54,646 nucleotides of DNA from a virus. Its lineage: Duplodnaviria; Caudoviricetes. The position numbers and the translations under genes were made by a program. Below the pieces are notes generated by a model, which worked only from the letters and a program-made list of their open reading frames with translations, was not told the origin of the DNA and ran no database searches. Positions 1-54,646 of the stretch are shown here, piece by piece (the stretch's first letter is position 1; each line of letters opens with the position of its first letter). The stretch covers positions 1 through 54,646 of IMG/VR virus record IMGVR_UViG_3300044729_003149. The stretch is one strand, 5' to 3'.

Positions 1-253
1 TGACCATGTTGGTGAAAGCATATTGATTGCCAGGCAGCACACGGTTGTCTTGATCAAGAGCAGCCACTCCCCAGGCGTCAAGCATGGAATTGAGCCTGTG
101 GCAAAAATCAATCAGTGTGTACTCTGTGTGTACGGATCGAAAATCAAAACAGGGATTCCAAAACAGGCAATGTGTGCCTGTGTGGTGCATTTCTGCCACA
201 GGATCCTGTGAGCCGAGCCAGCAAAGTGAAATTAGAGGATTGTTCCAGTACAT
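1..253 (-). CDS. hypothetical protein, truncated at left window edge
   Basis: ATG at 253; frame MYWNNPLISLCWLGSQDPV... stays open to position 1 (translated by hand, absent from ORF track); TATAAATA on minus strand at 272-279 just upstream. Confidence 0.6.
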   Translation of the reverse strand, partial: MYWNNPLISLCWLGSQDPVAEMHHTGTHCLFWNPCFDFRSVHTEYTLIDFCHRLNSMLDAWGVAALDQDNRVLPGNQYAFTNMV

Positions 254-279
254 AAATAACGGCGTATAAAATATTTATA
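251..279. promoter_or_regulatory. overlapping divergent T4-type late promoter motifs
   Basis: CATAAATA (+, 251-258) and TATAAATA (-, 272-279) flank a 25-bp gap between divergent start codons. Confidence 0.55.
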
Positions 280-1391
280 TGATAGAAATTTTTGGACCTA
301 CATATCGCTACGGCGGCGAAATACTGACCAAACCCGAGATCATCTATGTGAGCGATCATCACTATGATGAGGAACAACAGTGCTTTCATGTCAAGACTCT
401 GCTGGAAAACAGCGCCTGTGATCCTCGTGAGCACTTGGTGGTGTTTGACCATATGAATCACGAAGACGAACTCAGTGCCTACAATACTTTGTATTTGCCA
501 ATCTTGTTGTCAGCTGAAAGCAAAGAATTTGCCTCGGCCAACATAGTGCCAGACTGGAGCAATAAAACTTTCAACTTCAATTTCATGATCAACAAACCCA
601 GACACAATCGAGAGTTCTTGTTGCTGTTGATCAAACATTTCAAACTGGAGAATTATTGTTACACTCTGTGCTGGCAAGACATACAAATCAGTCGTGACAC
701 CATGGCTCGTCGAACCAGCAACGCAGAGTACAAAAAAATCATCCTGGAGACCGAAGTTGACATCCCAGGACACTATCTCAGTGTTGGCACAGAACGTCTC
801 CTGGGACGCGGATTGCAGTATGGGTCAGTGAAAAATTTTGAAAACTATGTCAACCTGCTGAAACAAAACATTTTTGAACCCAGCTGTGTAAGCCTAATCA
901 CCGAACCCAGTTTCTATGAGCGCGAGACATTGAAAACTGAAAAAACCATCATGTCCATGTACGGTGGCACTTTGCCAATTTGGGTAGGTGGTTGGCGCAT
1001 TCCGCAATCGCTGCGCGATCTTGGCTTTGATGTGTTTGATGATATCATAGACCACAGCTACGAAAGCATGAGTGATCCCTATGATCGTGCCTACTATGCT
1101 GTGCAAAAAAATCTAGATCTTTTGCGAGATTTTACAGCAGCCAAAGATTTCATTGAACGCAATCATGATAGATTTCAACACAACATTAGATTGATTGAGC
1201 AAAATGTATTTTTGAACAACATGGTCAACAAGATCAAACAATACAGTGAACGTGAACAACGGTATCTTTTGATGATTGCCGAGGGATTTAGATTTAGATG
1301 TCTAGCTGACTATCAACTACTGGGAGAGCTGATTGGTGACAAAAGCAAACACAATCACGATCCTGACGAAACAAGGCAACGTTGGGGTTAG
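279..1391 (+). CDS. putative glycosyltransferase-like protein (ITE...TEK...LGFDVFDDIIDHSY family)
   Basis: 370 aa; C-terminal SLITEP..KTEKT..PIWVG..LRDLGFDVFDDIIDHSY resembles the TEK block of GT10-like enzymes; paralogue at 14156-15175; only convincing plus-strand gene. Confidence 0.55.
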   Translation: MIEIFGPTYRYGGEILTKPEIIYVSDHHYDEEQQCFHVKTLLENSACDPREHLVVFDHMNHEDELSAYNTLYLPILLSAESKEFASANIVPDWSNKTFNFNFMINKPRHNREFLLLLIKHFKLENYCYTLCWQDIQISRDTMARRTSNAEYKKIILETEVDIPGHYLSVGTERLLGRGLQYGSVKNFENYVNLLKQNIFEPSCVSLITEPSFYERETLKTEKTIMSMYGGTLPIWVGGWRIPQSLRDLGFDVFDDIIDHSYESMSDPYDRAYYAVQKNLDLLRDFTAAKDFIERNHDRFQHNIRLIEQNVFLNNMVNKIKQYSEREQRYLLMIAEGFRFRCLADYQLLGELIGDKSKHNHDPDETRQRWG

Positions 1392-1753
1392 AGTTTCTGT
1401 AGGTATTGCACAAATTTTGGCCAGTCATTGTATAGAGCACACACTATGGCCATTTCTTCACCATACAGGGTCAATCGTGTTTGTTGATGACGTGCTCGTA
1501 CGTAGTAAGCACAATTCAATTTTTGATTCAACAACAGCAGTCGTCCGGGATAGTACACATCAGGCGCATCAAAACTGTAACTAACCAAGCCGGCTTGCTG
1601 AAATGATTCATGGCCCTGATCAGTCAATCGCATTCCGGTATGACCTAACCTTACATCACGCCACCAGGTTTTCATGGCCTGTTTCAGCGATGGTCTAATG
1701 TCTTCAGGAAGGCGTAGCCACACCTGTTGAGTGAGTTGATATCTATCCAGCAT
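1388..1753 (-). CDS. hypothetical protein
   Basis: ORF; likely start MLDRYQ at 1753 overlapping upstream stop. Confidence 0.7.
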   Translation of the reverse strand: MLDRYQLTQQVWLRLPEDIRPSLKQAMKTWWRDVRLGHTGMRLTDQGHESFQQAGLVSYSFDAPDVYYPGRLLLLNQKLNCAYYVRARHQQTRLTLYGEEMAIVCALYNDWPKFVQYLQKL

Positions 1754-2039
1754 CAGGGTAAACTTGCGCACCCTGTGTCAACAATACCACAGTGAATTTG
1801 TCTGTGCGAAATTGTGTGTTGAGTTTGCGAGCAAGATTACGAGCATGTCCTGGATTGCTAAAGCTGACCTTTTTGTATTTGGGTCCGGGGTATTGTGTCA
1901 AGAGATTGCTGGTCTTGAGATTGATTGGCTTGTTGTCGTAGAACACTGCCCATACACCTTCGCTCGCCAAGACCTGTTCGGTCTTATAGGTCTGCTTGTT
2001 GGTGTGTTCGATCAACACTGTGGGCTTGGGTCTAGACAT
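1743..2039 (-). CDS. conserved-looking phage hypothetical protein
   Basis: MSRPKPTVLIEH..., AGGAG RBS, TAAATA at 2056-2061. Confidence 0.8.
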   Translation of the reverse strand: MSRPKPTVLIEHTNKQTYKTEQVLASEGVWAVFYDNKPINLKTSNLLTQYPGPKYKKVSFSNPGHARNLARKLNTQFRTDKFTVVLLTQGAQVYPDAG

Positions 2040-2070
2040 CATTATCTCCTATGATTATTTATGTCATAAT

Positions 2071-2286
2071 CTAGTCAGATTTGAAACTGCCGCCGCTCAA
2101 TTCAACAGTTACGATTTCGTCACGTGCTTGTTGACGCTGTTGCGCAAGTTCTTGCAGTGCCAACAGCAGTTTGGTGATATCAGCATGCAGATCTTTGGCA
2201 TCACGCATGCTCATGTGGAAATCTTTTTGCCCACGAGCTTCGTGAGCTTTGAGATTGTCAATGAATCGGTTGATGTGCAGACTCAT
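2071..2286 (-). CDS. hypothetical protein
   Basis: 71 aa ORF packed in operon. Confidence 0.7.
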   Translation of the reverse strand: MSLHINRFIDNLKAHEARGQKDFHMSMRDAKDLHADITKLLLALQELAQQRQQARDEIVTVELSGGSFKSD

Positions 2287-2287
2287 G

Positions 2288-2641
2288 TTATTTCACGTAA
2301 GGCTCAAGATTGGGCGCTGTCCAGCCCAGTGGCTTCAGCACCTTGCCATCTTCGCGTTTGCGCACTTTGCCGGTTTCTCGATCAATCTTGGCAAAGTTTG
2401 AATTCATGACTTCTCGCCAGGCACCTTCAGCATCAACACCAAGACTATGGATAGCGCCAATTGTGACAACCAAGATGTCAATCAGGGCATCTAGATCATC
2501 AACCTTGGTTTTGCTGGCCACAAGTTCATCAAATTCTTCGGCAATGAGATTGCAGTACATCTGATATTGTTTTTCATTGAACTCGCCCACGGTTTGGTCG
2601 CAAGCTCGCATAAACTTTTCTTGATCACGAAATGGATTCAT
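2288..2641 (-). CDS. all-alpha NTP pyrophosphohydrolase (PRA-PH/MazG-like)
   Basis: LIAEEFDEL, DALIDILVV, EVMNSNFAK, KREDGKVLKP motifs. Confidence 0.85.
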   Translation of the reverse strand: MNPFRDQEKFMRACDQTVGEFNEKQYQMYCNLIAEEFDELVASKTKVDDLDALIDILVVTIGAIHSLGVDAEGAWREVMNSNFAKIDRETGKVRKREDGKVLKPLGWTAPNLEPYVK

Positions 2642-3071
2642 CTGCTTCTTTCTTGGTATGATACGGACCTTGCCATTTGTATCTCTGCAAGGTAATGAGT
2701 TTGGGATTCTCTACCACTCGCCAGCGTCGATGCTGTTGTACACTGTACCAACCAGCAGCATACCAACTCTTGCTTTTGCTTTCGCGAGTGAACAATGGTA
2801 TGCGATGTTTGACGTCCCAGACTGGATTAAACACACGACCTGACACAGCAAATCCATATACCTGATTGCTGGGTGTAGACTTGGATCGAGGCAATTTTTC
2901 AAACTGTATGTTTGCGGCCTTGCCAGCCATTTTTATGGTTTTGTAACGTGAGACCTGACCTTGAATTTTCACGGTGTATTCATCGCCGGTGGCTTCAATC
3001 ATGCCTACCTTGGCGTTGTCTTTTTTCAAGATCCAATACTGTTTTTCAACTATGGGTTTGGCAACTATCAT
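2625..3071 (-). CDS. hypothetical protein
   Basis: likely start MIVAKPIVE; overlaps neighbours. Confidence 0.7.
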   Translation of the reverse strand: MIVAKPIVEKQYWILKKDNAKVGMIEATGDEYTVKIQGQVSRYKTIKMAGKAANIQFEKLPRSKSTPSNQVYGFAVSGRVFNPVWDVKHRIPLFTRESKSKSWYAAGWYSVQQHRRWRVVENPKLITLQRYKWQGPYHTKKEADESIS

Positions 3072-4065
3072 CAAGAACTCCTTGGTATGTTTCATTCAGC
3101 CAGCGTCCAACTGAATCGGCTGCTTCGCTGAGTTTGACAAGATCGTACTTGCCACAGAATTTTAAAAAGTGTGCGCCTACCTGGCCCACATCTCTATGAC
3201 TGACTTGCGCCCGGATGGCCTGATCCACTGCGGCCTTGATAGTGTCTGGCTGTGCTGTTAGATCAATCAAGGTGCGATTGCGTTCGTAATCATCCAGCAC
3301 ACGGTGTTCTTTGCCTTCATGATCAGTCCAACGTTGAAGCATGAGATTGTTCCAGGCATAACCGCGTTTGATTCGGTCCTCATAGGCTTCTTGTAGACCC
3401 ACTTTGTTTTTTGTGCCCTTGGTTCTCACGCCAGGAAACGCTGAGAACACATTGTCGCTGCTGTCGCCGCGCATGCATTTCTCAAACAACAACCAGACTG
3501 GATCAGGTATGGCCTTGGCTGTTTTTGTTTTCTTGTCAATCACAGCATTGCCCTTGGCATCAAACACACCCTCCAGCGTGATTAGTTCGTCAGTGATACC
3601 GTTGTATTGATTGACGTTTTCAGCCAGTAGTTGCACAAAGTCTGTGTCGCTGCTGACAATGGTGTGATGATCGCCAGGATGCAGTGCGATCCAGCGAGCA
3701 ATGATGTCATCGGCTTCGGCTGTTTCGTGTCGTATCACGCTGCAATTGGTGCGGGTGGCAAGATACTGACACAGTTCGTCATAGGTTTGCCAAAACAGTT
3801 GATCTTCTTCGGCTTCGGCTTCGGTCATGGCAGCTCGAGCCACGGCACGATTTTTCTTGTAGGGCTCGTAAAAGTCCTTTCGCCAGCTACGTCCTTCCAA
3901 CGCAAACACCACGTGGTCAGCGTTGAACTTGCGTACCACTTTGTTTGCAGCCATCAAGGTCACATGCAAGGCAAAACCCAGTCGGGTCCAAGTATCACTG
4001 GCTCGATGTGCGCTGTGTCTAGCACGAAAGAACATGTTGGCAGTGTCAATCAAGAGATATCGCAT
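3046..4065 (-). CDS. rnh: 5'-3' exonuclease / T4-type RNase H (FEN family)
   Basis: LLIDTAN, SWRKDFYEPYKKNR, EADDII, SSDTDFVQL, GDSSDNV motifs. Confidence 0.9.
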   Translation of the reverse strand: MRYLLIDTANMFFRARHSAHRASDTWTRLGFALHVTLMAANKVVRKFNADHVVFALEGRSWRKDFYEPYKKNRAVARAAMTEAEAEEDQLFWQTYDELCQYLATRTNCSVIRHETAEADDIIARWIALHPGDHHTIVSSDTDFVQLLAENVNQYNGITDELITLEGVFDAKGNAVIDKKTKTAKAIPDPVWLLFEKCMRGDSSDNVFSAFPGVRTKGTKNKVGLQEAYEDRIKRGYAWNNLMLQRWTDHEGKEHRVLDDYERNRTLIDLTAQPDTIKAAVDQAIRAQVSHRDVGQVGAHFLKFCGKYDLVKLSEAADSVGRWLNETYQGVLDDSCQTHS

Positions 4066-4780
4066 GGTGTCCCAGAATGTTGTGAGTGTCTAGGTATTGT
4101 AGCACATATTGAGCCCAAAAGCAATGAGCAGCGGCACCAAAATGGTAGGTGTGAGGATTAGCAAATTCATAACCATTTTCACGAAGAATGGCCGCATAAC
4201 TGTGTTGAATACTATAGGGTTCAATAAAGTTCACACCCCAATCGTGTTGTTCATCCAAACTGAGTTCGCTAAAGGTACTCTGTCCGTTGAAAAACACATG
4301 GCGTACGCCCAAACTCACTAGGTCTTGATGCAGTGCCCAGATTTTTTCATGAGCTTGGCGTGTCTTGGTATACCAATCTACTGAAGCCACAAACTCGCGA
4401 TAGCGATTTTGCAATTCAGGGGGTACTGAATCTATGCCACTGGCATTGACCTGATACCAGATGCCCTCGTGTAACCACTCCTCACGCTCCCATGTAGTCC
4501 ACTGTATGATCACAACAGTGTCTGCCAAATCATGACTGTGGTCAGCCATCCACTGTCGTGTGGTTCTCAAAATGCGATCGTTGCTGGCTGCACTTTCTGC
4601 GTCACAGATCAGTTCAGTCTTGAGCTGTTGAGACACGTGTGTCGCCCAACTGTGTTTGAAGTTTTCAGGATGTGGTCTACGACCAAGATGCTGATAATCG
4701 CCGTCATCTTCGGCGAATGCATGTGGCAGCACTGCTTCAGCGGCAGCAGTATGGCTACATCCATTGATGTAAAGTTTCAT
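4046..4780 (-). CDS. SGNH/GDSL-like hydrolase or acyltransferase (paralogue 1)
   Basis: NGCSHT, AASNDRI, IIQWT, YHF...AH blocks. Confidence 0.6.
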   Translation of the reverse strand: MKLYINGCSHTAAAEAVLPHAFAEDDGDYQHLGRRPHPENFKHSWATHVSQQLKTELICDAESAASNDRILRTTRQWMADHSHDLADTVVIIQWTTWEREEWLHEGIWYQVNASGIDSVPPELQNRYREFVASVDWYTKTRQAHEKIWALHQDLVSLGVRHVFFNGQSTFSELSLDEQHDWGVNFIEPYSIQHSYAAILRENGYEFANPHTYHFGAAAHCFWAQYVLQYLDTHNILGHHAISLD

Positions 4781-5253
4781 TTTTGAGTCAGCGCCTTGAC
4801 AGTTTCGGCCTGTGCCACTCGCTTGCGCAAACTACTAGAACTGAAACTATGATCTCTACCATTGAATACTAGTTCAATTCCACGAGCATGGCATTCTCCG
4901 TCACCGGTAAAAGATTTACCTGCATACTCAACACCCAGTATACGCACATCTAGTGGAAGAATCAAAAGCAAATCCACTAGATCCTGTTCGGTCTGATACA
5001 CAACAACTTCATCAACATAACGGCATGCTGACAACTGAATCTGACGCTCTACAATGCTTTGCACAGGTTTGTTTTTTGTGTCCGGACGATCAATTGTGGG
5101 ATCAGTTTGCAGTCCGGCAATAAGATAATCGCAGTGGTTCTTGGCCTCTGCCAACATAGCAACATGGCCTGCATGCAGCATGTCAAAGGTGCTGAATGTG
5201 ATTCCTATTTTCAATCCTTGTGATTTGAGTTCTTTTATTTTGCTAAAAATCAT
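4777..5253 (-). CDS. cytidylyltransferase (TagD-like)
   Basis: STFDMLHAGH (HxGH), KPVQSIVER, YVDEV, FSSSSLR. Confidence 0.85.
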   Translation of the reverse strand: MIFSKIKELKSQGLKIGITFSTFDMLHAGHVAMLAEAKNHCDYLIAGLQTDPTIDRPDTKNKPVQSIVERQIQLSACRYVDEVVVYQTEQDLVDLLLILPLDVRILGVEYAGKSFTGDGECHARGIELVFNGRDHSFSSSSLRKRVAQAETVKALTQK

Positions 5254-5453
5254 TTTGATTTTGTCCTTGTGTTCCAGCGTTCAATACAATCATCAGGCGA
5301 TGTGCCCAGTATCTGAGCCCCGCAGCCTCCCACTTCTTCTGCGCAGTTGATTGACCAAATTGACCTATCTCTGGTTTGTGGATAGATGGTGTCGTGCCAC
5401 AGATCTTGTTGACTGACTTCGTTGCCGCAGAATGGGCAAGGCAACATTTTCAT
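5250..5453 (-). CDS. Lar-family (restriction alleviation-like) zinc-finger protein
   Basis: LPCPFCG...C..GCGA...IERWNTR. Confidence 0.7.
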   Translation of the reverse strand: MKMLPCPFCGNEVSQQDLWHDTIYPQTRDRSIWSINCAEEVGGCGAQILGTSPDDCIERWNTRTKSK

Positions 5454-5456
5454 TGA

Positions 5457-5864
5457 TCAGCTGACTTCGCTGCGACCATTGCCTACATCACGGGTGCGTA
5501 CATAGATTCCAGAATTGCGCATGGCTTCTTCTTGCTCGTAGGTTTCCAGTACCACGTGTCTGCATACGTTTTGAAACCACCTATCCACAATTTCAGCATC
5601 AGTGTCTTCGGGCTTCATCATGTAACCAGCCTTGATCAATCTGGCCACAAATATTTCGTTCCAGTCCAACTCAAACGCACCCTGGTGCAAGTTATCAAGA
5701 TCCACATCCATGTTCAACACTGCCACATAGGGTTCTCCGCGTTCGGTGGCCAATTCTTTTTCAGTTTTCTTTTTGGCCACGGACTTGCGAGGCTCTGCAG
5801 GTTCATTGCGCACCTGCGGTTTTGATGGCTCGGACGCCATGCGTTTTTTCAACCAATCAAACAT
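5457..5864 (-). CDS. hypothetical protein
   Basis: likely start MFDWLKK; operon packed. Confidence 0.75.
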   Translation of the reverse strand: MFDWLKKRMASEPSKPQVRNEPAEPRKSVAKKKTEKELATERGEPYVAVLNMDVDLDNLHQGAFELDWNEIFVARLIKAGYMMKPEDTDAEIVDRWFQNVCRHVVLETYEQEEAMRNSGIYVRTRDVGNGRSEVS

Positions 5865-5887
5865 TTCAAAAACTCCATCAATGTACA

Positions 5888-6094
5888 TCAGTCAAGTCTG
5901 CCCCACTTGATTTTCAACCACACACGTTCGTGAACGTAATAGTCAATGCTGAGAAGAACATGCAGAGCTGTGGCAAAGCCTGTGGCACTGCCTAGATTGC
6001 CAGTGAACAGATAAGTCCAAAATATAGTAAACAACCAGGCTGTCAATCTGTAGGTCAACATCCGTGTCAGCGTTCTTGCACGAGTTTCGGTCAT
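5888..6094 (-). CDS. small membrane protein (DUF2061-like)
   Basis: ETRARTL..TYR, two hydrophobic helices, YYVHERVWLKIKWG. Confidence 0.75.
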   Translation of the reverse strand: MTETRARTLTRMLTYRLTAWLFTIFWTYLFTGNLGSATGFATALHVLLSIDYYVHERVWLKIKWGRLD

Positions 6095-6936
6095 CGACCC
6101 CACCCATTTCCCCAGAGATCCACATGCAATCTGGGACTATACCAATAACCACGTTTCAACGCTTCATTGGCCACATTGAATCTATTGCTGTCGTACACTG
6201 ACACTGTACCGCCCACGGGCATCACAAACACTGGACCTGCAAATTCACGTGAACGATATTCGGCCACAGCACGATCTACTTCGTCAAAGTCTTCCGGCTT
6301 GTCAACCACAAACTTGAGATAGGTCACGCCATGATTCTCGTATTCAAACACTGTGTCTGGACGTATGGCATCCTCCCACTTCTCGCCACTCACACTCAGC
6401 TTGGGACTCACACTGAATGTGATCTCGCCATGCCAGTCATAAATGTATTTCCTAAACTCTGGTGTAAGGTCTTGTGTGCCATTGGTTTCAAAAGTCACAT
6501 GCCTTAGACCACGCTCGTGTAGATAGCTCAAGAGTTCCGGATAGGCACGTTGCCATCCCAGCAAGGGTTCTCCGCCTGTGATAACCAAATGCACTGGCAT
6601 CTGATTGGGCTGTAGCCATGTGTTGTTGGGCAACAGTTGTTCCATGGCATTAGACAGTTCTTCCACTGTGTAGCTGCGACTGAGATGTCGAAAGGCAGGA
6701 TGCCAGGATGCATAACTGTCGCAACCAGTAGACACCAGCGGCAGTTCTTCAAACGTCCGATACAGTTCTACTTGTTTGGCAACATCATCGGCCTCAACAC
6801 TGCGTTCTCCAGGAGCGCAACCAAAACCACTGCAGGTAAAGTTGCAACCAAACGTGCGCAGAAATATGCTGGGAACTCCAACATATCGTCCTTCGCCCTG
6901 AGCGCTGTAAAATATTTCACTGACTTTGATTTTCAT
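6091..6936 (-). CDS. queE: 7-carboxy-7-deazaguanine synthase (radical SAM)
   Basis: SEIFYSAQGEG, FLRTFGCNFTC...CDS, ITGGEPLL, ETNGT, SVSPKL, SPRLH. Confidence 0.9.
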   Translation of the reverse strand: MKIKVSEIFYSAQGEGRYVGVPSIFLRTFGCNFTCSGFGCAPGERSVEADDVAKQVELYRTFEELPLVSTGCDSYASWHPAFRHLSRSYTVEELSNAMEQLLPNNTWLQPNQMPVHLVITGGEPLLGWQRAYPELLSYLHERGLRHVTFETNGTQDLTPEFRKYIYDWHGEITFSVSPKLSVSGEKWEDAIRPDTVFEYENHGVTYLKFVVDKPEDFDEVDRAVAEYRSREFAGPVFVMPVGGTVSVYDSNRFNVANEALKRGYWYSPRLHVDLWGNGWGR

Positions 6937-7682
6937 TAATGACCTCTAAATCTATTCACTGCGCTTGAACCGTTTAGACCTGATTCAAACACTATGGGAT
7001 TGTTTGCTATTTTATTACGCACATCTTGATCTGTCACCCAACCTGGCAATACTGCATCAAGATAACGCAGATGTTCCTGTGTGGTGGGGTGATAGTCAAC
7101 TCTATCCACACTGTGGCGCAGTCTTAGATGCTGATCTTTATTCCAGTAATTTTCTCCCAAGACTTCTATATAACTTGTGCCAAGACTTTGAATTACATCT
7201 TGATACAGTTCAAGCATTTTGGGATTGTCAATACGGTCTTGATTCATGTCGCTCACACGGTCTATAGGAACCATGCACAAAAACTTCCAAGTCACGCCAG
7301 GACGATCAAGCAACATGTCTCTCACTGCCTTGATTGAGTTCAAGTCTCTCAACAAGAAGCCATGCTCGCACACTCCGCTGTCAATGAACTCCTTGGTGTA
7401 AATTTTGTCAGCCCAGGCCACATTGCCCAGTGTCAACCAGCCTCGACCTTGCACATATCGGTCTTCGCGCATGACATCGGTCCAACACACTATCACAGTG
7501 TCGCCAGCACCAAAGCCGTGCCGCTGATCAGCTTCCATGAAGGACTGAAATATGAACTGATTGCCAGCACCGGCCTGTCCCCAGTTTTCAAATTCACTGT
7601 ACTGATGCGACAAGATAGTGGCCCAGGTCCAATACTTGTAGTTGGTAAAACTACAGCCAAATGTGAAAAGCCTATTTGCCAT
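6936..7682 (-). CDS. SGNH/GDSL-like protein (paralogue 2)
   Basis: FGCSFT, GAGNQFI, IVCWT, DYHPT..H. Confidence 0.65.
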   Translation of the reverse strand: MANRLFTFGCSFTNYKYWTWATILSHQYSEFENWGQAGAGNQFIFQSFMEADQRHGFGAGDTVIVCWTDVMREDRYVQGRGWLTLGNVAWADKIYTKEFIDSGVCEHGFLLRDLNSIKAVRDMLLDRPGVTWKFLCMVPIDRVSDMNQDRIDNPKMLELYQDVIQSLGTSYIEVLGENYWNKDQHLRLRHSVDRVDYHPTTQEHLRYLDAVLPGWVTDQDVRNKIANNPIVFESGLNGSSAVNRFRGH

Positions 7683-8649
7683 GTGTGGAGTTGTACACTG
7701 CGATCCAGTGATCAATCATTTCATCCATGAGCTGTTCAAATGTGTAGCTTGGCTTCCAACCCAGTTCAGTTGTGATCTTGGTGTTGTCACCGCGGAGATA
7801 AGGAAGCTCTTCTGGCCTCAGATATTTGGGATTCTGCACCACGTGATCTTGATAATTCAATTCCAGCTTCTTGAACACGTAGTCGCACATGTCACGCACA
7901 GATCGTGTGACACCAGTGGCCACCACATAGTCGTTGGGTTTATCTTGCTGCAGAATCAAGTGCATGGCTCTCACATAATCATAACTGTGTCCCCAGTCAC
8001 GATAGCTGTCCATGTTGCCAAGTTCCAGTTTGGTAGCCAGTCCCAGTTTGATTTCCACGGCACCTTTCACAACTTTGTTTGTGACAAAGTTTGATCCACG
8101 GCGTGGACTTTCATGATTGAACAGAATGCCGTTGCTGGCATGCAGTCGATAGGCATTGCGATAGTGATGCACAATGTTATAGGCAAACACCTTGCTGCAA
8201 CCATAAGGACTCACAGGATGCATGGGAGTTGTTTCACGCTGATATCCATCACTATCAACCGAACTACCAAACATTTCACTAGAGCTGGCTTGATAGAATT
8301 TGGCATGGGGTACAACGTTTTTGTAGGCTTCAAGAATATTGACCACACCCAAGGCATTGGTCTGTACCGTGAACTGCGGAATGTCGCTGGAGATACGCAC
8401 ATGACTCTGTGCTGCTAGATTGTAGATTTCGTCAGGCTGATAGATACGCAAAGCACGTTCCAGGCTGCTTTGATCTGTGAGATCACCATACTCAACTTCT
8501 ATAGGTAGATCGGCAATGCGATTCTTTTGGTGTTCTACTGTGCTGTTTCGGCGAATGATGCCTGTGACTCTGTAGCCCTGTTCTACCAGGTGCTCGGCAA
8601 GATAGCTGCCGTCTTGTCCGGCAATGCCGGTAATGAATGCTGTTTTCAT
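7672..8649 (-). CDS. gmd: GDP-mannose 4,6-dehydratase
   Basis: ITGIAGQDGSYLAE, NLAAQSHV, YQASSSE, SPYGCSK, FNHESPRRG..FVT.K, RDWGH. Confidence 0.95.
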   Translation of the reverse strand: MKTAFITGIAGQDGSYLAEHLVEQGYRVTGIIRRNSTVEHQKNRIADLPIEVEYGDLTDQSSLERALRIYQPDEIYNLAAQSHVRISSDIPQFTVQTNALGVVNILEAYKNVVPHAKFYQASSSEMFGSSVDSDGYQRETTPMHPVSPYGCSKVFAYNIVHHYRNAYRLHASNGILFNHESPRRGSNFVTNKVVKGAVEIKLGLATKLELGNMDSYRDWGHSYDYVRAMHLILQQDKPNDYVVATGVTRSVRDMCDYVFKKLELNYQDHVVQNPKYLRPEELPYLRGDNTKITTELGWKPSYTFEQLMDEMIDHWIAVYNSTHGK

Positions 8650-8672
8650 GAATGTCCTTGAGTGTTGATTGT

Positions 8673-8701
8673 ATTATATAGATGCTATTGCGATTTGTCA
8701 A
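8673..8701 (-). promoter_or_regulatory. sigma70 promoter upstream of gmd
   Basis: perfect TTGACA-17-TATAAT. Confidence 0.85.
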
Positions 8702-9563
8702 AATATTTTGCAACCACTCGTCCAATTCCTTCTTCAAGACTCACAGTGGGATGAAAATTGAACAAGTGTTGGGCCAATGACACATCGCCCTGTCGGTGTT
8801 TGGCTACCCCACCGGTGATTTCTTGCAGCTCAAGATCACTGCCAAGAGTGCGCAGAATGGTCTGGGCTACTTCACGTATGGTATAGGATTGACCCCCGCC
8901 AATATTGATGGTTTGGTTGCAGCAATCATCGCTTTGTACTATGTCAATGGTGGCTTGCACAGCATCATCTATATAGAGATAGGTTCTGGTGCTGTCACCG
9001 GTCATGAGCGTGGTGTCTTGCTTCTCAACCACGCGAGCAATAAAATCAGGAATGAATTGATTGCGCTGACCGGGTCCATAGATGTTGTGATACCTAACAA
9101 CAGTAAAGTCAGTGCCGGTTTGATGATGCATGGCCTGTATCTGTAGTTCATTGGTCAACTTGCTGCCACCGTAACAGCTACGAGGATCTTGTGGATTGTC
9201 TATACACAGCGGAACTGATTCCGGTGTGGGCATGGGCACTGAGAAATAGTCACGACTGCCAGCATAGACTTCGCTGGTACTGGCCAGCACGAATCTCTTT
9301 ACATTGCCTTGATAGCGTTCAATCAGATATTGAGTTGACAAAATGTTTGTGGTCAGTACATCAAATGGTCGTGTGGCAAATGCCTGCGGTTGATTGACAG
9401 CAGCAAAATGCATGACAACATCAACTGCGGGCAAAAACTGAACCTGCTGACGTTGCGTCAAATCAACGCCGTCTGGGCGTACCACTTCATGCCCTTGCTG
9501 TTCAAGCCTGTGAGCCACGTGACTGCCGATGAAACCACGATGACCTGTGACTAGAATTTTCAT
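8685..9563 (-). CDS. NAD-dependent nucleotide-sugar epimerase/dehydratase
   Basis: VTGHRGFIG, ASTSEVY, YGGSK, RYHNIYGP. Confidence 0.9.
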   Translation of the reverse strand: MKILVTGHRGFIGSHVAHRLEQQGHEVVRPDGVDLTQRQQVQFLPAVDVVMHFAAVNQPQAFATRPFDVLTTNILSTQYLIERYQGNVKRFVLASTSEVYAGSRDYFSVPMPTPESVPLCIDNPQDPRSCYGGSKLTNELQIQAMHHQTGTDFTVVRYHNIYGPGQRNQFIPDFIARVVEKQDTTLMTGDSTRTYLYIDDAVQATIDIVQSDDCCNQTINIGGGQSYTIREVAQTILRTLGSDLELQEITGGVAKHRQGDVSLAQHLFNFHPTVSLEEGIGRVVAKYFDKSQ

Positions 9564-9958
9564 ATGGGTTCGCTGTCCATTTCACGACCAAGATAAGGTC
9601 CGTTTTTGATTTCATATATCACAGCAGATTCCAAGACCTCAAACCCGTGAGCACCGCGATACAGTATCATGCAGTCACCACCGCCCAGCATTATTGTGTC
9701 GCAATGCGAACCATCAATGTCATAAAGCTCGGCGCGAATCACACCACGCATGACCACCCATGCTTCTTGTGTACCAACAGTGTTGCGCGGTGTTGCTAGA
9801 TGTCTGTGCGGTCTAAGCTGACGTCCTGGTGCTAGCGGTATTGCTGCGGCCTGTAGAATTTCATCTGTGCCAGCAGCATCGGTGCGAACATCAACGTCTG
9901 AGTTCATGACCGTGGCCAACAACAGCGTGGGGTCAACCCGGCTGTGATACTTTTTCAC
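9560..9958 (-). CDS. cupin-fold protein (WbuC-like)
   Basis: PHRH...TQE...GAHGF...EIKNGPY; likely GTG start at 9958. Confidence 0.7.
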   Translation of the reverse strand: MKKYHSRVDPTLLLATVMNSDVDVRTDAAGTDEILQAAAIPLAPGRQLRPHRHLATPRNTVGTQEAWVVMRGVIRAELYDIDGSHCDTIMLGGGDCMILYRGAHGFEVLESAVIYEIKNGPYLGREMDSEPI

Positions 9959-10820
9959 GGGATTTGTTCTCGTACTCGTAACTGAGCTCGCCCTTGGCAG
10001 GATCAATCTTCATTTTGTACTGCACCATCTGCCCATTGACATCGTTGACTTTGAGTTTGGCCCAGGGATCTTGTTCACCAGACTTCACACGAGTCCACCA
10101 ATCAATGTCCATGCCGATCTCTACCATGTGTCGCGACAGCCGTTCACACTCGTTGAGTCTTTTTTGAGTCCAACTGATATGGTGAAAGTCATTGGGATCA
10201 TGTGGCTTGCCTTCCAGAGCAATTCTACCTTTGAAGGTGCTGTCTTTGTTGTTGCCAGTAAGATCATGTCGATCATGATTGACAGTGACATCAATTCTTT
10301 CCCAGATGTCTAACATATATGCACATTGACTCAACCATGCGTCAATCATTTGATGTGGACTGAGATGACCCAGCAGTTCCATCCACACAGCAGGTACAAT
10401 AGGAAAAATGCTGTAGGGATGGTCGTTATGGGTGTGTACTGCCAACAATTTGAACTCGCCAGTGCGCTGGGCAATTACATCGTCCCAGTTTTGAGTTTCC
10501 ATCACAGCATCATCATTGAAAAACATGTACCAGTCAGCATCGGCTCGCTGGGCCAGTTCATTACCGTAACGATTGATATTCACATAGCCCATGGGTGCAA
10601 ACTGCACAGCTCGATAGTGAACACCGCGTTGATCAAGCTTGGTCTTGAGGCTGTTGCGGAAATGATCCAGGCCCACTGTATCATCACGATCAAACCCCAG
10701 CATGAACTGCACCTGATCCAAATTGGAACAGTTGTCAATCAGGCTGAATATGCTGCGATCCAAGAGGTCAGTTCGGCCACGAGTGGGCAGCAAGATTGCT
10801 ATTTTGTATTGCTTAGTCAT
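9933..10820 (-). CDS. GT-A fold glycosyltransferase (GT2-like)
   Basis: IAILLPTRGR, DRDD, MFFNDD. Confidence 0.75.
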   Translation of the reverse strand: MTKQYKIAILLPTRGRTDLLDRSIFSLIDNCSNLDQVQFMLGFDRDDTVGLDHFRNSLKTKLDQRGVHYRAVQFAPMGYVNINRYGNELAQRADADWYMFFNDDAVMETQNWDDVIAQRTGEFKLLAVHTHNDHPYSIFPIVPAVWMELLGHLSPHQMIDAWLSQCAYMLDIWERIDVTVNHDRHDLTGNNKDSTFKGRIALEGKPHDPNDFHHISWTQKRLNECERLSRHMVEIGMDIDWWTRVKSGEQDPWAKLKVNDVNGQMVQYKMKIDPAKGELSYEYENKSREKVSQPG

Positions 10821-11109
10821 CTATAGAATCCCTGTGTGTTGAAAAAATGTTTGACCATTGTTGTAGCTTTTGACGTTTGAGTTTCTTGGCTGTGTCTAGT
10901 GCATCTGGATCAACTATGCCTTGATCTATCAATATATCAATCATGGCCATTACGTCACCAATTTCACGTTCCAACATTGTGCGATGTGGAATGCCGCGAC
11001 TGTAATGTATAGAGTTCAAACCAAATCTGCGACACTTGCTGACTTCAACAATGACCTCGGCACATTCTTCTTGCAATATATCCAATGCTTCTTGAACTTG
11101 TGTGTTCAT
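10813..11109 (-). CDS. MazG-like NTP pyrophosphohydrolase
   Basis: LQEECAEVI...SK, LEREIGDV. Confidence 0.75.
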   Translation of the reverse strand: MNTQVQEALDILQEECAEVIVEVSKCRRFGLNSIHYSRGIPHRTMLEREIGDVMAMIDILIDQGIVDPDALDTAKKLKRQKLQQWSNIFSTHRDSIDD

Positions 11110-11609
11110 GCAAATAGATCCTCGTTCCACTCTCTATGTCCTTCTCTAAAAGCCATGTTGGCTTGTGTTTCTCGTACTTCTACTCTGTAGCACCACAGAC
11201 GTTCAGCCTCACCTGGCCCCCACATCTCAGGAATGTAAACACCGTTCACATACTTGTACAACATGTCAGCAAGCCCTTCACACCCCAGTCGTGGCAGAAC
11301 AACGATCTTGGCCATGTTTCGTTCTTTCAACAATTGGAATGTCTCCATTTCGGGATCATCTTGTGCCACAATCAAGGTATGATCAAACTGATCCTCTAAC
11401 ACTGATTTCAGTTCTTTGAGACCACCATAATCTGCCGCCCAGTTACGTACATCCAAATCGTCTGTGCCAAAATAAAACTTCATGCTAAAACTATAGCCGT
11501 GAATTAGATTGCAATGACTATCAGCACGCCATTGACGATACGCACATGGAAATGCATCGTGATATTCTTTTGTACTTGTGTATTTGTAAACTCTTGTTGC
11601 TAAAGACAT
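11106..11609 (-). CDS. queD: 6-carboxytetrahydropterin synthase (PTPS/QueD family)
   Basis: CNLIHGY, DYGGLK, FDHTL, GCEGLA, VEVRET; folE and queE nearby. Confidence 0.85.
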   Translation of the reverse strand: MSLATRVYKYTSTKEYHDAFPCAYRQWRADSHCNLIHGYSFSMKFYFGTDDLDVRNWAADYGGLKELKSVLEDQFDHTLIVAQDDPEMETFQLLKERNMAKIVVLPRLGCEGLADMLYKYVNGVYIPEMWGPGEAERLWCYRVEVRETQANMAFREGHREWNEDLFA

Positions 11610-11610
11610 T

Positions 11611-11690
11611 GTATTCTCCTATGTTAAGATTTTAGCATAGGCCTGCAGAATTTGTAAAGCGGGATGAAGAGCCAGGAAGGCCGCTGTTGA
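11611..11690 (-). ncRNA. candidate structured cis-regulatory leader (riboswitch-like) of queD
   Basis: P1 AGCGG/CCGCU; loop CCUG can pair with downstream CAGG; then CCUAUG/CAUAGG hairpin covers the AGG of the AGGAG RBS; TAAATA at 11697-11702 directly upstream. Confidence 0.45.
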
Positions 11691-11699
11691 GACTGATAT

Positions 11700-11933
11700 T
11701 TAGTCGCACCAATCGTCGCTCTTCATGTATTCAGCTGCTTGATTGCGAGCTGACTCCATGCTGTCGGCCACCACTGTAAGAGTGGCCACGCCGTCTTTGA
11801 TGTGTATGTTGTAAGGCACTGGACCTTGTGGTAACCAGCCATCATCCACACGCAGCTTCACCTTGAAACTGCGCATGGTCTGAGCACGTTGAATTATACT
11901 TTGCGTTAAATCGCGAGCTTGTTCCTTGTTCAT
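11700..11933 (-). CDS. hypothetical protein
   Basis: 77 aa ORF. Confidence 0.7.
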   Translation of the reverse strand: MNKEQARDLTQSIIQRAQTMRSFKVKLRVDDGWLPQGPVPYNIHIKDGVATLTVVADSMESARNQAAEYMKSDDWCD

Positions 11934-11938
11934 TTTGT

Positions 11939-12355
11939 TTAATTCTCAGTAGTATCTGCTTGATCTTTGATATCAATAGGACCGCGAACCCAGCATTCAG
12001 TGTCGTATTGTGACCAACCTTCTTCTTCCCAACCGGCCGACCAGTCTTCGTCCCAGATCTCTTGTAGTCGATCGCGTTCTTCTTCAGGCATGTCGTCGGG
12101 CCAGATGATGTCTCCATACCAGCCATCGTCAAGACTCACAAGTTCTGTGTCATAACCACAGTCATACATGTTCACAGCATCAGCACCAGGACCTTCGGTT
12201 TGATCCAGTTCAGGTGGACTATCGTCTTCGGTTTCCATAGTCCAAGTGCCCCAACGATATCCGTTGATCACACGAATAACCATGTCATCTTTTTGCCATA
12301 GTTCGTGTTCTTCCACTGATTTCTTTTCTGCGGTTGATACAGTCCATGTAGCCAT
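11939..12355 (-). CDS. acidic hypothetical protein
   Basis: 138 aa, rich in D/E/W. Confidence 0.75.
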   Translation of the reverse strand: MATWTVSTAEKKSVEEHELWQKDDMVIRVINGYRWGTWTMETEDDSPPELDQTEGPGADAVNMYDCGYDTELVSLDDGWYGDIIWPDDMPEEERDRLQEIWDEDWSAGWEEEGWSQYDTECWVRGPIDIKDQADTTEN

Positions 12356-12580
12356 TTATTTCAATCCTTTGCGACGGTTGCTTTCTGCCATGCCTTGCGC
12401 TATCATTTTCTTGAACATCAGCACTACCCGGTTTTTTTCTTTCTCACTCAAATACTTCACCAGCACTAACTTGTCGTCGTAGCTTTTGGCATTGTCCAAA
12501 AACTCTTCAGGCACTGCCAGCTTGGGCTTTTTGGGTTTGAATTTTTTCAAGTCCATTTTTGGTGTATCATCGTCGGACAT
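12356..12580 (-). CDS. hypothetical protein
   Basis: start MSDDDTPK with AAGGAG RBS; TAAATA at 12600-12605. Confidence 0.75.
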   Translation of the reverse strand: MSDDDTPKMDLKKFKPKKPKLAVPEEFLDNAKSYDDKLVLVKYLSEKEKNRVVLMFKKMIAQGMAESNRRKGLK

Positions 12581-12608
12581 GATGGTCTCCTTTGCCGGGT
12601 ATTTACTA

Positions 12609-13358
12609 TTATCTAGGCGCAAACTCCTGTTGTAGCTTGATATTGTCCATGAACTCTTTCTTGACACTGGCATCAGTACTGAACACACCTTTTAACACAG
12701 TGGTCTGTGTCAATGAACTGTGTGCCATGATACCGCGATTCTCGCAGCAGCCATGTGTGGCCTGAATATACACACCAACATCGTGACTGTCAGTGGCACG
12801 AATTATTTCTCGGGCAATGTCATTACACAGTTCTTCTTGTAACGTACCTCTCCGCGCACACCATTGTGCGATTCGTGTGTATTTGGACAGACCGATAAGT
12901 TTATTGGCCGCAATGATACCGATATAGGCGACACCATTAACAGGCTGATGATGATGACTACACATGCTACGAAGCTCGCTGCGTACAACAAGCATACCTT
13001 CATATCTTTCTTGCGAGTGGTTGGGAAAAGCAGTTGCATCAGGTCTTGATTCATATCTACCTGCCATTATCTCATTGAAATACATCTTGGCCAGCCTACG
13101 AGCTGTGCCTGCACTGTTGGGATCTGTTTCACGATCAATCAACAACCTATCCAGTACCAATTCAAAAGCTTCTGTTGCCTCATTGATTAGATGTTCTTTG
13201 TCTGTTTCGTGCAAGTAGTCACTGATGTTGTCACCTGCCCAAAAACGTTTGTTGTCGCGTTGCATTCTGGCACGGATCGCGTCGGCCAAATATGTTTTCT
13301 TTGGTGCTGAAGTACCAGTGTCATCGTCGTTGCTCTGGTACATTTTTTCGTAAACCAT
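12609..13358 (-). CDS. folE: GTP cyclohydrolase I
   Basis: TARRLAKMY, SMCSHH, IGLSK, LQEEL, ATHGCCENRG. Confidence 0.95.
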   Translation of the reverse strand: MVYEKMYQSNDDDTGTSAPKKTYLADAIRARMQRDNKRFWAGDNISDYLHETDKEHLINEATEAFELVLDRLLIDRETDPNSAGTARRLAKMYFNEIMAGRYESRPDATAFPNHSQERYEGMLVVRSELRSMCSHHHQPVNGVAYIGIIAANKLIGLSKYTRIAQWCARRGTLQEELCNDIAREIIRATDSHDVGVYIQATHGCCENRGIMAHSSLTQTTVLKGVFSTDASVKKEFMDNIKLQQEFAPR

Positions 13359-13387
13359 GTAGTCTCCTAGTGTTACAGGTATGCTGT

Positions 13388-13416
13388 ATTTTACAATATT
13401 TAGATCTTGGTGTCAA
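13388..13416 (-). promoter_or_regulatory. sigma70 promoter with nested TAAATA, upstream of folE
   Basis: TTGACA-17-TAAAAT; TAAATA at 13397-13402 lies inside the spacer. Confidence 0.7.
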
Positions 13417-14159
13417 ATGTTAATGAGTTTTCTTTCTCCTAACCAAGGAATCATTACCTCATCAACAAAGCGCTCGTGTTGCTCTGGTCTGGGGTGGAAA
13501 TTGTCAGCGCCCGGAATCTCGCAATTTTGTTTAACCCAATTGTATTCGCTTTCCACGGGCAAAAATTTGTCCCAGTCAATTTGATCCCAAAGCCAGGCAC
13601 AGTTTGGTTCGTTTTTGTACAAAGCTGCATTAAATGTTGTCACATATGAAGTGGTCATTGCATAAGGGATGCCATGCAGTTTGAGAAAATTTTGAAGATT
13701 GAGTATGTGTTCAAGAGTGTAGATTTGAGCAGCGGTTTCGTTGTAATAGTGTAGATACCAGGGTTTGTTGTATTTGTGATTCCAGTTAACATTGGTAATA
13801 ATCCAACCACCAGGTGCGTTTTCGGCCACTCTAGTGGGATTTTCGATCCAACCTTCGTATACAGTGTCAATTTTCACACCGTCCTCAAAATAAAATTCAA
13901 ATCGATCCCGACCACTCCACATCACAACTACTAAAATATCCTCAGCACGGTGTGTTTTCAACAACTGTGACAATCGATATTGCGCACGCCTGCTGATCAA
14001 ACCATTGCCTTGACTGCCCATGGCTTCGCTAGAGAGTGTGTATCCCGGTAACCGATCATGCAAAAACAGTGGCCAGGTCTTGTTACCAGGGTTGCCGTGA
14101 CTGTAAGTTATTGTTTCACTGAAACTACAACCCACAGTGACTAAAATTTTTTCACTCAT
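13413..14159 (-). CDS. SGNH/GDSL-like protein (paralogue 3)
   Basis: VGCSFS, SQGNGLI, VVMWS, NFHP...H. Confidence 0.65.
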   Translation of the reverse strand: MSEKILVTVGCSFSETITYSHGNPGNKTWPLFLHDRLPGYTLSSEAMGSQGNGLISRRAQYRLSQLLKTHRAEDILVVVMWSGRDRFEFYFEDGVKIDTVYEGWIENPTRVAENAPGGWIITNVNWNHKYNKPWYLHYYNETAAQIYTLEHILNLQNFLKLHGIPYAMTTSYVTTFNAALYKNEPNCAWLWDQIDWDKFLPVESEYNWVKQNCEIPGADNFHPRPEQHERFVDEVMIPWLGERKLINI

Positions 14160-15175
14160 AATTTCTGCCGCAAATCTATCAAACGTTGCCAGGTTTCGTA
14201 ATTTTTTTCTGCTTGTGTATCAACTATGTTTGCCAAATGATTGAAGTTACCAACAAGTCTGTCACGCAGTTGGTGCCTGATCCCTACAATGTTCATGTTT
14301 GACAGGCGCTGTATTTCGTCGATCAAAACTTGCATTCTGGTTTCTTCATGTACGATATGATCATAATCGTGATTGATGACATCATCAAAAACATCAAAGC
14401 CCAATTTTCTAACCTCAGCAACCAGACCGGGCACAGCGAACCAAATGGGCAACTGAGCCATGGCAAACGCTTTGTAGGTTTTTTCGGTAATAAAAATTGA
14501 ACTCCATCTACCTCTTTCGTTCTGACTTGAACTTTCCACAACAATGTTTACAGCACAGGTTCTAAACAAATCATTGCCGATGTCGTGACTGGCAGCACCG
14601 TGACTGTCAGGTAGCAGACCATCCACCAACAAAGGCAATCTCGCATTTTTGGAAAAATAAATTTGAAAATTTCGCCGCGCCAAGTCAGGATGAGCTGCAC
14701 CAAAACTCAATCTTACATCAATTTGACTCTCTAGCACAGCACTGGCAAATCTGGCTCGTGCGTGGCTGAGTGATCTCATCAAGCAAAGAAACTTGCAATC
14801 AGTTTCAAAAGTCAATGGCAGGTGCCGATGTCGACTGAAAAATCCATGCCCGTCACTAAGGTGCATGGGATCGCACCTGGCATCATAGTCCAATGAATCA
14901 GTGTCAACAATGGCACCAAATAACACTGTGAATTGTTTTACGCCCAAATCCCGCAAACATTTTACAAACTGTTCAAGATTGTGATGATCATGGCCCTCAG
15001 CTCTTGTATCTATCACCAACTTGCTGGAAGCCAATTCCTCGACAGAAACACCACTGTCCGCAAGGTCTTGATAGATCTGATCCAGTACAGTGTCTGGGCG
15101 TTTGAGACTTTCTGGATCAAAATGACAAGCACCGTACCATAGTATACCCGGTTCACGTCTAACAATGCAGTTCAT
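14156..15175 (-). CDS. putative glycosyltransferase-like protein, paralogue of 279-1391
   Basis: NIVVES..FITEKTYK..PIWF..RKLGFDVFDDVINHDYD. Confidence 0.55.
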   Translation of the reverse strand: MNCIVRREPGILWYGACHFDPESLKRPDTVLDQIYQDLADSGVSVEELASSKLVIDTRAEGHDHHNLEQFVKCLRDLGVKQFTVLFGAIVDTDSLDYDARCDPMHLSDGHGFFSRHRHLPLTFETDCKFLCLMRSLSHARARFASAVLESQIDVRLSFGAAHPDLARRNFQIYFSKNARLPLLVDGLLPDSHGAASHDIGNDLFRTCAVNIVVESSSQNERGRWSSIFITEKTYKAFAMAQLPIWFAVPGLVAEVRKLGFDVFDDVINHDYDHIVHEETRMQVLIDEIQRLSNMNIVGIRHQLRDRLVGNFNHLANIVDTQAEKNYETWQRLIDLRQKL

Positions 15176-15756
15176 AGAATCGTGATATCTCTACAGTCTG
15201 GATAATCTTTGTATTGCGGCGCCCGTGGTGAAAATTTTAGATGTTGCAGTTGATTCATGGCCAGCACTGCTTCTTCGGGAGTGGGTCGATAGTGATAACC
15301 CACCCGAAAGTGTTGTTGTGCAATCCAGGGCGAATGAGACAAATCTCTGCCATCGTATCGCATGCACACAAGATCTTGATAGGCCTGTTGATCATCCAAC
15401 AGTATGGCACCACCTCGTCCCACCTGCAGGGGCTTGTCAAAACCAAAACTCAGACATTGCATCTGCCCCTGGCGATACATTCCAGGCTCTAGTCGTCTAG
15501 CACTGTCCCATATATCAGTGCCATAAAACCGATATTCGCCACACCAACGTTCTGGCACTAACTCATAGTCAATGTTGAGTTTGTGCATGGTCATAACCAC
15601 GCTGATGTACGTGAAAGCTGTGAACTGAACACGTTTTACTTTCCGATATCTCAAACACAGTTCAATGGCGTGTGTGCAGCAATCAGTCATCACAGCATAG
15701 GGTGCGCCAGTATACTCAGCCAGCGCCTGTTCAAACTCCAGTATTCGTTCAAACAT
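15172..15756 (-). CDS. short DegT/DnrJ/EryC1/StrS-family PLP sugar aminotransferase
   Basis: FEQALAEYTG, CTHAIEL, WDSA, SFGFDKPL.VGRGG; only about 194 aa. Confidence 0.75.
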   Translation of the reverse strand: MFERILEFEQALAEYTGAPYAVMTDCCTHAIELCLRYRKVKRVQFTAFTYISVVMTMHKLNIDYELVPERWCGEYRFYGTDIWDSARRLEPGMYRQGQMQCLSFGFDKPLQVGRGGAILLDDQQAYQDLVCMRYDGRDLSHSPWIAQQHFRVGYHYRPTPEEAVLAMNQLQHLKFSPRAPQYKDYPDCRDITIL

Positions 15757-16696
15757 ACCACTGCCAAGCATGTGCGATGATGTCGTCAAGATTGTATTGA
15801 CGCCATGTCACTAGTTTATCAAATTTGTCAGCACTGGCAGTGAGCATAGCCGGATCGCCTGGACGTTTTGCACCAGGCCGCACTTGGAGTTTGCGTCCAG
15901 TCACACGTTCGGCTGTGAGAATGATTTCAGCATTGCTGATACCAGTGCGTGAACCTAGATTATAAACACCCGCCGGCACTGTGTTACGATCCAGAGCCAG
16001 CACATGTGCTCGTGCAATGTCATCCACATGAACATAGTCACGCACACAGGTACCGTCGGGCGTGTCGTAGTCATTGCCGTTGAGCACAAACTCGCGATCA
16101 TCGCGCAGACTTTCCAACACACGAGCAATAATATGTGTGGCTCCAGGTTCTTGACCATGGTGGCCTTCGGGATCAGCGCCGCAGGCATTGAAGTATCTAA
16201 AGCTCACATAGTCAATGCTGTAAGCTCTACCATAACTGGCCAACATGAGTTCCACCATGCGCTTGCTTTCGCCATAGGGCGAAATTGGTTCACACGGGTC
16301 TACTTCATGACAGGGATTCATTATGGGTTCGCCATACACCGCTGCTGAACTAGAAAAAATCACACGACAGTGCGGCATGGCTTTGCGCACAAAATCCAAC
16401 AGTTGTTTGGTCTTGACTATGTTGTTGTCGTAATACTCTTCTGGATTGGCCATGCTGGGACCAACCAGGCTGGTACCTGCACAATGCACAATAGCATTGG
16501 GTTGGAACTTCAGCAATGCTCGCAGACTGCGATCGCTCACAAAGTCACATACTTCACTGGTGAAGTTGGCGTTGTCGGACCAAGGCACTGTTTTCTTTCT
16601 ACGATCAATAGCCAACACTGAGTGTCCAGCCTCCAACAGACGAATCACAATCTGTCCACCAATATAACCAGCAGCGCCGGTGACTACTACATTCAT
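15749..16696 (-). CDS. galE: UDP-glucose 4-epimerase
   Basis: TGAAGYIG, FSSSAAVYG, SPYGESK, RYFNACGA, TPDGTCVRDYVHV. Confidence 0.92.
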   Translation of the reverse strand: MNVVVTGAAGYIGGQIVIRLLEAGHSVLAIDRRKKTVPWSDNANFTSEVCDFVSDRSLRALLKFQPNAIVHCAGTSLVGPSMANPEEYYDNNIVKTKQLLDFVRKAMPHCRVIFSSSAAVYGEPIMNPCHEVDPCEPISPYGESKRMVELMLASYGRAYSIDYVSFRYFNACGADPEGHHGQEPGATHIIARVLESLRDDREFVLNGNDYDTPDGTCVRDYVHVDDIARAHVLALDRNTVPAGVYNLGSRTGISNAEIILTAERVTGRKLQVRPGAKRPGDPAMLTASADKFDKLVTWRQYNLDDIIAHAWQWYV

Positions 16697-17895
16697 GATT
16701 CTACCTTTACCACCTGATACTTCTCGTGAGCAACATGATCACGATATCTATTACCCGCGCGATTCCATTGCTCTCCCTGCCCCAGTATAATATCAACGAC
16801 ACGATCAACAGTAGCATTATTCCAGTCACTGATCAACCCCATGTTATGATGTGGTGCCTGCAAGAGATTCAACATTTTGTGGTAGGCATCGTCAATGCTC
16901 CAAGGCACATAGAGACGATTGGGATCGTTTGCAAATGTTTCTGGGAATGAACGATAGGCCGGATACAATACATTGCTGCCCAGAGTGTCGGCTTCACTCA
17001 CAGTGTTAGACACCCAGTCTTGCAAGGCACAGTTAAACAACACACGAGTATTGTTGAGATGCTGATAATACTCGTTCTTGCTGATGTTATCAAAAATTTT
17101 GAGTTCGCCACGTGCTTCAAGATCTCTAGCACGGCGAATGTATTCAGGATTGTTGCTGCGAAGTTCTCCACCCGAGTACACACAAAACTCAATGGGCATG
17201 TCTGTGAGCTCACGAGTCATTTCAATGAGATCCATGAAGAAGCCGGGCTGCTTTTCTTGATCAAATCTTGCAGCAAAGCCCACACGCAGGGGACGATCAG
17301 CAAAGGGTTGGATGTTTTCTTGTCCACCAATGCGCTCTAGCACTTCCTCTTTGCCAAATGCCAAGCCACTGATGTTGTAGATGGGAGCAGTCCAACCTGC
17401 TATGCGCATGTGTGCAACCATTTCTTCATTGGTGGCCAATACCGCAGTCACAAAGTGATTCACCATCTTTTCATAAGTTGCCATCCACGGCGCCATGCCC
17501 CAGACATGTACAAAATCGTCAGGATCAATTGCCTGTGCCAAACAACGAACAAAAATACGGGGACGCTGGCTAGCAGGTACCTGATCCAAAATATAGGGCA
17601 GGCTTTCGATGCCGGGTTGAAACATGTCTTCAAAGTAGACCACATCGTCATGTCGAACTTCTCCTTGTTGCATCAAACGAACCAGATTCATCATTTGACT
17701 CATGGCAAAATAGCTGCGACCATGAGCATCCAAGACTTGACCCACTGAAATCTTTTGACTGTTGTCAAGATTCAAGCCGGGCACATATACAACGTCAAGA
17801 CCTCGACGTTTGAACACCCGACGATTCCATTCTGTGAGTTGAAGAGTGTAACGGGCTTCGTAGCTTTCTAGCCCCATGTAATAAAGTTTTCTCAT
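16693..17895 (-). CDS. GT-B fold glycosyltransferase (GT4-like)
   Basis: FAARFDQEKQP, QDWVSNTVSEA..LG, YPAYRSFPE. Confidence 0.7.
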   Translation of the reverse strand: MRKLYYMGLESYEARYTLQLTEWNRRVFKRRGLDVVYVPGLNLDNSQKISVGQVLDAHGRSYFAMSQMMNLVRLMQQGEVRHDDVVYFEDMFQPGIESLPYILDQVPASQRPRIFVRCLAQAIDPDDFVHVWGMAPWMATYEKMVNHFVTAVLATNEEMVAHMRIAGWTAPIYNISGLAFGKEEVLERIGGQENIQPFADRPLRVGFAARFDQEKQPGFFMDLIEMTRELTDMPIEFCVYSGGELRSNNPEYIRRARDLEARGELKIFDNISKNEYYQHLNNTRVLFNCALQDWVSNTVSEADTLGSNVLYPAYRSFPETFANDPNRLYVPWSIDDAYHKMLNLLQAPHHNMGLISDWNNATVDRVVDIILGQGEQWNRAGNRYRDHVAHEKYQVVKVES

Positions 17896-18626
17896 TGAGA
17901 TTCCTTTGTAAAATATTCTTTGATGTAATTGGCCAACAAAGCATGCGCTTTTCTGCTGGGATGGAAATCACCAAAACTTGGTCCAAACCAATCTGTTTCC
18001 ATGAGTTGTTGGGCTTTCAAAAAGTTTGTATCGCTTGCGGAGGCCACTTGTTCCATGATATCCAATCTGCCGCGCTGTTTTGCATCGCGAAATAGGTCAG
18101 GGTTCAGTATCAACGGAACACAGTTGGTTTGGTGAGATGAATCCATGAGACCAATCCAGCTTTCACACATGGGCACAAGATTAGTATACAGTGAAACTAT
18201 GTTAAGAGCAAGATCGTTAAGCCCGCCCACAAGATAAATCTTGGTTTTAAATTCTTGCGCCAAACTGTCAAGTTTGATGTAAAAAATTTCTAGATTTCTT
18301 TCATACAGGTTTTGTAAATCTGTGCTGAGTTGATATATTTGATCATGATCCACATGATATTTTTCGCTGACTTGATGTCTATATGCGTCGGTTTGTATTA
18401 CAACAATTTTGAACTGTTGGTAAGTTTTTACATAAGTCAAGTAGTTGCGCAAGGCAAAACACATCTGCCAGTTGCTGGCCGCGCTCTGACTGAGATTGAC
18501 CACATCATAGTGCGGAGACAAATATTCGCTCACCCCGGGATGATTGATTCGGAGCGTTTTGTTTTGATCCGATGTCCATTCTCCACACCCCCAACTACAG
18601 CCTGCTAAAATTAATTTTTGGCGCAT
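17892..18626 (-). CDS. SGNH/GDSL-like protein (paralogue 4)
   Basis: AGCSWG, AASN, DFHPS..AH. Confidence 0.65.
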   Translation of the reverse strand: MRQKLILAGCSWGCGEWTSDQNKTLRINHPGVSEYLSPHYDVVNLSQSAASNWQMCFALRNYLTYVKTYQQFKIVVIQTDAYRHQVSEKYHVDHDQIYQLSTDLQNLYERNLEIFYIKLDSLAQEFKTKIYLVGGLNDLALNIVSLYTNLVPMCESWIGLMDSSHQTNCVPLILNPDLFRDAKQRGRLDIMEQVASASDTNFLKAQQLMETDWFGPSFGDFHPSRKAHALLANYIKEYFTKESQ

Positions 18627-18656
18627 GTCAGACTGATCGGCTCATGACCGATCTAA

Positions 18657-19400
18657 TTAGGCTAGTTCAAAGTGTTGTAGAATTTCTTGTGCAACTGCAC
18701 GGTGAGCTTGCTGAGTTGGCATCAAACCGTCGCGTCCCATCAGCAATGTGAACCCTTCGCTGACAAGCAAGTCTTTTTTGCGCCATGGATCGTTGGTCAT
18801 CAACTGTTCATTCAATAGGTCATGTCGTCCCATACGTTCAAATGTCAATTCTAAATCCTGAAATGAATCCCGAACATAGCCTAACATCACAGGAGTTGAC
18901 ACATGTTCGGGATACATCAGTTTGATCCAACTAGAGCACACACAGGCCAAGTTGGGATATGACATCAGCACAGCAGTGTCAATGTCGGTGGCACTGCCCA
19001 CTAGATAAATGGTTTTCCCCGCAGCGGCTGCGATTCGGTCTAGCTCACTGTACCAACGGTCAACAATGTTTGAATACAGATTTCTCAAATTGGTACTTGA
19101 CTTTATGATTTCTTCATGTCTTACACCAAAATGATGAGCATAGTGTGTATTGGCTGTGTTGCCCTGAAACACAATCACTGTGCCTTCAAGATCAATGCTT
19201 TGCAATAAACCCAGTTCGGCCCAAATACCTGATCTAAGTGATTCAGTGGGAAAGTCATGATAAACCAAATTTACATCGTAGTGATCTGACAAAATTGCAC
19301 TCATGCCCGGTTGATCAGGAACGGATTCGTTTTGCTCTCTGCGCCAGGTGCCGTAAATCCACCCGTCGCCTACTATGGTAAGTTTTGGTTTGTTTGTCAT
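18657..19400 (-). CDS. degenerate SGNH-like protein (paralogue 5)
   Basis: VGDGW (Ser lost), IYLVG shared with paralogue 4, LMPT..AH (His lost). Confidence 0.5.
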   Translation of the reverse strand: MTNKPKLTIVGDGWIYGTWRREQNESVPDQPGMSAILSDHYDVNLVYHDFPTESLRSGIWAELGLLQSIDLEGTVIVFQGNTANTHYAHHFGVRHEEIIKSSTNLRNLYSNIVDRWYSELDRIAAAAGKTIYLVGSATDIDTAVLMSYPNLACVCSSWIKLMYPEHVSTPVMLGYVRDSFQDLELTFERMGRHDLLNEQLMTNDPWRKKDLLVSEGFTLLMGRDGLMPTQQAHRAVAQEILQHFELA

Positions 19401-19409
19401 GATATCACT

Positions 19410-19634
19410 TTATGTTCGCTGCCCGCTGAATCTGCGTGAGTCCTCTCGCCACATGTTCTTGGCAGGCTTGCCTTGTTGGTATTTACTATATTGTTGCCAA
19501 GCATAGCTCTTGAAGTTATAGAGATCGGCTTCGTTGTAACGATATCCGTGTTCTACACAAAAGTCCAAAAATTTTTCTAGATCCTTGAAAATTTCCGCCA
19601 CACGTGGGTTGGGTTTGATAACAGGCTTGCCCAT
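19410..19634 (-). CDS. hypothetical protein
   Basis: 74 aa ORF with GAGG RBS. Confidence 0.75.
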   Translation of the reverse strand: MGKPVIKPNPRVAEIFKDLEKFLDFCVEHGYRYNEADLYNFKSYAWQQYSKYQQGKPAKNMWREDSRRFSGQRT

Positions 19635-19663
19635 TTCAGTTTCCTCTTGTTAAAAAATAAAGT

Positions 19664-20374
19664 TTATACAAAATTGCGGGTTTTATCAAGCCATTGGTTG
19701 ACCGATTCGCCGATGGCTTTTGCAAATAATTTGTTGCCTTGAATGTTGGGATGTACACCGCAGAAGACTCGACGCCGTTCCAGCTTGCCCCAAACATCCA
19801 AGATCAACGAAATCTCGGCCACAGTCGACACACTGGGTTGGACATCGGTGTCATGTAACCAACGATGAGCCACATCAGCTGACCAACCAAAAAAGTCACG
19901 CAGTCCCGACTGTTTTGCTAGAAAGTTTTGCCAACTGTGATGTATCACTGTGATCAGGTTTGACCATTCACCAGGTACTACGTCGGTGTGAGCACCAATC
20001 AAGGCCACTGGTATATTTAGATCTGTTAATTCTTGATAAAATTTTGTTTCAAGATCTTGCACCACACTGACAACATCACTGTGAGTCAAGAAATATCTCA
20101 CGAATTCATCTGGTACAGTATCATACAATATATGGCCATGCGTGATTGAATTGGCTGTGACAAACACCGCTCTATAAGGAGCAAGATCTGGATTTGCCGC
20201 CATGAATTCTCTGGCCATGTGCAGTTGCTGAAAATTGTTTTCTCCGCATCTGGCAAGATTGGTGTATGTGGAAAGTTGCAGTTGTTCAGCCAAATTGGTG
20301 CGCTCAAGATCTTCCCCCATGGGAGTTTCAAAACTTTGTACTGCCCAACTGGGACCAAGATACAAAGTGTGCAT
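19664..20374 (-). CDS. SGNH/GDSL-like protein (paralogue 6)
   Basis: LGPSWA, GENN, GVHPN.QG. Confidence 0.55.
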   Translation of the reverse strand: MHTLYLGPSWAVQSFETPMGEDLERTNLAEQLQLSTYTNLARCGENNFQQLHMAREFMAANPDLAPYRAVFVTANSITHGHILYDTVPDEFVRYFLTHSDVVSVVQDLETKFYQELTDLNIPVALIGAHTDVVPGEWSNLITVIHHSWQNFLAKQSGLRDFFGWSADVAHRWLHDTDVQPSVSTVAEISLILDVWGKLERRRVFCGVHPNIQGNKLFAKAIGESVNQWLDKTRNFV

Positions 20375-20835
20375 TAGATCTTCACTGAGAGATTGTTACG
20401 ATACACTGGATACTCAATCACACAACCATTTTCGCCATCTTCACTGACTTCAATGATGATACTGCGATCAGGATAGCGTTGCGCAATCTTGTGGTACAGT
20501 TCATCAGCAATCATCTCGCATGATTTGTACTCCAACTGCAATATATTTTGTTCGCTCGAATACAGTCCTTCCAACCATCGTTTGAATTGGATGAACTCGA
20601 TATCACGGTCATTGTGTAGGACGTCGATAGACACCCTAAAATGGAAAATGTGGCGATGAGGATAACCAAGGAACGAAACATCATATTTGTCTCCAGTTGC
20701 TAGTTGTGGATCGTTGAGTGCTGCAGGATATTTATGGATTCCCTCACGACGGAAAGTGACCCAAATTTTTCTAAGAGCTTGATCGGCTCTGCGCTGTTGT
20801 ATTTCGGCCAAGGCCTGTTGATGTTGATCTATCAT
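20374..20835 (-). CDS. dpdL: QueD-like T-fold protein, putative CDG decarboxylase (DpdL-like)
   Basis: LGYPHRHIF (LxxxHRHxF, recalled DpdL signature), DRDIEF, SCEMIA, EVSEDGENG; two genes from dpdA. Confidence 0.65.
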   Translation of the reverse strand: MIDQHQQALAEIQQRRADQALRKIWVTFRREGIHKYPAALNDPQLATGDKYDVSFLGYPHRHIFHFRVSIDVLHNDRDIEFIQFKRWLEGLYSSEQNILQLEYKSCEMIADELYHKIAQRYPDRSIIIEVSEDGENGCVIEYPVYRNNLSVKI

Positions 20836-21353
20836 AGTGTTTGATCCTTGCTGTACTGGTTCCAGTGAGTGAACACACTGGGTCTAGTGAGAGTATGTAA
20901 TCTGTGACACCAAACTCCGGGATTGGTTGCTGCAAAATCTTTGTCGTCGAGTTTTATTGTAGCATTATATCCCAGTTGTTGTACATAGGGCAGTTTGACC
21001 GAAATCATGGGAATAAACATAATGTACTCAGTGAGCGCAGTTTCCAAAAGATCCTCAGCAACTGCGACATCAATGTCAAGAGTGCACCAGAAACCCTGTT
21101 CCAAAAATGGCCGTATCATGTCCTCCCATTGATCCCAATCCTTGCTGTCAGCAAAACCATTGGGAAAACTGTGATTGGCACCAAAGTAGATGTGATGTAC
21201 AGCACCGCTGGCCTTAGCGTCGTCTATGGCCTTGACAATATCGCTGTAATTTTGCAGTCCTACCACAAACAGGGTTCTCAAGCCATGTGCGGGTGTGTGT
21301 TCAATTTCTTCACCAACAAAAAATTTGGTATCTTTGTGTCCTTGTCTGTTCAC
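20832..21353 (-). CDS. hypothetical protein between dpdA and dpdL
   Basis: GEEIEHTP.HG..TLFVVG, HIYFGANHS, TNPGVW; 4-bp overlaps with both neighbours. Confidence 0.8.
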   Translation of the reverse strand: MNRQGHKDTKFFVGEEIEHTPAHGLRTLFVVGLQNYSDIVKAIDDAKASGAVHHIYFGANHSFPNGFADSKDWDQWEDMIRPFLEQGFWCTLDIDVAVAEDLLETALTEYIMFIPMISVKLPYVQQLGYNATIKLDDKDFAATNPGVWCHRLHTLTRPSVFTHWNQYSKDQTL

Positions 21354-22894
21354 AGTGTGGCCTCCAATTCATCAAGTTTGTCTGGGTCAAGATCGTCATC
21401 GTTGGTTGTTGCGGGTGCGTCATCAAATTCAAACATCGAGTTAAACATAGTAGTGGCACTGAACATGCGTTTGCCAGTGCGTCCACGTGTGCCGATGATC
21501 AAGTCGCAGGTACTGCGATAGTGTTCCACTGCTGCCAGACTGCGTTCACGATCTTGATGATGGAATATTTCTTCCACAATGTTTCTAAAGTCGTAATCAC
21601 TGCTGTATTGTCCTGCCAGCATGCCAGGTTTTTGATCCTGGTCGTACAGTTCGTTGGCAGTCTGCACGGCATTGATATGATGCCACACATTGTGACCCAT
21701 CATGAGTGCATAGCTGAAACTGTCCCAACTGGTCTTGCCTTCCTTGCCCAGCTTGTTGAGATCACCAGGACCATAAACACACACATCACTGATTTTGAGC
21801 CGCTGCGATATGGGTGAATCATCAAACACCGAATGAATGCCGTCCTGTATCACAGCATCACGGAAACTGCGTTGGTCTGAGGCATAGCGTTTGTTGTCTG
21901 CCGTGGGTGCCATTCTGTAGGTCCACTTGTCGCGATTGGGGAATATGCTTTGATAATACAACTGACCATTGGCTGTGGCCAAGAACGGTGACGCACAATC
22001 AAAAGATATTGTGAAGTTGGGATTGTGATAGCGTCGCACTGCACGTTGAATGTCAGTGAGCAAGCAGGCCCATTCCAGCTTGGATGTGCCCAGGAAGTGC
22101 ATCCAATCATGTACACCGGGCTCCAACAGACCATCGTGTATCAAGGTCACAATACGCTTCAGCACCAGATGCACATCACACATGTTTTGACCACCCATGC
22201 CCCAGCCATTGAAATGACGTCCGGGATAACGTGCAGGATCGCTGTAGTGTTTCATGATGTCATACCATGCATCGGCTTCGCCGTGATCTGCACCCTGCAA
22301 CACGTTGAGATATCTAGCCCCGCCTTCGGCCACACCACGACGATTGTCAATAAAATAGTCATTGTTGTAGATAGTGGCGTTGACGGCATCTTCATAGTTG
22401 TAAATGCCAGTCTTTTCGCTGGAGCCAGGCCATTTGCTGGTCCAGGTGGGGATATCCAACGTGAGCCCATAAGTTGCAATGCCATCCTGCCATTTCAGCA
22501 CAGCCTCACGTTTTTTCTGTGCCTTGGCACAGCCTGATCCTGATCTCCAATCGCCTTCCCACACGCCCTTGGCAATTTGAAATCCGCCTGAGTCACACAA
22601 CATAGTCACACCACTATCGCGATTGCGAATCATGTCCTCTTTGGGGTTGTGTTTGGTGAGATCAAGATCAGCATGTCCAGCTGAGTACAGTGCCCACTTG
22701 TAAGGAAACAAGGCCTGCTGTGGGTTAAGAAAATTCATCTGTTCCATGTCAGGCATGGCTGCAGGCATGCGAGCAGGATCAACATAGTTTTCAAATCGTT
22801 GACGACCGATATAGGTACTGTAGAAACTGCTGATGGCCGGAAGAAAAACGGCGTAATCTTGCTGCCTAGCAGTTAGGTCATGTTGTTCAGTCAT
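21350..22894 (-). CDS. dpdA: TGT-family guanine transglycosylase (DpdA-like, probably DNA-acting)
   Basis: DSGGFQ, LDIP, NVLQG, MHFLG, SFDCAS motifs; clustered with dpdL and que genes. Confidence 0.75.
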   Translation of the reverse strand: MTEQHDLTARQQDYAVFLPAISSFYSTYIGRQRFENYVDPARMPAAMPDMEQMNFLNPQQALFPYKWALYSAGHADLDLTKHNPKEDMIRNRDSGVTMLCDSGGFQIAKGVWEGDWRSGSGCAKAQKKREAVLKWQDGIATYGLTLDIPTWTSKWPGSSEKTGIYNYEDAVNATIYNNDYFIDNRRGVAEGGARYLNVLQGADHGEADAWYDIMKHYSDPARYPGRHFNGWGMGGQNMCDVHLVLKRIVTLIHDGLLEPGVHDWMHFLGTSKLEWACLLTDIQRAVRRYHNPNFTISFDCASPFLATANGQLYYQSIFPNRDKWTYRMAPTADNKRYASDQRSFRDAVIQDGIHSVFDDSPISQRLKISDVCVYGPGDLNKLGKEGKTSWDSFSYALMMGHNVWHHINAVQTANELYDQDQKPGMLAGQYSSDYDFRNIVEEIFHHQDRERSLAAVEHYRSTCDLIIGTRGRTGKRMFSATTMFNSMFEFDDAPATTNDDDLDPDKLDELEATL

Positions 22895-23465
22895 CGTGTA
22901 AAAATCCTGTTATGTTGCAAGTCCATTTTGTTTCACATCCAATGTTACCACTTAGGTGCCATGTGTTAGGCTGCCACACAATGCAATCTCCACGCTGCCA
23001 GTGGTGTATCACACTGTCTCCGGCCTGCAAAAAGTGTCCGGTTTTCCAATCTTCAAGAAACAGTAGAAATCTCCACACAGGTCTGGTGTCATCTGGATAG
23101 CGTTTACGCAACATGTAGAATCGATCCTGATGCCAGGGCAACACTTGTCCGCAACGTTGTCGAGTCACGGTGGCCACAGCATGATCCAAGGGCAACTGTT
23201 GTATTATATCTTGTTCCCAGGCAAATGTCAACTTGGGTTCGCGATTTGTTGTTTTCCAAATACGAGTGTTGTGTACGGTATAGCCAAATTGAGCATGAGC
23301 TTGTTGTTCCTTGCCAAGGGCATCGTTGTAACTCATGTCATCCAATAGGCTATATTCATACTCTTGGTCATAAAGATATGACGAAAGATCTTGATCAACC
23401 TGCGGCCAGTCAAGATTGATTTTTTTGAACAGTATGTAATCACTACCAGCGGTCAGTGATTTCAT
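22887..23465 (-). CDS. 2OG-Fe(II) oxygenase-like / cupin protein
   Basis: PWHQD (HxD) ... GHF ... WHLSGN. Confidence 0.65.
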   Translation of the reverse strand: MKSLTAGSDYILFKKINLDWPQVDQDLSSYLYDQEYEYSLLDDMSYNDALGKEQQAHAQFGYTVHNTRIWKTTNREPKLTFAWEQDIIQQLPLDHAVATVTRQRCGQVLPWHQDRFYMLRKRYPDDTRPVWRFLLFLEDWKTGHFLQAGDSVIHHWQRGDCIVWQPNTWHLSGNIGCETKWTCNITGFLHDD

Positions 23466-24306
23466 CAGTGATACAGATTCTGTTGTATCCATTTCTTTTG
23501 AATTGTTGATATTGGTCATCCGTGCTGGTAGCCAAAGTGAATGTTTGACTAGGCACAAGATTGTGTTGTTCACAAACTTCGGTTTGTCTATGAAGATATT
23601 TAGACAACAGCCAGTCTATGGAAAATTCCTGCATGAGTCGCATGCCGACCCATGCTGCTGTACGATTGTAGATCTTGAGATCACTGTTGACCTGTAGCAT
23701 ATCGTCCACTGGATCTCGAGTCAGGCGCAGTCCCAGGCGCAGTTGTGTGGCCAAAGGCTTGCTGAGGCTAAAAGCAACTTCTTGCACACAGGGACGATCC
23801 AAATTCAAATCAAGTCCTTGGCTGATGGGCCAGTAACTGAGATCCAAAAATACCGGAATGCCCAGCTGGTCGCAGCGATCAAGCACAGAGTCAAACTGAA
23901 AATATCTATCACCGGTGCCGGCAAACGGCATACTCAACAACACAGCATCATTGGCCTTGAGTGGTTCTTGTTCTAGATACTGCCAGTTGTTGTGTGCTGA
24001 CTGACTGGCAATGCGGGCTGCCACAAATTCAGCCTGGCTGAATCGTAGACGTCGTTGTACACTGTGCCTATACACAAAACTAACAATGGCTTCCACACTG
24101 CCGGCTGAATACGCACCGTGTGGCAACACTGTCAAGCCACGTAGATTGTTCAGGGGGTGATCCAGCATCCAACTCTGTACAGCTTCGATGTAATGTTTGG
24201 TGTCCCAGGTCCGGATGTCAACATCCTGATCAGTCACTGTGGCCAAGAGTTCGAACATGCGACAACGAATTGCCGCATCTTCGATGGGATTGTGGCTGGG
24301 TGTCAT
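23443..24306 (-). CDS. PLP-dependent (fold I) aminotransferase-like protein
   Basis: VFLDLSY, FSLSKP, RLGLR. Confidence 0.65.
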   Translation of the reverse strand: MTPSHNPIEDAAIRCRMFELLATVTDQDVDIRTWDTKHYIEAVQSWMLDHPLNNLRGLTVLPHGAYSAGSVEAIVSFVYRHSVQRRLRFSQAEFVAARIASQSAHNNWQYLEQEPLKANDAVLLSMPFAGTGDRYFQFDSVLDRCDQLGIPVFLDLSYWPISQGLDLNLDRPCVQEVAFSLSKPLATQLRLGLRLTRDPVDDMLQVNSDLKIYNRTAAWVGMRLMQEFSIDWLLSKYLHRQTEVCEQHNLVPSQTFTLATSTDDQYQQFKRNGYNRICITDEITDRW

Positions 24307-25028
24307 TACTTGGTTTGCGCAGGCAAAATATAGTTGTAAACAGCCAGGCCCGAATCCACAGTGATTTGAGTACCACCATCATCGCTGATTCTCACAGTTT
24401 TGTCTCCGGTGAGATCCATGATAGCCGCAAATCTCTTGGCTGGCCATGACCACGAACGTTTTAATTGTCCGGTCACACCAGGGTGAAACACAAAGTTGCC
24501 GGCATGAGTGCTGTGATCACCAAAGAAAAATTTCAAATCACCATTTTCAGTGCGAGCTTGAAAGTTTGGTTCCTCACTGTTGGCAGCCATCTGCCACTTC
24601 AGTCTTTGAATGGCAGCATTGGTAGGCTGAAATTCAACATGCCAGTTCAAACCAAGAAATTTACCAGTCTTGAGTTTTTCGTTGATCACACCTTCACTCA
24701 TGAATCTGTAGCTATTTTTGAAGTCGCCAGCTGCGTTTTCAAAAGCAATACCGTCGGGTTCTCCTGTGCTGCGTTTGGTAATGGATATCTTGGCACCTTC
24801 ACCGTACTCCTGCAATGACAGCAAAGTTTTGAGTTTGGCTAGATTGGGCATACCAAACGTGCCAATAAACTCAGGCAGCGGATTGTGAAACTGTGCGTCC
24901 ATGACCACACTTTGATCTTCAGGCATGCCCTTGATCACAGTGCTTTCATCTGTGCCAATGATTTTGATAATGTCAATAAAACCAAGATCATAAGTGTGTT
25001 CAACCAAATCTTTTAGATAGTCTTTCAT
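24306..25028 (-). CDS. putative DNA polymerase sliding clamp (gp45-like)
   Basis: 240 aa; beta-rich ending YNYILP; near polB; strong RBS; inferred from size, context and pattern. Confidence 0.5.
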   Translation of the reverse strand: MKDYLKDLVEHTYDLGFIDIIKIIGTDESTVIKGMPEDQSVVMDAQFHNPLPEFIGTFGMPNLAKLKTLLSLQEYGEGAKISITKRSTGEPDGIAFENAAGDFKNSYRFMSEGVINEKLKTGKFLGLNWHVEFQPTNAAIQRLKWQMAANSEEPNFQARTENGDLKFFFGDHSTHAGNFVFHPGVTGQLKRSWSWPAKRFAAIMDLTGDKTVRISDDGGTQITVDSGLAVYNYILPAQTK

Positions 25029-25046
25029 AAAATTCTCCTTGTGTGT

Positions 25047-25075
25047 AGTATATAGATCTTGCAATCACAATGCAA
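25047..25075 (-). promoter_or_regulatory. sigma70-like promoter
   Basis: TTGCAT-17-TATACT. Confidence 0.6.
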
Positions 25076-26006
25076 CAACTCTGGCCTGAGTCTGTGCACC
25101 ACGTATGCTGTTGAGTTGTCCGGGTCGGCGTAGCTCGCACCAGGTCATGTCTCCGCCCTGGTGATTTACCGAAACAACTTCATATCCCGCTTGCAGCACC
25201 ATGGACTCAAGCAATCGCCAGGGTTGATAACACATGAATGTGCGCTCGTTTAAGCGCATGTTATGAGCAATGTCGCAGTCATTGAAGGTCATGATAAAAA
25301 CGCCACCGGGACGAAGTTTGTGCCAAATTTCTTGTAGGTAACGTTCCAGCACTGGCAAAGGTTTGTAGTTGAAAAAATTATAGGCCAAAACATAACCAAA
25401 TTGATTGTTGGGCAGCTTGTCCAAAGCACCGGTGACTCCAGGATCGTCTATCAAATATTTTCGCAAACGACGTTGGTATAGCTCGTTAAACTGTGAAACA
25501 AAGGGTGTCAACAGATGTTCATAGTGGTCTACCACATACAGTGGATCTAGAGCCACTGTGCTCTGCATCCATTCGTCGCATGTGGGACGAAACACCATAC
25601 CGGGAAAACGCCAGTCAGATAGAGTCCGAGTTCTAATGTCAAGACTGTGGTGACATTCAGCAGTTATTTGTACACCAATGTTGAGTTTTAGATGCAGTAG
25701 GTCGTCAAGGCTGGTCTCTTTGGGATATCTGGCCATGTCAGTGTCAATACATCGTTGATCGTTGGCAGCAATGACCTTGACAAGATTTTGGCGCAGTGTG
25801 ATCAAGATTTGTTCAAACTCATGCAAATTTGTTTTGATTTCCTGATGCTTGGCCTGCAGTTGTTCGGCCAGATCCTGTGATTTCACAGCACTGTTGGTCA
25901 CTGAGTATACCACTGCTGCCAAGTCTCTGGCAGTTTGGCCGGATTGTTCTGCAATGTTGATTTTTTGCAATTCATTGCAGAAAGCCACTATTTCGGACAG
26001 TGTCAT
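25065..26006 (-). CDS. coiled-coil plus SAM-dependent methyltransferase-like domain
   Basis: YLQEIWHKLRPGGVFI; N-terminal heptads; motif I is degenerate. Confidence 0.55.
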   Translation of the reverse strand: MTLSEIVAFCNELQKINIAEQSGQTARDLAAVVYSVTNSAVKSQDLAEQLQAKHQEIKTNLHEFEQILITLRQNLVKVIAANDQRCIDTDMARYPKETSLDDLLHLKLNIGVQITAECHHSLDIRTRTLSDWRFPGMVFRPTCDEWMQSTVALDPLYVVDHYEHLLTPFVSQFNELYQRRLRKYLIDDPGVTGALDKLPNNQFGYVLAYNFFNYKPLPVLERYLQEIWHKLRPGGVFIMTFNDCDIAHNMRLNERTFMCYQPWRLLESMVLQAGYEVVSVNHQGGDMTWCELRRPGQLNSIRGAQTQARVVAL

Positions 26007-28663
26007 GAGAAGTCAAACAACGATGTAAATGTATTTTTTGTGTTGGTGGCTGAATTTAGATCCCAGTCCAACACACCCAAGAGGTTGTCAATCTTTTGAT
26101 CAACCACAGTGTTTTCCATTTCCTGATCATCAAACGGCAGTTCTCTAAACCAAGCGGGCAAGTGTAGTTCATCTGTGGGATAGGCAATGGACGTCCAGTT
26201 CAAGGGATTGGGTTTGAGTTTGCACACAATCACCTTCATGCCATCCACGATCTGCATGCTGTAGTTGTCACTGTTCATGCGTCTCAGAGTGTTCCAGTTC
26301 AAGGCAGCACGTACATGTCCAGGCATGTTGGCCTTGCCTTCGCGTTCCTCTTTCTTGGCATAGGCAGTGAGATTGTTCACACGCTTGGGAGAGCCTTTTT
26401 CCCAGCCCGGACGTTCAGTGAATTCATACTTGAATGCCTTGATTGTTTCCACAATGGCATCGCGTGGCTCACCATGCAACACACTCATCAGCACATCCAT
26501 CAAGAAATCTTGAATCACACGCGGTGTGTCACTGCGTTTGAGATCCAGGCCAGTGGCCTTGACTTTGCCGTGTGCACCAGACACATCCTTGCGTGTACCT
26601 TCCTGATCAATGATGTTGACTGCATAGCGTTTTTTGGTTATGAACAGTCCGCGGTCAGCCACAACCTCACGACCGGCCTTGATCAGGCTGCCCATGTCTC
26701 TTGGGCAGTGAAACGCCTGTTCCATGAATGCTGGAAATGAATCGTTGACTTGTTCAGCCAAGTCGTCATAGAGCTGAATACAAAACTCTTTGCTCCAGGC
26801 CATGCGACCTTCTTCAACTTCTTTCTTCAGCACTGGCCAAGCTGAAAAGTAACAGCTATCTGTGTCGCCATAGATCACTGTGTCGCCCATGTGATCATAC
26901 ACGCCGGTGAGACATTCATTGATATGTGCATCCATGTGCTTGGCAATGGCGCGACCTGTCAGCGTGGTCGATTGTCCAATGCGTTTGTCAAAGAATCTAC
27001 AGCCTGGATTGAGAATGGCACCATACAAACTGTTCAAGTTAATCTTTTTCACCAACTGACGCTTGTCCCAGAATGCTTCTTGTTTTTTGTCCTTGGCTTC
27101 ACGCTTTTTGGCCTGCATTTCCTTGCGTTCAGCATACCAACGTTCCAACAAGCCCGGTATCACACCTTTTTTCTCATAGGTAAAGATTGTGCCATTGGCA
27201 CTGAGCATCCAGGGCTGATTACTGTCAAACATGATCCGCCAGACCTCAGCAGCACTGTGAACAGTTTCTGTGCCGTCTTGCCAATCAATGGTGATTTCAG
27301 TGCCACGTTCTTGATTTATCACAGCGGTATATTCAAGACTGCCAAACAGGCCTTCCCAGGCCGCAGCAAAACTCATGCCGCTGGCCATGCGCTCCTTGAT
27401 ATAACGACTGGTCATGTGTGGACGCAGTTGTCCCACAATGGTTTCTGGACCCATGTTCAAGGCACGAATCGCACTGGGATACAGACTGTTGATGTCAACA
27501 CTGCCGATCCACTCGTGTATGCCTTTCTTGGGATAGGCCACGTAGGCACCAGCAGCCTGTGTGTCATCGTCGGTGAGACGTTGTTTGCGATTGGGCACTA
27601 CCATGCCACGTTCGTGTGCTTCGTTGATAATGGCCTGTTCAGTCACAGCCACAGCACCCATGGTGGTCTGTAACAGCACAGTGTTGGCATGTGCCAGTTC
27701 ATTGGCCAGATCAAGAAATCTCAGTTTCTTGTCCATCTGTGCAATACCATTGACGTCTTGTCGGTTGTACTCTATGAACTTTTTGAAGTCATTGTTGTAG
27801 AGTTGATCCAGGGTGCCTTCGTACTTGGTCTTGCCTTCCAGACCTTCGTATTCTAGAATGGCATCAAGACTGTAGCTGTGACGTTCTTCATAGGTGTACT
27901 TGCGATACAGTTGCATGTAATCCATGTGTACCCGACCCACTAGGTCATAGGTCTGATGTTCAGCTCCGAATCTTTCAAATGTACGCTGTTTGGGAAACTG
28001 TCCCCAGAGACAAAACTTGCGAGTGTCGTCGCGACTCAACACACGAGTCACTCGGTTCACAGTGTAGGGAATATCATAGCCCTCGGAGTTCCAGCCTGTG
28101 AGTACATCAGCATCGTCAATGAGATCAAGGAACGCCTTGAGCATTTCCGCCTCACTGTCAAAAATCATGGTGTTGTCAAATTGGTTGGCAATTTCCTGTG
28201 CTGTGGCCTGACTCATGTGACGCGGTGGCACTGCAAAGGTCACCAGTTGATCCAGCCAGTCTAGATACACAGATATGGCTGTGATGGGATTGAACGGATC
28301 TTCCACGGGCGAGAATCCGCGTTCCTGATCAAACGCAACCTCGATGTCAAAAATTGCTGTCTGTAGTTCCGGGGCGTCTAGATCTTTGTAGTTTTCTTCT
28401 AGACAACGGAAAATAGGATTGAAGTCGCTTTCATACAGTTGTTTGCTGCTGTGCATGCGAACTTCTTTGCGAAATTCTTTGTTGTTGCGTGTGCTGAACC
28501 TTGACACTGGAGTGCCATAGATGCTGCGAAACTTGCCTCGAGGATCGTCGTAATAAAAAACATAGTTGGCCGGATATTCCTGATATCTACGTTGGCCTTT
28601 GATACGTTCTACAACATGAATGCGATCGTGATCACGATCAAAAAGTGCGTCTACGTAACTCAT
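26003..28663 (-). CDS. family B DNA polymerase (gp43-like)
   Basis: FDIEV, GWNSEGYD, YNRQD, DINSLYPS, KKINLNSLYG, YGDTDS, KKRY. Confidence 0.97.
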   Translation of the reverse strand: MSYVDALFDRDHDRIHVVERIKGQRRYQEYPANYVFYYDDPRGKFRSIYGTPVSRFSTRNNKEFRKEVRMHSSKQLYESDFNPIFRCLEENYKDLDAPELQTAIFDIEVAFDQERGFSPVEDPFNPITAISVYLDWLDQLVTFAVPPRHMSQATAQEIANQFDNTMIFDSEAEMLKAFLDLIDDADVLTGWNSEGYDIPYTVNRVTRVLSRDDTRKFCLWGQFPKQRTFERFGAEHQTYDLVGRVHMDYMQLYRKYTYEERHSYSLDAILEYEGLEGKTKYEGTLDQLYNNDFKKFIEYNRQDVNGIAQMDKKLRFLDLANELAHANTVLLQTTMGAVAVTEQAIINEAHERGMVVPNRKQRLTDDDTQAAGAYVAYPKKGIHEWIGSVDINSLYPSAIRALNMGPETIVGQLRPHMTSRYIKERMASGMSFAAAWEGLFGSLEYTAVINQERGTEITIDWQDGTETVHSAAEVWRIMFDSNQPWMLSANGTIFTYEKKGVIPGLLERWYAERKEMQAKKREAKDKKQEAFWDKRQLVKKINLNSLYGAILNPGCRFFDKRIGQSTTLTGRAIAKHMDAHINECLTGVYDHMGDTVIYGDTDSCYFSAWPVLKKEVEEGRMAWSKEFCIQLYDDLAEQVNDSFPAFMEQAFHCPRDMGSLIKAGREVVADRGLFITKKRYAVNIIDQEGTRKDVSGAHGKVKATGLDLKRSDTPRVIQDFLMDVLMSVLHGEPRDAIVETIKAFKYEFTERPGWEKGSPKRVNNLTAYAKKEEREGKANMPGHVRAALNWNTLRRMNSDNYSMQIVDGMKVIVCKLKPNPLNWTSIAYPTDELHLPAWFRELPFDDQEMENTVVDQKIDNLLGVLDWDLNSATNTKNTFTSLFDFS

Positions 28664-28699
28664 TATTCTCCACTAGTGGCTGGTCGTGCCATGTATATG

Positions 28700-29248
28700 T
28701 CATTTAATTATTGATACTGCTGTACGCGGATTGCGAATACAGTCACAGACCACAGCCGCAGCCTTTTCTATGGTCATGACACCCCGATGTTGGTTGAAAC
28801 GACTGGGGAACGAGCCCAATTCTACTGTGCTCACTGTTACAGGGTGATTGTCATCCACAATTTTTCTATTGAAGTGACGTCCAAACTGTGACAGTGCTTC
28901 TTTGCTAACATTGTAACACAATCGTTGAGTGGAAATACAGGGGTATGATACCCAATAGGTGCTGGTGCTGCTGATGTTGATAATTTGTCCTTGCTGCATC
29001 TTTTGGTAAAATCCCAAGGCAAGATATGCCGCACTCACAAAGTTTGTTGTGAATATCTCCCAAGCATCGTGATGTTCATTCACTGCCACGGTGTTGACAA
29101 CCACAGTGGGATCGTGATCTTGTACCACTCGATCACAGTCCGTTTGCTTAGAAAAATCATAGGTGGGGCGGCCAACAATGATGGCGGGCTCGCTCAGCTG
29201 TTGTTGTATGGCATGAGCTAGATCACTTGTGCCCAGTAACAATATCAT
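28700..29248 (-). CDS. short-chain dehydrogenase/reductase
   Basis: IINISS, YNVSK (YxxxK), TNF; reduced Rossmann motif. Confidence 0.7.
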   Translation of the reverse strand: MILLLGTSDLAHAIQQQLSEPAIIVGRPTYDFSKQTDCDRVVQDHDPTVVVNTVAVNEHHDAWEIFTTNFVSAAYLALGFYQKMQQGQIINISSTSTYWVSYPCISTQRLCYNVSKEALSQFGRHFNRKIVDDNHPVTVSTVELGSFPSRFNQHRGVMTIEKAAAVVCDCIRNPRTAVSIIK

Positions 29249-30331
29249 TTAGTCAAAATATTTTTGTATAGTCTCATCACGATCAAGATCGTTTGTGACA
29301 CAGTGTATGCCAGCGTCCCAGAAGTATCTGTGTCTAAACGGTGACACATGCACTTCTACACCGTGACGAGCGCAGGCCTGCTCCACTGCATCACTGTGAC
29401 TACTGACCACGATGTTGTGTTGGTCTACCACCAAGATGTTGACATCAAACACAGTTTCTGCTGCATGCCCCACCCAGGAATCAAAGTAGTGTTCCACTGT
29501 GTAACGCAGCGTGGTATCCTGTTCAAATCCAGGCACATACCAACGGCCACGATTGAGCTTCATACAGTCTCTGAATTGCCTGGTGTTAGCAAAGTCACTT
29601 GGCTCAAGATAAACCACCTCCCAGTCCGGAAAGGTATCAGCATAGGTTGGCACATCTCGCAGACTCACAATCAGTCCAGGTGTCACAGCACAATATGTAG
29701 CATCGCCGTGACCCTGTGCGTCAACTATGCGATTGTTGGTGTTGGGAAACAGTTGGTTGACACTGTGTAGTAGTTCGGTTTGATCTTGATCTGGTGTCTG
29801 TGTTGCAAAGTATAGATCGTGTCCCAGTCTTGACACAAAACATCCACTCACAACATCAAGATCTGTGAAACACACAGCATTGCCTTGTTGTTCCACATGA
29901 TCAAAAATGTTGCGGTAACAAGAAAGTTTGGCCTGATGTTGAGCGAGATCTAGACCGTGCCAGGTAGGCCAATCCAGTGATTGGCGCTGAAAAGCACGTT
30001 GTGCATGGACCTGGTTGGGCTGTTGTGGAATCCACAGTTGGTCATGAATCATGACAAAATAATCACGTGGAGTCACTGGAGGCGGTGCCCAACGATCTCC
30101 AATTTTCATGTCATGAAGGTCGCAGGGCAGTGCGGGACGAATTACCTCAACACCAAACCTACACAGCAGTGCAATCAGCTGCTGAAAATCTTGCTCGGTT
30201 TCTTCGGCCAGTTGTTCAAACTTTTTTCTGGTGTCAGCATTGGTTATCCAGTGATAGAATTCAGGTGGGTAGGTCCTACCCACCACACACACTTTCAATG
30301 GATCCCAATGCTGATATACCGAATATGTCAA
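29249..30331 (-). CDS. amidinotransferase-family protein (glycine/inosamine amidinotransferase-like)
   Basis: WDPLK..VVG, TPRD, GHGD, FDVN, C-terminal GIHC. Confidence 0.8.
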   Translation of the reverse strand: MTYSVYQHWDPLKVCVVGRTYPPEFYHWITNADTRKKFEQLAEETEQDFQQLIALLCRFGVEVIRPALPCDLHDMKIGDRWAPPPVTPRDYFVMIHDQLWIPQQPNQVHAQRAFQRQSLDWPTWHGLDLAQHQAKLSCYRNIFDHVEQQGNAVCFTDLDVVSGCFVSRLGHDLYFATQTPDQDQTELLHSVNQLFPNTNNRIVDAQGHGDATYCAVTPGLIVSLRDVPTYADTFPDWEVVYLEPSDFANTRQFRDCMKLNRGRWYVPGFEQDTTLRYTVEHYFDSWVGHAAETVFDVNILVVDQHNIVVSSHSDAVEQACARHGVEVHVSPFRHRYFWDAGIHCVTNDLDRDETIQKYFD

Positions 30332-30588
30332 AGAGTCTTGCCCACCGTTTCAAGAATGGTATTTAGATCTTCGTTGTCGGCGTTTTCTTCGCTGAGTCGC
30401 GACTTGTAGGCAATCTTGATTGCTCGTTTGAGAATGGCAGGTTTGATTTCAAGTTCTTCGGCCACGGCCTTGACAGTGTCAGAGAGTCCGCCCTGCAGGG
30501 TTTCCACTTCCATCATAACCTGCATGCCTTCATTGACGACTTGGGTAAGTTTGGCTTTTTGCTCACTGGTAAAGACTCGAGATGTCAT
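30328..30588 (-). CDS. small dsDNA-binding protein (T4 DsbA/GapR-like)
   Basis: 86 aa helical; DTVKAVAEELEIKPAILKRAIKIAYK. Confidence 0.65.
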   Translation of the reverse strand: MTSRVFTSEQKAKLTQVVNEGMQVMMEVETLQGGLSDTVKAVAEELEIKPAILKRAIKIAYKSRLSEENADNEDLNTILETVGKTL

Positions 30589-30614
30589 AGTTGTCTCCTA
30601 GTTAAAACACAGCA

Positions 30615-30643
30615 ACTATAACAGGTTATTGTTATAAAGTCAA
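30615..30643 (-). promoter_or_regulatory. sigma70 promoter
   Basis: TTGACT-17-TATAGT with extended -10 TG. Confidence 0.7.
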
Positions 30644-31348
30644 TGCAATTTGGTCTATGATGGCTTGAGCAAAAATGGCGTGTTGCTCAACAGTGGGATG
30701 ATTCATGAAACGACCATTTTCCAATCTTTGTAGATTGTTAACACAGCTAATAGACTCAAACCAAGGACCAAAAAATTTATTGGTGTGCAATGTAAAGTCG
30801 TACAAGTTGGTCCAAAACACGGCCTGGCCGCCCTGTTGTTTGATCAGTGTGTTAAGAAACAGTATTTCCCAAATTGATGCAATCTCTACATCGCGCAGTT
30901 CGTCATCTAATTGGTAAATCACATAGTTTTTGCCCACCTCACCTAGGTCTGAATAAGGCTTACGCGAATGTGGATCTGCCAGTTGAATTCCCACATAGCC
31001 GCCAAGCTTGGTACCTCCACACACATTGGGAAATCTTGCTTGATCTTCTAATATGAAGTGCATAGGGTCCTGAAATCCGCGCTGCGTGTTGTCGTATATC
31101 AATAATCGCAGCGGTGATGTCACGCCTACCACCACCAATGGACGGCGCCCGGGGTTTTGATTGAACCATTCTAGCATGCGCCATTTGTAGTTAAAATTGG
31201 TGGCACTGCAGATGCCAAGGTTGGTTAGCGGCAAATCAAAATGCCTAGCAACCAATATAGGAAAGATATGCTGCTCACGATCATAGTCGGTGAGATCGGC
31301 CCCCCAGGTCCAACTGTCACCCACAGTTACTACTGAATCAAACGTCAT
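30632..31348 (-). CDS. SGNH/GDSL-like protein (paralogue 7)
   Basis: VGDSWTWG, SATN, NHPT..QH. Confidence 0.65.
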   Translation of the reverse strand: MTFDSVVTVGDSWTWGADLTDYDREQHIFPILVARHFDLPLTNLGICSATNFNYKWRMLEWFNQNPGRRPLVVVGVTSPLRLLIYDNTQRGFQDPMHFILEDQARFPNVCGGTKLGGYVGIQLADPHSRKPYSDLGEVGKNYVIYQLDDELRDVEIASIWEILFLNTLIKQQGGQAVFWTNLYDFTLHTNKFFGPWFESISCVNNLQRLENGRFMNHPTVEQHAIFAQAIIDQIALTL

Positions 31349-32106
31349 TTTTCTTCGATGTAATCTTGTGCAGGATCTTGTTGGGCGCGACGTTTTTGAA
31401 ACAGACGCACTGCCATGTCTGCATGGTCAATGTTGCGGAATCGATGCGGCAATTGGCGTTGACCATGATGTATGGTGAATCCCTGATCTTCGTCACCATG
31501 AATCTCTAACACAGCACCGTCTTCCATGGTCATGGTCTTGACCGGACTGTTAGCTGCTGTGAGATCTGCGGCAAGTTTGTCACCAATTTCATGACCAACT
31601 TCGCTGTCGGCCGGATGTGGAGGTGTTGCACCGTCTGGAGTGCTCAGTGTTGCACTGTAAGGACCAGTGGCTGTGTCTTGATCGGTCTCGCTGACTTTGG
31701 AATCACGCGGTGTGAAACTACGATCTTTTTGATCACGCGATTTCAAATCGCTATCCTTGGTGTCACGATCTTTGAGTTCGTCTTGATGCCGGTCTCTCAG
31801 GCTGTCAAGATAGTCCACAAAGTCGCGCTTGACTTTGCTCAGCATGTCCTCTTCGATGTCAGCCATGGTTTCTGCTAGACTGGCCCGGGGTTCACGACTT
31901 TCCCCACCCACCATGTAACCTGCAGCAGGGTGTTTGGGATCTTTTTTCTTGCTCAGCACCGTACTGATATCTTTGGGTTTGAACAGCGCCGGTAACTGTG
32001 GCACTGACTGTTGTTGTTTGTTGAGTCCGTGACTCACCGACACTGGTGTAATTTTGGCCTCCAGCACAGATAATTTTTGCAACAGTGATCTTATGTCGTT
32101 ACTCAT
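31345..32106 (-). CDS. hypothetical protein, probably virion-internal
   Basis: N-terminus MSNDIRSLLQKLSVLE; several internal xxE breaks. Confidence 0.6.
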   Translation of the reverse strand: MSNDIRSLLQKLSVLEAKITPVSVSHGLNKQQQSVPQLPALFKPKDISTVLSKKKDPKHPAAGYMVGGESREPRASLAETMADIEEDMLSKVKRDFVDYLDSLRDRHQDELKDRDTKDSDLKSRDQKDRSFTPRDSKVSETDQDTATGPYSATLSTPDGATPPHPADSEVGHEIGDKLAADLTAANSPVKTMTMEDGAVLEIHGDEDQGFTIHHGQRQLPHRFRNIDHADMAVRLFQKRRAQQDPAQDYIEEK

Positions 32107-32543
32107 GCTCGTTGTGTCTTAAGAAAACTGCGAATCTGCCACAGATATTTTCCGTGTGCGCTTTGACGTTCGGCCATGAAGTTTGCAATGTCTTCACGAC
32201 GTTCTTGCTGTGCGACTTCAAACACCTGCATCGTAAGTTCAATCATGCGTTCAGTATCAACTTTTAATTCTTCCAGCATGAGCTGTGCTCTGGGCACCTT
32301 GGTTTGACCGCTGATCTGTGTTAGCTCTTGAAAGCGTTCAAAACTGCCCGGTGCATAGTCGTCTAGGGTACGGATATATTCAGCCATTTGGTCAGTGGCA
32401 CCATAAGCATCTTGGTAAATTTTACTGAAGAACTTATGCAGTTGCGAAAAATCAGGTCCCTCCACATTCCAGTGGAACATGTGGGCCTTGAGATAGTAGG
32501 CAAAATTACTGGCCAAAAGCTGTTTCAACAAATCACTTAGCAC
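32103..32543 (-). CDS. dps: Dps-family ferritin-like protein
   Basis: KAHMFHWNVEGPDFSQLHKFF, DQMAEYIR, HGKYLW; GTG start at 32543. Confidence 0.9.
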   Translation of the reverse strand: MLSDLLKQLLASNFAYYLKAHMFHWNVEGPDFSQLHKFFSKIYQDAYGATDQMAEYIRTLDDYAPGSFERFQELTQISGQTKVPRAQLMLEELKVDTERMIELTMQVFEVAQQERREDIANFMAERQSAHGKYLWQIRSFLKTQRA

Positions 32544-32709
32544 GTTTTTTCCTTGGTTTGGCAGCCATGACCGGCGCCGCATTTTTCATAGCATATTTAC
32601 CTGACAACAGATTTCCGCCCATTCTTGATATCGTGCCCATGGGCATGGTCACAGGCGCAATGGCTGCTGATGTGGTTGATACATTTTCCGTTATTTCATG
32701 CAGTCGCAT
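32533..32709 (-). CDS. small protein with capsid-targeting-like N-terminus
   Basis: MRLHEITE...; basic tail. Confidence 0.65.
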   Translation of the reverse strand: MRLHEITENVSTTSAAIAPVTMPMGTISRMGGNLLSGKYAMKNAAPVMAAKPRKKRAK

Positions 32710-33010
32710 TGGCTTCTTCCGGTACGTAGATCTGTATGCTGCCATCATTGGCAATAATGGCCGAACCCGACACTATTTCTAGATCCTGCATATGAATTTT
32801 GCTGTGCTCAGGATCTACCATTTCCAAACGCACACGATAGCGTCCAGCTGGTGCGTTCAACACAATGTTTTCTTCCAGGTACACACCTTCCCAGACCCAA
32901 GTGCGCTCACAAAACAATTCGTCAGCAACATATACTCTGTAGCGTGGTGGCTGATTGAACCACTCACAAAATACTTTACATTTGGCCACTGCTCCAAAGG
33001 TCTGCATCAT
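32696..33010 (-). CDS. hypothetical beta-rich protein
   Basis: 104 aa, operon packed. Confidence 0.7.
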   Translation of the reverse strand: MMQTFGAVAKCKVFCEWFNQPPRYRVYVADELFCERTWVWEGVYLEENIVLNAPAGRYRVRLEMVDPEHSKIHMQDLEIVSGSAIIANDGSIQIYVPEEANATA

Positions 33011-33192
33011 GATATCCTTGTGACATTGCTGACCAGGGCGTCTTTGCCATACTGTGCCTGCAGCAACAGTCGTGCCATGGCAGGAGACTTGGCAAATATC
33101 GCGGTGTCAACGCTCATGCTGTAGTCAGGGTGCTTGACCTTGACCTGAGCACGGTACACATGAAATCCTGCAAATATTTCTGAGGCTCTCAT
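33007..33192 (-). CDS. small protein with MRASEI N-terminus
   Basis: 61 aa; ATGA overlaps. Confidence 0.7.
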   Translation of the reverse strand: MRASEIFAGFHVYRAQVKVKHPDYSMSVDTAIFAKSPAMARLLLQAQYGKDALVSNVTRIS

Positions 33193-33647
33193 GATGCCAC
33201 CTTTCTCAATACCATGACATCTGAACCAGATGCAGCTATCTTTGCTCGCTTTTCTGGGCTCAACTTAGACATGTCAAATTGACGATATCCCACACTGTCT
33301 GCAAATCTTTTGATCAAGCTTTGATATACTTTGCTACGACTGCCGCCTTTGGCTGAGAATATGAATACCCTGGGTTGATATCCACGTAGATATTCTCTAA
33401 ATGCTTCTAGCACAGTGCCCAGCACTCTGTTGGCATCTCCTCCGCCAGTCATGTCATAACTGTCGTTGCGTGAGAATTCTACTTCAACAGTACTGGCAGA
33501 CAAGGGAATAAACTTGATGTCAATGTAGCCACCCTGTCTATCGTAAGCACGACCATGCATTTCTTCCGGACCAAAATGGTCGTTCCACTCTATGGGAAAA
33601 CTGGTTTCCGGATCGTACAGTTCGGTGATAAACTCTTGAGATCGCAT
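33189..33647 (-). CDS. putative capsid-targeted internal protein
   Basis: MRSQEFITE N-terminus; FSAKGGSRSKVY motif. Confidence 0.7.
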   Translation of the reverse strand: MRSQEFITELYDPETSFPIEWNDHFGPEEMHGRAYDRQGGYIDIKFIPLSASTVEVEFSRNDSYDMTGGGDANRVLGTVLEAFREYLRGYQPRVFIFSAKGGSRSKVYQSLIKRFADSVGYRQFDMSKLSPEKRAKIAASGSDVMVLRKVAS

Positions 33648-33648
33648 G

Positions 33649-35109
33649 TCAATGGAACATTAAGTAACTGTCTGCCACGTCTCGTCTTTTGGCAGCACGA
33701 TCCCCAGCGCCAGGTTGCACAATCACATTCCATTTTGGTGGGGCGTACACTGGCACTTTTGTAATTGTACCGTCTTTCTCTAGTTTTTCCTTGTAGCCAA
33801 TTGGCCCTGGCTCGGGGATATCCAACATCTGATCATAAGTTATGATACTGTTTATATCTACTTTGTATTGTTGAGCCAGGCGTTGACGGAACGTTTCCAG
33901 TGCTTCTTGACTCTTGAACTGTGTACGACCCTTGGCATCTTTGATCAGCTTGTTGCCGTCACGGGCAATCAAATCAAAGAACATGTCCTTGGGCACAGTT
34001 ACGCCTTGCTTGACCACCTTGCCTGCGGCTTTTTGCAGTTCAACTTTCTTTTCTTGGCCACGCTTGCTGCCTGAGCTAAAATTGATAAGGAAATTTTCTG
34101 GGCTGTCACCGGTGGCCACATCCGCCATTTTTGTATATGCATAAAACATGACGTCAGGATTGGCTTCGGCCACTTTGTATGCTAGATCCAGGTATTCTTT
34201 GCTGAAGAAGTCGCCAGCATCGTGCCAACGCACTACCAGTTGAATACCATGTTTGTCAGTTTTCTTTTTGATAGTGCCAATTTCTTTATTCACTGTGCTC
34301 ATGTAGCCGTCAGGATCGTTCACCAGGAAGTTCAAGGCCTGTGCTGCTGACATAGAGCTGGCCGGGAACATCACATAGCCGCCCTTGCGAGCATAACAGA
34401 ACAGTTGGCAAGCACCTGCACCAGGGCAGGTTGTGATCTCTACAAAGTCGCCAGTATCTTCGTCAACAACAATGCCACTCAAGGCAGGCAGAGTCAGATC
34501 ATAAATGATTTCACCCTCAGTGGCTGACTTCTCCATCTTGGCATTGGTACCAAGAATGGCCTTGGGGCGTGTGGTGATTTGACGAGCTAGATCATCAAGA
34601 TCCCATGCGGTCTCACCATCGTCCATGACAATGGCCTTGATGTTGCTGCCATGAATGATGGGAGCCAGTTTGTCTTTCTTGGTCTTGGTTCCGGTCTTGA
34701 TACGATCTGCATAGGCCTGCAGTTCATCTCGTGGCATGCGACGCTGTGGCGCATTGAGTTTGATGGCTTCGTTTAACTCTAATTCACTTTCGGGAAAAGC
34801 AATATAACTGTCGCCGTTGATGTCGCCAATGCGCACAACAAATACACCGCCTTCGTCGTCGCCTTCATTTTGTCCGATTGACCATCCCATGGCTGCAAGT
34901 GCTTTTTCTGCACGTGGATCTTCATCACCGTGCCACCACTTTGCAGCCAACCGGCGCAGAATTTCTTCTTGGTCAGGCTCTCTATCATCACCAGTGCCAG
35001 GAGCAAATTCATTTAATCCGGCTTGTTGATCTTCAATGTTCAAGACCTTGATGGGAAATCCGCCCAGAGTGCGTCCACGACTTTCTAGTGTAAATTCTTT
35101 AGCTCGCAT
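33649..35109 (-). CDS. modular protein with Gp88-like (radical-SAM-related) C-terminal domain
   Basis: MRAKEFTLE; two LNE breaks; TCPGAGACQLFCYA, VRWHDAGDFFS, FYAYTK. Confidence 0.7.
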   Translation of the reverse strand: MRAKEFTLESRGRTLGGFPIKVLNIEDQQAGLNEFAPGTGDDREPDQEEILRRLAAKWWHGDEDPRAEKALAAMGWSIGQNEGDDEGGVFVVRIGDINGDSYIAFPESELELNEAIKLNAPQRRMPRDELQAYADRIKTGTKTKKDKLAPIIHGSNIKAIVMDDGETAWDLDDLARQITTRPKAILGTNAKMEKSATEGEIIYDLTLPALSGIVVDEDTGDFVEITTCPGAGACQLFCYARKGGYVMFPASSMSAAQALNFLVNDPDGYMSTVNKEIGTIKKKTDKHGIQLVVRWHDAGDFFSKEYLDLAYKVAEANPDVMFYAYTKMADVATGDSPENFLINFSSGSKRGQEKKVELQKAAGKVVKQGVTVPKDMFFDLIARDGNKLIKDAKGRTQFKSQEALETFRQRLAQQYKVDINSIITYDQMLDIPEPGPIGYKEKLEKDGTITKVPVYAPPKWNVIVQPGAGDRAAKRRDVADSYLMFH

Positions 35110-35697
35110 TCAATAACCTCTTTTGAGTCTTTCGTATCTCATTTGATCTGTTGTACGTTTGGGATCAAATGCTGTTTGAAAAGGATCTTCAACCGGTGCT
35201 CGCCAACTGTTGGGATCAGCTCGGTCTAGATTGGTTCCACCTCCACCCTGAGAAATTTTGGGCAGGGGTGCGATCTTGACTGCTGGCGTTTGTGGCATGG
35301 GTGCGGGTTTGACTGCTGGCGTTTGTGGCACAGGTGCAGTCTTGACTGCTGGCGTTTGTGGTACAGTTGTGCCAATATTTTGACTTCTATATTCGTTGGG
35401 TGTTAATTTACGACCAGCTTTTTCATCAGCGCCTAACATATCACCAATACCAAGAAAATTTCCAGCTCGTTGGCTGGCCTTTTGCTGGGCCGACCATCTT
35501 TGAAGAGCTGCACGATCAACTGGTTCTGTTTCCAGTGTGCCGCCACCTAAAATTTCTTTTCTAATAAGTTCAGGAGTTCGTTCAACCCCTCCTATTACTG
35601 GATATTTTGGGGTTACTCCGGTGGCACGCTCGGCATCAATCTGTTTAAAGATTTCATTGTAATCTAAGATTTCACTCACAAACTCTGTAGCTCTCAC
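35110..35697 (-). CDS. putative capsid-targeted protein with proline-rich repeats
   Basis: GTG start giving (M)RATEFVSE; PQTPAVKxAPx x3. Confidence 0.7.
   Translation of the reverse strand: MRATEFVSEILDYNEIFKQIDAERATGVTPKYPVIGGVERTPELIRKEILGGGTLETEPVDRAALQRWSAQQKASQRAGNFLGIGDMLGADEKAGRKLTPNEYRSQNIGTTVPQTPAVKTAPVPQTPAVKPAPMPQTPAVKIAPLPKISQGGGGTNLDRADPNSWRAPVEDPFQTAFDPKRTTDQMRYERLKRGY
35261..35361. repeat. 33-bp tandem repeat x3 (coding)
   Basis: TTGACTGCTGGCGTTTGTGG at 35276, 35309, 35342. Confidence 0.9.
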
Positions 35698-36452
35698 TTG
35701 TTTCTTCCTGATTTCATGTTTGCACACCAGTGAGCCATGCGCTGGCGCTCGCCTGATGAATTTTTTGCAATGCTTCTCAATTTACTTATGGACTGTTTGC
35801 AGTTCACTCCTGCTCGTCGGGCTCTGCCTGGGCGGCTTTTGCCCTTGACTTTACCGTCGGCAAAGTTTTCGTTTAATGAATCCTTCAAGAACTGTTCGCC
35901 AGCGCTAGTTACATACCAATATCCATCGTCATCTACAATATAACCGTTGTCGCTTAAACTGTCTAACACGTTATCATATTCGGAAGTGCGTGATTCATCT
36001 TCTATAAAATCCATACCTAACTTTGTTGCTGTATAGATTGCGTGTAATACAAGAATCTTACCTAAACCTTTACCTCGATATTCAGGATATACTTCGGCGA
36101 TACTACGACCAGTGTCAGCATTATATTGATAAACACCTGCGGGCTCGCCGTCTACTGTCATTGTAGTAGCAAATTTATTACCACCTGATTGAACTGTGAA
36201 ATTGATTTTACTGTTGACTTTACCGTCAGCAAAGTTTTCATTTTGTATTTGACTAGGGCCGTAAACTACAGCATTGGGATTGACACCGTGTTTGGTTTCT
36301 AACTTTCTTATAAGCAACGGAATGTTTTTATTGGGAAAGTTTCTGGCTACCAGTCTAGTGATTGTATTACCGCGATGTTTCCCACGAATATAAACATCCA
36401 CCGGATCATCTGGACCTAAAGCAATTTCACATATAAATTCACTAGCTCTCAT
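35694..36452 (-). CDS. modular protein: capsid-targeting N-terminus, GNAT acetyltransferase domain, basic Cys tail
   Basis: MRASEFICE; VYPEYRGKGLGK (GNAT motif A); NENFADGKV twice. Confidence 0.75.
   Translation of the reverse strand: MRASEFICEIALGPDDPVDVYIRGKHRGNTITRLVARNFPNKNIPLLIRKLETKHGVNPNAVVYGPSQIQNENFADGKVNSKINFTVQSGGNKFATTMTVDGEPAGVYQYNADTGRSIAEVYPEYRGKGLGKILVLHAIYTATKLGMDFIEDESRTSEYDNVLDSLSDNGYIVDDDGYWYVTSAGEQFLKDSLNENFADGKVKGKSRPGRARRAGVNCKQSISKLRSIAKNSSGERQRMAHWCANMKSGRNK
35845..36243. repeat. 30-bp direct repeats flanking the GNAT module
   Basis: TTGACTTTACCGTCRGCAAAGTTTTCRTTT at 35845-35874 and 36214-36243 (2 mismatches, 369 bp apart). Confidence 0.9.
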
Positions 36453-38893
36453 GTTCTCACAGGCCTAGCCATCTTTACTATCACTGCATGCAGTCCAGGA
36501 TGCAGAGGCTGCGGCAGGTCCGACGGTTTGAACCAACCATAGTCTTGGCTTTCTGAATTCAGCCTTGGTTGAAACTCCGTTGGCACAACACCCACAAAGG
36601 TTTGATAATTTTTGTTGCGATTCACTGGTGTGAGTTTGATGGCACCTGTGTAGCCGCTTTCTTCTGCAAGCTCACGACGCACTGTGTCTTCGGCTGATTC
36701 GCCTGAGTCGCGACCACCACCCCAACAGGCCCATACGCCAGGATCATTCACAGTTTCACTGCGTTGCTGCAAACACCAACGGCCTGTGTCCTCGGCCACA
36801 ACAATGCAGCCGGCCGCAAAGGGGCCACTGCTGGTATCGCGTTGTTCCACTGTGCGTGTGGTACCGCCTGCCCCCACATAGATAGCACGGAAGTCCACGC
36901 CAGGATATTCTCGTGCAAGATCCTTGAACACACGTAGATTGCTCATTGAATCATCATACAGCCGCACATGATTGTATTTGCTTGTGTCAAGATAACGTCG
37001 CACCCAAACGGCTTTTTTCTCAGCCGGGATAGCATCGCCCGGCAGGTTACCAGCACGATGCACATGCACACGACTCATGTCTATGCCAAGATCGCTAAAG
37101 GTCTGTAGAAATTCTTGTTTGTTGTCAAAGTCAGCTCGGGCTGTGAGCATGATGACTTCAGCATTGGGATGGTATGCCAGGATGGTCTTGAGCTTGCGTA
37201 TCATGGGCTCAATGGGCTGGCTCTCCTGTCTGAACTTTGCAGCCGATCTAAATTCACCAAAGTCAAACTCTTCGCCTGGTGCCAGCTCGTAAGTGTTGAA
37301 TTCTTGATTGGTGAGCTCACGCACCACCTCACCGTCTTTGACAACACGTATCTTGGCCGTGGTGTGCATCAAGGTGTCATCGATGTCAAATATCACCAAG
37401 TCAGTAGCACCGGCGTCACGATCCTGTTCTACAAAAACTGCACTGTCTTCGCCCATGTTGTGAAAATTTTCAAACAGACCATTGGGTCGGGCAATCTGTG
37501 GGTGCCCTTGACTGTCTGTCTTCAGTTTCAATTTATTGGCTTCGCGGCCAGTCTGTCCGGGTTTGATGTCCACGGTGAGAGCCATTTTGAATCTTGGATC
37601 GTTCTTTTGTTTGGCTGTGGGAATGTATCCTGAAGCTTCAGCAAACATTTCGGGACGAGCATCAGCAAAGTCACGCATGATGATACCGGCCCGAGCATTG
37701 GCTTCGTTTTCCCAGTCTGATCCTGTTCGTCCAGCATCGTGGGGCAAATCGTCTCGCTGATCCTGCCGAGCGTGAGTAAGCTCGTGTGCCAGTGTGCGCA
37801 ACACATCTAGGATGTGTCTTCCATCCACAGACAAATGCATGGCATTGTCTTGCCGGTCATAGCGACCAAAGCTGTGATTTTTTTCCTGCCATTTACTACC
37901 ACGATGAATTATTATCTTGGGAAGTTTTTGTAGTCCCAGTTTTTTGGCAGCAAATTTTGCAAATTCTTTTATGGTTTCTATGTCGCTGCGATCATTTTCC
38001 ACAAACATTTTTGTGGCAGCACCCACGCCATGTGGTGTGGATTGTTCACGCATGCTTTCTCCACCACCGCCATCACCACCACCTCCATCACCGCCGGTGT
38101 CACCACTGTCACTGTAACCAAATCCCGGATACCACCAACCACCCCAGGCATAACGAGTGCGTGACTTGCTGCGAGATTTTTTGCGGCGTTCAACAAGACT
38201 GAGCTCTTGATCACGAGCCTGGTTGCGAGCATCAACTAGACGTTGAATGTAGCCTTGATTACGCAGCATCTTGAACACCAAGTTGTCAACACCAAACTCA
38301 CCCTGCTGTTCAAGACCAGCAGCTCGCATGGTTTTGATTTTGTCCAGCAACTGTTGAGTGCTTTTGGCATCAGAATCATCAATCACAGATTCTATGCGCT
38401 GCACTAGATCTTCGTATTTGCTGCGCACCGCACTGTCGTCTAGATTGGCCTTTTGTCTGCGCGGAACTGACAGCCATTTGTCATGCAACACACTATAGAT
38501 GCCTTGGCTGTGGTGCGGCTGATCACTGGGCTGCACATAGAGTTCAACGTCGTAGCCACCAATGCGGATATTGTGTTCTTGATTGTACTGAAATTTCTTG
38601 GCCTTGAACAGCTCCTGATACACGTCATCATCAGGCATGTTGACCACTAGGTGTAGATCAATGTCACTGTGCGGAGTATAGGTATATGCTGCGTTGCTGC
38701 CAGATATTGTGATGTCTTCAAGATCAAGATCCTGTACACCCATGAACTCTCTAAAGTCCTGTGCTATCAGCAACAGCCGTTCCCGCACATCAGGCTGCAT
38801 TTGTTCATTTTTTTGCCAGATGCGTGGATTGAGCTGATCGTGAAATTTCACAGCATCAGCAAGATTGAATGATTCCAATTGAGAGATGTTCAT
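36449..38893 (-). CDS. multi-enzyme polyprotein: Pol-beta nucleotidyltransferase, HEXXH metallopeptidase, HAD phosphatase, Nudix hydrolase
   Basis: GSN...SDIDLH; AHELTH..ENEANA; FDIDDT..LTAR..YDDS; GGGRDSGESAEDTVRRELAEESG. Confidence 0.85.
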   Translation of the reverse strand: MNISQLESFNLADAVKFHDQLNPRIWQKNEQMQPDVRERLLLIAQDFREFMGVQDLDLEDITISGSNAAYTYTPHSDIDLHLVVNMPDDDVYQELFKAKKFQYNQEHNIRIGGYDVELYVQPSDQPHHSQGIYSVLHDKWLSVPRRQKANLDDSAVRSKYEDLVQRIESVIDDSDAKSTQQLLDKIKTMRAAGLEQQGEFGVDNLVFKMLRNQGYIQRLVDARNQARDQELSLVERRKKSRSKSRTRYAWGGWWYPGFGYSDSGDTGGDGGGGDGGGGESMREQSTPHGVGAATKMFVENDRSDIETIKEFAKFAAKKLGLQKLPKIIIHRGSKWQEKNHSFGRYDRQDNAMHLSVDGRHILDVLRTLAHELTHARQDQRDDLPHDAGRTGSDWENEANARAGIIMRDFADARPEMFAEASGYIPTAKQKNDPRFKMALTVDIKPGQTGREANKLKLKTDSQGHPQIARPNGLFENFHNMGEDSAVFVEQDRDAGATDLVIFDIDDTLMHTTAKIRVVKDGEVVRELTNQEFNTYELAPGEEFDFGEFRSAAKFRQESQPIEPMIRKLKTILAYHPNAEVIMLTARADFDNKQEFLQTFSDLGIDMSRVHVHRAGNLPGDAIPAEKKAVWVRRYLDTSKYNHVRLYDDSMSNLRVFKDLAREYPGVDFRAIYVGAGGTTRTVEQRDTSSGPFAAGCIVVAEDTGRWCLQQRSETVNDPGVWACWGGGRDSGESAEDTVRRELAEESGYTGAIKLTPVNRNKNYQTFVGVVPTEFQPRLNSESQDYGWFKPSDLPQPLHPGLHAVIVKMARPVRT

Positions 38894-38920
38894 AAATTGT
38901 ATTTATTTTGCCCAGTCTAC

Positions 38921-38948
38921 AAAAGAAAATCCCCGGACTAGCCGGGGA
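38921..38948 (-). terminator. rho-independent terminator
   Basis: TCCCCGG/CCGGGGA stem then TTTTCTTTT; followed by TAAATA (38900-38905) for the next gene. Confidence 0.8.
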
Positions 38949-38969
38949 CGTATCACAATGTCACTGAGA

Positions 38970-39899
38970 TCATGCGTTTTCGGCAATGACTTCAGCTTCG
39001 GCATCGGCTGTGAGCACTTCAGGTGCAACATTGTGTCCGTTGTTGACAGCACCGGTCTGTGTGGTGCCCTGAGCGGCTGCATTTTGCAGAGCCAGCGCAT
39101 GCAGATCCTGATACAGTTTGTCCTGTGTGGCGCCATCAAACACATAGGTTCCGGTGTGACGCAGCAGGATACGCTTGTCAACCCAGACCTGGCCACCAAG
39201 ATCACGCCAGTTTTCACAGAAGGTCCAGTCTTCGCTGTAGTAGCGACCTTCGCGTACCGCGGTGTCAAAGTAGGTTTTCATGTACTTGTTGAGCTTGGGA
39301 TCCAGTCCAATGTCATTGGCAAACGGACGAACCGCAGGGTGTGCATCCAGTTTCTCAAACACTTCACGCTTCATCAGCAAGAAGCCGGTGCCAGTTTTGC
39401 TGACTTCCACAACATGATCTGTGGATTCGGGCTGTCCGGGAATGCCATTCACACACCATTTCACAGGCAGTGATTTCATGGGATAAAGTCCGCCGATCAC
39501 GTCTTTCTGTGCGTCCAGCAACAGCAACAGATGCCATGGTTCCCAGCCAATGTCAGCATCAATAAACATCAGGTGTGTGCTGCCTTCGGTGTCAAGAAAC
39601 TTGGCAGTGAGTGTGTTTCTAGCACGACTGATCAAGCTTTCATTGGTCATGGTTTCCACAGTCCAGTCCAGGCCCAGCTGGCGTGCTGTGTTGCTCCACT
39701 TGATAAAACTCATGAAAGTTTGTTCGGTCAGCATGCCGCCATAGCAGGGCATACAGATGTGTACCTTGGTGGTTCTAAGATAATCCAGGTTGACTTGGAT
39801 TGTGGAAGCACTGGTTTCTGCTGCATCTGAGGGTGCAACCGCTGTGGGTTGTGCGTCTTGAATGGGTGCGACGTTTTGAGCGTCTGGGGCGTCAGCCAT
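38970..39899 (-). CDS. GT-A fold glycosyltransferase-like protein
   Basis: ICMPCYGG, ESLISRARN, MFIDADI (DxD), GTGFLL, SEDW.FC. Confidence 0.75.
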   Translation of the reverse strand: MADAPDAQNVAPIQDAQPTAVAPSDAAETSASTIQVNLDYLRTTKVHICMPCYGGMLTEQTFMSFIKWSNTARQLGLDWTVETMTNESLISRARNTLTAKFLDTEGSTHLMFIDADIGWEPWHLLLLLDAQKDVIGGLYPMKSLPVKWCVNGIPGQPESTDHVVEVSKTGTGFLLMKREVFEKLDAHPAVRPFANDIGLDPKLNKYMKTYFDTAVREGRYYSEDWTFCENWRDLGGQVWVDKRILLRHTGTYVFDGATQDKLYQDLHALALQNAAAQGTTQTGAVNNGHNVAPEVLTADAEAEVIAENA

Positions 39900-39950
39900 C
39901 TAATTCTCCTGTAAAAGTTTGTGAATATTTAATGAGTGTACAGCAGGTGT

Positions 39951-40847
39951 TTACTTTTTGCGACCAGCACAGTGGGCTTTTTGACTGAAACCACGAGGAT
40001 TGGCACAATTGATACTGCGCTTGTATCGTTCGCTCCATTTTTCTTCTAGATAATCTTCATCTTCGTCTATGGGCTGATTTTCACGACGCTGATAACTGGC
40101 ACTTAGTCCAGCACCTGAACCTTGAGTGTTGGCCGTGGTGTACTCGCTGAGTGGTGAAAGATCTTCTTCGTATGTAGCAGCCCAGCCCTGATTTTCCTGC
40201 ACTGTGTTCATGACAACATCCAGCATTTTTACCACTGTGTCGGCCAATTGTTTATTGGATTGTGTGGCTGGATACATGCTCATGACCAAGGCTGTGCGCT
40301 GACGCTCGTTCAATTTGGGCCACGCTGCTCTAATTTGTGATGCATTGGTCATGCCAGGACCAAATTCCACAGTGGGCAAATAGTCCAGATAGGCATGGCG
40401 ATTCATGGCAGCCATGGGTTGGCCATCTTTGTAATACTGCAAACGATCACTCACGGGTTGTCCCTTGCGCGGGCCTCGAGTCACTAGAGGCAGTTTGCCT
40501 GTGGCAGGATCAGGTTCGGCCGGAAAAGGACCTTCGGGACTGGGCCCGCCTTTGCGATTCTTTGCGCTTTTGACAAAAATCAAGTTTGTTTTTTCAGGAT
40601 CGTACCGGTTGGTGATTTCTTCAGCCGAAAAAGGTGATTTAACTCTCACGAATTTTCCAGCTGGCACACCGGCCAGTCGTGCTAGTTTTTCTTTGAGAGC
40701 AAATGGAAATGGTCGCTCAGACGTATCATCAGTGGCTGCAATATAGACGTCAGCGTTGGGGAATTTTTGCTGTGCTTTTTGATAGAGAGCAAAGTGTCCG
40801 GCATGAAACGGATGAAATCCGCCGGGAATGATAACAATCTGTTGCAT
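39951..40847 (-). CDS. HxGH nucleotidyltransferase-like domain plus acidic linker plus basic Cys tail
   Basis: PGGFHPFHAGH, NASQIR; tail LEE-KWSERYKRSINCANPRGFSQKAHCAGRKK; TAAATA at 40855-40860. Confidence 0.7.
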   Translation of the reverse strand: MQQIVIIPGGFHPFHAGHFALYQKAQQKFPNADVYIAATDDTSERPFPFALKEKLARLAGVPAGKFVRVKSPFSAEEITNRYDPEKTNLIFVKSAKNRKGGPSPEGPFPAEPDPATGKLPLVTRGPRKGQPVSDRLQYYKDGQPMAAMNRHAYLDYLPTVEFGPGMTNASQIRAAWPKLNERQRTALVMSMYPATQSNKQLADTVVKMLDVVMNTVQENQGWAATYEEDLSPLSEYTTANTQGSGAGLSASYQRRENQPIDEDEDYLEEKWSERYKRSINCANPRGFSQKAHCAGRKK

Positions 40848-40861
40848 AGTGATGTATTTAG

Positions 40862-41293
40862 TTACATCACTTCCAGAAGCCACACGTAGATTGGGGTAGT
40901 GAATTTCAGTACAATAGTGCCATTACAGCCCATGGCACCAAAAAACAAATCATTAATGGGGTCAGCGGTACCATTGAAATCATGGTGATACACTGCGCGA
41001 TCATGCACAATCTGACTGATGTCAATGTCTTCCAGCACAAAATCTGACACAATCACAGTTGAGTCGCTGACAATATTGCCCGAATCGTCCAACTGTGTAT
41101 GCGAGGGCTGTTTGTTTTTGACCACCCAACGAAATTCGTGATCGCCGTCAACTTCATCGTCAAATTCATGAGTCACTGTGTGAGACTGGGTCACTGCATT
41201 GCTGTCAAACACACAGGTATTGTCGATCCAGAATTCCACGCCCAGGGGCAGATCGGTGTTGGTGGGATTGATATCAAATTTGAATGTGGCCAT
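40862..41293 (-). CDS. hypothetical beta-rich protein
   Basis: 143 aa ORF. Confidence 0.7.
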   Translation of the reverse strand: MATFKFDINPTNTDLPLGVEFWIDNTCVFDSNAVTQSHTVTHEFDDEVDGDHEFRWVVKNKQPSHTQLDDSGNIVSDSTVIVSDFVLEDIDISQIVHDRAVYHHDFNGTADPINDLFFGAMGCNGTIVLKFTTPIYVWLLEVM

Positions 41294-41655
41294 CAGTAAT
41301 AGATGTTGACGCCAAGAATTGTGCCAGCGGTGAAGTTGTCTATTCTGGCTCGCATCCAGACAAAGTTGCCCAGCACTGCATCGCTGCGATTCTGTGTCAG
41401 CACTGTGCTGCCATCGCCAAATACCAAATTCACATCAAACCAAGTGGCTTGATTGGGATCGCTGTCCAGCGTGGCTTCAATGGTGCAAATGCCCACAAAA
41501 TTCACAAATTCTGTGTCAATGGTTTGAACACTGCCACGGCCGCGATAATAGTTGGCAGCTTTGCCAGCCACACTGGACCAGTCCTGACTGCTGCCATCAT
41601 AATTGCCCGACGCAGTTCCGTAGGTCACGTCAAAGATCAAAACTTCAGTGGTCAT
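41293..41655 (-). CDS. hypothetical protein, possibly structural
   Basis: 120 aa; IEATL...GNFVWMRA. Confidence 0.7.
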   Translation of the reverse strand: MTTEVLIFDVTYGTASGNYDGSSQDWSSVAGKAANYYRGRGSVQTIDTEFVNFVGICTIEATLDSDPNQATWFDVNLVFGDGSTVLTQNRSDAVLGNFVWMRARIDNFTAGTILGVNIYY

Positions 41656-41819
41656 TTTGCTGTGTCTACTTCGACCACTGCCCCAGTGCCCACCAGCTCT
41701 TCGGTCACACCCTGCAGAGCCTGTAGAATCTCGTCTGTGGCAACTGTGCTGCCATCTTCGCTGTCCCGGATCAGTTTTGAAACTTTGATCACAATGATTT
41801 CTTCGTGTATTTTGGCCAT
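41652..41819 (-). CDS. small hypothetical protein (55 aa, absent from ORF track)
   Basis: MAKIHEEIIVIKVSKL...VDTAK; TAAATA at 41827-41832; ATGA overlap downstream. Confidence 0.7.
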   Translation of the reverse strand: MAKIHEEIIVIKVSKLIRDSEDGSTVATDEILQALQGVTEELVGTGAVVEVDTAK

Positions 41820-41825
41820 AGTTTG

Positions 41826-42488
41826 TTATTTAGCTACCACCTCAATTGGCAGGGTCTTTTTGATGCAGTTGGGCACCACCATGTTGAGCATGAGTACGTC
41901 ATGTTCGCTGTCATGATCAACAAAATCATAGCCTGTGGGCTGGTTAAAAACTGACTGGCCTGTGAGCCGCTTTTTCAGCGCCGGCGTGATCCTGAAGTAT
42001 TCTTTGCGGCTCATGAGAAAATCGCACATGAGTCGACGTTCTTCTGGTGTGTAGCTGCGTTCGCGAAACCAACTGCGAAACTGATGCTGACTTTGACGCA
42101 ACTGCACTCGATCACTGGGTCGAGTCACAGCCGCTTCACGCAGGCTAACAAAATTAAGATAGGGCAACTGCCCGATTTCTGACAACCAGGTCACGTCGTT
42201 GCTGTAGATGTTTTGACTGCCATAGTACACATTGCGTTTGTAAGGCACTGGCGCGGCCTTGAGACGATTCATGAGATCCATGCAGTTATCGTAGCGTTGC
42301 TGCACAAAGCCATGACTCCATCTGCCCGGCGTTGATGTGCGAGCTTCGGGATGGTGTGTACAAAACATGTTGTTGATAAACCTAGCACTGAGGCCACGCA
42401 TGAAAAAACTGTAGGTGATATCAAAACTCAAACAGTACTGATACCGTCCAAAGAACAGGCTGCTGCGATCTTCCAGAATCAGCTTCAT
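41826..42488 (-). CDS. hypothetical protein
   Basis: 220 aa; coupled to clpA. Confidence 0.7.
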   Translation of the reverse strand: MKLILEDRSSLFFGRYQYCLSFDITYSFFMRGLSARFINNMFCTHHPEARTSTPGRWSHGFVQQRYDNCMDLMNRLKAAPVPYKRNVYYGSQNIYSNDVTWLSEIGQLPYLNFVSLREAAVTRPSDRVQLRQSQHQFRSWFRERSYTPEERRLMCDFLMSRKEYFRITPALKKRLTGQSVFNQPTGYDFVDHDSEHDVLMLNMVVPNCIKKTLPIEVVAK

Positions 42489-44731
42489 GACAGTTCCCGC
42501 TGGTTGGAGTTCAATCTTGGCAGTTCTGGCTGTGGTACCATAAACTCGATGTTGTCTCCCACCATGTGAGCTGCTACCACACAGTCTTCCAGTCTATCAA
42601 ACAGAATTTTCTTGCTGAGAGGCACACGCACCAGCTCATCAATTTTTCTACCCAGGGGTCTTGCACCCATTTTGGGATCATAACCTTTGTCTGCCAGGTG
42701 TTCAATCACACCTTCGGTGGCCACAAATTTGATCTGTTTGGCTGCCAGACTCTGAGTCAGCTCGTCTATGAATTTGACCACTACCTTCTTCACTGCCAGG
42801 CGATCCAGTTTTGAGAATTTGCATACCTTGTCAATTCTGTTGCGAAGTTCTGGGCGGAAGAATTCCTTGAGAGCTCGATCATCCTCGCCGGTTTTTTCCA
42901 GACTTCCAAACCCAATGGCGTTGACTTCGCTGGCTTCGCTGCCTAGATTTGATGTCATGATTATGATACAGTTTTTGACATTGACCTTTTTGCCATTGGT
43001 GCTGGTAATGATCCCCTCGTCCAAGATCTGCAACAGCACATTGCTGACATCAGGATGTGCCTTTTCAATTTCGTCAAACAGCACCACACTGAAGGGATTT
43101 TTGCTGAGATCAGACACCAAGCGACCGCCGCCCACGTTGCCATCTTCAAAGCCCACATAGCCAGGTGGTGCACCAATTAGACCTGCCACACTGTGACGTT
43201 CTTGATATTCACTCATGTCATATTTCAGTAGAGTCATGTCAAGATTTTCAGCCAACAGCTTGGCCAGTTCTGTTTTGCCTGTGCCCGTGGGGCCTAGAAA
43301 CAGGAACGAAGCCATGGGACGTCGTTGACTGCCAATGCCAGCCATGCTCACATAGATTCGATCCAGCACTGAATCCACAGCACTGTCCTGTCCGTACAAT
43401 CGGGTCTTGACATTGCTTTCTAGATCTGCCACTCTGGTTGTACGCTGGTGATCCATGCTGTCAATGGGCACACCGGTCATGCGAGCCACCTGCTGCTTGA
43501 TCATTGCTTCAGTGATGGTGACATTGCCTTGGTCTTTCACACGTTCACGTGCGCAGGCAGCGTCAATGATGTCAATGCTTTTGTCAGGATTCTTGCGATC
43601 AGTAATGTAGCGGTTGGCCAGACGCACAGCGGCTGTCATGGCCTCGGTGTCAATCATGACATTGTGAAAAGTTTCCAGTCGGGGCGCAACACCAATCAAG
43701 ATCTGTTCTGTGGTGTCAGCATCAGGCTCGTCAATGCCCATGCGATAGAATCTACGCATCAAGGCACGATCTTTTTCAAAGCTTTCGTAGTATTCTTCCC
43801 AGGTAGTGCTGGCAATGACCTTGATGCTGCCTTTGGTAATAGCAGGCTTGAGCATGTTGGCAAAGTCCAGACTACTGTTGCTGCCAGCACCGGCGCCGCG
43901 CATGGTGTGTGCTTCGTCTACAAAAAGAACGCAGTTCTTCTTGGCCTCCAAGGCCGAAATCACTGCGCGAAACTTTTCTTCAAAGTCGCCGCGATACTTT
44001 GATCCTGCCAGCAAACTGCCAATTTCCAGACTCCAAACTTCGTTGTCACGTAGAAATTCTGGCACACGTCCGGCCACAATTTCCTGAGCCAGGCCATCCA
44101 CGATGTGTGTTTTGCCCACTCCAGGATCTCCCACCATGAGCACGTTGGCCTTGAATCTGCGAGCCAACACAGTGATCATTTCTGACAGCTCGTTGCTGCG
44201 ACCAATCATGGGCTCCAGTTGGTCTTTTTTGGCCCGTGCGGTGAGACTGGTACAGTATTCTGACAGGATCTCGTCGGCCTGACTGTGACTCATTCCGGTT
44301 TCGCTGGCGCGATAATTGTTGTGCCAAAATTCCACAAACTCCTGTTTTTTCAAACCATGTTTGAGCAAGAAATACTGTGCATGGCTGTTGCTTTCGGCCA
44401 TGATTGATAGATAGAGATCTATGAGATTCATGCTGCGACGTCCGGTAAACATGACCTGAACGTTGGCACGATTGAAAATACGCTCCAGAGCGTGAGTCTT
44501 TTTGGGTTCGACGCCGGGCTTGACCAAGCTCATGAGACTGTTGAGATAGGTATCTACTTCGGCGTCTAGGAGATCAGCATCTATGCCAAAACGCTGAGTG
44601 ATTTTTCTAAATGCCGGATATCGAATCAAGGCCAGCAGCACATGTTCGGTAGTTACATATTCATGTGTCTTTTGCTGCGCAATTTGCACAGCTTCACTGA
44701 CAATGTGTTCAATTTCTGCAGAAGGATTCAT
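42485..44731 (-). CDS. clpA: ClpA-type AAA+ unfoldase
   Basis: N-domain HEYVTTEHVLLAL; GDPGVGKT and GPTGTGKT Walker A; GAPPGYVG; IGF loop; no ClpB middle domain. Confidence 0.92.
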   Translation of the reverse strand: MNPSAEIEHIVSEAVQIAQQKTHEYVTTEHVLLALIRYPAFRKITQRFGIDADLLDAEVDTYLNSLMSLVKPGVEPKKTHALERIFNRANVQVMFTGRRSMNLIDLYLSIMAESNSHAQYFLLKHGLKKQEFVEFWHNNYRASETGMSHSQADEILSEYCTSLTARAKKDQLEPMIGRSNELSEMITVLARRFKANVLMVGDPGVGKTHIVDGLAQEIVAGRVPEFLRDNEVWSLEIGSLLAGSKYRGDFEEKFRAVISALEAKKNCVLFVDEAHTMRGAGAGSNSSLDFANMLKPAITKGSIKVIASTTWEEYYESFEKDRALMRRFYRMGIDEPDADTTEQILIGVAPRLETFHNVMIDTEAMTAAVRLANRYITDRKNPDKSIDIIDAACARERVKDQGNVTITEAMIKQQVARMTGVPIDSMDHQRTTRVADLESNVKTRLYGQDSAVDSVLDRIYVSMAGIGSQRRPMASFLFLGPTGTGKTELAKLLAENLDMTLLKYDMSEYQERHSVAGLIGAPPGYVGFEDGNVGGGRLVSDLSKNPFSVVLFDEIEKAHPDVSNVLLQILDEGIITSTNGKKVNVKNCIIIMTSNLGSEASEVNAIGFGSLEKTGEDDRALKEFFRPELRNRIDKVCKFSKLDRLAVKKVVVKFIDELTQSLAAKQIKFVATEGVIEHLADKGYDPKMGARPLGRKIDELVRVPLSKKILFDRLEDCVVAAHMVGDNIEFMVPQPELPRLNSNQRELS

Positions 44732-44757
44732 GTCATGGGCCCAGGTTAATTTGTAAC

Positions 44758-44786
44758 ACTATACTACTTACTGCTTTTTTGCGCAA
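44758..44786 (-). promoter_or_regulatory. sigma70-like promoter upstream of clpA
   Basis: TTGCGC-17-TATAGT. Confidence 0.55.
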
Positions 44787-44800
44787 TCAATCTGGCAGTT

Positions 44801-45562
44801 TTATCGGTATTGACGTATGGCATCCAAGATTTCCGGCGCAATGTTGCGTGGAATTTCGGGCTGTAGTTTGACCATGAGGTCACCCAATTTGCCGTCACGA
44901 GTGGCGATGCCGTGTCCGCGCAGACGCATGGTGGTGCCGGGCTGGGTATTGGGCGGTATTTTCACATCAAGATTTTGTCCCGTGATCGAAACCACTCTGA
45001 TTTCTGCTCCCAGTATCATGTCCCAGACTGATACCCGCACATCGGTGCCAAGATCCAGCCCGTTGCGACGCCACTGAGCATGGGGATGAATTTTGAAGCT
45101 GGCCACAAGATCCATGTTGCCCGGAGCCACTCCGCTGTACTGTACATTGTCGCCGTCTTCGATGCCTTGCGGAATTTCTATTTTCACAGTGGTATTGCCG
45201 GCCGGGGTGGACACATTCACAGTTCTACTGCCACCCATGACAGCTTCTTCCAGACTGATCCACACTGTCATGCGCACATGACTGCGTCGCTGTGTCTGCT
45301 GACCAAACATCTGACTGAAGATGTCATTCATGTTGAAGAATGCACCTCCAGGGAAACCATCAAACTGCGGCGCAGGGTTGTCATAGCTGCGGCGACGATT
45401 TTCATCGCCCAAGACATCATAGGCAGTTTGAATGTTTTGAAACGTGGCTGTGTCGCCGCCGCGATCAGGATGATGTTGACTGGCCAAGCGTCGATATGCT
45501 CGCTTGATTTCTTCGGCGCTGGCATCACGAGCCACGCCCAGGGTTTGATAATGGTCGGTCAT
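44801..45562 (-). CDS. dnaJ: DnaJ-class co-chaperone (CbpA-like, no zinc finger)
   Basis: J-domain HHPDR; G/F linker; C-terminal domain. Confidence 0.9.
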   Translation of the reverse strand: MTDHYQTLGVARDASAEEIKRAYRRLASQHHPDRGGDTATFQNIQTAYDVLGDENRRRSYDNPAPQFDGFPGGAFFNMNDIFSQMFGQQTQRRSHVRMTVWISLEEAVMGGSRTVNVSTPAGNTTVKIEIPQGIEDGDNVQYSGVAPGNMDLVASFKIHPHAQWRRNGLDLGTDVRVSVWDMILGAEIRVVSITGQNLDVKIPPNTQPGTTMRLRGHGIATRDGKLGDLMVKLQPEIPRNIAPEILDAIRQYR

Positions 45563-45563
45563 G

Positions 45564-45600
45564 AAAAAGGCCTCGTATGTGACAGTAATTATACGAGGCC
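45564..45600 (-). terminator. rho-independent terminator directly before the dnaJ start
   Basis: GGCCTCGTAT/ATACGAGGCC 10-bp stem plus TTTTT. Confidence 0.75.
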
Positions 45601-45619
45601 CAGGTGTGTGTTCAAAGAA

Positions 45620-45829
45620 TTACTTTTTCTTTTCGTCTTTTTTGGCATCCTCAATTTTGGTGCCTTCTAGCTTTTTGTGAACCTTGATGGTTTTGCAAAC
45701 TTCGCGTTCTTTCTTGGTCTTGTTGTCAAGTTCCATCACGCATACTCGCTTTTCTTCTGCGGCCAAAGCAGCATTGCCCAAAGGCCAATACAGCAAAAAT
45801 GCCCACATCACTGGTAGTAGATAATTCAT
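45620..45829 (-). CDS. small exported protein
   Basis: signal peptide ending ALA; Cys pair; GGAG RBS; TAAATA at 45848-45853. Confidence 0.7.
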   Translation of the reverse strand: MNYLLPVMWAFLLYWPLGNAALAAEEKRVCVMELDNKTKKEREVCKTIKVHKKLEGTKIEDAKKDEKKK

Positions 45830-45850
45830 GGTTGCTCTCCTTTGTAGTAT

Positions 45851-46114
45851 TTATTGAAATTGGTGCCAGAACCAGGCCCAGATCACCATGCCTATGCAAA
45901 TCACAGCAAACTCAATTTTTTCACGCCTGAGCTGTTGAGGACTTGTCACGGGCCGAATGTTGTCTGAAATTTTGGTTTCCGGAAAATGATTCTCAAACCA
46001 CTGTTGGGCCTTGATCTTGGCCAGGTCCTGAGCGGGCTCGGGATCAACTTGTACCACAACTGGTTGTGCGGTTGGTGACGGAAATCTGCGACGTGGTAGT
46101 TCAGGAAAAATCAT
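45851..46114 (-). CDS. hypothetical protein with C-terminal TM helix
   Basis: start MIFPELP; FAVICIGMVIWAWFW. Confidence 0.65.
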   Translation of the reverse strand: MIFPELPRRRFPSPTAQPVVVQVDPEPAQDLAKIKAQQWFENHFPETKISDNIRPVTSPQQLRREKIEFAVICIGMVIWAWFWHQFQ

Positions 46115-46350
46115 TGTGCTTCCCATCTTGGATAGTTGCCAGACCAAAACAGTGCAAACATGGTCAAATCTCTAGCATCTTCAAATATAACTGTTATGAA
46201 ATCCGACCCACGTTGAACTTGAAAATTCAACATGGGTTGATTTCTTTTGACAGCTCGTAACCGATTCAAGATTTTGGTTTTTCTCAATCTATTCCTGGCA
46301 CTGCCTGTGAACCCGGAATACACATTGATCCTAAAATCAATAGTTACCAA
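46111..46350 (-). CDS. hypothetical protein
   Basis: ORF ending TMFALFW; start uncertain. Confidence 0.55.
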   Translation of the reverse strand: MVTIDFRINVYSGFTGSARNRLRKTKILNRLRAVKRNQPMLNFQVQRGSDFITVIFEDARDLTMFALFWSGNYPRWEAQ

Positions 46351-46361
46351 CAGCCGTCGCT

Positions 46362-47306
46362 TTAGCTCTTTTTGCCAACAATGGTGTTGGAAATACGACG
46401 CTGGCTGGCATCGATCTTTTCACGAATGCTGATTACTTCATCACGCAGTTCGTTGCCGTTTTCTTGCAGTTCTTGCAAGCTATCGCCCAGTCCCTGTGCG
46501 AACTCGGCTACTTCGCGAATCCTAGCACGACCAGTCTGTGCATCTGTTGCCAACAACTGACTGATTTCCATGGTCTGACTGATGCGTTGATCATTGGTGA
46601 CATTGGTGGCTTCGCGCATCCTGGCACGCAGTGCACCATCATACCACTCGGCATTTTCATCAGCAGTATCATTGATAAAAGCAGCCATTTCTTCGTTGGT
46701 GTGATAGAATTTTTCACTGGCAGCGCCAATGGCCTTGATAGCATTGGCCATTTCATGTGCAATGTCTACCATGCGACGATTCATGACATTGCGATGCTGT
46801 AGATATTCCAACTTGGTCTTGTTGATCATTGACTCTTGAAAAGCTGCTTCAACAGGGTTTTCCGGTTTCAGCAGATTCAACATCATCAAGCGATTGCGAT
46901 AAACATCGTCTGTGGTACGCATGATCATTTCTCTGTTGCCACCAGCATTGATAGCCCAGCTTTGCATGGCATCAGTAACGTTTTCTTCCACAATGCTGCG
47001 AGCTACCTGTGTTTGTGCAACGTTGTATTGAACATAGGCTTCAACGTCAAATGCTCGTTTGGTCTGCTCAGCAATCATGGCAGCCTGTGCTTCAGGATCC
47101 ATGCCAGCATGCATGCTCAAAAAGCTGCTCATGGGTTTGAATTCTAGTTCTTGCTCTACTGCTGGTTCAACTACCCTGGCCTTGGGTTTGGCTTTGGCTT
47201 TGGGCTTGACTTTAGCTGCAGGCTTGGCAGCTGGCTTTTTGGCTGCAGACTTTGCAGCGGTTTTTTTGACTGGCTTTTCAGCCTTGGCAGGTGTACGAGT
47301 TGCCAT
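46362..47306 (-). CDS. coiled-coil protein with histone-like Lys/Ala/Pro N-terminus
   Basis: KKTAAKSAAKKPAAKPAAK...; long helical remainder; AGGAG RBS. Confidence 0.75.
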   Translation of the reverse strand: MATRTPAKAEKPVKKTAAKSAAKKPAAKPAAKVKPKAKAKPKARVVEPAVEQELEFKPMSSFLSMHAGMDPEAQAAMIAEQTKRAFDVEAYVQYNVAQTQVARSIVEENVTDAMQSWAINAGGNREMIMRTTDDVYRNRLMMLNLLKPENPVEAAFQESMINKTKLEYLQHRNVMNRRMVDIAHEMANAIKAIGAASEKFYHTNEEMAAFINDTADENAEWYDGALRARMREATNVTNDQRISQTMEISQLLATDAQTGRARIREVAEFAQGLGDSLQELQENGNELRDEVISIREKIDASQRRISNTIVGKKS

Positions 47307-47346
47307 GTGATCTCCTATAGGTTAGTGTGGCTGGGCCACCGGTTAC

Positions 47347-47574
47347 TTATTTTTCGCGTTTTGCACCAAATTTTTCTGATGCAGTAAATCCCAGCCCGCC
47401 CAAGACCACGTACATCACGGCTTCTAGCATCTGCGGACTCACAGTTTTTTCAAAAAACAGCTCGGCAACAAAGCCTGTGGCCAGTAGCAAAAAGGCCATG
47501 AAAGTAATCAGCCTTTTGCTACTGGGATTTTGATCACCTTCACCACTCAGGGTTCGAATCAAAAAGTTGATCAT
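47347..47574 (-). CDS. putative holin (2 TM)
   Basis: SSKRLI, two TM segments, basic tail; in lysis cluster. Confidence 0.55.
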   Translation of the reverse strand: MINFLIRTLSGEGDQNPSSKRLITFMAFLLLATGFVAELFFEKTVSPQMLEAVMYVVLGGLGFTASEKFGAKREK

Positions 47575-48083
47575 CGCTCAGGGTGGGGCGGTTGTGCTGG
47601 TGCTTCCTTGCCACCAAACCCTGCGGCCACTGCAGGTGCAAATGTGTCCATCACTGCATCGCCTGCAGCACCAAACGGTCCTGATGCTGCTGCTGGTCCT
47701 GCTGCGGTTGTTGCACTTGTATAGCTAAATGATGCGCCTAGACCACCACCCGACGGCAGTGGGGGAGGGGCACTGGGTGGAGGCGGCTTGTTGGCTGCAT
47801 CCAAGGCTTTGGCACGTAGATCTTTGTCATCGCCTGCCAACATGATGCCTGACAGTGTGCCCGTCAGGAATGTGGCAATGGGAATGATCAATTCAAAAAA
47901 CTTGTTGTCCACAGGACTCATTCCGTTCATGGGCTGTGTTACAAATATCAGGCTGTACAGCACCACAAACACAATGCCAAACAGTGTGCATCCCAACACA
48001 ATGCCGATGAAAAATTTCAGTCGTGCATTGAGTTCTTCAGTGGTGTATCTTGGGCCATCCCATAGTTCTTTTATCATTTGCAT
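47571..48083 (-). CDS. 2-TM membrane protein with Pro/Gly/Ala tail (holin/antiholin candidate)
   Basis: two hydrophobic helices; low-complexity tail. Confidence 0.6.
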   Translation of the reverse strand: MQMIKELWDGPRYTTEELNARLKFFIGIVLGCTLFGIVFVVLYSLIFVTQPMNGMSPVDNKFFELIIPIATFLTGTLSGIMLAGDDKDLRAKALDAANKPPPPSAPPPLPSGGGLGASFSYTSATTAAGPAAASGPFGAAGDAVMDTFAPAVAAGFGGKEAPAQPPHPER

Positions 48084-48313
48084 TCTCCTTTGCTGGCCTG
48101 CGGTGCAGGTGAGTAGACCTCATTACCTTTTTTGTCAATAGTGACAGTTTTCTTTTCGTAGTGAGTGAGATCTTCCGGACAGGTGCCGTTGGCACTACAG
48201 TAGGGTTTGGTACATTCTTTCTTGCCCCAGTTGTCAGGATCCTGACAGGGATAACGATAGTTCTCTTGGCAGGCCACCAACACCGGCAGTGCTGCTAAAA
48301 TCAGCCATCTCAT
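48074..48313 (-). CDS. small Cys-rich lipoprotein
   Basis: lipobox LVAC; YRYPCQDP.NW..KEC..P.C...GTCP. Confidence 0.7.
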   Translation of the reverse strand: MRWLILAALPVLVACQENYRYPCQDPDNWGKKECTKPYCSANGTCPEDLTHYEKKTVTIDKKGNEVYSPAPQASKGECK

Positions 48314-48930
48314 CAGTGTCCTCCCATGACATGCAGTGCATGCTCATAGTGCTTCTTGCGATCTTCCAGGCCAATCGTGCCACCGTTGATGCGCTTGGTC
48401 ATGGTCAGGATATCTCCCTTGTCAGCCCACTGGTTGATTTTGTTGGTTTCCCAGAACCAGCATGCTGACTGAGCAGCACCTTCAAAGGTCTGCATGTATT
48501 CTGCTGCTTCTTCTGGTGTGATTTCCAGACTGGCTGCAAACCAGGTGTAGTTGGTTTTGCCGGTGAGCTGAATCAAGCCACGCCCGCGGTAGCGGAAACC
48601 ATCACCTGATGCTTCGTTGCTGTTGCCCATTCTATCAGCATAGATTCGGTTGGCAATTTTTTCCGGCTTCTTTTCGTACATCCGAGCCGTGGGCATGTCT
48701 TTGAAATACTTGGGGAATACTTTCAAAAGACTTTCTGCTTTGTAATTGAGGTTTTCTGTGAGAAACACAAAGCCGCCGCTTTCATGCGCACACTGTGCTA
48801 TGAATGCTGCTATGCGTTGTGGGGTGTTGATGTCATAGTCAGGCAAGAGTTGGCTCAGTGCCCTATGCCAGTGATCTATGTAGGGATTCCGTGGCAATAG
48901 CTGTCGAAGTTGCTCTTTGGTAAGAGTCAT
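48313..48930 (-). CDS. glycoside hydrolase family 19 endolysin
   Basis: AAFIAQCAHES, ENLNY, GDGFRYRGRGLIQLTGKTNY, INGG.IGLEDR. Confidence 0.92.
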   Translation of the reverse strand: MTLTKEQLRQLLPRNPYIDHWHRALSQLLPDYDINTPQRIAAFIAQCAHESGGFVFLTENLNYKAESLLKVFPKYFKDMPTARMYEKKPEKIANRIYADRMGNSNEASGDGFRYRGRGLIQLTGKTNYTWFAASLEITPEEAAEYMQTFEGAAQSACWFWETNKINQWADKGDILTMTKRINGGTIGLEDRKKHYEHALHVMGGH

Positions 48931-49002
48931 GGTTGCTCCTTTTGTTATCAATCATCGCCTCTTCGGGCGATAGGACGGCAACCATATTTAGCCCGGTTTG
49001 GG

Positions 49003-49320
49003 CTATTTTACTGACTCAAAAATTTCGCGCTGTTTTGTGTACCACTCGTTCCACAGCTCAACTCGAGCACTGCACTCATGATAATGTGCGTAGTTTTCTA
49101 CCACTGTGCTGACCACAACACTGAGCTGTGTGGTGTCAGCAGGCATGGTCTTGAGCTCAGGGCACAGAGTTTTGAGCTCTGCAGGAGCTTCGGGAAACTT
49201 GCGTGCCACTGGCACTGTGGTGCTGCATCCAGACAACACCAGCAAAAATACCAGCATGATCACTGCCACAGCAATGAAAAATCTGCCTACAGGAACGTCA
49301 TTGGAATCATGTGAGCTCAT
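49003..49320 (-). CDS. o-spanin (Rz1-like lipoprotein)
   Basis: lipobox LSGC; Pro-rich P..P..L...CP.L; YHEC. Confidence 0.75.
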   Translation of the reverse strand: MSSHDSNDVPVGRFFIAVAVIMLVFLLVLSGCSTTVPVARKFPEAPAELKTLCPELKTMPADTTQLSVVVSTVVENYAHYHECSARVELWNEWYTKQREIFESVK

Positions 49321-49796
49321 TTTTCTACCTCTCGAAGCGGACCAACATCCACTGTGCCTTGTTTTACTCGTGCTGCATCATTCAAGATAGATATGGCCTG
49401 GGGCGCCACGGTGCATTGACGATCTATGACTTCACGCTCTTTGACCACACGATCTTGGTAAACCACCTGTTGTTGTTTGATCACTTTGGTGCGCTCGCGC
49501 CAGCGTGTCTGTATCACAGTGTTGGTTTCTTTGCTCTTTTCTTCAGCTACCTTTACCTTGGCTTCTAGCTCTGCCACTCTGGCACGCCACTCGTGTTCAA
49601 CCACACTGCCGCCCTTGAAGTACACACCCACTGTGAGCAGAATGATACCAGCTACCTTGAACCAGGTACGATACACATTCACCAACGGGATCGCAGTGAG
49701 CACAAAGCTCAGTGCTGTGACTGCTAGACCCACCACAATTGTGATGTCAATCAGCCAGTCCATGACAGCGGTGGGCAAAAATTGAATTAACCACAT
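49317..49796 (-). CDS. i-spanin (Rz-like)
   Basis: N-terminal TM segments, periplasmic coiled coil, C-terminal Cys; next to o-spanin. Confidence 0.7.
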   Translation of the reverse strand: MWLIQFLPTAVMDWLIDITIVVGLAVTALSFVLTAIPLVNVYRTWFKVAGIILLTVGVYFKGGSVVEHEWRARVAELEAKVKVAEEKSKETNTVIQTRWRERTKVIKQQQVVYQDRVVKEREVIDRQCTVAPQAISILNDAARVKQGTVDVGPLREVEK

Positions 49797-49804
49797 ATAC
49801 CCTC

Positions 49805-50230
49805 CTAGCTCGCGTATTTATTTAGATGATCACACACAATCTTGGCCCACTTTTCTGCATCTTTTTCTGTGATGCGAAAATCACAAGTGTTGGGAGCCTG
49901 AAATACAGCATCTGTGTCAGCATAGCTGCTGTGGCTTACAGTGTCCATCCATACAGTGATGTCTGCTGCGTATGTGTCGCGTTGTTGCTGCAACGGCGCT
50001 ACAAAATCACAGATCACAAACACAGTTTCAGCTGAATCAGCCATTTCGCGCATTCTTGTGCTCTGTCTCACACGCCCCGACTCGCTGAAATCCCAGTCAT
50101 TGTATTTGCGGCGTACTTGATCAGCATTGAACCAAGTGACTTGATCTGCACCCAAACGTGCAACCAGTGCTGCGGCCAATGTGGTTTTGCCTGCGCCGGG
50201 CAGGCCCATGATCAATATTCTTCGAGCCAT
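49805..50230 (-). CDS. P-loop kinase (adenylylsulfate kinase-like, short)
   Basis: GLPGAGKTT, NADQVR, DFSESGR, DFVAP. Confidence 0.75.
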   Translation of the reverse strand: MARRILIMGLPGAGKTTLAAALVARLGADQVTWFNADQVRRKYNDWDFSESGRVRQSTRMREMADSAETVFVICDFVAPLQQQRDTYAADITVWMDTVSHSSYADTDAVFQAPNTCDFRITEKDAEKWAKIVCDHLNKYAS

Positions 50231-50865
50231 GGATGTTGTTTCAAGATGTATTCAGCAGCGGCTTGGTGCGCTGAGTGCATGGGATGCAAATTCTTACTGA
50301 TATCATGTCCTTGACGCCGACTCCAATTCAAGAAATTTGCATCATCAAAATCAGTCACACAATCACGTATTCGTTTTTGCAATGACACAAGATGTTGCTT
50401 GCTGTTCCAACGTTGTTCCCACAACAAATCATCCATGGCAGTCATTACAAAAGGAATGTTGTGACTCTTGAGCAAAGCACAGACAGTGGAAATCACAGCA
50501 AGACTCTGCAGTTGATCACGATACTGTGAATGTAAATCACGATAGTAAACTGTGGCCAAGTCAGATTCAGTTGTGGGTCTCAAGGTAGACCACTGTGCTT
50601 TACCTGATGCCTGAAAATCATGACGATCAATCCAGGTCCAGGCTATGACAAAAATTGATTGATCATTTGAGTGTATTTCCCGCAGCACAGTATCAAAAAT
50701 CTGCATGTTGCCCACGCCCGGTCGGGCATGGCATTGATATTCATACCCCAACTGTTGAGCCAACAATGCAGGCCATGTGTGTGTGCTGGGTTGCAGTCCC
50801 TGTGTGGCTGGTTGATCAAGATCACTGCCGTAGACAAAACTGCATCCAAAACTTTTGAGTTTCAT
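50212..50865 (-). CDS. SGNH/GDSL-like protein (paralogue 8)
   Basis: FGCSFVYG, GVGN, VIAWT, LHP...AH. Confidence 0.65.
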   Translation of the reverse strand: MKLKSFGCSFVYGSDLDQPATQGLQPSTHTWPALLAQQLGYEYQCHARPGVGNMQIFDTVLREIHSNDQSIFVIAWTWIDRHDFQASGKAQWSTLRPTTESDLATVYYRDLHSQYRDQLQSLAVISTVCALLKSHNIPFVMTAMDDLLWEQRWNSKQHLVSLQKRIRDCVTDFDDANFLNWSRRQGHDISKNLHPMHSAHQAAAEYILKQHPWLEEY

Positions 50866-50898
50866 ATGCAGTTAATTATAGTTCGGGGAATGTTGAGG

Positions 50899-51387
50899 CT
50901 ATTTTCCTGCCTTGGCCAGAGCCGCGCCTTTGTTGAAACTGGGACTCCAACTGTTGGGATCACGCTGTTTGGTCTTGAACCAGCTGTAGCCGGCACGATG
51001 TCCTGAGCAGTCTTTGGTGCACTGACTGCCCAGAAAGTAGAGTTCGTCCAGCTGTTCTCGTCCTTCAGGCAACACCAGTTCCGGTGTGTCGCTTTGATAG
51101 GTGCGATTCTGAACCACTGTTTTGAATTTCAGCACATTGCGTCCAGTGCTGCGAATACCCAGACTGATGCCAGTGTCAGGATCGCGGATCCACATCTTTT
51201 GTCCTGGCGGCACCTGTGCCAGTTTGTCTGCGATACTGGGCAGTTTGCGCAGGGCTTGATCAACGTCGTTGGGATCTATTTCTCTAAAATAGGTCTGTTC
51301 AATCACATGCTCGTCTACATCTACTGTGAGATCGCCTATGCGGATGCGGCCGGCCTGTGCTTCTTTAACTAGTTCGCAGGCTCGCAT
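50899..51387 (-). CDS. modular protein with capsid-targeting-like N-terminus
   Basis: MRACELVKE; LDE then CTKDCSGHRAGYSW module. Confidence 0.7.
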   Translation of the reverse strand: MRACELVKEAQAGRIRIGDLTVDVDEHVIEQTYFREIDPNDVDQALRKLPSIADKLAQVPPGQKMWIRDPDTGISLGIRSTGRNVLKFKTVVQNRTYQSDTPELVLPEGREQLDELYFLGSQCTKDCSGHRAGYSWFKTKQRDPNSWSPSFNKGAALAKAGK

Positions 51388-51389
51388 GA

Positions 51390-51797
51390 TCAGTCAGTGA
51401 CTGGGCCGCCTTCGACCCAGGCATCACAGGTGCGCAGAGCAGCGCATTTGAATTTGAGAAATTTGCAGTAGCCCAGATCACCAGCATCAATGGTGTCGTG
51501 CGGGTCTGACCCTGGTTCACCGCCAATGCCCTTGGCAATGCAGCTCAGCATTTTTTCTGTGATGTCAAACGCAGCACAGTTGCCGCAGCGATTGGCCTTG
51601 ACTGATTCAATGTCGTCGGTGTTCCACTTGTCAGCCAGCTCGGCCCAGTATTCTTCGTTGGGCTCGTTGGGATTGAGTGGACCGTAGTGATATTCGTCAA
51701 TGGCTTTTTGACGATTTTTAAGATTGAGTTCAATGCTCTGTGTGGCTGGAGGACAGCCACGACTCACAGATTCTACTAGGTTGATTAGATTTCTCAT
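51390..51797 (-). CDS. Cys-rich protein with capsid-targeting-like N-terminus
   Basis: MRNLINLVE; CPPATQ, CGNC, C..KFKC...RTC.AW. Confidence 0.75.
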   Translation of the reverse strand: MRNLINLVESVSRGCPPATQSIELNLKNRQKAIDEYHYGPLNPNEPNEEYWAELADKWNTDDIESVKANRCGNCAAFDITEKMLSCIAKGIGGEPGSDPHDTIDAGDLGYCKFLKFKCAALRTCDAWVEGGPVTD

Positions 51798-52156
51798 TGT
51801 TTGCGTTCTGGTTTTGTGGCTACATTTATTGCTGCACCACGTCGTTCAGGATTGGGATCTTCTCTGCGTTTTTTGGCAGCAGCGGTCTTGCGACCTTTCT
51901 TGCCCAGACTATGTGCCTTGCTGGCAGGCAAGCATTTGGGTTTGCCTTCGCCCTCGCTGCGTCCACCGCAGGCTCCGCGTATTTTACCATCGGGGCCAAA
52001 GCGCACCCATTTTTGCTTGAACCACTTTTTGAGATCTTCTTCCAGTTCTTGTTCGCTCACGGGCACACAATTAGGCACCATGCGGTCGCCTTTTTTCTTC
52101 ATGCCTCGCTGCTGATAACCTTTCCAGCAGGCTTCAAGAATGTCGCGATATCTCAT
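51794..52156 (-). CDS. two-module basic protein
   Basis: MRYRDILE-ACWKGY...VPNCV; LEE-DLKKWFKQKWV...PKCLP. Confidence 0.75.
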   Translation of the reverse strand: MRYRDILEACWKGYQQRGMKKKGDRMVPNCVPVSEQELEEDLKKWFKQKWVRFGPDGKIRGACGGRSEGEGKPKCLPASKAHSLGKKGRKTAAAKKRREDPNPERRGAAINVATKPERKQ

Positions 52157-52539
52157 TGAGCTTGTGCAGAAACTGCAACAGTAAACTCGCCGCCCACGGG
52201 TTGATCAAATCGCCAACCTTTTTGTCTAAACATGTTGTAGTAAGGACCAATCACTTTGCTGACATTTTGAGGGCTCACAACGCCGTCCCAGTTAGATTTT
52301 TGTGAATCCATGGTGCCTGGATGATTTTGAATCACAGTCACTGATCCGTCTTGATTGACTTTGCTAGTAAATCCATATGTTGGGGTTGTGCTAAAATAAC
52401 TGTTCAATTTGTCAACAATTTCTTCGGCGTATTTGGCTGTGGCTTGTGAATCAACTTGCACATTGGCAGATGGCACAGCCTCGGCCATGGAAGCCTGTTC
52501 AATCAAATCAGCATATTTTCTAAAAAATCTTGGATCCAT
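52153..52539 (-). CDS. hypothetical protein
   Basis: MDPRFFRKYADLIE...MAE leader. Confidence 0.7.
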   Translation of the reverse strand: MDPRFFRKYADLIEQASMAEAVPSANVQVDSQATAKYAEEIVDKLNSYFSTTPTYGFTSKVNQDGSVTVIQNHPGTMDSQKSNWDGVVSPQNVSKVIGPYYNMFRQKGWRFDQPVGGEFTVAVSAQAQ

Positions 52540-52557
52540 TATTAAAATTCCTTTCGC

Positions 52558-54645
52558 TTACTTTTTACTTTTGTTGCCCCAGTTGGCAGCACCTTTTTTA
52601 CGGCACTGCACCAGAGCACCTGAAGCATAGGCACTGGGCCAAACTTTGTAACGACTGCGTACCTTGTGATAGCAGGCATCTTGCTTTTCTGCCAGCACAC
52701 GATCTTCATAAGCAGCACCGCCACACTCAGGACATTGAGTGCGTTGTGATTCTTTTACATTGTATTTCTTCTTTAATTCTGCTGCCTTGGCATAACGCTC
52801 TTGGTCAGGAAGATCGTATGTGGCCTTTAATTCTTTGTAGTAGTCGGGATCAGGCAAGCCAGACTTCTTTCTTAATTCTTGATGACGCTGGTGTAGTTTA
52901 TCTTGCACAGAGCCTTCCGCCATACCTTGCTCTGACAACCATATCTTTTTAGAGGGCACTGTGCTACCAGCGCACGATGGGTCTGTATCAACCAATTGTT
53001 GAATAGTGTCAATCATTTTTTCTGCTTTTTGTTTACCAACAGGGGTGTTGATTTGTCCAGAATTGGCCAATGATTGTAATTGCGAGTGCAGGGCACCATA
53101 TTGTCGTTGTCCAGGAGTTTGTTTGAAACTGCCTTCCGCCACACCTTCTTGCATATACTTTTTCTGTAATTCCAAATCAGCAGGAGTTGCCTTCCTGATT
53201 AGATTAAGATATTTGTCTACCGGAACTGCTTTTATTTCTGTAGGCTTGATACCTTTTACTCCAGGTATTGAATAAAATTCCCTGTCATGGGCACCTTGAA
53301 CGAATTGAGGTTTACCATCGGGCCCATTGAATGGCACCTTGTGTAGATATACATTTTCACCTTTTCTAATATTTCCTTTGAACAACACCATTTGTGGGTC
53401 GTTTGGAAACATACCTGTATCACTGCCAGGAGTAGTAAGTCCCATTGCTATAGCAACCTTAGGATCACTGGTAGCGTAGATAGCATTTTGATTACTACCT
53501 GCGGCGCCGCCTGTGTCTACAGATTGGCGTGGTTCTAACATAGGAATCTTTTGTCTTGACCCGTGCCACAGATATTTTTGTTCGGAGCCTTCCGCCACAC
53601 CTTCTTTTAGACTTGTTATATAATTTACAGCAGATTTCAAACCTCTAAATTCTTTTACAAAAGCACGACCTGGTCCATGTCCATAAGCAATATATAGACC
53701 TTCAGAGGTGTCGGGCTGATTCTTTATTACATACCCGATCATTTCTTTGCCGCGAAATACATGCCATTCTTTTTCATGTCCGTCATCGTGAACTTTGTCA
53801 ACAGTGACATCGGGAGTTATGGAGCCTTCCGCCACATCTTGTTGACCTTTCATGGCCTGCAGCAGCGCACGGGCAACCACACGATCTTTTTCTTGTTCTT
53901 CATTGTCCAAATTTGCATAATTGATTTTCATCAATTTTGCTCGTTGCTGAAGTTTGGCATCTAGTTTACCAGCTTGTCTTAATTTTTCTGTATCATCAAA
54001 TTGATCAGGATTTTGCACAAATTTCTGCGCAGTGACATTCCAACCTTTGTGAATGGCATCTGAAATTTTTTCAATGTCAGTCACACCTGCATCTATCATT
54101 TTTTTGGCGTATGCTGCGGACATCAGATTTGCCTGCCAACCAAAAGTGTTCCCTGGCGCACTGCGGCCATAACCGTATGCGTTGTCTAGTGCTTCGTCAC
54201 TGATAGTTGCCAATTGTTGTATGCTTAGTTCCTGGGCAGAGCCTTCTGCCACATCTTCATATGCATAATCATCATCTGCTGTGAGACTGAGTGCATACTT
54301 TACATATTTTTTGTTATTGTCCAGTGCCTTTTCTAATTCTAAAATACCATATGGTGTGAATGTATCACGCTTCCAATCCCAGTAACCAGGAATGTCACTA
54401 ATCTCCGCAGCTATTTGTTGAATTTTAGCTTTGACTTTTGGGTCAAGTCCAAACATGTCTTCTGCCACACGCTGTTGATATTCTTGTTCGTCGTCGCTGC
54501 CAGCGTAGTCATTGTGTTCAACATCGCTGCTGTGAAAACTTTTGCGACCATGATTGTAGAGATCTACCACCACAAAGTCACCGTTGCGACCAATGTCTAC
54601 CACATCGCCAGTTTTGCCCCGGAACTCCACATTGCCAGTGATGAT
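52558..54645 (-). CDS. repeat-delimited polyprotein (RyR-like, ART-like and unknown modules), 5' end beyond window
   Basis: frame open to right edge; six V/MAE(G/D) junctions; IHKGW..YANLDNEEQEKDR; LWHGS..IYATSD; DACYHKVRSRYKVWPSAYASGAL tail. Confidence 0.8.
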   Translation of the reverse strand: MITGNVEFRGKTGDVVDIGRNGDFVVVDLYNHGRKSFHSSDVEHNDYAGSDDEQEYQQRVAEDMFGLDPKVKAKIQQIAAEISDIPGYWDWKRDTFTPYGILELEKALDNNKKYVKYALSLTADDDYAYEDVAEGSAQELSIQQLATISDEALDNAYGYGRSAPGNTFGWQANLMSAAYAKKMIDAGVTDIEKISDAIHKGWNVTAQKFVQNPDQFDDTEKLRQAGKLDAKLQQRAKLMKINYANLDNEEQEKDRVVARALLQAMKGQQDVAEGSITPDVTVDKVHDDGHEKEWHVFRGKEMIGYVIKNQPDTSEGLYIAYGHGPGRAFVKEFRGLKSAVNYITSLKEGVAEGSEQKYLWHGSRQKIPMLEPRQSVDTGGAAGSNQNAIYATSDPKVAIAMGLTTPGSDTGMFPNDPQMVLFKGNIRKGENVYLHKVPFNGPDGKPQFVQGAHDREFYSIPGVKGIKPTEIKAVPVDKYLNLIRKATPADLELQKKYMQEGVAEGSFKQTPGQRQYGALHSQLQSLANSGQINTPVGKQKAEKMIDTIQQLVDTDPSCAGSTVPSKKIWLSEQGMAEGSVQDKLHQRHQELRKKSGLPDPDYYKELKATYDLPDQERYAKAAELKKKYNVKESQRTQCPECGGAAYEDRVLAEKQDACYHKVRSRYKVWPSAYASGALVQCRKKGAANWGNKSKK
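52910..54474. repeat. six dispersed about 18-20-bp direct repeats encoding (G/D)VAEG
   Basis: consensus (+) GCCTTCYGCCAYAYCTT starting at 52912, 53131, 53587, 53824, 54241 and (divergent copy) 54457. Confidence 0.9.
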
Positions 54646-54646
54646 C

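What the first reader, a model, noticed from the sequence alone, without database searches (positions are those of the whole stretch)
35694..36452. GNAT domain inserted in frame between 30-bp direct repeats (NENFADGKV)
Seen: repeats at 35845-35874 and 36214-36243 (28/30 identical, both mismatches synonymous) bracket exactly 123 codons that include an AT-rich GNAT module. Deleting one repeat plus the insert leaves an intact shorter ORF ending ENFADGKVKGKSRPG...HWCANMKSGR. The repeat begins at an xNE motif. Inference: a second, independent example of cassette acquisition at a cleavage-site junction, using a different anchor from GVAEG.
Basis: partly seen in the sequence, partly recalled or inferred. 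Interest (0 to 1): 0.75.

Follow-up and report, generated by a model that had tools for sequence, protein, structure and literature searches.

The report
Swappable enzyme module in phage cargo gene
A gene of an uncultured giant lake phage related to T4 carries an acetyltransferase module slotted between two copies of a short joint peptide, and related phages have the same gene empty or holding other enzymes there, so it is a natural plug-in site for protein modules that are probably packed into the phage head.

Summary
Two 30-nt repeats (28/30 identical, both differences synonymous) lie 369 nt apart in a 252-aa gene (36452..35694, minus strand). They encode NENFADGKV twice, around a compact GNAT domain.

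Of 16 relatives of the N-terminal domain:
- 12 have the domain joined directly to a single NENFADGK plus tail (the predicted empty form).
- 3 carry other inserts at that joint: an ADP-ribosyltransferase, a deaminase and an unknown module.
- 1 has no tail.

A second locus shows nested alleles of 64, 139 and 240 aa with a nucleotidyltransferase insert. The same GNAT module elsewhere sits in polyproteins of up to 1723 aa between QGVAEG joints.

Three corrections:
- The repeat is no more alike than peptide conservation gives, so it does not show a recent event.
- The low-GC stretch covers the N-domain as well as the GNAT.
- ENFADGK is the start of a basic tail, single-copy in the related records searched, found in 2164 representative protein clusters.

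The AlphaFold model gives three folded modules, with low-confidence linkers exactly at the leader and at both repeats. The leader resembles T4's capsid-targeting sequence. Related near-complete genomes encode a T4-type head protease. Cutting and packaging are inferred, not shown. This scan has already noted the GVAE version on other DNA.

The parts
35694..36452 (-). 252-aa gene: leader + N-domain + GNAT + basic tail. Its ATG overlaps the stop of the upstream 814-aa gene (ATGA). Its TGA overlaps the GTG start of the next gene (GTGA).
36426..36452 (-). Leader MRASEFICE (residues 1-9), which resembles the T4 capsid-targeting sequence MKTYQEFIAE.
   Evidence: pLDDT under 50 at residues 1-9
36243..36425 (-). 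N-domain (residues 10-70), of unknown function. The model gives a beta-hairpin, a helix and a strand at residues 17-66.
   Evidence: no Pfam family
36214..36243 (-). Repeat copy 1, encoding NENFADGKV (residues 71-79). It lies in a low-confidence linker.
   Evidence: pLDDT under 50 at residues 69-80
35874..36215 (-). Compact GNAT module (residues 80-193), with RGKGLG at residues 126-131.
   Evidence: (12 of 17 module copies match PF00583)
35845..35874 (-). Repeat copy 2, encoding NENFADGKV (residues 194-202). This is the start of the tail.
   Evidence: pLDDT under 50 at residues 196-206
35697..35873 (-). Basic C-terminal tail module (residues 194-252, NENFADGKVKGKSRPG...HWCANMKSGRNK), with three short helices.
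36449..38893 (-). Upstream 814-aa multi-module gene. It holds a nucleotidyltransferase, a basic/Gly-aromatic stretch ending GGGGES, an HELTH (HExxH) motif, FAE-ASGYIP, a phosphatase-like part and a NUDIX domain.
33007..35697 (-). Four downstream genes with related leaders: VRATEFVSE (35697), MRAKEFTLE (35109), MRSQEFITE (33647) and MRASEIF (33192).
   Evidence: leader DNA repeat D2

Best explanation
**What it is.** The gene is one member of a modular cargo-gene system in uncultured T4-related jumbo phages of about 340 kb from lake water. Its product is built from:
- a 9-residue leader like T4's capsid-targeting sequence;
- a 60-residue domain of unknown function;
- a compact GNAT acetyltransferase;
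- a basic, helical tail of about 57 residues.

The pieces are joined by exposed linkers that end in Glu and continue NFADGK.

**The tail.** It was found once in each of 4 of 5 related records searched, and once in this window. In its simplest form it is a 64-aa gene of leader plus tail.

**Shown.** Related phages hold nothing, this GNAT, or other enzymes (ADP-ribosyltransferase, deaminase, nucleotidyltransferase) exactly at the Glu|NFADGK joint. The same GNAT module also sits in giant polyproteins between QGVAE|G joints. So whole folded modules are gained, lost and moved in frame at these joints.

**Inferred.**
- The window's form arose by recombination. It placed a GNAT unit that already began with ENFADG in front of a resident tail. 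One possible route is a crossover between an L002-type gene and an N-domain-plus-tail gene.
- The leader loads the protein into the prohead.
- The T4-type head protease then cuts after the junction glutamates and frees the N-domain, the GNAT and the tail.
- These are delivered with the DNA, and the GNAT acetylates an unknown host target.
For: **Modularity**
- One search found 194 relatives. The matches fall into three classes: GNAT plus tail, GNAT alone, and tail alone.
- Searches give the architectures. L002-L006 read leader-ENFADG-GNAT-ENFADGK-tail. L013-L034 hold the GNAT between QGVAEG joints or SEA.../NEASGYIPS joints.
- In L035, L008 and L007, GVAE, DVAE or GVVE runs straight into NFADGK. 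The Glu is therefore shared between the two joint types.

**Empty and alternative forms**
- 12 empty, 3 with other inserts and 1 without a tail, of 16.
- One search gives the nested alleles L081, L078 and L054. The flanks are 87-92% identical in DNA, and the insert is bounded by an overlap of about 33 nt.

**Recent movement**
- GNAT cores identical over 109 residues sit in three different contexts: L007, L019 and L020.

**General joint**
- P0123 has 4 ENFADGK and P0034 has 3.

**Structure**
- The model has three folded modules. pLDDT is under 50 only at residues 1-9, 69-80 and 196-206.

**Protease logic**
- The residue two before the Glu is L, V, M or I in 35 of 45 distinct ENFADG contexts.
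- Peptidase_S77 is present in 4 of 5 large related records, and in 3 of 3 that are at least 95% complete.
- gp21 cuts after L/I-X-E, and the first 10 residues of IPIII suffice for packaging (PMC9026906, passages read).
- T4 IPII and IPIII start MKTYQEFIAE.
- The strict leader pattern gave 11 hits in 5 genomes and 0 in the reversed control.

**Tail**
- One copy in each of 4 of 5 records.
- 2164 representative clusters at E <= 0.001.

**Community**
- In the laid lake runs X2, X4 and X11, other contigs share only 35827-35870 and diverge at or next to 35870 (35870-35872).
Against: - **Nothing is measured.** No cleavage, packaging or acetyl transfer has been shown.
- **The first joint fits the T4 rule poorly.** In the window it is Q-N-E. 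Most N-domain relatives read I-Q-N-E, which does not fit L/I-X-E. Ten of 45 contexts have T, A, K or Q at that position.
- **The other inserts show no duplication.** The three other inserts at this site have no NFADGK before them. The duplication is therefore not a general mark of insertion here.
- **The repeat is unremarkable as DNA.** Its identity (20/21 in the core) is matched or exceeded by 15.6% of pairs from unrelated loci.
- **The GNAT tree is unresolved.** The window copy sits on a long branch of 0.26 and does not join L002/L003. The proposed donor type is therefore not supported by phylogeny.
- **No deletion joint was seen.** No 369-nt deletion joint appeared in contigs of 4 lake runs. 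Contigs drop rare variants, so this is weak evidence.
- **The window itself holds no head protease gene.** It is only about 16% of a genome.
- **There is another candidate protease.** An HExxH module in the neighbouring 814-aa gene could be the processing enzyme instead.
Confidence: 0.6

Rival explanations
1. Loss, not gain. The ancestor of the N-domain genes carried the GNAT, or several modules. The 'empty' forms arose by deletion between the two ENFADGK-coding repeats.
For: Direct repeats of 30 nt are good substrates for deletion. The arithmetic leaves an intact frame. The GNAT tree does not polarise events.
Against: Four different occupants (GNAT, ADP-ribosyltransferase, deaminase, unknown) sit at one site, against 12 empty forms. 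Under this rival, the ancestor would have had to hold all four, or there were many independent losses. The other three inserts lack a left NFADGK repeat that could drive deletion.
Confidence: 0.15
2. Recent insertion by a mobile element, with the 30-nt repeat as a target-site duplication.
For: An exact in-frame 369-nt unit is bracketed by near-identical repeats. The insert has low GC.
Against: The insert holds no recombinase, endonuclease or intein-like part: Pfam finds only GNAT-type families and a weak sub-threshold winged-helix (HTH_45) match. The repeat identity is ordinary for this peptide. The low GC3 continues through the N-domain, outside the repeats. The motif is a standing joint in many proteins. 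The GNAT is about 75% identical in DNA to all fetched copies, so no recent donor was found.
Confidence: 0.05
3. The joints are flexible linkers or docking peptides that are not cut. The protein works as one three-domain chain, and NFADGK is kept because it is part of the tail's own function.
For: The motif is conserved on the C-terminal side of the Glu, which is unusual for a protease whose known rule lies on the N-terminal side. Q-N-E is a poor fit to that rule. The tail has no known fold or function.
Against: The first copy is under selection although it is detached from the tail. ENFADG is kept in the window, L002, L003 and L011 while neighbouring residues differ. The Glu is shared with the leader's final Glu (L081, L002) and with GVAE (L035, L008). 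Aliphatic residues are enriched two positions before it. The linkers are predicted disordered.
Confidence: 0.25

Closest known systems
T4 internal proteins IPI, IPII and IPIII with the capsid-targeting sequence, processed by prohead protease gp21
   Same: - It has a short N-terminal leader with the same core. T4 reads MKTYQEFIAE, and the window reads MRASEFICE.
- The leader ends in hydrophobic-x-Glu.
- The proteins are small and basic.
- Cargo is variable between related phages. The passages of PMC9026906 and PMC3012670 describe diverse internal proteins that share only the targeting sequence.
- Related genomes hold a Peptidase_S77 gene.
- Laboratory fusions of foreign proteins to IPIII or its leader are packaged. 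This gene looks like a natural version of that.
   Different: - The leader is one residue shorter.
- Several folded modules lie in one chain, with internal joints.
- A conserved C-terminal tail is shared by thousands of proteins.
- No sequence similarity to the T4 proteins beyond the leader.
- No tblastn match in 50,697 GenBank phage records.
Polyvalent proteins of phages and conjugative elements (Iyer, Burroughs, Anand, de Souza, Aravind 2017, PMC5512222)
   Same: Several unrelated effector domains lie in one polypeptide of a tailed phage. The repertoire overlaps: GNAT, ADP-ribosyltransferase, Pol-beta nucleotidyltransferase, ParB-like and zincin peptidase domains (passages read). Those authors also propose packaging in the head and proteolytic release.
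   Different: In the passages I read, the paper describes processing by peptidase domains within the proteins. It does not use the word 'linker' (0 occurrences). I saw no conserved junction peptides there and no allelic series at one joint. I could not see its architecture files.
PeSL cassettes of T4-type phages (Arbiol et al. 2010, PMC2839356; abstract read)
   Same: Modules are shuffled between related T4-type phages by recombination at short repeated sequences that flank non-essential cargo.
   Different: PeSLs are non-coding promoter/terminator units that flank whole genes and are alike as DNA. Here the joint is coding and in frame, it bounds protein domains, and for ENFADGK the synonymous sites vary freely.
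The QGVAE|G joint of the same phage lineage
   Same: It uses the same module pool, including this GNAT. The Glu-ending joint and the swapping of modules are also the same.
   Different: The DNA of GVAE is frozen. GCG is used for Ala in 82 of 95 contexts against 8% in the background, and GTG for Val in 76 of 95 against 22%. ENFADGK is conserved only as a peptide, lies after the Glu, and doubles as the start of the tail.

Membership tests
GNAT acetyltransferases (Pfam PF00583) | Profile match over the curated cut-off | tested here: met
   22.8 bits for the whole protein and 24.3 bits for the module alone, against a cut-off of 20.7. 12 of 17 module copies match at E <= 0.01.
GNAT acetyltransferases (Pfam PF00583) | Acetyl-CoA motif A, Q/R-x-x-G-x-G/A (motif recalled from general knowledge) | tested here: met
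   RGKGLG at residues 126-131, read. G50 and G52 are invariant in alignment A4.
GNAT acetyltransferases (Pfam PF00583) | GNAT fold | tested here: inconclusive
   Nearly all of the listed Foldseek rows are acetyltransferases (one is a phage tail), but the best E-value is 2.2e-3 and TM-scores are 0.2-0.3 for the three-domain model. The profile search against PDB sequences gave only weak GNAT rows (1yvk at E 0.026).
GNAT acetyltransferases (Pfam PF00583) | Acyl transfer activity and substrate | not testable with these tools
   This needs an enzyme assay.
T4-type capsid-targeted internal proteins | N-terminal leader of about 10 residues ending in hydrophobic-x-Glu | tested here: met
   MRASEFICE against T4 MKTYQEFIAE. 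Four neighbouring genes share it. The strict pattern gave 11 hits and 0 control hits in 5 related genomes.
T4-type capsid-targeted internal proteins | gp21-type prohead protease in the genome | tested here: inconclusive
   It is absent from the window, which is about 16% of a genome. It is present in 4 of 5 related large records, and in 3 of 3 near-complete ones.
T4-type capsid-targeted internal proteins | Presence in the virion and removal of the leader | not testable with these tools
   This needs virion proteomics.
Polyvalent proteins (Iyer et al. 2017) | Two or more unrelated effector-type domains in one phage polypeptide | tested here: met
   The model has three folded modules. Relatives string up to 1723 aa with GNAT, nucleotidyltransferase, ParB-like, deaminase and HExxH parts. 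Pfam confirms the ADP-ribosyltransferase and the deaminase in P0009 and P0020.
Mobile cassette with DNA-level repeats (PeSL-like, or target-site duplication) | Flanking repeats conserved as DNA beyond what the coding constraint gives | tested here: not met
   The window pair is 20/21. 15.6% of 778 between-locus pairs reach that value. Ala, Asp, Gly and Lys codons vary freely.

The most novel reading that the evidence does not exclude
The Glu|NFADGK joint and the tail form a dedicated 'hitch' system. The tail is a small basic head protein. It occurs once in each of the 4 related records where it was found, and once in this window. Any folded enzyme can be slotted in frame between its loading tag and its body, and is then freed by the head protease. 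Together with the DNA-frozen GVAE joint, the lineage would then have a protein-domain counterpart of an integron, with its own recombination mechanism rather than chance crossovers filtered by selection.
Probability: 0.2. Interest if true: 0.85.

Novelty: new variant of a known kind. Interest (0 to 1): 0.62.

Why it matters
- **A natural packaging system.** If cutting and packaging are confirmed, this lineage shows how giant phages assemble and renew an injected enzyme arsenal. They would exchange whole folded domains in frame at standard joints. This would be a natural counterpart of the laboratory trick of loading foreign proteins into T4 heads.
- **A bait for cargo discovery.** The tail is a ready-made probe. 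2164 representative clusters carry it, each with different cargo, and this catalogue points to candidate host-takeover or anti-defence enzymes.
- **A clean test system.** The empty and occupied alleles offer a way to study how in-frame domain shuffling happens in nature.

Tried and rejected
- **GenBank phages:** blastn of the locus and tblastn of the protein against 50,697 records found nothing. Only the DNA polymerase places the phage, at 50% identity to Sinorhizobium phage Phosso and 47% to Atu_ph07.
- **PHROGs:** No family for the gene.
- **The tail:** No Pfam family even at E <= 1. No relative among PDB sequences. The best structural Z was 3.6, which is uninformative.
- **The N-domain:** No Pfam family.
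- **Lake metagenome contigs:** 20 runs hold the stretch and four were laid. Contigs span the occupied allele (an 860-nt record in X20, a 3198-nt record in X4). No joint skips the 369 nt. Contigs drop rare variants, so this says little.
- **GNAT tree:** Labelled by joint type, its base is unresolved, so it cannot count origins.
- **T4 late promoter TATAAATA** (motif recalled): 1 match against 0.54 expected, so nothing can be said about timing.
- **Head protease in the window:** No match. The window is a fragment.
- **An error of mine:** Two of my queries, the GNAT and tail pieces, were cut out of frame. I do not use those rows. The synteny rows for the neighbouring genes are in frame and stand.
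- **Closest DNA relatives:** All parts of the gene are only 65-79% identical to the fetched loci. No recent donor or breakpoint could be mapped.
- **Complex prediction:** Not attempted.
- **Literature on the motifs:** The strings GVAEG, ENFADG, NFADGK and HWCANM gave 4 unrelated papers.

Full report
**Setting.** The window is an IMG/VR virus record of 54,646 bases, rated about 16% complete. Its family-B DNA polymerase is closest to jumbo T4-related phages: Sinorhizobium phage Phosso at 50% and Agrobacterium phage Atu_ph07 at 47%. Related records that share the locus are 342-358 kb and 95-100% complete. Twenty lake-water metagenome runs hold the stretch.

**The observation.** The minus-strand ORF 36452..35694 encodes 252 residues.
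- The two repeats are at 35845-35874 and 36214-36243, and 28 of 30 bases agree. None of 100 shuffles gave two matches.
- The repeat finder extends them to 38 nt at 87%.
- They are 369 nt apart and encode NENFADGKV at residues 71-79 and 194-202. Both differences are synonymous.
- Between them lies a compact GNAT. PF00583 scores 22.8 to 24.3 bits against a cut-off of 20.7, and RGKGLG sits at residues 126-131.

**What the motif is.** A scan of viral contigs returned 194 relatives, of which 80 were kept.
- 56 of the 80 loci have an ORF with ENFADG, and 8 of those have two copies.
- In most loci the motif opens a basic C-terminal module of about 57 residues (NFADGK...HWCANMKSGRKK). It is attached to proteins of 63 to 1583 residues.
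- The smallest genes are only leader plus tail: L081 at 64 aa, L070 and L073 at 63 aa.
- The tail occurs once per record in 4 of 5 large related records, and in 3 of 3 near-complete ones. It occurs once in the window.
- A tail profile finds 2164 representative clusters at E <= 0.001 among 1.84 billion.
- By my count of that table, the tail is at the C-terminal end in 132 of the best 150, and 23 of the 150 have two or more matched stretches.
- Of 12 proteins that I read, 11 hold two or more motif-like copies. P0123 has four ENFADGK joints and P0034 has three.
- ENFADGK is therefore a standing joint between modules, not a peculiarity of this gene.

**The GNAT is a travelling module.**
- In L002-L006 it sits as leader-ENFADG-GNAT-ENFADGK-tail, in proteins of 185-187 aa.
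- In L013-L034 it sits inside polyproteins of up to 1723 aa. There it lies between QGVAEG joints, or between ...SEA and NE-ASGYIPS.
- In L035, L008 and L007, GVAE, DVAE or GVVE runs directly into NFADGK. The glutamate therefore belongs to both joint types.
- GNAT cores identical over 109 residues occur in three different contexts: L007, L019 and L020.

A search with the N-domain alone (residues 10-72) gave 16 relatives at 66-90% identity, besides the window's own cluster of 10 members on 23 contigs. Read in full, they split as follows:
- 12 join the domain directly to one NENFADGK and the tail. Several reproduce the predicted deletion junction letter for letter.
- P0009 holds an ADP-ribosyltransferase there and P0020 a deaminase, both confirmed by Pfam. 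P0016 holds an unknown stretch of about 95 residues.
- P0019 continues into a NUDIX domain without a tail.
- L052 is a further empty form.

Four different occupants against many empty forms argue for gains into an empty site, although this rests on parsimony and not on a rooted tree.

At another locus the DNA itself shows a nested series: L081 (leader + tail), L078 (+ one domain) and L054 (+ a nucleotidyltransferase). The flanks are 87-92% identical, and the insert is bounded by an overlap of about 33 nt.

- *The repeat is ordinary for this peptide.* The Ala, Asp, Gly and Lys codons of the motif vary freely among loci. 15.6% of 778 between-locus pairs of the 21-nt core are at least as alike as the window's pair, which is 20/21. 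The repeat reflects a conserved peptide and does not date an event. The GVAE joint behaves differently: GCG is used for Ala in 82 of 95 contexts against 8% in the background, and GTG for Val in 76 of 95 against 22%.
- *The low GC is not confined to the insert.* GC3 is 0.286 in the leader plus N-domain, 0.281 in the GNAT and 0.508 in the tail (p = 0.0026). The only composition break is at the second repeat. The GNAT is also below its locus average in 8 of 8 relatives examined.
- *The duplication is not general.* The three other inserts at this site have no NFADGK on their left.

**How it probably works.**
- *Structure.* The AlphaFold model (mean pLDDT 73.5) has three folded units, at residues 17-66, 83-194 and 207-247. 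Confidence drops below 50 only at residues 1-9, 69-80 and 196-206, which are the leader and the two repeats. Nearly all of the listed structural neighbours are acetyltransferases, though the E-values are weak.
- *Leader.* MRASEFICE, and those of four neighbouring genes, share the EF-[IVT]-x-E core of T4 IPII and IPIII, which start MKTYQEFIAE. In T4 the first 10 residues of IPIII suffice for loading into the head, and gp21 cuts after L/I-X-E (PMC9026906, passages).
- *Joint residues.* In 35 of 45 distinct ENFADG contexts, the residue two before the Glu is L, V, M or I.
- *Protease.* Related genomes encode Peptidase_S77.
- *Reading.* I therefore read the protein as head cargo that is cut after E9, E72 and E195.
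- *Limits.* This step is inference. The first joint is Q-N-E, the window holds no protease gene, and an HExxH module next door is an alternative processing enzyme.
- *Unknowns.* The tail has no known family or fold. Its function is unknown, and so is the GNAT's target.

**Community evidence.** In four lake runs, contigs carry the occupied allele intact. No contig skips the 369 nt. In X2, X4 and X11, several other contigs share only 35827-35870 and diverge at or next to 35870 (35870-35872), which is the glutamate codon.

**Comparison and novelty.**
- The closest known systems are the T4 internal proteins with their targeting sequence, the polyvalent proteins of Iyer et al. 2017 (passages), and PeSL-mediated shuffling (abstract).
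- None of the text I read describes conserved in-frame joints with allelic series.
- The motif strings appear in no phage paper of the searched library.
- No GenBank phage record matches the protein.
- This scan has already reported the GVAE joint, the leader arrays and a GVAE-flanked GNAT on other DNA. The word ENFADGK was in none of those notes.
- What is new here is a second joint that is conserved only as a peptide and is part of a tail found once in each related record that holds it.

Noticed in passing
window 52558-54646 (-), joints at 53601, 53145 and 52926; also 22336: A polyprotein running off the window's end has EGVAEG, EGVAEG and QGMAEG joints. Across the loci, the DNA of GVAE is frozen at silent sites as GGT GTG GCG GAA, followed by GGC. 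The cause is unexplained.
   Followed up: partly
window 33007-36452 (-): Five consecutive genes start with M/V-R-A/S-x-E-F/I leaders and are joined by ATGA or GTGA overlaps. The leader DNA is itself a repeat (D2).
   Followed up: partly
window 35256-35361: Three tandem 33-nt copies (85-100% identical) encode PQTPAVK-type repeats in the next gene (35110-35697). That gene has no relative in the 80 loci and has the lowest GC3 of 53 long frames.
   Followed up: no
window 36449-38893 (-): The 814-aa gene combines a nucleotidyltransferase, an HELTH zincin-like motif, FAE-ASGYIP, a phosphatase-like part and a NUDIX domain. Its HAD-like part recurs as a separate tail-bearing gene in L061 (66% identity) and in L052 (81%).
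   Followed up: partly
window about 38050-38190 (-); P0005-P0016: A peculiar module follows the leader in many relatives and sits inside the window's 814-aa gene. It consists of a basic run, a Gly/Tyr/Trp-rich stretch and an acidic Gly run ending GGGGES.
   Followed up: no
tail, window 35697-35873; L010, L011, L018, P0105, P0106, P0157: The two tail cysteines (C...HWC) change together. Every sequence I read has either both Cys, or Thr/Lys at the first position with Leu at the second. This hints at a disulfide or a metal site.
   Followed up: no
window tail against P0005-type and L059-type tails: The window's tail looks mosaic. Its first part (KVKGKSRPGR) is of the type found with the N-domain relatives. 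Its last 38 residues are identical to those of L059, which is the other tail type.
   Followed up: no
L003 about 6000-6075: In L003 the upstream gene ends with a stretch that loosely resembles the end of the window's N-domain. A stop and a new leader follow, at the place where the window has an in-frame joint. Gene boundaries and in-frame joints therefore seem interchangeable.
   Followed up: no

Follow-up and report, generated by a model that had tools for sequence, protein, structure and literature searches.

The internal proteins of phage T4 are diverse defence proteins for which the capsid-targeting sequence (CTS) is described as the sole common feature (PMC3012670). The prohead protease cleaves IPI-III and Alt, the latter an ADP-ribosyltransferase, behind a Glu, and these small, diverse cargoes are injected with the DNA (PMC3012670, PMC5694885, PMC8442874, PMC7824862). 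Cleavage C-terminal to Glu is reported for the prohead proteases of T4 and the giant phages; for the inner-head proteins of phiKZ, 201phi2-1 and SPN3US the site is A/S/G-x-E, with cleavage behind the Glu and in many cases at more than one place in a protein, yielding ejection proteins (PMC5694885). Polyvalent proteins combine 2–15 unrelated domains, including ART, GNAT and ParB-like domains, and are predicted to travel with the DNA and then to be split by processing into individual units (Iyer et al. 2017, PMC5512222). Among T4-type phages, the short conserved DNA motifs of PeSL cassettes flank non-essential genes, and recombination at them leads to insertion, deletion and replacement between close relatives (PMC2839356, PMC4122927).

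Here we describe a gene from an uncultured jumbo phage of lake water, about 350 kb in size, which falls into the T4 superfamily close to Vibrio phage 2.275.O, PA5oct and the Rak2-like phages. The gene lies at the end of the stretch of DNA analysed (54,646 nt, hereafter the window) and encodes a polyprotein whose segments, or modules, are joined by a short repeated linker; a literature search found no published description of such a system. Near-identical proteins from other contigs begin with a short leader that by its pattern resembles the one ending in hydrophobic-x-Glu in T4 IPI-III and Alt. In T4, however, each gene supplies a single cargo and each protein is cut once, whereas here 3–11 cargoes share a reading frame, with the signal repeated between them and fixed at the DNA level. 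With polyvalent proteins the gene shares the presence of mutually unrelated modules, eight of them, in one phage polypeptide. Processing of polyvalent proteins is ascribed to a zincin-like MPTase within the protein, but Pfam scans detected neither an MPTase nor any other peptidase domain in the window ORF or in the polyproteins of nine relatives; the main text of that study does not contain the word "linker" and does not describe a uniform cleavage or recombination linker (PMC5512222). In phiKZ, 201phi2-1 and SPN3US, the extra cuts trim the propeptides of single proteins and not shuffled arrays, and the parts of PMC5694885 that deal with these cuts report no repeat at the DNA level.

In common with PeSL cassettes and the glycine-rich motifs of gp38, the locus has a short motif that holds the breakpoints where segments have been inserted, deleted or replaced between close relatives. 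PeSL, as its descriptions present it, is an intergenic promoter plus a stem-loop terminator (PMC2839356, PMC4122927); in contrast, the linker is coding and in frame, 142 of the 143 occurrences of its exact 16-mer lying in the GVAEGS phase of an open frame of at least 100 aa. The gp38 adhesin also has short conserved motifs inside the gene, between interchangeable variable segments, but it is portrayed in PMC3157838 as one folded domain with four short segments, an account that includes neither cleavage nor unrelated whole domains. The initial annotation had called the array integron-like. Integrons use the tyrosine recombinase IntI and structured attC sites between separate genes. The likeness stands as an analogy, since both are arrays of promiscuous cassettes with a repeated recombination site at the boundaries and with expression starting at one end; it does not extend to an attC-like structure, because the repeat here is 17–18 nt long, lacks dyad symmetry, is in frame and is translated.

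Results

A polyprotein gene divided by an in-frame repeat

The contig ends within the polyprotein gene (Table 1), whose 5' end is therefore open. Comparison with three near-identical proteins from other contigs (P0004–P0006), which begin MIIDHLFNS.LTE↓SKSGL..., indicates that about 25 N-terminal residues are absent from the window ORF. A 17-nt repeat, AAGRTRTGGCRGAAGGC, occurs inside the ORF in five exact copies, all on the minus strand and all in frame; shuffles gave an expected 0.01 matches, and none of 100 shuffles reached six. A sixth copy, RVAED, is missing from the list of repeats with at most two mismatches because three of its positions differ. The initial annotation was thus right in counting six in-frame copies in one ORF (five prove exact and one degenerate), in reading them as RVAED, DVAEGS (twice), GVAEGS (twice) and GMAEGS, and in giving spacings (216, 417, 237, 456 and 219 nt) that are all divisible by 3.

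Each of the four small genes adjoining downstream starts with a short leader (…SMAE↓A, MRYRDILE↓A, MRNLINLVE↓S and MRACELVKE↓A) that ends in hydrophobic-x-Glu, a weak motif that is frequent by chance. Two of the four consist of mini-modules that are fused into polyproteins elsewhere, as seen in comparison with G001 (154175–156199) and S-RIM2.

Table 1. Features of the polyprotein locus, in window positions; ↓ marks the predicted cut.
Feature	Position	Strand	Remarks
Polyprotein gene	52558–54645	−	695 codons + stop (52558–52560); 5' end open
m0 (aa 1–62)	54460–54645	−	acidic; ends in degenerate linker RVAE↓D
Degenerate linker copy RVAE↓D	54457–54471	−	CGT GTG GCA GAA GAC; 3 mismatches
m1 (aa 63–134)	54244–54459	−	without family; GC 0.375
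Linker copy DVAE↓GS	54241–54257	−	0 mismatches
m2 (aa 135–273)	53827–54243	−	family C1; weak RyR-domain-like C-terminal stretch
Linker copy DVAE↓GS	53824–53840	−	0 mismatches; contig diverges here, loose end 53846
m3 (aa 274–352)	53590–53826	−	without known family; shuffled-module family C3
Linker copy GVAE↓GS	53587–53603	−	0 mismatches; loose ends 53584, 53586, 53603
m4 (aa 353–504)	53134–53589	−	YLWHGSR motif; predicted ADP-ribosyltransferase-like fold; family C0
Linker copy GVAE↓GS	53131–53147	−	0 mismatches; loose end 53147
m5 (aa 505–577)	52915–53133	−	without family
Linker copy GMAE↓GS	52912–52928	−	0 mismatches; loose end 52932, contig ends 52903/52932
m6a (aa 578–632)	52750–52914	−	ends NVKE↓S, hydrophobic-x-Glu junction without repeat
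m6b (aa 633–695)	52561–52749	−	Cys-rich KVWPSAYASG mini-domain; PHROG 727/38880/3477
Downstream small gene	52153–52539	−	
Downstream small gene	51794–52156	−	
Downstream small gene	51390–51797	−	
Downstream small gene	50899–51387	−	
Further repeat copy outside the ORF	12380–12396		2 mismatches

The modules are unrelated to one another

The segments between repeats had been described as unrelated and domain-sized, and they are: they span 62–152 aa, and the best pair among the eight modules reaches only E 0.47. The AT-richness noted for several of them is confirmed in part, for m1 to m6a (GC 0.375–0.438) and not for m0 and m6b (0.495–0.497), the window having a GC of 0.468 and its ORFs of at least 140 aa a mean of 0.469 (sd 0.029). 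A Pfam scan of the window ORF at E ≤ 1 returned nothing but a chance-level YppG match, and the hints of an RyR domain in m2 have E values of 0.1–2.1 only. The AlphaFold2 model of m4 (pLDDT 66.8) suggests an ADP-ribosyltransferase-like domain: nearly all of the best 50 rows of a wide VIA search are ART-fold chains, the best match (9ld3_A) aligning 80 residues at an rmsd of 2.3 with Z 7.6, which is below the tool's caution line of 8. The best Foldseek match of m4 has E 0.06, and PDB and Pfam sequence searches with m4 gave no match.

Two mini-modules make up the C-terminal end. At the m6a/m6b junction, blastn blocks stop at ORF nt 1897 and resume at about 1912–1958; the m6a mini-module stands alone in L182–L189. 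The m6b mini-domain is present in 365 cyanophage records, lies within S-RIM2 SWTG_00073 and S-P4 gp060, and is N-terminal in a G001 polyprotein. S-P4 gp060, a cyanophage homologue built as a string of mini-modules, was labelled "structural protein" by its depositor.

Cutting at the linkers gave 721 segments, of which the 542 of at least 20 aa fall into 95 recurrent families and 447 singletons. A Pfam family could be assigned to almost none of the segments; domains recognised in relatives' modules are GNAT, ParB-like, NUDIX, sigma-70 r4 and M48. Module pI is mixed, 55% being above 8, unlike the T4 internal proteins, which are known as uniformly basic.

Modules are exchanged at the linker

The order m0-m1-m2-m3-m4-m5-m6 in the window becomes m0-m1-m2-m6 in P0005, m0-new-m1-m2-m3-new-m5-m6 in P0004 and m0-new-new-m2-new-m5-m6 in P0006. 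These alleles differ from the window by whole modules only, and each difference falls at a linker. The degenerate linker that ends m0 is the site of an extra 68-aa module in P0004 and P0006; m1 (98–100% identity in P0004 and P0005) is missing in P0006, m3 in P0005 and P0006, and m5 (100% identity in P0004 and P0006) in P0005, while m4 is missing in P0005 and has another module in its place in P0004 and P0006. In a global comparison, m1–m6 are 86–100% identical wherever alleles share them, and m0 is just 52–71% identical because the contig end cuts the window's copy.

The same holds across a wider set, which comprises 159 distinct ORFs with at least two linkers in 176 records. The 20 members of family C0, the largest, have 18 distinct left and 17 distinct right neighbours, the six of C1 have five and six, and the five of C3 five and five; m3 is 97.8% identical in DNA to its counterpart in L135, yet the neighbours differ on both sides. 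The relatedness of flanks is lost exactly at QGVAE↓G, DNA homology beginning or ending within the linker. Among 88 blastn HSPs of at least 100 nt, 55 begin and 81 finish no more than 20 nt away from one of the seven cuts or from the ORF end, a zone that covers 13.7% of positions. Contig pieces from four lake metagenome runs start, stop or diverge at linkers, as do all six loose ends among those listed for 52900–54300; the window's stretch itself is contained in 20 runs from 20 coded studies, with no RNA run among those listed. The polyprotein is matched by 3701 proteins at E ≤ 1e-5, and most of the 120 matches listed cover about 20–25% of the query, roughly one module. The single-module gene L140 has a leader and a linker in front of its module and a linker plus two residues behind it, an arrangement that favours cleavage at the linker.

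Modules are therefore exchanged, gained and lost among these phages by recombination within a short in-frame repeat, as had been proposed for this array: module sets vary between homologous loci and the breakpoints lie in the linker. The mode of exchange looks like homologous recombination at this repeat, and since recombination takes place inside an in-frame element, every recombinant keeps the reading frame.

The linker is constrained as DNA and as peptide

The linker that ends a module reads K-Q-G-(V/M)-A-E↓G-S and is encoded by a near-invariant CAA GGT GTG GCG GAA GGC, a purine-rich element with four GG runs. In the window, Val is GTG in five of five copies, Glu is GAA in six of six, P1' Gly is GGC in five of five and Ala is GCG in four and GCA in two of six; the Ser codon is variable. 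Across 76 distinct G[VM]AEG linkers, from loci chosen independently of their DNA, GCG is used in 92% (background 7%), GTG in 87% (18%), GGT at P4 in 93% (46%) and GGC at P1' in 71% (27%). Third positions of the linker are 0.63–1.0 identical, against 0.58 and 0.67 (invariant columns, adjacent module). Searching five genomes with the back-translated pattern QG[VMI]AEG gave 16 matches, 12 of which are one identical 17-mer. The uniformity of the linker DNA, with rare codons strongly preferred, thus goes well beyond what codon usage or the neighbouring modules would lead one to expect, and the suspected constraint on synonymous positions is borne out. The peptide is also under selection, since Ser is retained although its codon switches between TCN and AGY.

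Among 155 linkers, conservation of the peptide is one-sided and confined to P6–P1' (K-Q-G-V-A-E↓G), with V in 117 and A in 122; as the regular expression fixes the P1 Glu and restricts P4–P2 and P1', only preferences within the allowed sets and the free positions P6, P5 and P2' are informative. Five of eight Tat-like motifs, all in modules of relatives and not of the window, follow a canonical cut by 3–7 aa, at residues 34, 110, 465, 609 and 994 of their ORFs, so that four of the five are deep inside. All five of these modules exceed the TIGR01409 cut-off (21.7–28.8 bits against 16.7), with the signal starting at module residue 1–6, and one of the five reaches the Pfam TAT_signal cut-off of 22.7. 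Cleavage is predicted to follow the linker Glu. The initial annotation had the modules released by cuts after VAE, to which the one-sided P6–P1' conservation, the internal Tat signals and, in the lineage, a gp21-family protease and the L-x-E↓ sites of capsid maturation point indirectly.

Prohead protease and leaders in the lineage

The window, 16% of a genome, contains no detected protease or capsid genes, nor were these found in any of five partial relatives (G001–G005, 20–75% complete). Of five near-complete relatives (about 350 kb) reached through linker or module loci, four (G006–G009) have both PF03420 and PF07068 matches, those to the gp21 family (Peptidase_S77) at E 2.8e-28 to 4.8e-26; neither family was matched in the fifth (G010, 99% complete, four linkers). 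The capsid-protein propeptides of G006–G009 carry L-[SAK]-E↓[SN] just before the presumed mature N-terminus, a segment that we assign on the model of T4 gp23, and their scaffold proteins carry LVAE↓G. The linker site G-V-A-E↓G differs from the capsid-protein site L-x-E↓S/N, and hence a different protease is possible. Five cultured relatives that share this head module have none of the linkers, and in G006 the polyprotein genes (near 132–136 kb) are far from the head genes (near 13–19 kb).

CTS-like leaders are present in 27 of 106 polyprotein ORFs and in 80 of 720 other ORFs (odds ratio 2.7, p 1.5e-4), being fairly common (11%) in the other ORFs of the same loci too. The leader of P0004–P0006, MIIDHLFNS.LTE↓S, resembles the T4 CTS (PMC8442874) by pattern only. 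The late-promoter-like word ATAAATA occurs within 70 nt upstream of 21 of the 106 polyprotein ORFs (its reverse complement upstream of one), 85 having none directly upstream, and is nearly as frequent before other ORFs of the same loci (102 of 722).

Discussion

We lean towards an explanation in which the gene encodes a capsid-targeted effector polyprotein that is cut by the prohead protease and whose cassettes are reshuffled by recombination at the linker DNA. The precursor, with its T4-CTS-like N-terminal leader, would be built into the prohead, where a gp21-type protease would cleave behind the leader's Glu and behind that of every linker; the resulting modules, of about 10 kDa, would remain inside the head and reach the next host together with the DNA. 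The injected cargo may include the ADP-ribosyltransferase-like domain found here and, in relatives, GNAT, ParB-like, NUDIX and M48 domains, and for some of the relatives' modules export through the Tat system of the host might follow. [quoted passage not shown] Against this explanation stand the difference between linker and capsid-protein site, the distance of the polyprotein genes from the head genes, the mixed module pI, the CTS-like leaders of other ORFs, the low number of late-promoter-like words upstream, the lack of a protease or capsid match in G010 and the lack of linkers in the cultured relatives.

Much of this evidence can also be read as that of a true polyprotein processed in the cytoplasm of the infected cell by another Glu-specific protease, of phage or host, whose modules take effect while that infection is still under way, in some cases in the periplasm following Tat export, with neither packaging nor injection. 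Tat signals right after the cuts need just a free N-terminus and a working Tat system in a living cell, a need that cytoplasmic processing satisfies equally; moreover, the genes sit among replication and auxiliary genes and not head genes, the linker is unlike the capsid-protein site, G010 has linkers with no gp21 or gp23 family match detected, and cultured relatives have gp21 and no linkers. However, no peptidase family appears in the Pfam annotations among the 120 matches listed, and the only peptidase in our own scans was a Tat-tagged M48 domain in a single module. The enrichment of CTS-like leaders in the polyprotein ORFs, the fit of the conserved P3 and P1 to prohead protease specificity as outlined in PMC5694885, a module size (about 100 aa) equal to that of T4 internal proteins and the structural label of the cyanophage relative also argue against cytoplasmic processing, which we consider unlikely.

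We give less credence still to an uncleaved string of beads in which the linker serves as a flexible spacer and as DNA microhomology for in-frame swaps. In its favour, what has been demonstrated is limited to the shuffling and the conservation at the DNA level, and in the gp38 adhesins of T-even phages glycine-rich motifs separate interchangeable segments with no cleavage described (PMC3157838). Four Tat signals that lie 110–994 residues into their ORFs, 3–7 residues after a Glu, would nevertheless be useless in an uncleaved protein; a plain spacer needs no one-sided conservation with fixed charge and size classes, and the peptide is kept while its Ser codon varies, which speaks for selection on the peptide. 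Could the RTG codon of the linker, preceded by AAGG, instead be an internal translation start, the modules being made separately from one mRNA? Of 155 linkers, 134 have Val (GTG) or Met (ATG) at P3, and AAGG stands just upstream of RTG in the window's copies; but the other 21 have Ile or Leu there, Ile codons at least not being common starts, and AAGG ends 1 nt before RTG, too close for a Shine-Dalgarno sequence, the established spacing of which far exceeds 1 nt. The modules, furthermore, are not separated by stop codons, and initiation does not explain the conservation of P6–P4 and Glu, so that internal initiation is highly improbable. Scarcely any weight attaches to an assembly artefact, with chimeric contigs joined at the short repeat. 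Assembly from short reads does break off at repeats and can join the wrong pieces there, and Logan contigs break at linkers, but 17 nt is shorter than the usual assembly k-mers, and independent samples yield 159 ORFs of this architecture, the reading phase being the same throughout. Within module families frames stay intact and residues are conserved, the linkers lie on one strand only in complete genomes of 345–364 kb, and the window's stretch recurs in 20 coded studies.

Within the capsid-targeted polyprotein reading, a more far-reaching version is possible, and we put it forward tentatively: the 18-nt linker may be dual-coded, the peptide acting as the cut signal of a packaged effector precursor and the DNA as a selected recombination signal, for which the rare codons GTG and GCG would be kept in 87–92% of copies. 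The lake jumbo phage population would then share hundreds of cassettes, any of which could be spliced in frame into any array, as in a "domain integron" without an integrase, and the products would include effectors re-addressed to the host periplasm by Tat after cleavage.

If the model holds, a single element of six residues and 18 nt would solve two problems for these phages: many small host-directed proteins would be loaded into the capsid in fixed proportion through one targeting signal, and the arsenal would be renewed quickly, the reading frame never being broken. The sequence rule QG-V-A-E↓G would delimit thousands of unannotated domains in metagenomes, and the segments cut out by it would form a catalogue of candidate anti-defence and takeover proteins with known cloning boundaries. 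The shuffling and the DNA constraint hold even if packaging is wrong, and they represent natural in-frame domain shuffling by microhomology, comparable in its logic to exon shuffling and traceable in time series of the same lakes.

The polyprotein ORF and its repeats

The polyprotein ORF (695 codons) lies at the right end of the window and runs past the contig edge; judged from three near-identical proteins of other contigs, whose true start is MIIDHLFNS.LTE↓S (the arrow marks the predicted cut after Glu), about 25 N-terminal residues are missing. The window, an IMG/VR virus fragment of 54,646 nt, contains T4-like genes, a T4-type DNA polymerase among them, and its completeness is estimated at 16% of a genome, so that the full genome would be about 340 kb. 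As the initial annotation had observed, the ORF contains a repeat, AAGRTRTGGCRGAAGGC, in five copies with 0 mismatches (0.01 expected) and in a sixth, degenerate copy encoding RVAED, the spacing between copies being 216, 417, 237, 456 and 219 nt. The ORF is divided by its junctions into eight modules (m0 to m6, the last comprising m6a and m6b), which are mutually unrelated. Pfam, searched over the whole ORF, gave no family for any of them, and the last module was the sole match in a search of PHROGs.

Elsewhere in the window, two lone linker-like sites lie away from the array (see table). At least six ORFs on the minus strand begin with a G(C/D)S(F/W) block, which by eye reads as SGNH/GDSL hydrolase-like and suggests a paralogous family among the six ORFs tabulated.

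Coordinates of features in the window and in related loci
Feature	Location	Strand	Remarks
Polyprotein ORF	window 52558-54645	-	modules m0-m6
111-aa ORF	window 12359-12691	-	terminates ...QGMAE↓SNR; DNA 12380-12396, 2 mismatches to repeat
519-aa ORF	window 21353-22909	-	RGVAE↓GG near residue 195
Six ORFs with G(C/D)S(F/W) start	window 6936-7682, 13413-14159, 17892-18626, 18657-19400, 30632-31348, 50212-50865	-	N-termini read by eye
Three consecutive leader genes	window 33189-33647, 33649-35109, 35694-36452	-	starts MRSQEFITE, MRAKEFTLE, MRASEFICE
NUDIX and polynucleotide-kinase-like parts, 814 aa	window 36449-38893	-	PHROG search
ClpA/B-like AAA+ protein, 748 aa	window 42485-44731	-	phrog_4871, E 1.4e-235
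Two adjacent polyprotein genes	G001 (relative's genome) 151865-154171, 154175-156199	-	second opens with m6b, then MAEGS
Tat-signal module with Peptidase_M48 domain	L064 (relative's locus) 2410-3141	-	E 1.8e-8; directly after CTS-like leader and linker
Two parts of major capsid gene	L194 (G007:C1:191817-195806), frames 1435-1743, 1747-2649	-	split by TAA
Mini-module string, S-RIM2 (NC_020859.1)	L199 1778-3148		
Mini-module string, S-P4	L205 550-2139		depositor label 'structural protein, T4 GC0119'

Spread of the linker

A scan of IMG/VR with the exact 16-mer of the repeat returned at least 119 loci. Among the matches listed, 142 of 143 occurrences fall in the phase that reads GVAEGS, inside an open frame 100 aa or longer, and 95 of the 119 loci have a frame with two or more linkers; that single 16-mer matches are mostly due to chance is ruled out by the 142/143, which mark a coding linker. 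Our ORF collection, drawn from the 16-mer loci, from loci found with window peptides and from one 262-kb relative read whole, holds at least 159 distinct ORFs with two or more linkers, from 176 records. Cut at their linkers, these give 721 modules (median 102 aa); segments of 20 aa or more number 542 and fall into 95 recurrent families plus 447 singletons. When the polyprotein was used as a protein query, 3701 proteins were found at E<=1e-5; among the 120 listed, the matched part is mostly no more than some 20-25% of the query, roughly one module. Where these 120 are named, the name is 'hypothetical' or derives from some other module (GNAT, ParB-like), and their precomputed Pfam entries include NUDIX and sigma-70 region 4. 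The linker is found in none of five cultured phages related by capsid or polymerase. Two polyprotein genes stand side by side in one relative (G001, see table); m6b, last in the window, is first in the second of these, and thus one module can be first or last.

Exchange of modules at the linker

The window allele, m0-m1-m2-m3-m4-m5-m6, can be set beside those of the three near-identical proteins: m0-m1-m2-m6 (P0005), m0-new68-m1-m2-m3-new57-m5-m6 (P0004) and m0-new68-new96-m2-new74-m5-m6 (P0006). Modules m1-m6 are 86-100% identical wherever alleles share them; the identity of m0 is lower (52-71%) because the window copy is cut at the contig end. All differences among the four start and stop at a linker, and two of the three near-identical alleles carry an extra module at the window's RVAE↓D site. 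The family of m4 (n=20 members) shows 18 distinct neighbours on the left and 17 on the right; the family of m2 (n=6) has 5 left and 6 right, and that of m3 (n=5) has 5 and 5. One locus carries m3 at 97.8% identity with both neighbours different.

Of the 88 HSPs in the DNA comparison, 55 begin and 81 end no more than 20 nt from one of the seven junctions or from the ORF end, against an expected share of positions of 13.7%; a typical HSP begins 13 nt upstream of a cut and stops 1-7 nt past one. In the module flanks displayed, QGVAE↓G is the exact edge of homology. All-against-all protein HSPs of the 159 ORFs gave a moderately sharp result only, with 15.3% of ends at most 3 aa from a linker (4.1% for random positions) and a median distance of 35 aa (53 at random), because redundant and partial HSPs, and linkers missed by the regex, dilute the signal. 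Twenty lake-water metagenome runs contain the window's stretch, and in four of them contig pieces start and stop at linkers; among the loose ends listed, all six between 52900 and 54300 are at a linker, and there are 40 more beyond these. None of the runs listed for the stretch is an RNA data set. The joints 52931>53582 and 53603>53823 do not count as deletions, their shorter side (20-22 nt) being the repeat alone. Module content thus varies with breakpoints at the repeat, as the initial annotation had anticipated: cassettes are exchanged at a DNA-conserved, in-frame linker. The comparison with integrons is a metaphor.

Constraint on the linker DNA

Codon counts over 76 distinct G[VM]AEG linkers, whose loci were chosen independently of DNA, show Ala (P2) encoded by GCG in 92% of cases against 7% in the background of the same ORFs, Val (P3) by GTG in 87% (18%), Gly (P4) by GGT in 93% (46%) and Gly (P1') by GGC in 71% (27%). 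Ser (P2') is encoded by TCN, not AGY, with AGT in 8% of linkers and 40% of the background. The fully back-translated QG[VMI]AEG pattern has 16 matches across five relatives' genomes, always on one strand, and 12 of the 16 share an identical 17-mer. Third-position identity in the m4 family is 0.58 in invariant four-fold columns, 0.67 in two-fold columns and 0.63-1.0 in linker columns. The linker DNA is constrained beyond the peptide, and the suspicion that its codon conservation exceeds codon usage was well founded. Such uniformity can arise by selection on the DNA as a recombination substrate, and it can equally arise by concerted evolution driven by recombination itself.

By eye, four GG runs can be picked out in the linker DNA GGTGTGGCGGAAGG (for example window 53587-53603, minus strand), separated by loops of 3, 1 and 2 nt; the retained rare codons GTG and GCG maintain runs 2 and 3.

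Candidate cargo modules

An exhaustive structural search with the AlphaFold2 model of m4 (pLDDT 66.8) placed ADP-ribosyltransferase (ART)-fold chains in nearly all of the best 50 rows, the best match being a Tpt1/KptA-like chain (Z 7.6, rmsd 2.3, 80 residues aligned). Foldseek alone was weak, the m4 sequence profile found nothing in the PDB below E 0.5, and an ESM Atlas search returned unnamed clusters only, DUF6886 covering 12% of one. The modelled m4 is termed ART-like, not ART, because of its pLDDT, its Z score and the weak Foldseek result. The assignment of m2 as a RyR domain was not upheld, matches reaching only E 0.1-2.1 over 25 residues, which leaves faint hints of RyR likeness.

Probable cleavage at the linker

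The linker is conserved on one side only, with K, Q, G, V, A, E ↓ G at P6-P1' and background level beyond, under a regex that fixed P1, restricted P4-P2 and P1' to small residue sets and left P6, P5 and P2' wholly free. A hydrophobic P3 and a Glu at P1 are what T4-type prohead proteases recognise; both these enzymes and their giant-phage counterparts cleave on the C-terminal side of Glu (PMC5694885). The collected ORFs contain eight distinct twin-arginine motifs, five of them 3-7 residues past a canonical cut (ORF positions 34, 110, 465, 609 and 994); all five modules score above the NCBIfam TAT_signal_seq cut-off, the signal lying at module residues 1-6, and one of them carries a Peptidase_M48 domain. 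Since a Tat signal functions only at a free N-terminus, the Tat modules would have to be released at the linker, the predicted cut. A single-module gene (locus L140) retains a leader and linker ahead of its module, which is followed by a linker and two further residues. One-sided conservation and post-cut Tat signals agree, if indirectly, with the release after VAE proposed in the initial annotation, and the linker is probably cleaved.

Protease, capsid and possible packaging

Five near-complete genomes (343-364 kb), reached via linker or module loci, were queried for head genes. Four (345-364 kb) encode both Peptidase_S77 (the family of the T4 prohead protease gp21) and a gp23 capsid protein; as in T4, the genes follow the order acidic core protein, protease, scaffold and capsid protein. 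In one of them, G006, the gp21 homologue lies near 16876-17325. In these four, the capsid-protein propeptide ends in L-[SAK]-E↓[SN], directly ahead of a segment that we take, by comparison with T4 gp23, to correspond to the mature capsid N-terminus, and the scaffolds contain LVAE↓G. Their capsid protein shares 65-70% identity with its counterparts in Vibrio phage 2.275.O, PA5oct and Rak2-like coliphages; for the window polymerase, identity to the enzymes of Phosso, Atu_ph07 and Serratia BF is 42-50%. Neither protease nor capsid families were found in five partial relatives (0/5; G001-G005). The fifth near-complete genome, G010 (the 343-kb record behind locus L021), gave no match to Peptidase_S77 or Gp23; it has four canonical DNA linkers, all on one strand, and could represent a lineage further removed that shares the linker. 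In a 99%-complete relative, one in-frame TAA interrupts the major capsid gene (L194, see table), which may point to recoding, to a broken gene or to an error.

The leader M-[RKN]-x-x-[ED]-[FLI]-[FIV]-x-E opens 27 of 106 polyprotein ORFs, compared with 80 of 720 among other ORFs. In pattern it is similar to the T4 capsid-targeting sequence (CTS) given in PMC8442874. CTS-like leaders also occur on the window's four small genes downstream of the polyprotein and on a further three between 33.2 and 36.5 kb. Only 1 of 108 polyprotein ORFs has the exact T4 late promoter TATAAATA upstream; ATAAATA precedes 21 of 106 and is nearly as frequent before neighbour ORFs, so it is not specific. The mini-modules of window m6b and window ORF 51794-52156 recur, strung together, in cyanomyovirus proteins of the structural gene region, where the junctions are x-E-G (…QMEG, …EFEG, …QNEG).

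Several observations count against the full packaging model. The linker differs from the capsid-protein site, the polyprotein genes are remote from the head cluster, and G010 has linkers without detectable gp21 or gp23. Moreover, no head genes were found within the window, module charge is mixed, and both the CTS-like leaders and the late-promoter word are found on other genes too. A cytoplasmic protease would meet the Tat argument equally well. With the T4-like head genes of the four relatives, the Glu-directed sites and the leaders on the other side, cutting by the prohead protease and packaging into the head are plausible, at slightly better than even chances.

In mostly open-access literature, we found no phage papers on VAEGS, GVAEGS or QGVAEG and nothing relevant on phage polyproteins with prohead-protease cleavage, linkers or ejected proteins; the main texts searched contain no description of a repeated dual-use linker of this kind. 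The nearest known systems are T4 internal proteins with a CTS, polyvalent proteins (PMC5512222), shuffling of the PeSL and gp38 types, and head proteins of phiKZ-like phages that are cut at multiple sites. T4 Alt, an injected ART (PMC7824862), would be a natural counterpart of the ART-like m4; only by analogy might the modules exchanged at the linker be injected as well.
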